A program made the translations under genes and the position numbers. From Paraglomus brasilianum (lineage: Eukaryota), in the NCBI GenBank assembly GCA_910592345.1, contig CAJVPI010000139.1, positions 1 through 50,091 on the forward strand: a stretch of DNA of 50,091 nt, read 5' to 3'. How positions within the stretch are numbered: the stretch's first letter is position 1; every line of letters begins with the position of its first letter. Below are positions 1-50,091 of the stretch, piece by piece. The notes under the pieces were generated by a model. That model had not been told where the DNA came from. It saw only the letters and a list, made by a program, of their open reading frames with translations, and ran no database searches.

Positions 1-600
1 AAAGTCGCACACAGCTTTAACTAGGCGATTTGATAGCGATCAATTTCGAGGTATCTATCTTTTTGCACCGGACCATATTAACAAATTAAATTTTAAGTTT
101 GCGGTCACTTCACTTTCTGAAAAACATCGATTAACGCATGTTTCATACTAGATAGATGAATGGACAATATGGATAAGAGTATACAGATTCTTGTAACAAG
201 TCATTGTTTTAAGTATGAATCGACGTGGACGAGAAGATGATGAGCGGGCTAATCGAGCAAAGGCATAAAAAGGCAGAGAGGAACGGCGCCCCATGAGTCC
301 AAGATGGATTGAAAATCTTTTGAAGACTTATAATTGCCCGACCAAATCTGTTTGCAGAACTACTAGTAAACGTAGCAAAGGTTTCTTGTGTATCTTAGTC
401 GGACGAAATCATCATTGCGAATACAGAATGCAACAAACTGACATGCAGGCCCTTTTACTTTGGTTGATTAATAACATATGTTTATAGTTATTTTCGACAA
501 AAATTCACAAAAGTATATCATACATGCAGTGCCGAATACAACAACAGCTTCCCGTACATTAGACTTTATAGAGAGACGATTCGACAGCGAATATTTAACA

Positions 601-1311
601 TCATTCGGGAAATTCCAACATTTTTACCTTGGCGGCATAAGTACAGAACTGAAATGGATAAGCATTTAATAATGTGTGCATTAGTACCGATTTTGCAAAA
701 GAAGCTCCATTAACGAGAAATGCAGCCTTTACTTTACCTCATCAAAAAGAATATATCCTCCATGGTTCGTGTCGATCTCATCGAAAGCTGCCTTAAGCAC
801 TTTCTCCGAACGTCCCTTTATCCCCATGAGATCGTGTCCCTTCTTGAACTCGACATAGCTGATGCGTCTGTCGCCATCTATATCAAGTTGTTGAAATTTC
901 TTGTATAGTTCGTGGTAGTAATGGAGAAGGTCGGTGAGACGTCCGAATTCGTTGAAATCGATAAAGCCATCCTAATGAGATGTTCAATAGTTGAGAGATT
1001 TAGAGAGTGAAATGCGACAAATAGAATACGAGTTGGGTGCGTAGCGTACATTTGAAGTGTCAGCAGCTTTGTAAGCTCGCATGATGGCAGGTTTGTCTTT
1101 CGCCAGTTGCGGGTAAAGTTCAATCACCGCCCTGTCAATTTCAGCAAGGGACAAGATACCATTGCCGTTATAGTCAAAGACGTCAAAAACCTACCGCAGT
1201 AATTAAAATTGAAAGTCAGTCCCGAGTATTGAGAAATTGGCAGTTGAAAATCAAAGTGGCTGTTTTGCAAGTTACCTTTTTGACTTGTGCTCTATCAAGT
1301 TTTTGAGTCAT
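601..1311 (-). CDS. 4 EF-hand calcium-binding protein, flagellar calcium-binding protein (calflagin)-like; 4 exons
   Basis: Manual GT-AG splicing gives MTQKLDRAQVKK|VFDVFDYNGNGILSLAEIDRAV...AYKAADTSN|DGFIDFNEF...FQQLDIDGDRRISYVEF...FDEIDTNHGGYILFDE|FCTYAAKVKMLEFPE*. Four EF-hand loops are visible. The calflagin resemblance is from recalled motif similarity. Confidence 0.85.
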
Positions 1312-4300
1312 GTTGTTCGATAATGAGTTTCGATTGATGATAGTTTTCGCCAGAGGGAAGATGAGGTGCATTTAAATTCTTTTTGAATGCTGATGTGGTG
1401 TGACATGAAGTAGTACTCGATCTGCATAACCTGTATTTTTCGAGACAGTTAGGCTATAATCGTACAACACATCTTTGTTGCACTTGCGTATAAACATGAA
1501 ATCACATGTACAAACGTTTTTTCTTTCTCTGACAGAGAATAAAGGAATTCACAAGTACAATACCGACCCGGCCAAAGAGATAAAGACATTCTTTTACAAC
1601 GCAACATTGAGATTATTCTGAATATATTGTATGCGACAGAAAAGAGGACGATGTAATACACATTGTACGCAGCCTACGTAGTACAGATATTCGTACGACC
1701 ATGAACGAAGTGTTCGTAAGATCTCATTTCAATGACATTAGAGTGAACCTATGCAAGAACAGGATATCGGTCATGTTTTAGTCTGTGATGTGTCTTGTGC
1801 CGAGGATTCAACTGGTGCTTATGTCATTGTAAACGAAATAATATCGACATGTCGTCTCCATTAATCAGAATGTTCTTTAATGAAGAATCACAATGCTATG
1901 CGGGGCGTTTTATCAAAGAACAAACGCTATAATCATTGAGCTATCCAAATTTGTTTAGAAGATTTAGTGATGATTGGCTCGTTTATATTGATACTCGTAA
2001 GTGCCGCAGCGTGATCATTCAACACTAAAATGGTTCATGTTTTGGTACATCTTTGGGTAACAATACCGAAACATCAACTTTTCCGTTGCCGCCATCGATC
2101 CTAAGAGTTATTCAGCTGCGAATCAATTAATAATACAGATGCAGGCATTGTCAGTGAATATATTAGCAATGTACATATGGACGTATGAGAATTATTATTA
2201 CTATTCATAGTTGCCAGCATGAAGAGCTTGTCAATGAAACGTCGTTCTCTTGGCGCCGCAAACCTTATTCAGAAAAGTACATTCATTATGGTGTTGTATT
2301 CCAAATACTGCTCTTGTTTAAGTGGTGACCCAGACAAATAACAGAGCGCCAAACAGGTTTACAAGCTGGTAACAATAGTAGTAATCAACAAAGAATTTTG
2401 GTTAATATGCTGTACCTTAGTCTGGGGCCATTGAATTATTTTCGGGATACGTAATATAACCATTTAAGTACATTAATAATACTTTATCTGGACTACGAGG
2501 CTTTCTTGGGGAATATCCGAAGTGAGGATACATTTGCGTAATATGTCAATATACATTTTATTGGTTAGACATTTTGATAAATCCTGACAAAGAGAATTGC
2601 ATTGATATGTGTCTCAATTGAGGGTATGACTGTACTAGACTATATATTACTATTATCAGATTGTGCAAACGATTTTAATATGATTTGGCACGTAACAAAA
2701 TCATCCTAACCTCTCGTAAATCAAAGGGCTATAATAAAAGGGCTTTTGTTCACAGGAATATTTTGCATTGTCCATATAGACAAACGCAAAGATGCCCTGT
2801 TGCCCCTTAAACGCTACGAGAATAATCTAGAAATAGTTACGTAAAAGCGCATTAAATGGTTGAACTGCCTATATTCGAGGTATAAGGCTATATTTTGGTA
2901 ACGTTACACGCTCTTATTCATGATAGGCTTTATTTACAGTAATGGTTTACGGCGTATGCGCGCAATAAATGTTCAAAAACAACAGGGTTTATCTGATATG
3001 TAGTACAGTGTCATTTTCCGTTAAACAAGGTAAATTGTGTTTAATGGCCTTCGATGGCTGGGTCTGATTCTTGTATTCAGTGTGCTAGAAGAAGTAATAA
3101 CAAGTAATTAGTACATTAACCAATATACAAGTTTAATGGTAAAGCATGTTGTATAGTAACGTTGTAATATAGGTGCAAAACTATAACATTCTATAACAAA
3201 TATATGCCAAAATTACTATCATTATATCTTATTCCTCGTGCGGTATGTTAGTGTTGCCACATGTCTTGTCGTTTCATTTATTCTTAAAAGCGAATGTTGT
3301 TGACAACGATAATTGCAACCATACAATTGAAATTATGAGACATTCCTAGAGCAGCGCGGTAAGATAATGTTAAGTGATGTTAAATTTTTGGAGCCACTAA
3401 AGACACAAACGCATAACCGGATACTCCTGACAAAGTATTGACTATTTAGTCGGTGCAGGTATGAGGAAAGAGAATTTGGTGCTCGGCGATAAAGGGGTTT
3501 GTTTATTGTTTATGATTTAATGTTTCAACGTTTGCATGCTTTACCAAAATCGATGAAAAGAGTTATCCATTGATTGAGTGACATATCTACTTATTTTACA
3601 GGTGCAATTATTACTAATATTATAGTATTTAACGCAGATACGCGATGGTTTGCGGAATTGTTGTTTAATCCATTCGATGATATAGTATCATAACAGCATC
3701 AGTGTAAGAGGATGTGCGTCTTCAACATACTAAATTATGCAGAAACAAATAGACTTTAGGGCAGAAGCAACGATAGCCTAGACACGTGGGCAGAGACAGT
3801 CGGCCTAGGACCGGCCTTATCACAATACTTACTACTGATGGTGCGCATGACCAACCACCTGCGAGAATCAGCATGACAGTAATTGGCGATGGATGTTATT
3901 GGTAATCTTCTAGGCCTTTCACTGTTGCCATTGTAAGCAAAGGTGTAACCGTTGATACACCGATTTAGAATTAAATATTGTAAAAAGTAAAATTTAAATG
4001 TGCATAATAATAACCTGTTATAACCGACTCCATTATACGGAAATATTTATAATGTCCAGGAATTACTACAATAACAAAAACTATCAACAAGCGGTTACTC
4101 GCCAGACGTTATATCCAAAATTTTGATTTAATAAATTCGAAAATCACTCAGTGAAGGAAAAGCTGTTGAGCTTCCCAACAAAGTAAAGGGGAAAATGTAA
4201 ACCACGAAATAATAAAGATGAAAAAATTAATGACAATGACAATTGTATCATTAATGATTGTAATAATAGAAAAAGTGAATATTGAATTTGCAGCAGAATG

Positions 4301-5010
4301 GCCAAAGAAATATTTGGGTTATACTCATTGATGGCTTTGCGATACAATCGTATGTGCGGATCGCATTCTATAATGATAAAATTATACTTGCAAAAATAAG
4401 GATTATTGTTACATTATTTTGGCTGGTTGCAATTGTGTCAAAGTAGCGAAATTCAAAGCCAAACACTCATAGACTAAGACTTTTTGTCATGCTTTTTAAC
4501 GAGAATAGATGACGTAGATAACTTGTGCATCTCACTTTGTGTGTTGGTGGGTGTTCAAATTTTCTATTACTATGGCTATGTATATGTACTAATAGTCTGC
4601 ATAAAGTCATCAGAATTCACAAAGTTTATTTTTAACCATTCTTTGCATCAGGTCAACCTCATACAGTGTCTGATTTGTAAATGCAGGTGAGCAGTTTGTG
4701 CATGTGCACACTTTAAAGGTAGCTCTGTGTACGCAAGACGCGCGTATACGGCAGATTATGTCTTTTCATTCATTGAGATTTTATTTGGCACGTCCTACAA
4801 TCGTTGTCTTGGAACCTACTAAATTGTCTAATTATAATGCACAATATGCGTGCTTCTGGCTAGTACACGCCAATAATTATAATATTTGCACTCTATGCAA
4901 CTTACGTTTGTTATCTACGGTAATAAATATAAAAAGTCAGAATCTCGTCAAGAACACATAACGCCTGTTATCAAGAAAACAGGATACAGACATTTCTACG
5001 TCACCTTATT

Positions 5011-6446
5011 TCATTTCTTTTGTTTATTTTTCTGTTTTTCTGTACACTCTTTACAATACCACTTCCCAGGTGGCGGAGCTTTAAGATCTACACAGGCATA
5101 ATGGAACCACTCGATTTCACACTCGTCATCGTCGCAGGCTACCATTTCGCCATAGCTCACTTGTTGACAATAGCAATACGTCGGCTCATTGGGATCTATA
5201 GGCATATCTGTAGTTTGGACGTTATTCCTAAACGTATAGTAACGGTGGTTGCAGGGAATGCATATTATCAGAATGAATAGTTGCATTTAAAATATGGCCG
5301 CTAAAGATTCAATTGACATTGAAATGATCCATACTGTTTGTCTTTTGTCTTTCTTTGTCCCTTGTTACTATCTTTTCGTGCCTTCTTTGGTTTATCGTTG
5401 CGATCTTTATCATGACCGTTACGACCATTGCTCGGTGGTGGAGTACCATTATCTTTATGTTTACGCCCTAATACATTGACGGATCATGTCAGTTTCGATA
5501 ACACTAGCAAGACCAAAAGAAAAGTATAAACTCACTCTTATTATTCGGCTGCTCTTGTGCTGCTAACAGTATAAAAAGTCAGCATAGGATAAAGGTAAGC
5601 AACAAGTTGCGATCAAGATATATTTACTCTGGTGAGTTCGTTTATCGCGTGATTCTTTCTTGTCTTTTTCTTTCTGACCATTTTTTCGTGGTGTTTCAGT
5701 CGTTGAAGTAATAGGTTGCGCCGTTGGAACTATTCTACCCGGTCCTGTCATCTGTTCGTCTTCGAATCTTTGCAAGTCATCGTCTAGTCTTCTTACGTGA
5801 CGATCAACCTGACACAGCGTATATATCCATTTCAATTTGACACCAGAGACGTCGAACAACCATAACAAGCAACTAACTATACATACACAAACGACAGGTA
5901 AACACCGAAAAAGCTCAAACCAGTTACCGTCTTATATGTAGCCTGCGCCATGGCACACTTTTCTTCGGCATCCTTTAGACTTTCCGTTAAACAATCTGAT
6001 AATTTCTTTAATTCGGCTATACGTTCCTCAGGCGCTATATGTTCGGCATTTTCCAGTAGAAAAGCAGCCTGTTTAGCAACGACATTCATCGCCTCTGTTA
6101 CGAAAAACTGATTAGCGGACTTACCGAAGCTTAATGCATGTAAATTTCAGTCAATGTGACCTACCTTCGCAACGAGCATCAAGTTCCCGCATAAGAGAAA
6201 AGTTGCGCTGAAGCTCCGAAGGGAGAGACTCGATCGCTACAGCAAGCAGTAAGAAAAAAACGCTTGAAATAACGGTCAGAATACTGAAATCCCTGGGGAG
6301 CGACGTTAACACTTACTGTCTACATAATCGTCCAGGTATACAAGGTTATCTTTATCGGATCTACTGTCTAGCTTATCCATTTTGCTCCCTCTCTCTGACT
6401 TTTCTGCTTTATTTGAACCATTTGTTGGCATCATTGTAGGTCTCAT
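5011..6446 (-). CDS. ING-family (inhibitor of growth) PHD-finger chromatin protein, multi-exon
   Basis: N-terminal ING motif [27 protein letters not shown], coiled-coil [25 protein letters not shown], and C-terminal [54 protein letters not shown]. The start ATG is uncertain because several are in frame. Confidence 0.92.
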
Positions 6447-6634
6447 TGTGCTTCTTAATATTGGCCTCTTTCTTAACTATTACTACAATTAAAGCGTAAA
6501 AAATCTGGTATTTTATTTATGACGTAAGAAAATTATGTTACACAATGCTTAAAAGCAATCTTTTCTTACACATTCGCAATAGTCGCGTAGGAAGAGAAAG
6601 AGCATTCTCGTTCTTATTCGGCACATAAATAATA

Positions 6635-9156
6635 ATGTAACATGTCTTCCATATGTTCTTGCACCTTTGAAAAGCGTTTGTTTGTAAATTGGTTCAAGGT
6701 AACAACTGTTTGATCTGTTTTATAGGTCTGGTAGCGCTGTTCAACTTATTAATCCCAACTCGGAAGTTGCCCGACGGGGGCAGGCTCTGCAGCTCAATAT
6801 AACAGCAGCGATCGGTTTAAAAGATGTAATCAAGTCAAATCTAGGCCCGAAAGGAACAATAAAAATGTGAGTTGAACTTTCAATCCCGGTGATAGCTTTT
6901 GCTTCTTAGCAGCTTACTATCATAATATATAGATCTTCACATCCTTTTATTTAATTCAATGAATCGGTAGAATTTTACCTGATAGACAGACCTTGACATT
7001 CACTATAAATATGACATTTAATTATCGCTGATTTCATAAGTGCTGGTTCCATTATTGTATTGTGCTGACGGAAATTCCGCAATAAATAGGTTGGTGGATG
7101 GAGCAGGAAATATCAAACTTACCAAGGACGGAAAGGTGCTTTTAAGTGAGATGGTGAGTATCTCGCTGGAATAATAATAGGATTTAATTCCTTAATTAAT
7201 AATTCATTCCGACAGCCTAAAATTAATCAAACAAATATCTCAGCAAATACAAAATCCCACGGCTGCAATGATAGCTCGTGCTGCTACCGCCCAAGATGAG
7301 ATCACTGGAGACGGCACAACGTCTATCGTACTGCTTGTTGGAGAACTAATGAGACAATCGGAGAGATATATATCTGAGGGCCTACATCCTAGAATCATCA
7401 CAGAAGGGTTTGATCTTGCCCGGAAAGAAGCTTTAGCGGTAATATATAGCCTCTTCTTTCTCTGTTCTCCGACCATACACGTTTTCACTATAACATATTA
7501 ATGGGTTTTATTATTATTTTCAACACAGTTTCTTGATAAATTCAAAGTCGAACGACCAATCGACCGCGAATTGTTGATCAACGTTGCTCGTACTTCCCTC
7601 CGTACCAAAGTTCACTCGAGCCTTGCCGATCCGTTAACCGACGCTGTGGTTGATGCTGTGTTGGCTATTAAACATGAAGGAGAGCCGATAGATTTGCACA
7701 TGGTTGAGATTATGAAGATGCAACACAAGACAGCGATAGATTCAAGGTTAATCCGTGGATTAGTGATGGATCATGGAGCGCGTCACCCTGATATGCCCAA
7801 GCGCGTTAAAGATGCATATATTTTGACTTTAAATGTTTCTTTGGAATATGAAAAGAGGTAACACTGGTTGAAATGCTTGAAGGATAAGAAAGAAAACTCG
7901 TATGTGTGTCATACTTGGAACTAAATCTCTGTGTATTAAAACAGTGAGATCAATTCGGGATTTTTTTACTCGTCGGCTGAACAACGGGAAAAACTTGTCG
8001 AATCGGAACGTAAATTTACTGATGAAAAAGTTAAGAAGGTTGTTGAATTGAAGAAACAGGTCGTTGGGGACTCGGGAAAAGGCTTTGTTGTGATTAATCA
8101 GAAAGGAATTGATCCATTGTCTTTGGATATCCTATGTAAAAATGGCATTCTGGCTCTAAGACGTGCCAAGAGAAGAAACATGGAAAGGTAATGATAGACA
8201 TTCCATATAATTATATCAGTAAGGGAACAAATATCAATAAGACATATCCTAACTTTTTTTTTCTTCAACTCGTACCAGATTGCAACTTGTCTGTGGAGGT
8301 GTCGCCCAGAATTCGGTTGATGATCTTACGCCTGATGTGCTTGGCTATGCTGGGCTTGTATACGAGCATGTTCTTGGAGAAGAAAAGTTTACTTTCGTGG
8401 AAGACGTCAAAGACCCTAAATCAGTTACCCTCCTAATAAAAGGTAAGCATATTTCAGTGATCGCGTGTTGCTTCACGCTTGCTAATCAATTGTTGTTTTT
8501 TTTATAAACCTAGGCCCGAATGCTCACACTATTGCTCAGATTAATGATGCTGTTCGTGATGGTCTCCGAGCAGTCAAGAATGCAATAGAAGATGCTTCTG
8601 TAGTTCCTGGCGCGGGTGCATTCCAAGTAGCTCTATCGGCTCACCTAACGAAATATAAAGATAGCGTAAAAGGTCTCGCAAAAATGGGTGTCCAGGCATT
8701 CGGGGATGCAATGTTGATTATTCCCAAGATATTAGCGCAGAACGCTGGACATGAAGCACAAAAAACGATGGTGGCATTGCAGGCAAGAGCATAAGTTACA
8801 CATACAGGCAGAAGCTTTGAGTTTGTTTCGTATTCTTTTCTGACAGGAAATCAACGATTATCTCTCCCACATAGGAAGAGCATGCTGAGGGCCATATTGT
8901 CGGTGTGGATCTGAAGACTGGAGAAACTCTTTATCCTGTTACAGAAGGCATCTGGGATAATTATCGGGTAGTGCGACATATGTTGCATTCATGGTATGTT
9001 AATGGATGTTAATTGTACGGTTCTATGTTGAGCTATTTACTCACTTTTATTTATTTATTATTTATTAGCTCTGTGATAGCCAGTAATTTCTTGCTAGTAG
9101 ATGAAATGATGCGAGCTGGAAGATCAAGTCTAAAGAATGACCATGTTGGCAATTAA
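6635..9156 (+). CDS. CCT6: T-complex protein 1 subunit zeta (chaperonin CCT6), multi-exon
   Basis: Signature motifs [74 protein letters not shown]. The ATG is probably split by an intron (AT 6635-6636, G 6726). One GC-AG intron at 8783-8874. Confidence 0.96.
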
Positions 9157-11624
9157 CTAAAATGAAAGTGTATTATCCACGGCTAATTGAAGTTCTGCGT
9201 TCTTTGTTAGAAATCCCAGCGTATGTCGGACGCAAAACGTGTGTTGCTAACTAATAAAGTATATGTCTTACTATATACAACTTGTGTAATAAATGGTCAC
9301 CATACGAGCCTATTCTTTATGTGTTTTGAGATGCATCAACGCTATTTAGTAGGTGCTCTTTAATTCCACTTGTCTAGTTAAGAGAGGGTCGGCATATTCG
9401 CCAATCAGGTATATCCTTAAAAGGTTATTTCGACCAAATATGGTATATCGACCATTGGATCCATCAAGCCGCTATGTGGGATTACTCCTTTTTACCAAAT
9501 TTGTATTTGCAATTTCCCAATTCGACTGGCTCGATAAACTGGTGAGAACGCAAGTTTCATGTTAATCAGGCCACAGACAAAAGAAAAAAGGAGACACATC
9601 CCCCTTACTATTACCAACATGGAAAGTGGGAAAGAAAAGAACAGTTAGTTTCTGCTTTTGGTAATCATTAATGGATATCAGCCAAATCTGGTATCTCCCC
9701 TTCATTAAATCCATCCCTTTCTCAATTTCCTTTTTCGCATACATGTACTGTGGTTGAGGCATTTGCTAGGTATTAACCAATGAGGTAATACCGAGAGGAA
9801 TCTTCGCGATATCTGAAACCTTTAAAAGATTTCTCAAGCTAATGCAGGAGAGCATACACAATGATTGACGACATACACATGTGCTGTGCCATTGCAACCT
9901 CAAAAATTGATATACTAGTCTCTTTTCATATAATAATTTCCATATACGGTCGAAGCTCGTTGTTGTATATGAAAATCCATATATGACGCCAATCATTTAC
10001 AATATAAACAGTAATGACGTAAACGCCGAGGACATTGTGCAGGCGCTATGCATACGACACACTCTTATCTTTCCACTGTTTACTCATGCTCTCCTTGAAT
10101 CCTTGCCTATTTAGTGAAATTCCGCATTAAGTCTTTAATTGCTGATCATTTGTCTAATAACAATTGATCATTCCTAGTTTATGTGTAAAAAGCTTCTTTA
10201 CGGGAAGAAAGGGCACCATTTTCTGGTAAATCAAGCGTGAAAGAATCTATCGTCTAAGTTACAAATAAAAAAACCCATGAACGCCATTAATAAATACTTT
10301 CTAGAAATCAAACGCTTTTAGGCGAAAAATTCGATGGGCGAAAATGATAAGGGTGTATGCAATAATTGCATAAGGCGTTTTGGAAAAAAAATATAGTTTT
10401 GGCAAATGATCAGATGATCGGTTCATATATGGATTTTCATATGGATTATATGTTTGTAATACTACGGATATCGTACCCCCAGTTATATAGCACGGGTTAC
10501 ATACTAACATGTATGATTTGTAATATGTGAAACTGAAACCTTTACAATTACAATGGTATATTGAACATAATTGTGCATTATTCTCTATTGATACAGTTAA
10601 TTTTGTTTATAAGGATCTAGACTGATGATGCTTATAATAACAATAACCACCTGTGCTTTATATATATTCTCAAATAATAAATGCTGCATATAGGGACCGC
10701 TAGTTATAACGACCGATTTGCTTTGCCCGAGGTGCTGTATGTAAGTTATCCTATATAGCCACCATCAAATAAGTCAATAGCACAAATTAGCTCGAAGAGT
10801 AAAATTTAATGACAAAAATAAGAAGATTTAATGTTGTGGCAGTTTGTTGATGAATGGTCACAAAAGCTGCAATACCTATATATATACATATTAAAAACAG
10901 AGATTTGAGAAGAAAAAGTCGCTTGAATTGTCTTTTAGAAAAAATATGCAAGCTTACTATTACATTTTGATTATGTAAGAAGTTTATCAAGCACTCATTA
11001 CTGGAAACGGATTTCTGTGCCCTGCATGTTTGAATGTTTGAAAGTTTCCCATTCGGGATGTTGCAGGGGAAAAAACAAATAAACATTTATAGTTTATCGA
11101 GCTAATCACTAACGTTATTTATGCAATGATTTGTTTTTTATCATACAGCTCAAAAATAGGTAAATAGAATGACCGTATCTGATTTTCAAAATGAGATCAG
11201 CTCGATGAACTGGTGAGAACACATAGGAATAAAGCGTTAGAGGTGGAAAAAAAGTACAACTATTGACGTATTGTATTCCACCTTCGGATATTTCACATTC
11301 CTTATAGAAGGCTTGCAAATTAATCCGAAATAGGCAGATAATATCATGACAGTATGTTTATTACTGTTATGGTCGGTTCGAAAGCTTGTGTCATATTACA
11401 CGAAAATGCATCTTCCCATAATAATCAAATTTTTCCCATCAATAAGGCTAACTGGTATCAAATGATGTGCTTGTTACGATTGCACTACTTTTAGTAACGT
11501 CATAATCTGTACGTTTTTGTCAAATTTTTCAATCCCGTTTAATTTTTGTGTAGCCTTATTGAGAGATATAAACTTCGTGAAAATAATGACCCAATTTCCT
11601 CTCAAGCTTCTCGACACTATCACT

Positions 11625-13543
11625 ATGTCTGGTGTATATTTCAAAATCAAAAAACACTGCTACATTCTCCGTCAACCGAACAAAAGAACAGTCATAGAAA
11701 AACCAACGTCAGAACAGATACTGAAAATACTGGGGGATTGTGTCCTTAAAAATAGTTCGCATGACCCTTGGAAAGTCTTCAAAAAACTAATGATGCAGTT
11801 TCTTGAAGAAAGCGCGTTGAAACAATTATGGCGTAACCAAGAAATCAAAGCTGAATTCAGGGGTCTTGTGGAAGATGCTTCAAAAAAGGGGGGGATCCGT
11901 ATTGTATTTGACAAACTATGTCAAAATAATCCCGGTAAGCGTGAGTTACAAGTATCTGCGTTTTAGCCTACTCTGGATTCATGTTGATTAACGTAAATCT
12001 CCGTTTCTCAACAAGTAGCCCTAGTAGCCCCCTCTCAAGTTACTTCCGAGCAGGGTAATAATACTCATATTAATATCACGTGTTTGGTGGTACGGATTTG
12101 TTAATGACAATCTTCCCAATATCTAAGACGCAAGTGACGAATGGGATTCTAATCCTATGTCTGGAGATGACAGAGGTAATTATAATAGTAAGGCATTTGT
12201 CACTTTTTAATTTATAAAGACATATAAATTCTTCCTATTAATAAGGCAACCGCCAAGAATTCGGCACCATGCCCGAAGCTTTGCTTGCCGAACAGAACAC
12301 GGGTAAGTTTAATTTTTAATTCATATCAAACGTTTAGAAATATCGATTAATTAAAATTTCCATTTCTCAACAAGTAACCCAAGTAGCCCACCCGCAAGTT
12401 ACTTCCGAACATATGGGTAAGTTGATGTTAGCCCATGTAATTGGTACGGATTTGTTAATGGCAATCTTCCCAATATCTAAGACGCAAGTGACGAATGGCA
12501 TTCTAATCCTATGTCTGGAGATGTCAGAGGTAATTATAATAGTAAGGCATTTGTCACTTTTCAATTCATAAAGATATATAAATTCTTCCTATTAATAAGG
12601 CAACCGCCACGAATTTGGCACCATGCCCGAAGTTTACTTGTCTGCCGGACAGAATACGGGTAAGAGCTTAGTTTTTTAACAGACTTGAGTTCATATCATG
12701 TGTTAGGCATATTAATTAAAGTAAATCTCCATTACTCAACAAGTAGCCCAAGCTTGCCATCAATTTACATCCGAACAGAATATTAATATTGGTAAGACTT
12801 TTAAATTGATGTTCAGCTCATCTCACATATTTAATGGTACGGATTTGTTAATGTCTAAGACGGAGGTGACGAACGGCTTGTGTCCATGGGTAATTATAAT
12901 AATAATAGTAACGCATCGCACTTTTCAGTTTGTATAAAGATAAATTACTAATGTAAAATTTTCTTGTTCATAAGACGCAAATGGCATGAGGTTCTATAAT
13001 TACGGCGGTGCATTTAACGAAGTCGTTCCTGACATGGGTAAGGGATTAGTTTTTTAGCAGACTTCAAATGTTTAGGCATATTGATTAAAATAATCCCCAT
13101 TACTCAACAAGTAGCCCAAGCTTGCCATCAATTTACATCCGAACAGAATAATAATACAGGTAAGACTTTTAAATTAATGTTCAGCTCATATCACATATTT
13201 AATGGTACGGATTTGTTAATGTCTAAGACGTAGGTGACGAATGGCTTGTGCCCATGGGTAATATAATAGTAATAGTAACGCATTGCACTTTTCAGTTTGT
13301 ATAAAGATAAATTACTAATGTAAAATTTTCTTATTCAGAAGACGCAAATGACATGGGGTTCTATTATAACGGTGATACATTTCACGAAGTTGGCTCGTCT
13401 GTGCCTGCCGAACAGAATACGGGTAAGAGTTGAGTTTTTAGCAGAATTGTGTTTATATCAAATGTTTAGGGATATTGATTAAAGTAATAAATCAACAAGT
13501 AGCCCAAGCTCGCAATCATCAATTTACATTCGAACAGGACTAA
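11625..13543 (+). CDS. Micro-exon array gene, paralog A: diverged HMG-box-like N-terminal domain plus acidic repeat tail
   Basis: Exon 1 11625-11934, then exons 12016-12054, 12128-12175, 12246-12302, 12375-12416, 12482-12529, 12600-12659, 12744-12791, 12860-12889, 12975-13037, 13112-13159, 13228-13257, 13342-13422 and 13500-TAA 13543. All 12 internal exons are 3n, phase 1, stop-free and bounded by AG/GTAA. Confidence 0.75.
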
Positions 13544-13720
13544 TATGGGTAAATTTTAGGTTATGTTCAACTCATATCACTTGTTTAAAAGTATGTTAAT
13601 ACAATTTTTCCCATTGCCTAAGATGTAGATGACGAATGGCAATCTGGTAACTATAACAGTAAAGCGTTTGCAACTTTCAGTTCATTTTATTAATGTAAAT
13701 TTTTTCTATAAGCCAAATTA
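12000..13720 (+). repeat. Tandem array of about 5 degenerate units (~350-400 bp), each containing three intron+micro-exon pairs
   Basis: Recurring anchors tcaacaagta(g/a)ccc (~12008, 12367, 12736, 13104, 13492), ctaaga...gacga(a/c) and taag(g/a)c...gggtaag. Confidence 0.9.
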
Positions 13721-14186
13721 TGGCTAAGTAGAATCAAAAATTTAGGACTGGATTTATTAGCATACATTTCCATTCTTGACAACATCCGCAACGCTGAAAA
13801 CCGATTATGATGTGGGTGGAGTATTTACGGTTTACAGGAGCTAGGCTAAGTGTAAGAGCATATGCTCATACGTTAGTTGCGGATCATATAGAATGAAGAG
13901 CTTTCCAAGCTGACTTGTAGGAAAAATTTTGGTTATTAAAATTTTTTTCAACCAATTTCTTTTTGCACATTTTTATTGTGAATCAATAATTTTGGACGTC
14001 TAGCTCAGAGACAATTATACTCCCTTCCAAATTATTTCCGGATCAGCAAATCTACTATTAAAACATATAAAATTCGATATTTTTCAAAAGCCTTTTTCGC
14101 TCACATTTTGTAGAAAACTGCTACATGGTTTTGAAGCTGGTTGATCGTGTTTTATAATTTTATTTATTATGTTTTACTAATTGATC

Positions 14187-14223
14187 GGCAGGGGTGGTCC
14201 TAAATTTTTGGCAGGGGAGTGTA
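14187..14223. mobile_element. Solo Tc1-like terminal inverted repeat fragment
   Basis: The reverse complement reads TA-CACTCCCCTGCCAAAAATTTAGGACCACCCCTGCC, resembling a Tc1/mariner end next to TA. No partner was seen. It sits where A/B downstream homology ends. Confidence 0.35.
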
Positions 14224-15759
14224 CGTTTAATTGTCTGCTATCAAAAAATTAAGAACACCATCATGATGTAGCAGCAGTACGACTCTACGGACGGTACTTG
14301 CAAAGTCAACGCATCTTTCAATGCTACTGGTGAATGATAAAATGTAAAATTTCGCCAATTATCGTAAATTTCTGATAGGTAAAACTGTTGGGGCAACATT
14401 AACTGGCAAGGTGATGCTTAACTGTTTTAACGGATTAAACCTCCTACATACGAAAATTCAACCGAAGCTTATTATCAATGACATACATTATTTTGCATGA
14501 CGAAGGTCAATTACCGACTTTAATATTTTCACTGACTTGTCCCATATCTGGTAGATTGGATTCTCTGGACTAGAACCAATGAAAGCGTTAAAACGTGTTC
14601 GAATGCGCAGCCAGCCTTACTTATTGTTTGACTACATAAAGGAGACCCACCAGATTATTCATAACTATGTCAGCTTTGCTTAACGTCGTCTGAAACATTC
14701 TCTCCAAATAACCAAATACCAACTGGTCGTTCTCTTCATTTATCTTATCCAGTCGTCCTATTAGTGTATCTTTCCAACGGGCGATGAGCGACTGCGCATG
14801 TGTTGATGAAGGATGAATGGATGTAAGACGCGCAAGCGAAGAGCCGTCAACAGACAAAAAGAGATTTCTTTTTCGCGTAGAGTGCAATCGCTATTATGCA
14901 ATAATAACAAAATTAGAATTTTGAATGTTGAAACAGAAGAAAGGTATCAAATAAAAAACATATCTTGAGACATAATTGAATGGATTATTGGGAATTGTAA
15001 ACCCATATTCGATTAATAGTCTAAAGTTATCATGCGGCCCATAGTTTATAAAGGCCATTGATCAAGGTTTACAACCGTTAGAAGAAAAGAATCAGGAACT
15101 GGAACGTCAATATCGACTATAAGTACCTCTTCACCCTTCTTGATGGTTGTCATTGTCGTAATTTGATAACAATTAGTTTGTTGATTGAACTCTCCCATAA
15201 TCTAAAAATGAGTAACCTCCTTTAGCATGATATTTGGCATTCATCAAAAACTCACAAAATCCGCTCATACTTTGGCACAACTAGAATGATTGAGAAAATC
15301 TAGCACGGAGCTATTGCGATGTTTTCATCCGAGGAAAAGGAGAATTGGCAGTTCGACGCTTTGAAATATATACAGCGCATGTTTACTTAAATGACGGTAG
15401 CGAAAAAATTGATAAGAAATTAAACAGTGTTCATTATTGTCAATGTGGAGAGATTAATTCATATGTGCAAGGGGTTGAAACCACACTGTCAGAAAGATAA
15501 AAACACATAATTAGTGAGTTTGTTGTGGCAGTACATCAACTTTAGCGCCATCATAAAACGTAATCTTTGTTAGACTAATTTGCTTAACGTTTAACGTCTT
15601 TACGTATAGCTCGTAGACGTGGCACAATTTGAGATAGCTACAATCCAAAAAGTGCATACACAGTATAAGTTAAAATTTTTATTTTATTCCAAACTAGATA
15701 CTAATTGATAAATATATTATAGTTTATATATAATGCAGTTTAATTTCCTGTTAATTTAT

Positions 15760-16200
15760 TGAGATCGTCCAAAGCATTTGTCTCGTTTTCGGTATTGACG
15801 TGCTTGTTATTTTTATGAAGCATTCGATAGACTTTCCCCCTTACTTTCAATGCAAATGCATTGGTGGTTCAATCTCCAACGATTTATTGAGATCGACTAA
15901 TGCATTGTCATATTGATCAAGCATTCGATAGACTTCCCCCCTTACTCCCAATGTAGACGCGTTATTTGGATCAACCTCCAATGCTTTATTGAGATCAACT
16001 AATGCATTGTCATATTGATCAAGCATGAGATAGACTTTCCCCCTTACTTCCAATGTAGACGCGTTATTTGGATCAATCTCCAACGATTTATTGAGATCGA
16101 CTAACGCATTGTCATATTGATCAAGCGAGTGATAGACACGTCCCCTTACTCTCAATGCAAATGCACTATTTGGATCAATCTCCAATGACTGTTTAAGATT
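15760..16200 (-). repeat. 102-bp (34-codon) near-identical TPR tandem repeats, about 4 copies
   Basis: Repeated tttattgagatc(g/a)actaa(t/c)gcattgtcatattgatcaagc at 102-bp spacing (~15883, 15985, 16087). Confidence 0.9.
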
Positions 16201-18488
16201 TTTAAGAGACTGTCTATATTCAGATTGAAGCCTGTAATTATCCCCAAGTATTGCCCAAGCTCTGGCGTTTTTAGGATTATTCTTGATAGTCTCATTTATA
16301 TAATGATAACATTTTTGGTAGTCTGAACTTTGCATATATGCATAAGCAAGATCACACTGAATGGTAGAACTATTAGGATAATGCTCAAGTGCTCTTTCCA
16401 GCCAGGTTATTGCATCTCTGTATCTTCTATTATTCAGAGCTTTCTTGCCTTGTCTGTATGTAGGATGCTGTCCTTTTGGTCTTCTAATTCTTTGCACAAG
16501 AGTTTTCTTAGGTTTCATTTTTAGTAAATATAAAAACTTTGTTTTCATTATAGAATATTCCTCAGAATCACTATCATCCTGGTTTTCTACAGCTGCTGTA
16601 AAGTTTTTTGTGTTGTCTTTTGGTGTAATATGTCCATTTTCAACAAACTTTTCATGCAATGCTTTATAGATTGGTGAACTTTCCAATGATTTAGTATCTT
16701 TGATTTTGATTCCCCTGTTACAATAGAAACATTTTAATGAATAATAATTGAATTTCATAAATGTCTCTAATGCTGAATAACTGATTTTGTGTCCACATGG
16801 TAGAATTCTAAAATCATCTGTAACCCTCTGTGTAAAGGGACATGTGAGGTGATCTGCTACCATATCCAAAATTAACAAATCATTTGGATTGGAATCAAGC
16901 AATTCCTCAGGATTCTGTTCTAGCACTGCTTTTTGCTTTGACATTGATGTTTCTAATACTAATGTGGGCATAGTAAATTTATATTTTATATTAATGTATT
17001 CTATTGCATCCTGAAGTTTTCTCTTATTAGCATTAGCTCCATCCAATTCTGCAAAATGTTCAATATGCTGGGATAGATCTACTTTGACAACTGAAAACGT
17101 ATTAGTAACAGTATCTGGTTCCCTGTTATAAAGTGTCATCAAGACTTCCATTGCTTTAAATTGAACATTTTCTGTTGATACAATATCAAGTGTCAATTTT
17201 GCAAGATAATAGCAGTGAGCCAAAGTACTAGTATTCTTTGTAGACAATATGAGTTTTTGAGCAATTTCTAATATGCCATACAATAAAGAGTATGGATATG
17301 ATACAGGGGCATAACCACCAATATGGACCAGAGTGTGCTTTAAGTTAGACTTAAAGGTATCTGCCTCTGATTCTGATTTTACAGCAGCTTTGGCCCATTC
17401 TTGTTCTCCAAATCTCCATAAATCTTTAATAATCATCAATTCACCTTTGAAAACTAAATCCCTATTGATTGGTATATCTGACCATTCAACAAATGCTTGA
17501 TATGTGCTGTATAAATATCTCCAATCCTTGTACCAATAGCTAATAGGAAATTTGGGACTTAGTGCTTGTTGAATAATATTATATGTCTCAAGGGAAGTAT
17601 TGTTATCAAATGGTGTTTGAATGTTTGCCATAATGTTAGCCATACCAGGTAAAATTCCAACTAAGCTAGTGAACACAGTTTTCAGTGCTTTTATAATCTT
17701 AAATAAGACCGTCTCATCATCATGCATTGCATGAAGAGTATCCCGAAGATGTATCAGTAAGAAATCAATATTGTAATTCTGGCAATTGATACCTTTCGCC
17801 AAATTAGAATATAAGTCATATGCAGTTCTTTGTTCATTGTATGGATTGTACTCCGGTTTAATGTTTTTGTTTAGGCCATTCTTTAGTGTTTCAGCATGCC
17901 GTTGATGAAAATCATTCAAAACAGCAAGATGTCCATACAAGGACTCGCGGAATTCCTTTGTCATTATGAGTGGTCTCCTGCCCCATGCTTCCAATGCCAA
18001 CACATATGTCCTGAGATGTAGCTCCAACTCCATACCAGTTGTTACCTTATGTTTCATATATGAAATGTTTGCAGTTCCTATTGTCCTCAATATATTTTCC
18101 AATTGATCATCATCCAATCTATCTTCTGTTGTCAATAACAAGGTATGCAGTCTGATGAAGTGATGTCGTCTGTCATTGTTGTTGGCTATTGATTCTAAGC
18201 ATTTGATCAACTGTTCCCTCAATTGGATTGCACTCAGGTTTTCGTCAGATTGGGTTACATCATCGATCTCAATGTCTTCAATTTGTTTGGCTTTGCCCTT
18301 GTTTTTCGTTTTCGAGAATGACGATTCACCATTGTTCTGACATAAAAGTATGGAATAACAACATGTTAGTAAAATGTGAACTATGCGATAAACTATTGCA
18401 TTTCTCATACTGTATTAGTATTGCTTCTTTCGTACGGTTTTAATAAATGTTGCGACATGTTCACAAAACTTACTATGGCCTCTGCCAT
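15847..18488 (-). CDS. Large protein with helical N-terminal region, degenerate RING/U-box-like motif and C-terminal TPR array
   Basis: 853-aa ORF. The likely true start is a 15-nt exon 18488-18474 (MAEAI|gtaagt) spliced to 18336 (cag|NNGESS). Contains LTCPFT...LPCGHKIS...KCFYC and TPRs of the type ALVDLNKSLEIDPNNASTLEVRGKVYLMLDQYDN. Confidence 0.85.
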
Positions 18489-18791
18489 CTCTGGAAAATC
18501 GCTATAACTAACTAACTGTTTGTATGCATGGCACTATAATTATAATGTCACACGACTGTACAGCCAACCAATCAATCTAATACGGTCAGAAAACTCGCAT
18601 TTTTTCAAGTTAACCATTCATTGACCAAGCAACAATCTCCCAATCTCCCAATAATAGGGATTGCTTGGTAAATTTTATTCAAACGCTTGCAATAAGTAGC
18701 ATTGTGACGGGTCCGGCTCATCGACAATCATTTCGCCGACAGACATAAATTTCATCGAAAACCAATGATAAGTGCGATAAATAATGTGTCA

Positions 18792-18845
18792 AGTGAAATG
18801 ACTGTCGGTGAAATGTACTGTCGGTGAAATGATTGTCGGTGAAAT
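18792..18845. repeat. Short minisatellite with ~15-16-bp unit (tgtcggtgaaat), 3-4 copies
   Basis: gtgaaatgactgtcggtgaaatgtactgtcggtgaaatgattgtcggtgaaat. Confidence 0.7.
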
Positions 18846-19144
18846 AAATGCCTCCCGTTCTGCTGAGAGCGCCATATGCTTAGCCAGGGGCGAAGAGTTG
18901 AGAATCAAATTCGAAATCCTTGGGATAGTTTTTAGAATAATATCAACATTCACATCCCAGCCGTGCAATTTGCATACATCATCTTGGTTATGTCATTATC
19001 ATGTACATGACTCTAAGCTTCTGATTGAAGACTAGAGACTCAACAGTTAGTCTGTTTAAATAATTTTTGCAATTTACAGGAAATCACTGTCCTGTTGGTA
19101 CAAAGACAAATTGCTGCACTGACGCTGTTGTCTTTTCTGATGTG

Positions 19145-19555
19145 TCTGACAAAACTATAAGCAAGAAGACAAAGTTTTACTTTATTTTCGAAAATTTTAT
19201 CCATACTAATACGTAATATAAGTTTCGCTACTTCATCGAACTACAGCTTTGAAACGACAACAGGATTGAATATATTATTATTATTTCTGAAAAATACAAT
19301 CAATTAGCTTCAAACGGTACCAAAATCATTGTGGGCGTATATGAAAATGTAATGTGTTCACTTCATCGAACTACTCTTCATTACAGTAAATAATTTAAAT
19401 TTCACACTATTTTTTTTCGAAAAATACAATCAATTAGTTCCAAACCGGTACCAAAATCATTGTGGGTTACATAGTACGTATTAGTATTGATAATGGAGAT
19501 TTTCAAAAATAAAGGGGTTTCATGTGTTTTACTAGTCTTCTTATAATTTTGTCAG
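19145..19555. mobile_element. Foldback/MITE-like element with ~70-bp imperfect inverted ends and two internal direct repeats
   Basis: ctgacaaaactataag...ctttattttcgaaaat...atactaatacgta pairs with tacgtattagtat...attttcaaaaataaag...cttataattttgtcag. Internal repeat cttcatcgaactac...aaaaatacaatcaattag...cggtaccaaaatcattgtggg occurs twice. Confidence 0.6.
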
Positions 19556-20052
19556 GGGGTGTATTATGTAATATTACCATAGAATAAACAAATTCTTATT
19601 CTCATACTACAGTACTATGGGGCATACTGCAACAAAACTAGACAAAGTAAACATGACGCCGCAGAGGGTTCAATGCCATAGATTGGTCTTCTTTAAGTCG
19701 CTCTTCCTATTTTCGCTTTCTACCTTTTAAGTGCAAAAATTCAAATTAACAAAATCAAGTTGATTAGCAATAGCGGCGCAAAAACACTAATAGTACTATA
19801 AAACCTTTTTTTTGGCTGAGCAGTATCTACGTCTAAACAAGCCGATTCTTAAAGCAAGTTACGCGAAATTCTCCTATAGTAGATAGGTTGAGTTTGTGCA
19901 ACACGAGCACTGGTATTAATATTAAGAGTTTGGGTACTAATAATTTTCACGATATAATATTGTTAAAGAAAACATTAAACAAACCCATGCGAAACACGTT
20001 TTTTTTTTGTTTAACGCACGTTTTGTTTACAATTTGCACAGAAACGACTGTT

Positions 20053-21299
20053 TGAGGTGGTTCAAAAAGTTCTTGCCGCTTGGCTTTATTTTATGATACT
20101 ACATAATAAATTTGAAACTAATTAAGTCAATCCTTCAAAATAGTCTCCTTCTAAATCTATGCATCTTTGTAGCCTCTCCCGCCAAATTTCAAAGGACTTG
20201 TGATATTCCTCTTGTGATATACCATAAACAATTGCCTGAACAGCCCTAGACAAATTTACAATATCATTATACTTCTTTCCAGCAAACACTTTCTTAATTT
20301 TTGGAAATAGAAAAAAGTCGCACGGAGCCAGGTCTGGACTGCATGGTGGATGTGGCAGTAACCGCTCTTTCTTCAAATAGGCTGCAACATTAGATCTGCA
20401 GTGAGGCGCAGCATTGTCATGATGCAACATCACATCGCGGACGGTTGTTCCTCCCCTAATTTCCTTATATTTTTGGAAAACAGAGGGTAGAATTTGATTA
20501 GAATAGAGCTCACTCAGTTACTGTCTGACCTTCAGGCACAACAATTTGCGCGACTACTCCATTTACTGAGAAAAAATGCAAAACATTCGTTTTTTACAAT
20601 TTCGGCAGTCCGCACGATTGTTGGCCTGTTTTCATCCTTCCCAATCCAAACTTTATTCTGATTTTTACTGAAAACTGTGAAAAAGTGTATCCACGTTTCA
20701 TCTCCAGTAATAATATTATTGAAGCCCTTATCCAAAATTGATAAGAGCTGTCTTGAAACTTTCACCCGTCGCTTCTTATGTTCTTCCGTTAGAAGGTGCG
20801 GAATCCATTTAGCAGCAACTTTACGTAGCTCTAATTCTTTATGTAAAACGGTACAGACGCTACCGACTGAAATTCCTGTTTCATTTGCTAACCCTTGTAT
20901 GTTTTTATTAGGGTCACATTCTTTTGTGTCACCGCTTCGCAAGGCCTCCCAGATCGAGGTTCATCTTCTAAGCGGCCTCTTCCATCATTAACCCAGTGTC
21001 GGACTTTGCGTAATGACGGTGCTTTATGTCCACAAGCAATAGTTAATTTTCATAAATTGTACTAACGTCTGTACCGTTTTGCCATTCGACGAATATATAG
21101 AAACGATATTGTTTGTGCGAAAATTGAGCCATTGGTTTTAACGAACAGGATTCAAATGAGGATATCTCAACAACAAACCAAATTTGGTTTGTTTTGAAGA
21201 TCAAAAACTTTAGTTTTTATTTGGTTAGTGTCGATTTGTCTCACACTGACAGCCTGTAAAATGCAAGGCCCGCGGCAAGAACTCTCTGAACCACCCACA
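20053..21299 (-). mobile_element. Full-length but inactive mariner (DD34D) transposon
   Basis: TIRs ggtggttcaaaaagttcttgccgc (20056-20079) and gcggcaagaactctctgaaccacc (21272-21295), about 1.25 kb apart, enclose a transposase remnant. Confidence 0.9.
20122..21132 (-). pseudogene. Mariner transposase pseudogene with several frameshifts
   Basis: Motifs KWIPHLL, IITGDETW, HHDNA and PDLAPCDFFLF are split across frames. The ATG at 21132 is followed by an early frameshift/stop. Confidence 0.9.
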
Positions 21300-24200
21300 T
21301 AAACCAAATGTTTTAAGTCTACGGCTATGATGTATTAGTATTGTTTAATAAACGCTCAATCGGCGTTTGATAGACCGAAGATTGATTATAAAAAATAATC
21401 CAGTTCAACCACAATCCACAAATTTACAATAGATTAAATTACAATCATTAAATAATTACTATCAAACGCATTTGTTCCATAAAAAACAAATCTACAAAAA
21501 TGCTCACTTCTGCCGAATTTTGCGGGCTATTAATTTCGGTCTCTCGCTGCATTCGACAATATAAACCAAAAGCTTGAAACAATGATTCAGGCAGTTGAGC
21601 CAGAAATTTTTAAAGTAAAATCTAAATTCACCAAACTACCCAGTAGCAAATTACTTACCAGACATAAAAAATCTACGTATGAAAAGATTTTAAGAATTAT
21701 TTAATAAAAGATTTTTTGAGCTGGACTCGGATTTTTCGTTTAACAGAATGGCAATTAAAATCCATGAATTACGCGAAGGAAAAAGCGTTGCTGTCTCCAC
21801 TTTAAAAAGTTTCTTACCGTCCGGGGAAGAGAACATCCAGAATCGATCGATAAGAACAAAGAAGCAGAGAATAGAAATGGTTGATAATAATAGAATATTT
21901 TATTAGAGTGATCAAAGAAATAGATTAATGGCTTAGGGTCCGGGTATTTTTCTCTCATGCAAGCGCTCTAGTGAGTCTTTTGGGTTTTATTGACAAAATA
22001 TGTATGCAACTTGCAAATTGTCCCAACTTAATGAAAAAAAAAAGGGTTCTAGTTATCCATTCATACTATCGTGCTGCCATATAATAACGAAATCACGTAC
22101 AATATGCAAACTTGCATTGCGCGTATTTGTACAGACAACGAGACCTGTCTCGAAAAAGGATTGTTTCACTTTTTAAAATACATATGAGAAACAAAATACT
22201 GTACATATTATGTATAAAACGTTATCAGCAACAATTAGACAAACTGACTTGATGCTTGTCAATTGTTCCAGAACGTGACTTTTTTTATAAAGCATACTTA
22301 CATGGCTCATATGCAAATAAAGAACTATAAAGCCACCGAATTGGATTTAAATCAAATTTGATTTCAGTCGGAACATTAACACAATTATATTTATAACAAT
22401 AGAGGAGGAGTATTCCTGTATTGAATTACTTATATGAAACTAATATACAGTATATCAGATCCACTATAAAACCTAAAAATTACAGTGCAATCAGAAAAAA
22501 GAACAATTGCTTCTTACATTTTTAAAATAAATATTACCCAACACTTGAAGCTTACCTCAGGAAAGAAAAAATCACTGTTAATTAATTTAATGAAACTGTC
22601 AAAAGATATATAAGCAGTCGTAGTTTCCCTAGAAATCAGCATTTGCAATTTGTTCTTATAAAATTAGAATACTTATATATTCAATAAAAATCGTATTTAA
22701 TATTTAAATTAATTCCGGTATACGGAGTCGAACTTGCCTTCGATTTCGTTGGAATCTTTAACGTTAAAATTATTACATAATTAAGTGCTTAGTGTAGATA
22801 CATTCCCCGATCCATAGGCTTTTGAACTAAGAAATAAACGTGACATCCGAGATTAAATAATAATCTAGGGACAGCGTATACAAGACCGATCTAGCAACGT
22901 CAGTATTTGAACCCCAATTTTAAGGTCACTACTGTCATTATTATTATAGAAATGGCTAAATTCCAAGGTCGATATACGAACTCTCTCCCGCGTGTATTGA
23001 TCAGACAGTAGACTTGTGAATACTTTTCCTTTTTATCCTTTTTTAATAAGGACTAGACCACAAAACACTAACACTAGAAACCCAGATCATAATATGTTGG
23101 TTGTCACAAGCCATTTTTTTATATTCCTTGGTTGCTTTGACAAAATCTTTGACATCCAAATTCTTGTCAATGGTAGTTTTTAACGTGACAAATATTGGGT
23201 CCTTTTAGATGATGGTTGTTCTAAAATCAACGGCAATAACTAAATTTAAAATAGATTTGGGATTTCCTTTCGATTGAACGTAGAGGAGATTTTATTTGAG
23301 AAGGCTATAATAGTAACGTCTTAGTCTTTTGAGTTACAATTGATCTATTAGCCGATTACCAATTAATTCATGAAAAATTTCGGGATCGTGCCTAGATAGG
23401 CTTGAATTAGTTAATCAACCGTAATATAAACGGGTTCCCATAAATAGAACACAAACATTCCAGAATAACGCTTTACAAACTGCTTCAACGCATTTTGGGA
23501 AAGCATCAACAGTTCGTGGAATTATAATATCTGTTAAGCCAAGCATGCATATACATATACGATGCTGCAAATAGTGATAATAAAAGTTCTGAAAGAATAT
23601 TAGTCCCATATTCAACTAATTATGAAGTTAGATAAAAAATTGTTTACCATTTGTTTGGATTGCGTATATTTCAACCTATGAATATCTGGACGTGCGACGA
23701 TTGGTAAGGCAAGATATGCGCTGGCGAGTAGCACTTTTGAGCAGTATTCTAGCTTTGATAAGTCGCTCTTTCTTTTACGCAATATCACATCTCCCGTTCT
23801 CACGTATTAATACTTCTTGACTGATTGAAATAATAGTTATTTTTGGACCACTCTTTGTTTGAATTTGGGCAAGTTTTTTTAACTTGTCATATGCTACAGA
23901 TGAACCTTCACCCCTAAATTATGCGATGTAAATTACTATTACAGAAAATATGTAATAATAACACTGTAGTCAAACGTCCGATATATTTGGAAAGTTCACA
24001 CTGACCTGAGAGGGTTACTACAAAGAGAACCCCCATCACTTAGTATTGCTTAAGACTAAAACTTATTGTCCCCTGACATACGGCGTACATAACTTTTAAT
24101 GTTATTGTATCCAGAAGATGGCTATTACATTCATATGAATATTCTAGTCAACGACTTCTCCAGGATTGAGAATCAATGCCTTGAGACAAGTAAACATATG

Positions 24201-24746
24201 AATATTCGCTGCTCGAAATGATGTTTGGTAAATAGTTGAGGCTAGTAAATCATTTCTTATAGACATTAACCGCAATAGCAATAGCGTGATCCCTTGCATA
24301 TAAGGTTAGTCATAATATCACGATATGCATAAACATGGGGCTAATCGTCGTATCTTTAGTCGGTAACTAACTGATTACAGCTTACTAAGTTTGACATCCA
24401 CCTCGACGAATACCTGAGTAGACTGCCGTTTCGAGCTTAATGCATAGACATGGAGTGAGATTATTAATTGCAGTGACCAGTAACACCATTTTTAAAATAT
24501 CATATAACGCCGTGTGACATAAACTATAAATAAAATTATACAAATATATCAAAATAGCGAACAGATTTCTCTTATACTGGAAATTGGTTATGTTAGGAGG
24601 TGTTATTCCGTATATAATAATAAATAAAGTTGCACTCGAAGCTATTTTGTCAAAATTTTTAGTCTAGTTAGGAACAATTGAATTTTTGTGTTGCTTTTGA
24701 GAGCTATAAATAAACCCCAGCTTGTTAAGCTTCTGCATTATCACTT

Positions 24747-26941
24747 ATGTCTGATACAATTACTTTCACGATAAAAAAAAACGGATACATTCTCCGTCGG
24801 GAAGTATTCATAAAAAGGCCCACCGAAAACCAAATACGTGAATCAGGTTTGGTTCAAGAAGGAAACCGCAATCCGGGAAAAGTATTCGAACAACTAATAA
24901 CGGGGGCTGTGAGAGATCTTGGAAAAGCAGCAATCGACGCTTTATGGCGTGACCCAAAAATCAAAGCCGAATTCAAGCGTATTGTGGAAGAAGCTTTAAA
25001 AGATAAGGGGGAACTCCGTATTGTTCATGACAAATTGAACCATAGTTCAGAAACAGGTAAGCTTGAGTTACATGTTCAGACTTATCACAAGGATCTGCGC
25101 TTTAGCATACATTAATTTTTATTATATGCCTAACGCGTAGATCACAACCAACAACTACGTGACAGTTACCCGCCCCTTCCTGGCAGACAGAACACGAGTA
25201 AGCAGATGTACTTTATTCATATTGAATGTTTAGGAATATTGATTAAAGTAAAATTTTCATTTCTCAACAAATAGCCCAAGTTGGCTACCCTCAAGTTACT
25301 TCCGAACAGGGTAAAGCGTTTTGGATTTGGGTTGATGTTCAGCTCCTATCAAATGTTCAGATGTATGCGTTTGTTAATGCGATCTTTTCGATTACTTAAC
25401 AACAGTACACAGCGAATGGCATATTAATATGCCCGGAGAAGTCACGGGTAATTATAATAGTAACGCGTTTGCACATTTTAGTTCATATAAAGATAAATTT
25501 ATTAATGTAAATTATTTCTGTAATAAGACCACCACTTCTATCATAACGGTATCATACCTGAAGTTTACTCGCCTGCCGGACAGAATACGGGTAAGAGTTT
25601 AGTTTTTAGCAGACTTGGGTTCATATCAATGTTTAGGCATATTGATTAAAGTAAATCTCCATTACTCAACGAGTAGCCCAAGCGTGCTACCATCAATTTA
25701 CATCCGAACATGATATTAATATGGGTAAGACGTTCAAGTTGATGTTTAGCTTATATCACATGTTTAATAGTACGGTCTAAGGCGTAGGTGACGAATGGCA
25801 TAAATTACTAATGTAAAATTTTCTTATTCATAAGACGCAAATGGCATGGGGTTCTATAATTACGGCGGTGCATTTCACGAAGTCGTTCCTGACGCGGGTA
25901 AGAGTTTAGTTTTTTAGCAGACTTCAAATGTTTAGGTATATTAAATCTCCATTACTCAACAAGTAACCCAAGTAGCCCACCCGCAAGTTACTTCCGAACA
26001 GGATATTAATATGGGTAAGACTTTTAAATTGATGTTTAGCTCATATCACATGTTTAATGGTACGGATTTGTTAATGTCTAAGACGTAGATGACGAATGGC
26101 CTATGCCCATGGGTAATTATAATAGTAATAGTAACGCATTGCACTTTTCAGTTTGTATAAAGATAAATTATTAATGTAAAATTTTCTTATTCATAAGATG
26201 CAAATGGCATGCGGTTCTATAATTACGGCGGTGCATTTAACGAAGTCGTTCCTGACATGGGTAAGGGATTAGTTTTTTAGCAGACTTCAAATGTTTAGGC
26301 ATATTGATTAAATAATCCCCATTACTCAACAAGTAGCCCAAGCTTGCCATCAATTTACATCCGAACAGGATATTAATATGGGTAAGACTTTTAAATTGAT
26401 GTTTAGCTCATATCACATGTTTAATAGTACGGATTTGTTAATGTCTAAGACGGAGGTGACGAATGGCTTGTGCCAGTGGGTAATTATAATAGTAATAGTA
26501 GCGCATTGCATTTTTCAGTTCGTGTAAAGATAAATTACTAATGTAAAATTTCTTATTCATAAGACGCAAATGGCATGGGTTTCTATAATTACGGCGGTGC
26601 ATTTAACGAAGTCGTTCCTGACATGGGTAAGAGATTAGTTTTTTAGCAGACTTCAAATGCTTAGGCTATTGATTAAAATAATCCCCATTACTCAACAAGT
26701 AGCCCAAGCTTGCCATCAATTTACATTAGAACAGGGTATTAATATGGGTAAATTTTAGGTTATGTTCAAGCTCATATCATTTGCTTAAAAGTATGTTAAT
26801 GCAATCTTTCCCATTGCCTAAGATGTAGATGACGAATGGCAATCTTTTCTGTGTCCGGTAACTATAACAGCAAAGCGTTCGCAACTTTACGTTCATTTTA
26901 TTAATGTAAAATTTTTTATTAATAAGCCAAATTATGGCTAA
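24747..26941 (+). CDS. Micro-exon array gene, paralog B
   Basis: Exon 1 24747-25056, then 25141-25197, 25275-25310, 25406-25447, 25528-25590, 25677-25724, 25835-25897, 25964-26014, 26083-26112, 26198-26260, 26334-26381, 26450-26479, 26564-26626, 26700-26747 (all 3n, phase 1), 26823-26857 (35 nt) and terminal 26927-26941 (PNYG*). Exon 1 is homologous to A (YILR, LWR.xxIKAEF, RIVxDKL). Confidence 0.78.
25200..26930 (+). repeat. Tandem array of about 5 three-exon units homologous to 12000-13720
   Basis: Same anchors as array A. Long near-identical blocks, e.g. 26180-26370 vs 12955-13145. Confidence 0.9.
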
Positions 26942-29178
26942 GTAGAATCGAAAATTTAGGACTGAGTTTATTGGCATATATTTTCATTCTTTACGACACC
27001 CGCGGCAACGCCGAAAACCTGATTATGATGTGGGTGGAGTATTTACAATTTACAGGAGCTAAGCTAAATTTAAGAGCATATGCTCATACGTTAGTTACGG
27101 ATCATAAGCTGACTTGTAAGAAAAATTTTGGTGGATATTTTGATATTAAAATTTTTTCAACCAATTTCTTTTTTTTTTCGCACTGCACATTTTTATTGTG
27201 AATCAATAATTTTGAACGTCTAGCTCAGGGACAATTACATCCCCTGCCGGGATCAGCAAATCTACTATTAAAACATAGAATTCGATATTTTTCAAAAACC
27301 TTTTTCGCTCATATTTTGTAGAAAACTGCCAACAAATTTTACATGGTTTTGAAGCTGATTGATTATGTTTTATGAAAAATAACATAAAATTTTATTTATT
27401 TTGTGGTTATGAACCTGCAGCGTAATGTTTTTACCTATCAATAATTCTCGATTGTCGATTGTCGTGCCAACTACAGCGGGGGAGCAGACAATAATTGGCA
27501 CTAGGAATTTAGCTACCTTCTCACGGAGTGGCTCCTACTAATAGTTAAATATCTGATTACAGTTAGTGACCTTTAACACTAGGCTTTTCCTACTTACAAC
27601 TCACTGCACCGAGGAGTAGACACTCATCCTAGAAAGTAATTGTCCTCGAATACAATCACGGTTTCTATCGTAGGATTAATTCGATAGTCTCCCGGTTAAT
27701 GTACACTGTGCTTCATTTATAACAAATAATAATGCGCATCGACATAAACAATTAATTTATCATATTTGCCACGGGAATAATCGCGGCGATTATTCTTAAT
27801 CGATATAGGATTAGCAGTTTCACTAATACCGATATTTTATCAGGGAATAAATCATTGACAAAATATTTCAGAGTAAATAAAATAAACACTTGCAAACATT
27901 GAGAACACCTCGAACGCGAAACTAACTAAAATCTATGCTGCTTTATAGGACTAATTAATCTATTTTTAGCAACATTTATTATTGATTATTTTACTATATT
28001 GTTATCAGTATGCGCTGCGTCTATCCGCCATTTCAGCAGAATATTCTTTCGAGTTACCATATGAATTTACTTGACATTCCGTTGCAAACGAAATGGAGAT
28101 TGATGAATCGACAAAGACATGTTTCAATTCTCCAATCGTCTAAAGCTTGCATACTCCTCAGTGAATATGGCAGCAGAAGAATACATCGAGTTGAACATGG
28201 TTTGACAAGCGCAAATTTTCCCGCAATGTGAAAAAAAAACTCGAATTCGATACTTTTAAATGAAGTTTCAGAATCTAAGGAATTTACGGATATAAGATAT
28301 GTTTCCCCGATATAATTCGACGTTTAGAGCACAAACTTTATTAACAGAATATATTACTAAAGTCATACATATTAATATGTTCTTTGGCCCGTTGTCTAAT
28401 ATACAATAGCGAAATAAATGTACTGGGTAATCGGGACATGTTACACGGCGAAAAATACATCGAAATTTTACCCCATGTTGTCTAAAAAGGAATGCGGCAT
28501 GTCGCCGATTATCATCCGATTGTTGGGCAAGACTAAGCCAAATTAAGCGTAATATGGCAAGTGCGACGTAAACAAGGACAAACTAAGACAAATGCAGGTT
28601 TTGTGGGTTCACAAGTCATTTACATCGTTCCACCAAATTGTGGTACGAGTTGCCCGCATTGTGAGTGTGCATTTACATTTGTATCAATAACTACTCCAGA
28701 CATGCACACTGTTGACGGGGAATATTCGACGTGCATACAGAGAGTCAATGCCTTGAGACTAGGAAACATATTATGAATTCAATGCTCGTTTGGTAAATAG
28801 TTGAGGCTAGTAAATAGACATTAACGACAATAAAGTGATGCAGAACCCTTGCATTTGATATAGGACTATCCGAAACATTAAAAGATCTTCAAGCTAATGC
28901 AGGAGAACATACATAAATGTTATAAATAACGACCTTTTTTTAACTTGCGAAGAATAAATTACGCTTATTTTCAATGCACTATTTTAAATAATAGTATGTT
29001 CAAAACACTCCCAATTCGCTACCATGTGCGACATTCAAATGGACAAATCTGGTACAAGTTACTTCTTGGTGTAAAGTCGCACTCGAAGAAAACATAGCCG
29101 CTTTTATCGAATTCAGTCAACAATTCAATATTTGTGTTTAAAAAGACCAATCGTCTAGGTTTCACATCATCGCTTGAC

Positions 29179-30310
29179 ATGTCTGACCTCATTTCTCTTC
29201 CAGACGGTCAAGAGTTCCTTCTCTATCGCTGTGGTCGACAGCCAGTGTGTATAAAGAAGCTAAGTTGGGAGTACCTAGTCCAAAGTAAGACTTACGAGGG
29301 AAAACCGGGTGATGCCAAGAAGATCCTCACCGAAACGGTACGCCTGGGTCTCCAACATGAGGGACTCGAAGAGGAAGCTGTCACTAGGCTCGTAAACTGT
29401 TTATGGAAAAAGAAAGCGATTCAAAAAAAATTCAAGGAGATAGCCAGTGACGTTAAGACGTCTATAAAACGTAACAAGGGGGCTAGTATTATCTTGGATA
29501 GCCGAGTTTCTGCAAGTAGTTCAGAAGCGGGTAAGCACATTGGATTTTGAGTAGATTATTACAAAGGATCTGCACGATTTTATTGATTAATATTATTAAT
29601 AACATTATTAATAACATTAACATTCATGTTCATCACTTAACAAGTCGACTATAACCAACTAGTCGATTACAACCAACCACTACCACCACCTCTTTCTTAT
29701 GGTTATCCACCAACCATCGGACCAAACTTTGGTAAGCATTTAAATTTTTTAGGAGACTTTTAGTTCATATCAAACGTTCAGGAATAATGATTAAAGTAAA
29801 TATCAACAAAGTAGATCAACTTTTCTATAACATACGTCATCATTTACATCGGAACAGGCTACAGGTAAAGCGTTTGGGATTTTAGGATAATGTTTAACAG
29901 TAGCCATAGATGTTTCTTATCATATATGTCAAGTTTAAGGTAAGATTATTGATATCGATTTTTCTTATTAATAATACGCAGATCTGCGTGTTCTGGTGTT
30001 GGTATTATTAATAATATTATGTCAGAATGGTGTTGTCATACCTGAAGTTTACGGTAAGCGTCTAGTTTTTTTAGTAGATTTAGTTCGTATCAAATGTTTA
30101 GGAATATTAATTAAAGTGAATTACCATTAATCAACAAGTAGACATTAATCAACAAGTAGACAACGACGCTCCACTCCCATCCGAACAGGATGATGTTAAT
30201 ATGGGTAAGACTTTTAAGTTGATGTTCAGATGTTTGATGGTACGGATTTGTTAATGCAATCGTTTTCCATTACAATAGTCGATGACGAATCCAGAGATGG
30301 GCAGTCATAA
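29179..30310 (+). CDS. Micro-exon array gene, diverged short paralog C (3' structure uncertain)
   Basis: Exon 1 29179-29530 (FLLYR...LWKKKAIQKKFKEIASDVK, ending G|gtaagc as in A and B). Candidate exons 29645-29731 (87 nt), 29812-29864 (53), 30026-30053 (28), 30139-30204 (66) and 30279-TAA 30310. Introns align with array introns (e.g. ggaatattaattaaagt...tcaacaagta). Confidence 0.55.
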
Positions 30311-31088
30311 TGGTAAAGCATTTTGGACTTCAAGTTGATTCTCAGTTCATATAAAGATTAATTATTAATGTGAACTTTTCCTATTCATAAGATGTGAGTG
30401 ACGACGGCAGATTTTAAGTATCATAAGTTTAATTATTATTATAATCAAATAAAAAAATATATATGCCATACTTGTTTTGTCTGCGCAAAGGGATACCTGT
30501 TTAACCTATCTGCAAATGACGAACCAAGAAATCGTTTCATTTCTTTCCTTCCATTAGTGACAGTCCTATCGTCCACTAACGTGTAAACAGCATCCCCACA
30601 CCTCCTACCACCACTGCGACCTTAAGTCGCTCTTACAAAACTCCTGGTTACAACATTCACAGCTCGAAACTCGTAGAGAAATACGGTTTCCAAGGACTAT
30701 TCCCATTCTAGAGATGATGGCTGACCGATGTTTCACTGACACAAGTCACCGACATGCAAGGACTTAGAGATACAATACAACTAATGACACCCTTTGATCA
30801 TTGAATTGGCTGCGTGAACTATACCATCGGATAATATAATGTAATGTACCGAAAAATCATCCTTTTCGTAGCTCGCGTTATTTCGCTATAAACCAAAACA
30901 TTGAGATTTATTTGGTCCTTGAAGATGATTACAATTTTGTGTATGATAAAACAAGCGATGACTAAAGATATGAATGAGGCCACCTGTTTAGTAACCACAA
31001 AAGTCTTACGTTAAACTATTCTTCGTACCATGCTAAATATAAAGAGTGATTCACCTCGATGACCAGCTTTTAGCACTCGTTCACCACT

Positions 31089-32714
31089 TCATCTTCTCAG
31101 TCCATAGTACATGGCTATAAAGCAAGCGACCACCAGCAGCCCACCAGCAATTTGCATGCCGCCATCTTTAACTAAGAATCTTTCGTACATTGAGAGCTTC
31201 TTTACCGGTTGAATCTCTGATGTTGGAACAGACAGTATTTTGTCCGCTGTGGAGTAGTCAATAATAGAACGTGGATCTATCGAGAGCCATTGATGTGTGT
31301 ACGTGTTCACGCATGAGCTGTAGGGGATATGAATAAAACACAAATCACGCGTTCGGTTAATATTTTGGTTGGATTCTGTTTATCGCTTACATAACTCACA
31401 AGTTCGCTGTAAATAGTTTTTGTTCAAAAGAAAAATTCGTACTCACAACGCATGAAGCGGAACGTCAGACAGCTTCTGTATTTTGGAAGCCGGATATTTT
31501 TCATAAAGCAACTGTGTATCCCTTATTAATTCATTAACTTGAAGGTTCTGTGGAAGTCTCGACAAGAAGGAGTGTACTATCGCGAAATCGCACTCGAGCG
31601 CCAACAGCTCTTCTCTTCTATTTAATACAATCTCGTACACGATTAAAACCGATATTAGGTTAGTTCACTCGATTCATAGTTTATATTACAAAATTAGCCA
31701 GAGCATACTCACCATACCAACTTATCACGCTATTATTAGATAATCTCTTTCCCAACCTCTTACTCTTAAACTCACCTTGGCAGCAAGATATACACTCATC
31801 AGCGGATTAGATGAAATGAAAAAGTCAAATAGCCTTGTAATTTTCGCCAAACTCCTTAAATCATGACTGCACCAAGTAATCACCCAGCTAATACAGAAAT
31901 AAGGCGACAGTTCACAAGCCATCAAGAACTGATATACTTCCTTATCTTCCTGTAATAGTATGGTATTAAGCAGCGTGAGCTGGCCTAGTAATACATCAAA
32001 AGAATCTAGCATCGCGTCCCGCAGTAAGAACATTGCTATATTCTCGGCAGCAGATGCGGCAGCCTCTTTGCCAAGAACAAGAAGAAGGATTGAGCATATG
32101 TCGTGAAAGCCTTGGTAGTAATGAAGTGTAGGATGCCGTCGGAGAACTTGAACTATTATATCACACAACTCATGCTGATTCTGTTTTAATGTCACTTTGC
32201 GTGTGCCTAACAATGAAGACCAGGATGGGGAAAAGAGAACGAATTGTGTAAAGAAAAGGAAAAATCCAATAAGAGCATAGACATCGTGACATACCTTTTC
32301 GTAAATGGGCAAATGATCTATCAACGTCAAGTTTTACTTGATCTTCTTGTTTATGTTTGTCAGCAACTGGAATTCGGAAATAAATATTCAAAACATCATT
32401 TAAAACCGTCTTCTATCCCTCGCCTCGGCGCTAATTACTCGCTTATAAACTGACGTGCTTTGGTGCTCACCTCTTTCGATCTTTTTCTCATTATTACAGT
32501 GTAGTAGCAAGGGCCAAGCCAACTTTCTCAGCCCATCGTTGATTAAACCTGGTCCAGTAACAGCTAGTCTCCTCAGTTCTGCAACATCTTCACTTGCAAT
32601 AGCCTTATTGATCTTGTGAACACGTCGCTTTAATTCGACACTTTCTTTGGTTTCGTGCGAGTCTTGACCACTTTTACCAGTACGTTTTCGAAGTTGTCTT
32701 GTTCGAGATGGCAT
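31089..32714 (-). CDS. TBC-domain Rab GTPase-activating protein, TBC1D20/Gyp8-like, with C-terminal TM anchor
   Basis: GLINDGLRKLAWPLLL, QVKLDVDRSF, LHYYQGFHDI, FCISWVITWCSHD and RLFDFF motifs; hydrophobic C-terminus IAGGLLVVACFIAMYY. Confidence 0.9.
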
Positions 32715-33771
32715 TACGGGCGATCAAAATAGGAAGACAGTAGAAAAAAGTATAGTAAAAGGAGTCGACGGCGTAAATTACTGCTATATAGACTAAATGT
32801 CACGTTGAGATTCACAAGACATTGGTAGAACTTGAATCCTTTACAACATCTACGCTGTTAAATCGGGGCATATTGAACAAGCCTGCAGGTCCCATGAGAT
32901 TTGATAAAGAAAAATATTCATGGATCATCCAGTAAGATTCTCTTTTGGGGGGATAAGTAAAACCTCGCAATCATAATTCGTCGTTTTTGGTTTAGCAAGA
33001 ATACGAGAGTAAATGCTCAATGTATAGCTATCCTTCTGATCGATAGACATTTCATTTACGATTCCACTCTATTTTTATCTGATAACGCCAATAATACTTG
33101 CATACAATCCATGTGATGCTCACTCTCCTTATTTATGCAGTTCTAAATAATGTGCTTCTCCGAATGATGCAAACTTGGGGGTATTTCTTTCTGGAAACAT
33201 TAACATGACTGGCACCACGTTCCATCAAGTCCATCAAATCCTGGCTCCCAACAAAAGTTCCAACTCAAAGATACTAATACATATGTACAGGCTCATTTCT
33301 GCACAGCCCAGCATTTCAATTGAAAGCTCGGGGAATTCGATCGCCATTTTTTCCTAGCACTAGCTCACACGACACGGTCTCTATTGATTCTACCAAACTA
33401 ATTAGAGAGTTTCTGAATAGAACTTCTAATAATCTAGATTTTTGGGTATGCATTTCTTTTAACAATAGTAATAGTCCAAAGATTTGCCTGACTAGTATGC
33501 TTGAAGTCATTGTGAAATGGTTAACAAGCAACGCAAAATGTAAACAAACGTATAAATTGCATGCAAATGACAAGGGAATTGACAAAGACTTTCACTGAAA
33601 AGCCATTTCTGATCCATACATGTATAATAATAACGACAAGTCCTTTATTTGGCAAGCACTTCAGACACGCCAATGCGTGAACGCAAGTTTACAATGTTTT
33701 CCAACTACCTAACAAAGAATACACCGAAATGGAATGCCTTTTATGTGCGTATAAGTTTTCCAAAAAGTGTA

Positions 33772-33934
33772 CAGTCAACTGCCGATAATTCGACCTTCTT
33801 TAATTCGATTTATACGTTAATTCGACCACTGGCTACAGAACATTTATTATTATTTACTGACGATAATTCGACTTGTACGTTAATTCGATCGATAACCTCG
33901 GAACGCAAGCGGTCGAATTATAGGCAGTTGACTG
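33772..33934. mobile_element. 163-bp MITE of Tc1/mariner superfamily type (pogo/Tigger-like CAGT ends) with TA TSD
   Basis: TA|CAGTCAACTGCCGATAATTCGACC ... GGTCGAATTATAGGCAGTTGACTG|TA (24-bp TIR, 1 mismatch); internal taattcga motif repeated. Confidence 0.85.
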
Positions 33935-34179
33935 TATACTAATTCTAATAGCTGATACCAGGGTTGCCGAGTCCGTAGATTTGTCTTTTTATTTTAATAT
34001 TAATATTAATAATTATGTGGACTCCGCGAAATCTCCACCAATGGTCATGCTTGCTTAATAATATTATATCTCAAAGAGCGATACATAACAGCCTTGAGAC
34101 GAAGTTTACCATATCCGGGGAATGCCTTCACACTAGCACTAGATAGCTAACCCGATTGGTCATACAAACAAACAGAATA

Positions 34180-34182
34180 TAA

Positions 34183-34216
<34 letters not shown>
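34180..34216. repeat. (TAAA)n microsatellite
   Basis: About 8 perfect TAAA units. Confidence 0.9.
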
Positions 34217-34218
<2 letters not shown>

Positions 34219-34395
34219 AATAGTAAGACACGTGTTGTTTAACGTCAAATAACGCGGGAAAGCGGCGGCGGCCAACTTAAAGAATAGTCACCATGCAGGG
34301 ACCAACTCGATGACGTTAGAAACGCATTATTCGAACCTTTCAAAAATGAAGATTTTACTATTGTTTATTATCAATAAGAAATTTATCATGCAACC

Positions 34396-36459
34396 TTAAA
34401 CATCAACTTCTTCTTTGTTGAACAGCGCATAGCTATTCAATAAACGCAAGATGTCACGAAGATAGCTTTGTGTAGCTGCTTTAAAGTGTGAATACCGAAC
34501 ATTGATTGTTGCCAGCCTTTGTTGCCAGTCTTCTTCCATAGCCTTCATCTGTATGATAAAAGATGTGATTTATTTATTGATGATAACGTTCAACGTTTCG
34601 GACGAATTGATGTTGACATGCATTCTACTTGCCTTTTCGTCAATCCTGGTTATATCGTCCTTATTTTTGTCTACCAGCTCCCGACTGGCCGCTTCCCGTT
34701 CCTTAACTTGTTTATACTCCTCTTCAAGTGATGCAATTTTTTTTTGATGCTTATCCCTCATACTTTGCCTTCGCTGTTGCAATCGTTGCAACTTTTCTTT
34801 ATTCATATCCAGAGTCTTATGCGCAGATTTCTACTCGATAAAACACGTTAGTTAGTGCATTGCTATATTATTAATTACAATTAAATGTAGCATGAAAAGC
34901 AACCTCTTCGGTTTCTTTATCGCGTAGCATCAATTGACAGTGTGCAAGACGATCCTGACTTTGTTGGATAGCTTTGTTTGCTTTATCGCGTTTTGCCCTC
35001 TCACTTTCTACGTCATCAATGTATTTGTCACATGATATTATTTCCTATAAATGAGACGATTTTTAGTAGACGACAGCAAATGATCCATTTGAACAAGATA
35101 AAAAGACCAACTTCTCACCTCATGGATCGAATTTACTCGAGCCACTTTAAGCTGAAGCTTGCGAAGCTTTTTTTCCAATTCAGAGCAAGCAGCTTTATCC
35201 GCAGCCAAACCATTTTCCAAATCTTTTATTGTCTTGGTGACATATGAAGGATATGTGCATTGTCAGAAATTATCACAAGTCCCCCCCCCTTTGTGAGATC
35301 ACATACCGATTTTAGCTCCTCGGGATCTGACTGAACTATACGTGCTTCGAGCCGGTGAATATCTTGTTGCGTCTTTAAAGTCTCCATACGATTCGCTTGC
35401 TGTACGCAACAAACAGCAATTAGAATACTCTTCAATTACGTTAAAATATGCCGTCTTCCTCAAGATACACACTAATTTATCTGCAGTTTCGAGAAGAATC
35501 TTCTTCATATTCTCAATACTTCCAGACAGCGAGTTCTGCTGTCGCTTCAATCCTTTCAATTCGTTTCCTAATTCTATATTGGCTTGTTTAAATTGCCGTG
35601 CAGCTGGTTCCTCTTCGACGTGCTGTAATCTACATTATAGGCCAAGTCATTATATGTAACAAACCATCACTGTATGCGCGCGACTCTTTTGTTAATTACT
35701 TTATCAGGCCAAGCTGATCTATAAGCTCTTGGCGTCTTCGACATTCATTTTGGTGTTCGATTTCCACATTTTCCTAGATAACTGAGTTGTCATCGTTCAA
35801 CTGCAATAAAAATACACTTTAATTTCCTTAAGATGTTTACCGATTCATCCATGTAAGCTTGAAGCACATATATGTTGTCCTCGTGAAATCTTGCAAAATT
35901 AATGATCCCACTAAGAATCATTCGAACTCGGCCAGGTTCCGGTTTCAATACATCTCTTATACAGTAGTCATCTATTCCCGCAGCTGCCATTAACTTTCGA
36001 CTAGTAGTATTATTTAAACAATTGGGTTTAAAACACGTCGCTATAGACAAAATTTACCAAAAGAAATTCAAGTAAACTTTCAAGAGATCACCAACAGAGA
36101 ATAAGCGAATGCTAGTTGTGCTGTTGATTCAGAATGAAGTTCCTATTATGAAGTACGAATATTTATTAACTTTGGACAAAAAGAAGGAACGAGCCCATTC
36201 CTATGGAAAGTATAAACAAACGTACTCGATAATCGAATCCTTCCAATGCGCTGTCTATCTGCGGTCGACAGCCATTGAGCGTTACACCCAATAGGCCATT
36301 TGCAAACACTTCAAGTGCTGTTTGAAAGCGTACTGGATTTGGTTTATTAACGTCTTCTTCTGTAAAAGGAATATTCAAGTCATTTAGCATAGCAGGTATC
36401 TCGGACGCCTTGAGACAAGGAAAGTTGAATGCTCGTTGCGATCGCTGATTGTACTCCAT
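34396..36459 (-). CDS. NUF2: Kinetochore protein Nuf2, multi-exon
   Basis: N-terminal FNFPCLKASEI...FTEEDVNKPNP, DYCIRDVLKPEPGRVRMILSGIINFARF, then a long coiled coil with RIVQSDPEELK. The last intron is probably GC-AG (34632-34549). Confidence 0.88.
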
Positions 36460-36554
36460 ATTCGAATCGCATGAAAGTTTCAAAACTGAACGGCTGCTAT
36501 TGAAGATCGAGTTTGGGAATAAATATTATCAAACAGCACTCAAGTGAACACTGA

Positions 36555-36590
36555 TTTTCGCGTCTAGATTTAACGTAAATCAGGGCGCGT
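36555..36590. promoter_or_regulatory. Candidate MCB/SCB-like cell-cycle elements in the NUF2-CDK1 divergent promoter
   Basis: ttttcgcgt (ACGCGAAAA on the - strand) at 36555-36563 and gcgcgt at 36585-36590, within a 265-bp intergenic gap. Confidence 0.4.
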
Positions 36591-36724
36591 GTCGTCATTC
36601 CATTTCCAGAATTATTTAGTGTACGATATATTAATATAAATGCGTTGTTTGTTTTATCCTTTTTGTTCGCTTTTACACTATTACTGCTACTTTTTGTACT
36701 GTTTCTTTAGCTTTTTGTAAAGAA

Positions 36725-38271
<1,547 letters not shown>

Positions 38272-39349
38272 GTTGATACAATGAGCTCTGAAAATAATAA
38301 AAACTTGTTAAACCTTACAAATGGAAATGGAAACTTTACAAAAAGCACCATCTTTCAGCAAAGAGTCAAAGATGCAACACTAATGTAAATTTATTATCAA
38401 ACTGGCCATACTAGATTACCACGCGTAACATAATCGTTCTCAATGTGTTTTGCAGTGTCTTATCACATCTTTCTGAACGCTATGGACGGGAAGCACAGCA
38501 GGTCGCCAAGTGTTGATCCCGAAGATTGTTGTAGTTCGTCAATTGAACTTTTAATTTTGTATAACTGCGATCAATGTCACTTTCCTCAGTCAAATTTACT
38601 TTTATCTGTGCTCTTTCCTCACCAACTTGTATCTCATTTCTCTAATGAGCTCTTGACCACAATCAGTACCGTAGAAGTTTAAGAAATAACATCAAACTAC
38701 GGAGTAAGTTGGCAAGAATATTAGAGACAAAAAACTAACGATCCATTCGAAACTATTTGCCCGTTTCGCGACTACTGCAAATTGTAAAACTAACATTCCA
38801 ATATACCAATCGACAGTCCAATTTGTACGGTGATTTCGATATTGAATTGAGTCACCAATATCTGGGTCTCATGACATTTTTCTCTTTATTCGAGGTAATC
38901 AGAGTTACTGTATTAAATTCACCAAATTATATATATGTAGATAGTCGAATATCTATTGCGAATTTTTGAAAGAGAAATAATAGCGCAGTTGTCAAAAAAG
39001 AAAAAACAAAAAGTTGAATCCTGTGAAACAAATTTATCTATTTATTTTACTTAGACAGGATAATAATAACACCTCTTTCTTTGTTGATAATATAAATTTT
39101 TGGTTTAGTATCTTTTTTCCCGATCCATCCCCCCTTCCTAATAACAGTAGTTCGAGCGGGTCTTTTTGACCAATATCTTTGTTTGGTTAATATGATCGAT
39201 CAATTGACATCATTGTCAATTATTTGAGAATTATATTAATATTTGACTATTGAAATAAAGTAATTGTTGATAACAATGGCTAGACTGTATTTACGCATAT
39301 CATCATCATTATTATTTCGTTAATAACTGTCGCTCTTATTAAGCGATAA

Positions 39350-39900
39350 TTACAGTGTGGGGCAAAAACGCGTCTAGCCTACCCAAAGCACGAGTTAAAG
39401 CGGCCGAATTTATTTCTCCATATATAACTTAGAACAGTACGGGAGTTGGCAAGGGCAAATGTCTCAAGAGCATTATGTTCGCAAGGGATTCCTCAATCTC
39501 AACACGAACTTAGCAATAAAATATGGGTGTAGAGGTTTTTTATAGAACATTGGAAGGCATTTGACTGATGCTGGATACTTGAAAAGTCTTTCGCCACCTC
39601 CCAGTGCTTACTGATGACCAGAAACAAAAACGGATATAACGGGCCAAAAATAACCTTAATGATAATTGGAATAAACCATTATTTGCGGATGAGACCGCTT
39701 GTCAACTCTTCCGAAACACGGTGGAATTCTGGTATAAAAGCGAACGATCAACGAGTCCTATACCTAAAGACCAGACCGAACGAAAATTTTTGCATGGGGT
39801 GGTTTCTCGACTGCATCATGAATGCTAAATTCTATATAGATATTCTCCGTAGACACATTCCAGAGATAAAGGGCAAATAACAGAGGTGCTATTACTATGG
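39350..39900 (+). mobile_element. Degraded Tc1-like (DDE) transposase remnant
   Basis: Frame-broken motifs WNKPLFADETACQLFRNT and MNAKFYIDILRRHIPEI; TA-CAGTG start near 39352. Confidence 0.55.
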
Positions 39901-40650
39901 AAATGACTAGAAATAATGAAATTAATAGCCCCGAGTATGATAGGCCACGTACTCCACCTCGCAGGGAATCAAGACTTGATTAGAAGAGAAACTGCAACCA
40001 GATTGAATCTTTATTATCAATTTCTCGATGGGAATGTATCTTAAATAAATCACCTGGTTTTCGGCTTGTGGCGTAATGAACTGTCCAATCTGTTGTCTCA
40101 GTTGTAGCCAATTAAAATATACCAATTGCACATGCCTGATAACGTCATCCGATCCAACTACGTAATAGTAATAGCAATCTCAATTTTCCGTTTGTCTCAG
40201 ACTATTGTATAAACTTGTTTGGAGAAATCGGGACGTAGTAATTGAACGTGTAAATAGGCAGTCTTGCCCTTCAGCTGCCATATGTGGTGTGGATATTACT
40301 TAATTATTATTATACGGAATGTTTGCTCGACAGGGATCCAGTATTACCATCAAGACAATCTTTTTTCTTACTAACACATTAATGTTTAAATAGTTCAATG
40401 ATTAAATTGGCCAAGATACTCATGCCCCACTTGTTCAAAACTCGACGCAGCAATTGTGATACTTCTCTGTAAGTATATAAAAACGCGTGATGTTTCGATA
40501 CACAACACAAACGCTGCCCAATAATATTCTCACAAGAAACCGTCCGCTTATGATAATAGCCTACCCCCTTCCAGATCTCATTACGTCATTGACATTGTGA
40601 CCATCGTTTCAAGCCACTTCAAAAAAAAACGCACCTATGCTTTCCCCTTC

Positions 40651-42718
<2,068 letters not shown>

Positions 42719-43309
42719 ATTTATTTCCTATTTTCATCTCTTCAACTGGGACTTTTTTACAATAACATTCATGGGGGTCATTGTTAAGAGCTGAACTTTG
42801 CTGGTTGCATTGGGAAAAGCCGTGTGGCGGCTTGAGTCAGATTAACTAACTGTAATTGAACTGGGACAAAGAAAGTGCGATGTGTTTGTACGGAGGATTT
42901 CGGAGAAGATTGTATATCTTCATCCGTTGTATTATACAAGTAGTCAAATCAGAGCAGATTGAATTTCACCATTGTCGACTTACCTTGTCATTTTTGGGAG
43001 GTACTCCAAATTTTTTAAGTATTTCATTCATTTCATCTTGCTCCTCCTTTTTTTTGTTTATGTCTAAATTTTTCTCATAATGAGTCAAATTGTAGAGCAT
43101 TTGTTATTTTTAAACAAACTATGGGACAATCTCTTTTCTTCATTTTCTACACTCTCCTTGCTACTCTTATCTAACATGGTTCGCAAAGCACAAGTAATTA
43201 TTGTACATGCGTACGAGTAATATAGGTTGTGATAAGAAACCGAAATCGTACATTCTTAGCGAAAGTTACAGTGTCTCATCGTAATCTGAACAGACATGTG
43301 AGATTGAGC

Positions 43310-43739
43310 TCATTCGCTTTCGTCAATGGCAGCTAATTTAGCGTATAATGCCTGATAGAATCTTTCAGCAAACTTTGGACTGCTTGTTAGTAACAGAGAC
43401 TCCATAGTTTCAAAGGGTTTCTCGAGAACCTTTATTCGTTCCACGTCTGCACTTGCTGCGTCTTCCAGTGGTGTTGCTTTTGTAATCTGCAAATATAGTC
43501 GTTTTTTGGAGTCGTTTAACGAGTATAAAAATATAAAGTCGTCTACCGAAACTTACCAAGAACCCATGCTGAGTGACGCGTATTCCGAGTTGTACATTCT
43601 CCAGGAGAACTAATTCGAATAGACCTGGTTCCGTCTTTGAGATTGTTACTGAACTCTGTTTTATCCCATATTCGTATTCTTTGAGGCAATTAGCTAATTC
43701 CGAGTCAATGAAGTTTGGAGCAGAGTCAAGTACTGACAT
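43310..43739 (-). CDS. GSKIP/DUF727-like small protein, 2 exons
   Basis: Spliced product ...LVLLENVQLGIRVTQHGFL|ITKA...FETMESLLLTSSPKFAERFYQALYAKL matches the recalled GSKIP pattern. Confidence 0.75.
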
Positions 43740-46409
43740 GTTTAGCATTACCTCTGTTTCTGCACGTGAGATAAAAAGCCGATTCCCACGCACACTGATC
43801 TGATCGTGGCAGTGCGAGCGAGCAGCAACAAGCCTTTCGAGCAGGCTGCCAGGCTTGTACTAACAAGATGGACAAATATTGATTACATAAGCTATCATAA
43901 TAACAGTGCCCAAGATAATCTTAACGCCTTTTTAATGATTACTTATCCCTTTCCTTCTACAGTAAGCAGGAAAAAAAACTTAAATTTTTTATTTCCAATC
44001 ATAACGCCAAGCGTATGAACTGACCTATAAAGACTAAATTACTACTAGTAGCAAAGCTCATGTCATAGTTATCCGGAATAATGAAAGACAGCTTTCGATA
44101 ATAATAAGGAGATTTTATACCCCGAATTGCCGAAAGTCTTTGTTATGATGATTCTTTTAAAAATCAGTACGTTATACTGTATGATAGTATTTACGTCCAA
44201 TGCTGATGCGAGTTTGACTTCACAGAAACAATTATTTTCATAATGTTTGAGCCCTTTCCTTCTATTTTCACGTGACATGAATGTTATTTGTGTGATCTTT
44301 TCTGAAAGACATTTTTATAACCTTTAGAGGTGCAAGTCAATTACACTCTACATGCAGCAGGAGAGACTATGGCTTTCTGCATATCATTTACTGAAACAGC
44401 TGATTACGTATATACAGTCTTACATATGACAAACGTTTTCAAGTGATTTTGAAGAGAACATTAACATTGTTAATATTAAGTAACCTAGTGTATAACTTGA
44501 AGGTCCTCTTCGTAGGGCCCCTTTTGTTTCCTGCTCATACACTTGGTCAACTTTATTCAGTTCCCATATCCATCATAACCTGACCTAAATATGTGCATGT
44601 CAGATAACAGGTGCATCATCAAGGCCCAGAATCTTCATATTCAAGAAGAACTATATAAAACTAGACCACCTATTCGATAGTTGTAATTACATCCGAGATA
44701 TTAGTGTAACAGAAGTTAAAATAGCGCCCTGTCACAAACGCGTTAATAAATCGCGCCTCAATAACAAACATTACTAGAAACGCAAACATTCAATAACAAA
44801 CATTACTTAAATAATGTAAACAGTAAAATAATTATTAAGACCTCATTTACTAGGAGCGGAGAACGATTCTCAATCTTTGACTTTGCTTAAGAGGCTGAAA
44901 TAAGCCTAGCTGTAAATTAAGCGGACGCTGAAGTATCATTACTGTCGCCAAACACTTAGGGAAGGGACAGTTCACGTGTTAATTGACGCGCGGCCGTGTG
45001 AGCTAGACCATGCTTAGAGCCAAGCTTGAGAATATCTACCGGTCAAATTTGAACATGTAGCAATATCATGTCTAAAGTAGCTTTTATATGGAAAATGACT
45101 TCAAGGAAAGCTTGCTCAGACCCATTTGAAACGCGGAGGGCTCCGATTATCAGTGGAAATGGCCAAGGCTTTAATTGTAGTCCCTGGTCATCGCAACGGT
45201 ATTATGGGGTCACATTCGCAAACGCAAACTATGGTGCTCCCTCCATTTTTGTGTTATTTTTAATAAAGCAAAAGACAAACGTTGTTTTAAAAAAATGAAT
45301 GAGAAGTTAATCTCCGTGAAAACACTGAAAATGACTACTTCTAAAATCTAAGCCTCATAGACTCTGCAGTTTTTAATTTTCTAGCGTTATTTCCTGGTCT
45401 AAAAAAGCTCCATTGGTTAGACACTAACACTCGGTCTTTTACTCTCACCCATATCAATGTTCCAATATTCATTCTTTACTCTTTGATTAATTAAATCAAA
45501 ATTTTCAGATCACTCACATGTGGTTAGGGGTTACGCAGATTTTTCGGTGTGATCATCACAAGCCTATCAAAATGATGGTTTGGATTAAAAAAAATTTTTT
45601 TCTCATACTAATAAGGCCAAGAGATGGGAAATCGTAAAATAAAAATGCAAAGGATCGTCAACTGATTAATGGGGAAAACCTCACAGGTTAGCCCGGAAAT
45701 CATTTGTATGAAATCCCAAACCATGCGGATTATCCAATTCTCCCCAGCTTATGGCAGTAATACCAAAGATAATAATAATACCACCTAGTTTACGAGCATA
45801 TGAGGGACATAATCACTATTATTGCTACTGCTTTTGGAAGGTACGCAATCAGTATCCCTCCCCAATGTGACCCCAATCCATCCATATTTGAGGGTGCGTT
45901 GGGGTAACATATGCGAACACCCATAATTAGCAAGGATGACGCCATTTTTTGATCAAGATTTGATAAAGTTATGGCGTACTGTCGATCTACCGTGACACCA
46001 CCTGTCATTGTACAGGCAGAGATAATGGTTAAAAAAGATGGAAACGCCAAAACTTGCTAAAATATACTTGGCATTCTGCTTACATAAAAAAACTTTTAGG
46101 GGTTGACCTATTTTCAACTGCCTTTCTTTTTCAGGTAGATTCATGTGCGTTAAAATTTTATCATCGCATCGATTTCCACGCTTGCAGAATCAGCCATTTA
46201 TTGTGTGATCTGACAATTTCAATACATATACCAGAGATTTTGGCGTTACAGTAAAGACAAAAAGTTTACCAGGGCACAAAAAAAAAAAAGAAAAAAAAAA
46301 AAAGGTACTCAGTGTTGGTATGTTAGAGAGATATACAGTTTCTTGTGTCCTATAAACATCCCTTCCAGACAAGGTTAAGGTTTTTTTTTTGTCTTCATAT
46401 TTGAGCATA

Positions 46410-48183
46410 ATGCCATTCTTCTTTGAATCCGATTACATTGGCGAAGTTGGTCTCAGCAACTTGAAGCTGTATCGATATGCATCGGTCGATAAGTCTCCAA
46501 TATCAAAGTATATTTTAAAGCCCTACTTGGACCGGGTCATTGAACTATTCCCACTATGGATGGCGTGAGTATAAAGGCAACGACATGTTCGAGAACATGT
46601 ATATATACATACTAATCACCCACCGCATATAACTGTTCTGTCTCATCAATCATTACATAATGTAGACCGAATTTGATAACGCTTTGTGGCTTCGGTTTTA
46701 TACTGATAAATGTGATGTGTGTGATTATATTCGTACCTGACCTTGTTGGTCCAGGAGATTCGTGGCTTTATTTTAGGTATTGTTTACTTTAACTCTTTTA
46801 GCTTTGCCCAATTTCTTTTCGTTACTCAGAAACTAATTCGCATTCGAACTATATGTGAACTCTTTCTTTTCATGATGCCGTGCATGTTGCAGCTTTGCGC
46901 TCGGATTATGGCTATACTCAACGTTTGACAACATAGATGGACGACAAGCGCGACGAACTGGAACATCATCGCCACTCGGTGAACTCTTTGATCATGGATG
47001 TGATGCACTGAACTGTAGCTTGGGTGCAATCGTGCAATCGGCTGCCATGGGACTGGGTCATTCATGGTATTCTACGTTCTTATTAGTTTTGACTACCGCT
47101 CCCTTTTACATATCTACCTGGGAAGAATATCAGACGGGCGTTCTCTATCTTGGATATATCAACGGGCCAACTGAGGGTTTGATCACTGCATGTATTGTTA
47201 TGATAATATCCGGCATCTTAGGTAAGATATTACTTGTCTAATTCACATGTCCACTTTCTGCCAAATTGTACTAATGTATATTTTCTGTAGGCCCTGGATT
47301 CTGGAAAACAGATTTACAGGAATTTTTCGGTTCAAAGGCTCCAGAGTTCGTACAAGGCTATACCTTGACGGATTTAATGTTTGCTTCCATCACTATCATT
47401 GTCTTGACCTGCCTTTTGCCAGCCAGGTAAGATAATCAATCTACGAACATTCAAGTTTTGTTGCGATCTACATGCAGATATAGTAACCCCATTTTTGAAC
47501 ATGTAGCTTTTATAACGTGTATCAAGCATGCCGACGTCAGGGACGCTCGTTTTTAGCCACTCTACCTCAACATTTATCATTTGCGGTCTATGTCGTTAGC
47601 GGGTATCTATGGCTATCATCGCCATATTCGCGTATATTAGAGGATCATCACTTTATCCTCTTTGCATTAACAACTGGTATTGTGTTCGGACGCATGGCCA
47701 CAAAGATTATATTAGCACATGTGACAAAGACGCCGTTTCCTATGTTCACTGTGCAATTGATCCCGTTGTTAGCTGGCGCAATATTAGCCAACGTTCCTAT
47801 CGTCTTCCATATGTAAGTAGTCTGCTTTCTAGCAACTCATATTATCGAGAACGTTTCAATCTCAACATAATCCTCTCTTTTCTTTTTCTTTTTTTTTTTT
47901 TCGGAAATCAGTGAACCAATCCTAACGCCCAAGATCGAGTATTATTACCTTTTGAGCTATTTCGTCTTTGTATTGATTGCATACATTTACTGGGCAGTAA
48001 TCGTTATCCGCCAATTCTGTTCATTTCTGAAGATAAGATGTCTTCATATTCCGCATAGGCAACCAGGTATAGACTTTTTCAAACATCTTTCCAAATGGCA
48101 TTACAAATCTGTTCAATTGTTAAAAAATTGCTTTCTTCTTTCAACAAACAGAGAGTGAAGATGACGAAGCGGAGATTTCTTAA
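46410..48183 (+). CDS. Choline/ethanolamine phosphotransferase (CDP-alcohol phosphotransferase, EPT1/CPT1 family), multi-exon
   Basis: YRYASVDKSPISKYIL, WMAPNLITL, FDNIDGRQARRTGTSSPLGELFDHGCD, STWEEYQTGVLYLGYINGPTEG. Confidence 0.93.
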
Positions 48184-50091
48184 ACATTTCCGTTGTTACC
48201 AACATAGAATTTTATTTCCCTACATTTAGAATCATCGCTAAAAGATCATCATCATACAAACTGACAATCATTAGTTTGGACAACACTTGTATATCTTCGT
48301 TTTCAACAATCACCATTAATAGAAAAGGATTCAACTCTTTTTCGTGAAATAATCGCATTTAGCCATAGTTTTATGTTACTTTGTTTTATTATCATGTAAC
48401 CTATTTATTTAGCATCTTAGAAACAAGTAAAGTCTAATCTATATTCACATACGATAGAGGGATGCTTGATCTTTGGCCTTGCACACTGAGCAATTTGACA
48501 TGACGGTGCTGGTGGCGCTCTGCGTAGACCGATTATGTGAAACATCCTCGACTTTGTGGATCACGCTGACATTCGTCATGTCAGTTTAAACAGTTTACAT
48601 CTTTTTACTTTGGGGTTGATGTATGTAACTTTTATTCATAACTTGAGATGCCTGTGATCAGACAAAATAAAGTAGAGGACATCGGTCGTAGTTGCATTGG
48701 GATTGATCAATGGTCGCTGCAACTTGTTACTTAACGGGACGGATTTCCTCGAGTCGCGCTGCGTTTTTTACCCGCATACTCTTACTATCGTAGTCTCGCA
48801 ATGAATGTTAATTCTTAGCCCACTTGGCAACCGACTTTGGTGCTTAATTATTCAATATAAAATAAAATCACGTCGTACTCTATTGTCCTCCACCACCCCC
48901 ACCACCTTCTTCTCCCTCTCCATTTATAAGTAAATTCTTATACAAAGAGAGAATTCTTTAGAATAATGACCTATTAACGAGGTAAGTGCTTGCCATTATT
49001 CCTACCATCAATATACCACGTATTGTCATGGACTTTTGAAAATGAGCGCTGATGCTAATGTTGGTTCGGTCATTCGGCTGTTAAGTACTCGACATAGCAG
49101 TTCACAAAGGCGGTAACCTTAGTTCGGACGTTCGACTATTATTTCCAGGAAGATAAAATATTCATTATCGATTTATGGAAGAGTTCACGCTTATAATGAT
49201 GGATTATTCGAAACATTTGGTTTCTTTTTTAGGTAAGAAGTGATGCGTTATTAATATTTGTTGAGCGAGACAGAATTCATATCGGTAAATTATATATTGT
49301 ATGCCTTCTTTCTATTCTAAGATCGTCATTCATATTGCAAGCGCAAATTATTGCTGTCTTCCGTAAATCGATTATAAGAGCGGTGAACTGTTTGCCTATC
49401 GATCCAACATAGTTTCCCCTTTAATTAACGCGTCCATTCCTATAGAACAACGAATAGAAACCAGAAAACTGTTACCGTAATAGTGACTAGTACTTTCTCT
49501 TTATTAAAATTATACTATCACATCGAAGTCAGACTATACTTTAAGAGCTTGTTTTCCTGACTTCAACAAACTTCTCAGTATTTTGTAAAAAGGTTATACA
49601 TTGTCCTGTTGTAAAAGAAAGGCACATACCATTTCCAAGCTAGCGATTGGTGTGCTAGCGCTAATAACAGGACTTTCCTCACTATCATCTATGTCATTAA
49701 TTTGGAAAATGTTTAGTAAATATCTTATTATATTATGTCAATGTATTTACACGAATAAGCATTGAAATTACGGCGATTAATTGGCTGACCTTTTTTTTAT
49801 GTCACGTGGTGCGTTTATGGCAATTATATCTGGGACTCAAAATAGCTTGCACGTGTAGCGTTATGTGCTCAGCGTATGATATTAATATTAATGGATATAG
49901 AATGAATGATCAACCTAATTATAATCATAAAAATGTGGCTGTGCTGTGCTGTTCACTCGGAAAATCACATTTTGTAGCAGAAGTAGTTACATGATAAAAG
50001 GATGAAAAACTCGAAATATTAACAAACTGACATTATCTGTCTCTCCAATGTTAGATTTTGTGATGGTGAATGGCATGTTCGCAACTAATTA

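Follow-up and report, generated by a model that had tools for sequence, protein, structure and literature searches.

Three tandem Paraglomus paralogues with arrays of short, frame-preserving exons and a predicted HMG-box-like head

Three neighbouring genes with exon/intron arrays

The window, a stretch of 50,091 nt from a contig of the root-symbiotic fungus Paraglomus brasilianum (CAJVPI010000139.1, assembly GCA_910592345.1; all coordinates below are on the forward strand), contains three neighbouring, tandem paralogues, genes A, B and C, in which short exon units that preserve the reading frame are arranged in arrays. The original prediction, that what resembles a tandem repeat here is an exon/intron array, is borne out by donors and acceptors found where it had placed them. 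Gene A opens with a predicted HMG-box-like head encoded by exon 1 (11625..11934; 103 codons plus 1 nt; public model P0008; an in-frame ATG also occurs at 11586), followed by an array (11935..13422) of 12 introns and 12 phase-1 exons of 3n length arranged in four a-b-c units. These exons (12016-12054, 12128-12175, 12246-12302, 12375-12416, 12482-12529, 12600-12659, 12744-12791, 12860-12889, 12975-13037, 13112-13159, 13228-13257 and 13342-13422) have exactly the lengths predicted for them (39, 48, 57, 42, 48, 60, 48, 30, 63, 48, 30 and 81 nt), and the peptides of 11 of the 12 occur verbatim in P0008. Downstream lies a frameshifted fifth a-type exon (13500..13548) of 49 nt that has a stop, would be terminal if included and is skipped by the public model, which instead ends the gene at 13623..13810 with a 24-nt b exon (13623-13646), an intron and a last exon whose stop is at 13810.

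Gene B has a similar predicted head (24747..25056; 103 codons plus 1 nt) and an array (25057..26747) of 13 introns and 13 phase-1, 3n exons (25141-25197, 25275-25310, 25406-25447, 25528-25590, 25674-25724, 25835-25897, 25964-26014, 26083-26112, 26198-26260, 26334-26381, 26450-26479, 26564-26626 and 26700-26747), and its chain is exactly equal to public model P0001. Their lengths (57, 36, 42, 63, 51, 63, 51, 30, 63, 48, 30, 63 and 48 nt) agree with the original prediction in all but the fifth, which is 51 nt; the 48 nt given earlier describes the same exon with a TAG acceptor 3 nt downstream. Within the 110-nt intron at 25725..25834 lies what is left of a b exon that has lost its donor by deletion, with the frame kept. 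The array is followed by a probable terminal region (26823..26941) whose 35-nt b exon matches the end of the Paraglomus occultum protein; this last b-type exon is probably terminal, and splicing of a 69-nt intron or reading through it leads to a stop in the same frame. Gene C has the longest first exon (29179..29530; 117 codons plus 1 nt), whose head is the closest of the heads to a full-length HMG box, and a short, partly degenerate tail (29531..30310) of only about five exons, of which the last contains a stop and the others measure 87, 53 (not in frame), 72 and either 66 or 48 nt. The stop-containing 49-nt exon of A, the 35-nt last b exon of B and the out-of-frame 53-nt exon of C are caveats that the original prediction did not mention.

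Together, A and B have 25 internal exons of 30-81 nt (12 and 13, respectively), and the earlier claim that all are 3n, phase 1 and stop-free holds for 25 of 25: the coding frame has 0 stops in 388 codons, and the two alternative frames have 16 and 35. Five of the 25 are at most 36 nt and 16 are at most 51 nt. GC content is 47.9% in these exons vs 28.4% in the introns, which measure 65-110 nt, begin with GTAA in 25 of 25 cases (16 GTAAG, 8 GTAAT, 1 GTAAA), contain in 24 of 25 cases a branch-like site that precedes the acceptor by 5-36 nt, and end in AAG (21), TAG (2), CAG (1) or GAG (1). Almost the same exons appear in P0001, P0008 and P0004, three independent gene models, and we consider it very probable that A, B and C are spliced as modelled. 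RNA data from Paraglomus have been published (PMC9453076). As a side observation, AAG acceptors make up 21 of the 25 modelled in A and B vs about 2 of the 29 acceptors of four housekeeping genes nearby, the latter counted by eye and without a translation check.

Turnover of units and probable exchange between genes A and B

Unit numbers vary across the three genes and P. occultum, and the proposal that units can be duplicated and deleted in frame is upheld at the DNA level by these differing numbers and by the frame-neutral loss of the b-exon donor in gene B. A segment at the 3′ end of gene A (12657..14155), comprising the middle and last units and about 400 nt of flank, has its counterpart in gene B at 25895..27373. 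Between the two genes, the middle units are 89-93% identical, the last unit 92.6% and the non-coding flank 92.8%, while exon 1 is 65.7% identical, and the units of A and B group by position, not by gene. Exchange of this segment between A and B, which was absent from the original prediction and is new here, is therefore probable from sequence comparison. A relationship between a- and b-type introns is detectable against 300 shuffles (1 and 2 of them), and none was detected between c-type introns and either.

Such a pattern resembles the general mechanism of tandem exon duplication with concerted evolution, in which unequal crossing-over multiplies symmetric exon units and the copies become homogenised between paralogues. 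Tandem exon duplication in repeat-protein genes has been described mostly in animals. In the literature that we searched, no fungal case of tandem exon duplication with concerted evolution was found.

A constrained frame, with no purifying selection seen on residues

A comparison of exon and intron indels modulo 3, proposed with the original prediction, shows that the array is under frame constraint: net length changes between homologous units are multiples of three in 12 of 12 exon cases vs 4 of 14 intron cases (Fisher p 2e-4). This test used 20 minimum-spanning-tree contrasts among 23 homologous units, leaving out the 49-nt exon of A with its stop, the 35-nt last b exon of B, and gene C with its 53-nt exon. 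Counted as single gaps, 19 of 23 in exons vs 8 of 46 in introns are 3n, and about 100 exon substitutions created no stop, for which the chance is about 0.025. At the level of residues, purifying selection is not seen in the tail, with pN/pS of about 0.9-1.05: the value among paralogous units is 0.89 (1.05 for equal-length pairs), from few sites, and in the coding frame it is not below that in the other two frames (0.82, 0.89). Differences in exons (98/918) are slightly above those in introns (116/1408).

The tail is acidic and aromatic (net charge -26 in 218 aa in gene B and -25 in 183 aa in P0002, the P. occultum orthologue) and is predicted to be disordered. No N-terminal hydrophobic run was found, the 15-residue hydropathy reaching at most 0.86 in the first 40 residues of five proteins and of the long start of A, and on these hydropathy windows a signal peptide is absent. 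Three candidate identities were rejected: a secreted effector, for want of an N-terminal hydrophobic run; an AGL-type proline/glycine surface protein as portrayed in the available text of PMC8786786, since composition differs and the signal peptide is lacking; and a non-coding satellite, given the 3n length bias, the stop-free exons, the GC contrast and the peptides kept in P. occultum.

A predicted HMG-box-like head

Genes A, B and C likely encode divergent HMG-box-like regulators, and we regard an HMG-type three-helix fold, as predicted for the head, as fairly probable. The HMG idea preceded the fold predictions. The gene C head model (pLDDT 73) has helices at residues 24-37, 45-56 and 59-78, and when compared by VIA with 48,161 chains its ranks 1-12 are all HMG boxes, as are 28 of the best 50 matches; the best of these reaches Z 5.2 at an rmsd of 2.9 over 60 of 68 residues, below the tool's bar of Z 8, with non-HMG matches up to Z 4.5. 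For the gene B head, HMG boxes occupy 14 of the best 50 matches with Z up to 3.8, and a non-HMG chain leads at 4.7, again under the bar of 8. Foldseek likewise placed an HMG box first for the C head, with no match at E < 1, and returned for the B head neither an HMG box nor any match at E < 1. In the ESM Atlas the best feature score for the C head was 0.87, with low recognition, and P0001 had no usable match.

Sequence searches did not recover this head as an HMG box. Pfam searches at E up to 1 or 10 recovered no HMG family in the exon-1 proteins, P0001, P0002, P0004, P0005 or P0007, and profile searches of solved structures gave no HMG match; UBF1 appeared as a weak sequence match (E 0.65). 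Other sequence matches among solved structures, to Nup170 (E 0.004, over a helical stretch), liprin, Hermes transposase and G-alpha, are weak and unrelated, and we took them as chance. The predicted HMG-box-like fold of exon 1, absent from the original prediction, is new here.

The HMG box has an aromatic core made of a Phe early in helix 1, a Trp ending helix 2 and an aromatic residue in helix 3. Of the six heads compared, all have an invariant Trp and helix-3 Phe and five have a Phe in helix 1; these may correspond to the HMG positions. The paralogues resemble HMG-box factors of the MATA-HMG type in their basic head (net charge +4 to +6), predicted as three helices over some 60-70 residues, an invariant Leu-Trp and paralogue expansion. 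They differ in the missing Pfam or profile match, in an extra predicted N-terminal hairpin in the B head, in a tail made of an exon-by-exon tandem array, and in helices 1 and 2, which are shortened in A and B, so that DNA binding may have been lost there. HMG-box factors are numerous in arbuscular mycorrhizal fungi (AMF), with more than 100 reported from Gigaspora rosea in the available text of PMC4771724, and some are described as induced when isolates coexist in that of PMC7490403.

Recombination between units as the preferred explanation

In the reading that we prefer, at a probability of about 0.5, the tandem paralogues would be divergent HMG-like nuclear regulators whose acidic tail has its length set by DNA recombination between units, not by skipping. 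One symmetric intron+exon unit would have been amplified into the a-b-c block, unequal crossing-over or gene conversion would have changed the number of units, and the 3′ segment would have been copied between A and B once the species had separated, with selection holding the frame and the acidic composition and not the individual residues. More tentatively, the head may bind or bend DNA, and the tail may act as a multivalent activation-type domain with a strength that scales with unit number. If the preferred reading is true, AMF can extend, trim and swap a regulatory tail exon by exon, and counts of HMG factors in early-branching AMF are too low, because genes such as these are invisible to Pfam. 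A, B and C also offer a compact, PCR-sized system in which to relate unit number to activation strength and to follow ectopic recombination in mostly clonal AMF.

Alternatively, the genes are truly spliced, the head being an unrelated small helical domain or a non-binding HMG relic and the tail a neutral disordered spacer. The lack of a sequence-level HMG signal, the low Z scores, the unproductive Atlas search and a tail pN/pS near 1 all fit such a relic with its spacer, which we nevertheless judge unlikely, as the first 12 ranks of the C model are HMG boxes covering nearly the whole domain and a basic head with an acidic tail is kept in two species.

Exon skipping and the comparison with micro-exon genes and SP7

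A somewhat less likely possibility is that the exons act as cassettes left out in many different combinations, each gene giving a population of tail isoforms, as in micro-exon genes. Each exon is individually symmetric, the mostly weaker AAG acceptors have in-frame alternatives close by, and the frameshifted a-type exons of A and C, both skipped by the public models, would be tolerable if skipped. Of the internal AGs in the arrays, 33 of 42 are in frame vs 68 of 157 in a TPR gene, an excess for which no significance is claimed because the array copies are not independent. However, symmetry is what descent from a single phase-1 unit gives under ordinary frame selection, and the 3n pattern does not discriminate skipping, since duplicated phase-1 units need 3n lengths even if always included. 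Moreover, at 65-110 nt the introns are of a size at which retention is favoured over skipping, and exon skipping is comparatively low in fungi according to the available text of PMC6142364.

The analogy with Schistosoma micro-exon genes, which the original prediction had drawn, fails on two counts. Both systems have lineage-restricted paralogues and series of short symmetric exons whose removal leaves the frame intact; yet schistosome micro-exons are mainly at most 36 bp, as only 5 of 25 are here, and A, B and C lack a signal peptide, itself a point against the cassette reading, and have exons that are near-copies of three types. Schistosome micro-exon genes further make secreted or surface proteins from many exon-skipped transcripts and have elevated dN/dS, with which the pN/pS of 0.89-1.05 among paralogous units here, from few sites, may be compared. 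A precedent among AMF repeat proteins is SP7 of Rhizophagus, for which the available text of PMC4617103 reports differential splicing with five transcript versions. SP7-like effectors have imperfect hydrophilic repeats in variable number, as do the tails of A, B and C. Each SP7 repeat ends in a family signature, and PMC11333574 describes, in the text available, an intron before the first repeat and binding that depends on repeat number. They differ in being secreted, and that text reports none from Paraglomerales and describes no folded HMG-like head. No sequence relationship to SP7-like proteins appeared in the database searches run. If skipping were confirmed, these genes would be a fungal parallel of schistosome micro-exon genes on a nuclear protein.

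Less probable still is a combination of the two, in which a divergent HMG box carries an activation tail of 12-13 cassette exons diversified twice over, as gene copies recombine and as exons are skipped combinatorially. If true, this would place the micro-exon-gene strategy in a nuclear regulator and give a tunable transcriptional output, possibly related to self/non-self, to the many nuclei in a hypha or spore of an AMF.

Relatives, decay and assembly

An exhaustive HMMER search recovered only five family proteins, confined to Paraglomus records and metagenome proteins, and two scans of metagenome contigs did not find the locus. In P. occultum (locus 7959_t, 7960_t), P0007, at the adjacent locus tag to P0002, matches gene C. 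P0002 itself, which reads through one donor, keeps the repeat peptides: the phase-1 frame is the best match for 14 of 14 B exons, and 9 of the 14 beat shuffles (at most 5 of 300). Gene models in both species were probably predicted ab initio and would thus have a common bias to open frames.

It is quite improbable that the repeat forming the tail is non-coding or decaying, with read-through products of 113-124 aa alone being made, or that the genes are pseudogenes. The read-through stops given in the original prediction (11966, 25115 and 29550) are present, and these are also where P0003, P0005 and P0006, gene calls from metagenomes, terminate, though metagenome gene callers do not model introns. 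The coding frame lacks a synonymous-site signature and units are broken at the ends of A and C, but the 3n bias of exon over intron length changes, the stop-free 388 codons, the GC contrast (48 vs 28%) and the peptides kept in P. occultum speak against decay. Finally, the 3′ segment common to A and B, or the unit counts, could in principle be short-read assembly errors in a single contig with tandem units of about 370 nt, which is very improbable, as the A and B copies differ by 7-10% with distinct indels, a divergence that assemblers normally resolve, and the two sequences diverge again past the flank.

Exon arrays in genes A, B and C

Three paralogous plus-strand genes, A, B and C, start at 11625, 24747 and 29179 of the window, which is fungal DNA of ~36% GC with many introns. 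The first exon of each, encoding the protein 'head', closes with a phase-1 donor, and a read-through stop follows soon after, within intron 1. Downstream, exons of three recurring kinds (a-, b- and c-type) encode the 'tail'. Enumeration of donors and acceptors reproduced exactly the exon lengths originally predicted for A, and all but one of those for B, the exception differing by a 3-nt choice of acceptor. As claimed, every internal exon of A and B (25 in total) is a multiple of three in length, phase 1 and stop-free: the phase-1 frame holds no stop in 388 codons, whereas the other two contain 16 and 35. Array exons have a GC content of 47.9%, compared with 28.4% for the introns; every one of the 25 introns begins with GTAA, and 24 carry a branch-like site. 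The exon arrays are real, and the repeats of 366–368 nt reported by Tandem Repeats Finder are restricted to their younger parts.

Several details concern the gene boundaries. In A, an in-frame ATG at 11586 lies 13 codons 5′ of the modelled start and is also used by a metagenome protein (P0006). A 91-codon open frame (26926–27201, plus strand) continues the phase-1 frame 3′ of the last acceptor of B; it corresponds in A to the last exon (32 codons) of the public model P0008. Tandem AAG–TAG acceptors 3 nt apart occur at a-type exons (for example, 12741–12746 and 26331–26336), and because two B units have the AAG mutated but the TAG intact, TAG may be the true a-type acceptor.

Conservation of frame

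The proposed comparison of indels modulo 3 separates exons from introns. In 20 spanning-tree contrasts among 23 homologous units (types a, b and c) that lie before the first stop, net length changes were multiples of three in 12 of 12 exon cases versus 4 of 14 intron cases (Fisher p = 2e-4), the latter in keeping with the claimed tolerance of introns to arbitrary indels; single gaps in these units were multiples of three in 19/23 cases in exons and 8/46 in introns. This count omits a unique 57-nt exon, a fused B unit, terminal units and the whole of C, and the exceptions to the rule fall among the omitted units: a stop-containing a exon of 49 nt (A), the 35-nt last b exon (B) and a 53-nt a exon (C). 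No stop was created by ~100 exon substitutions (chance ~0.025). Two observations count against strong coding constraint: pN/pS is near 1 (0.89; 1.05 for equal-length pairs) and not below the values of other frames, and exons of homologous units are no more alike than introns, diverging slightly more (10.7% versus 8.2%, p = 0.048). Frame and composition have been kept, and residues have not.

Evolution of the arrays

It is plausible that one symmetric intron-plus-exon unit was amplified into the a-b-c block, and likenesses among introns fit this in part: a-type introns are like b-type ones (scores matched in 1/300 and 2/300 shuffles), and intron 1 of A is akin to the a type (0/300), while c-type introns showed no detectable relation to other types in the same comparison. 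Such amplification would leave all junctions in phase 1, so that skipping need not be invoked. In a tree built from 11 units, clusters follow position (proximal, middle or last) and not gene, and the starred branches force at least three changes of gene label. Between A and B, identity in exon 1 is 65.7% by local DNA alignment (43% as protein), as against 89–93% for the middle units, 92.6% for the last unit and 92.8% for a 400-nt non-coding flank. Since the B head is nearer to the P. occultum head than to that of A, we infer that the A/B duplication is probably older than the species split, and that copying of the shared 3′ segment, in either direction, probably came after it. In one b exon of B the donor has been deleted and the remnant now lies within a 110-nt intron, the frame intact. 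The in-frame duplication and deletion of units originally envisaged is borne out in the DNA by this deletion and by unit numbers that differ among A, B, C and P. occultum; variation at the DNA level is directly visible. The A/B/C arrays behave like known cases of tandem exon duplication with concerted evolution. Short upstream blocks, 80–87% alike, pair 24168–24250 with 28740–28815 (5′ of B and C) and 9810–9861 with 28867–28916 (5′ of A and C), and may be either tandem-duplication remnants or shared regulatory elements.

Predicted proteins and relatives

An HMG-box likeness of the head was noted from known features of that domain, ahead of any folding; Pfam gave no match for the head. The B head model (pLDDT 70) is a hairpin plus helices, and HMG entries made up 14 of the 50 matches listed (Z up to 3.8), behind unrelated ones of up to 4.7; Foldseek listed no HMG entries for this model. 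With the C head model (pLDDT 73), HMG boxes took ranks 1–12 and 28 of the 50 matches listed, two of these chains being counted as HMG by the complexes they belong to rather than by their titles. The best covered 60 of 68 residues (Z 5.2, rmsd 2.9; best unrelated match Z 4.5), and in Foldseek HMG boxes came first, third and fifth and made up 8 of the 38 matches shown, every E exceeding 1. The models suggest that the head likely has an HMG-type fold, all Z scores lying below the tool's bar of 8. A Trp and a helix-3 Phe are invariant among heads, and helices 1–2 are shortened in A and B. Heads are basic (net charge +4 to +6) and tails strongly acidic (−26 for B and −25 for P0002, its P. occultum orthologue), rich in Gln, Asn and aromatics and nearly devoid of Lys; the whole-protein model is of low confidence (pLDDT 0.39). 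Activation domains are typically acidic, aromatic, disordered segments. No signal peptide is apparent in the family proteins.

Public P. brasilianum models on the same contig correspond to B (P0001, 321 aa), C (P0004, 202 aa) and A (P0008, 340 aa). P0001 is identical letter for letter to our B chain, and 11 of the 12 peptides encoded by internal exons of A occur in P0008, which leaves out the 49-nt exon. These models, which may come from one assembly paper of the species, should be taken as predictions; the annotation passage of that paper describes GeneMark-ES with protein hints and names no RNA (10.1101/2021.04.09.439159). In P. occultum, the orthologues of B and C (P0002, P0007) have adjacent locus tags, on contigs of equal length. 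Against the P0002 tail, the phase-1 frame scored best for 14/14 B exons, 9 of them exceeding shuffles, a level that c-type exons did not exceed; B and P0002 agree at 53/73 positions in the head and at 41/73 over the first five tail exons, and the P0002 model reads through one donor. When 1.84 billion representatives were searched exhaustively with a profile, five proteins came up: P0002, P0004, P0007 and two metagenome calls.

Splicing and comparison with known systems

We give a probability of about one half to the reading that the arrays are mostly spliced constitutively, with largely all exons included, yielding proteins of 300–350 aa in which a multivalent acidic tail would be appended to an HMG-like head, and that recombination among units alters tail length between paralogues, species and probably isolates. 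Cassette skipping of array exons in the mRNA seems unlikely by comparison. It would accord with the AAG acceptors of 21/25 modelled array introns (~2/29, by eye, in neighbouring housekeeping genes) and the alternative TAG 3 nt downstream at a-type exons, and would render two frameshifted exons harmless; yet exon lengths in multiples of three are required by constitutive splicing as well, the array introns are short, their retention would bring a stop or frameshift in 26/26 cases, and skipping in fungi is described as comparatively low (PMC6142364). The original likening to schistosome micro-exon genes holds for exon symmetry but not for exon size or signal peptide, both among the criteria listed for those genes (PMC8293314). 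Within AMF, where HMG-box factors are reported as expanded (PMC4771724; PMC7490403), SP7-like effectors offer a precedent for variable repeats (PMC11333574) and differential splicing (PMC4617103), but are described as secreted and unreported in Paraglomerales (PMC11333574). As originally supposed, the literature, with subscription papers thinly covered, yielded no described fungal exon-array family, nor an HMG gene with a comparable tail; the words HMG, intron and tandem are absent from the main text of a P. occultum genome paper (PMC9453076).

Other features of the window

Between A and B, an intronless 855-aa ORF (15847–18414, minus strand) has a mid-protein Cys/His motif, RING-like by eye, and TPRs at its C terminus, for which a tandem repeat of 102 nt (3.8 copies) codes; its last TPR looks broken, as the repeat runs on to 15804, beyond the stop. 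Two minus-strand ORF fragments (20122–20991) resemble a broken Tc1/mariner transposase in their motifs; with E up to 0.01 allowed, Pfam gave no match. Possibly MITE-like features at 19180–19514 and 18718–18845 comprise small repeats, direct and inverted (59 nt at 90%, 44 nt at 82%), together with an imperfect palindrome with a 15-nt tandem. At 8783, an apparent GC–AG intron was noted by eye in what looks like a CCT6-like chaperonin gene.
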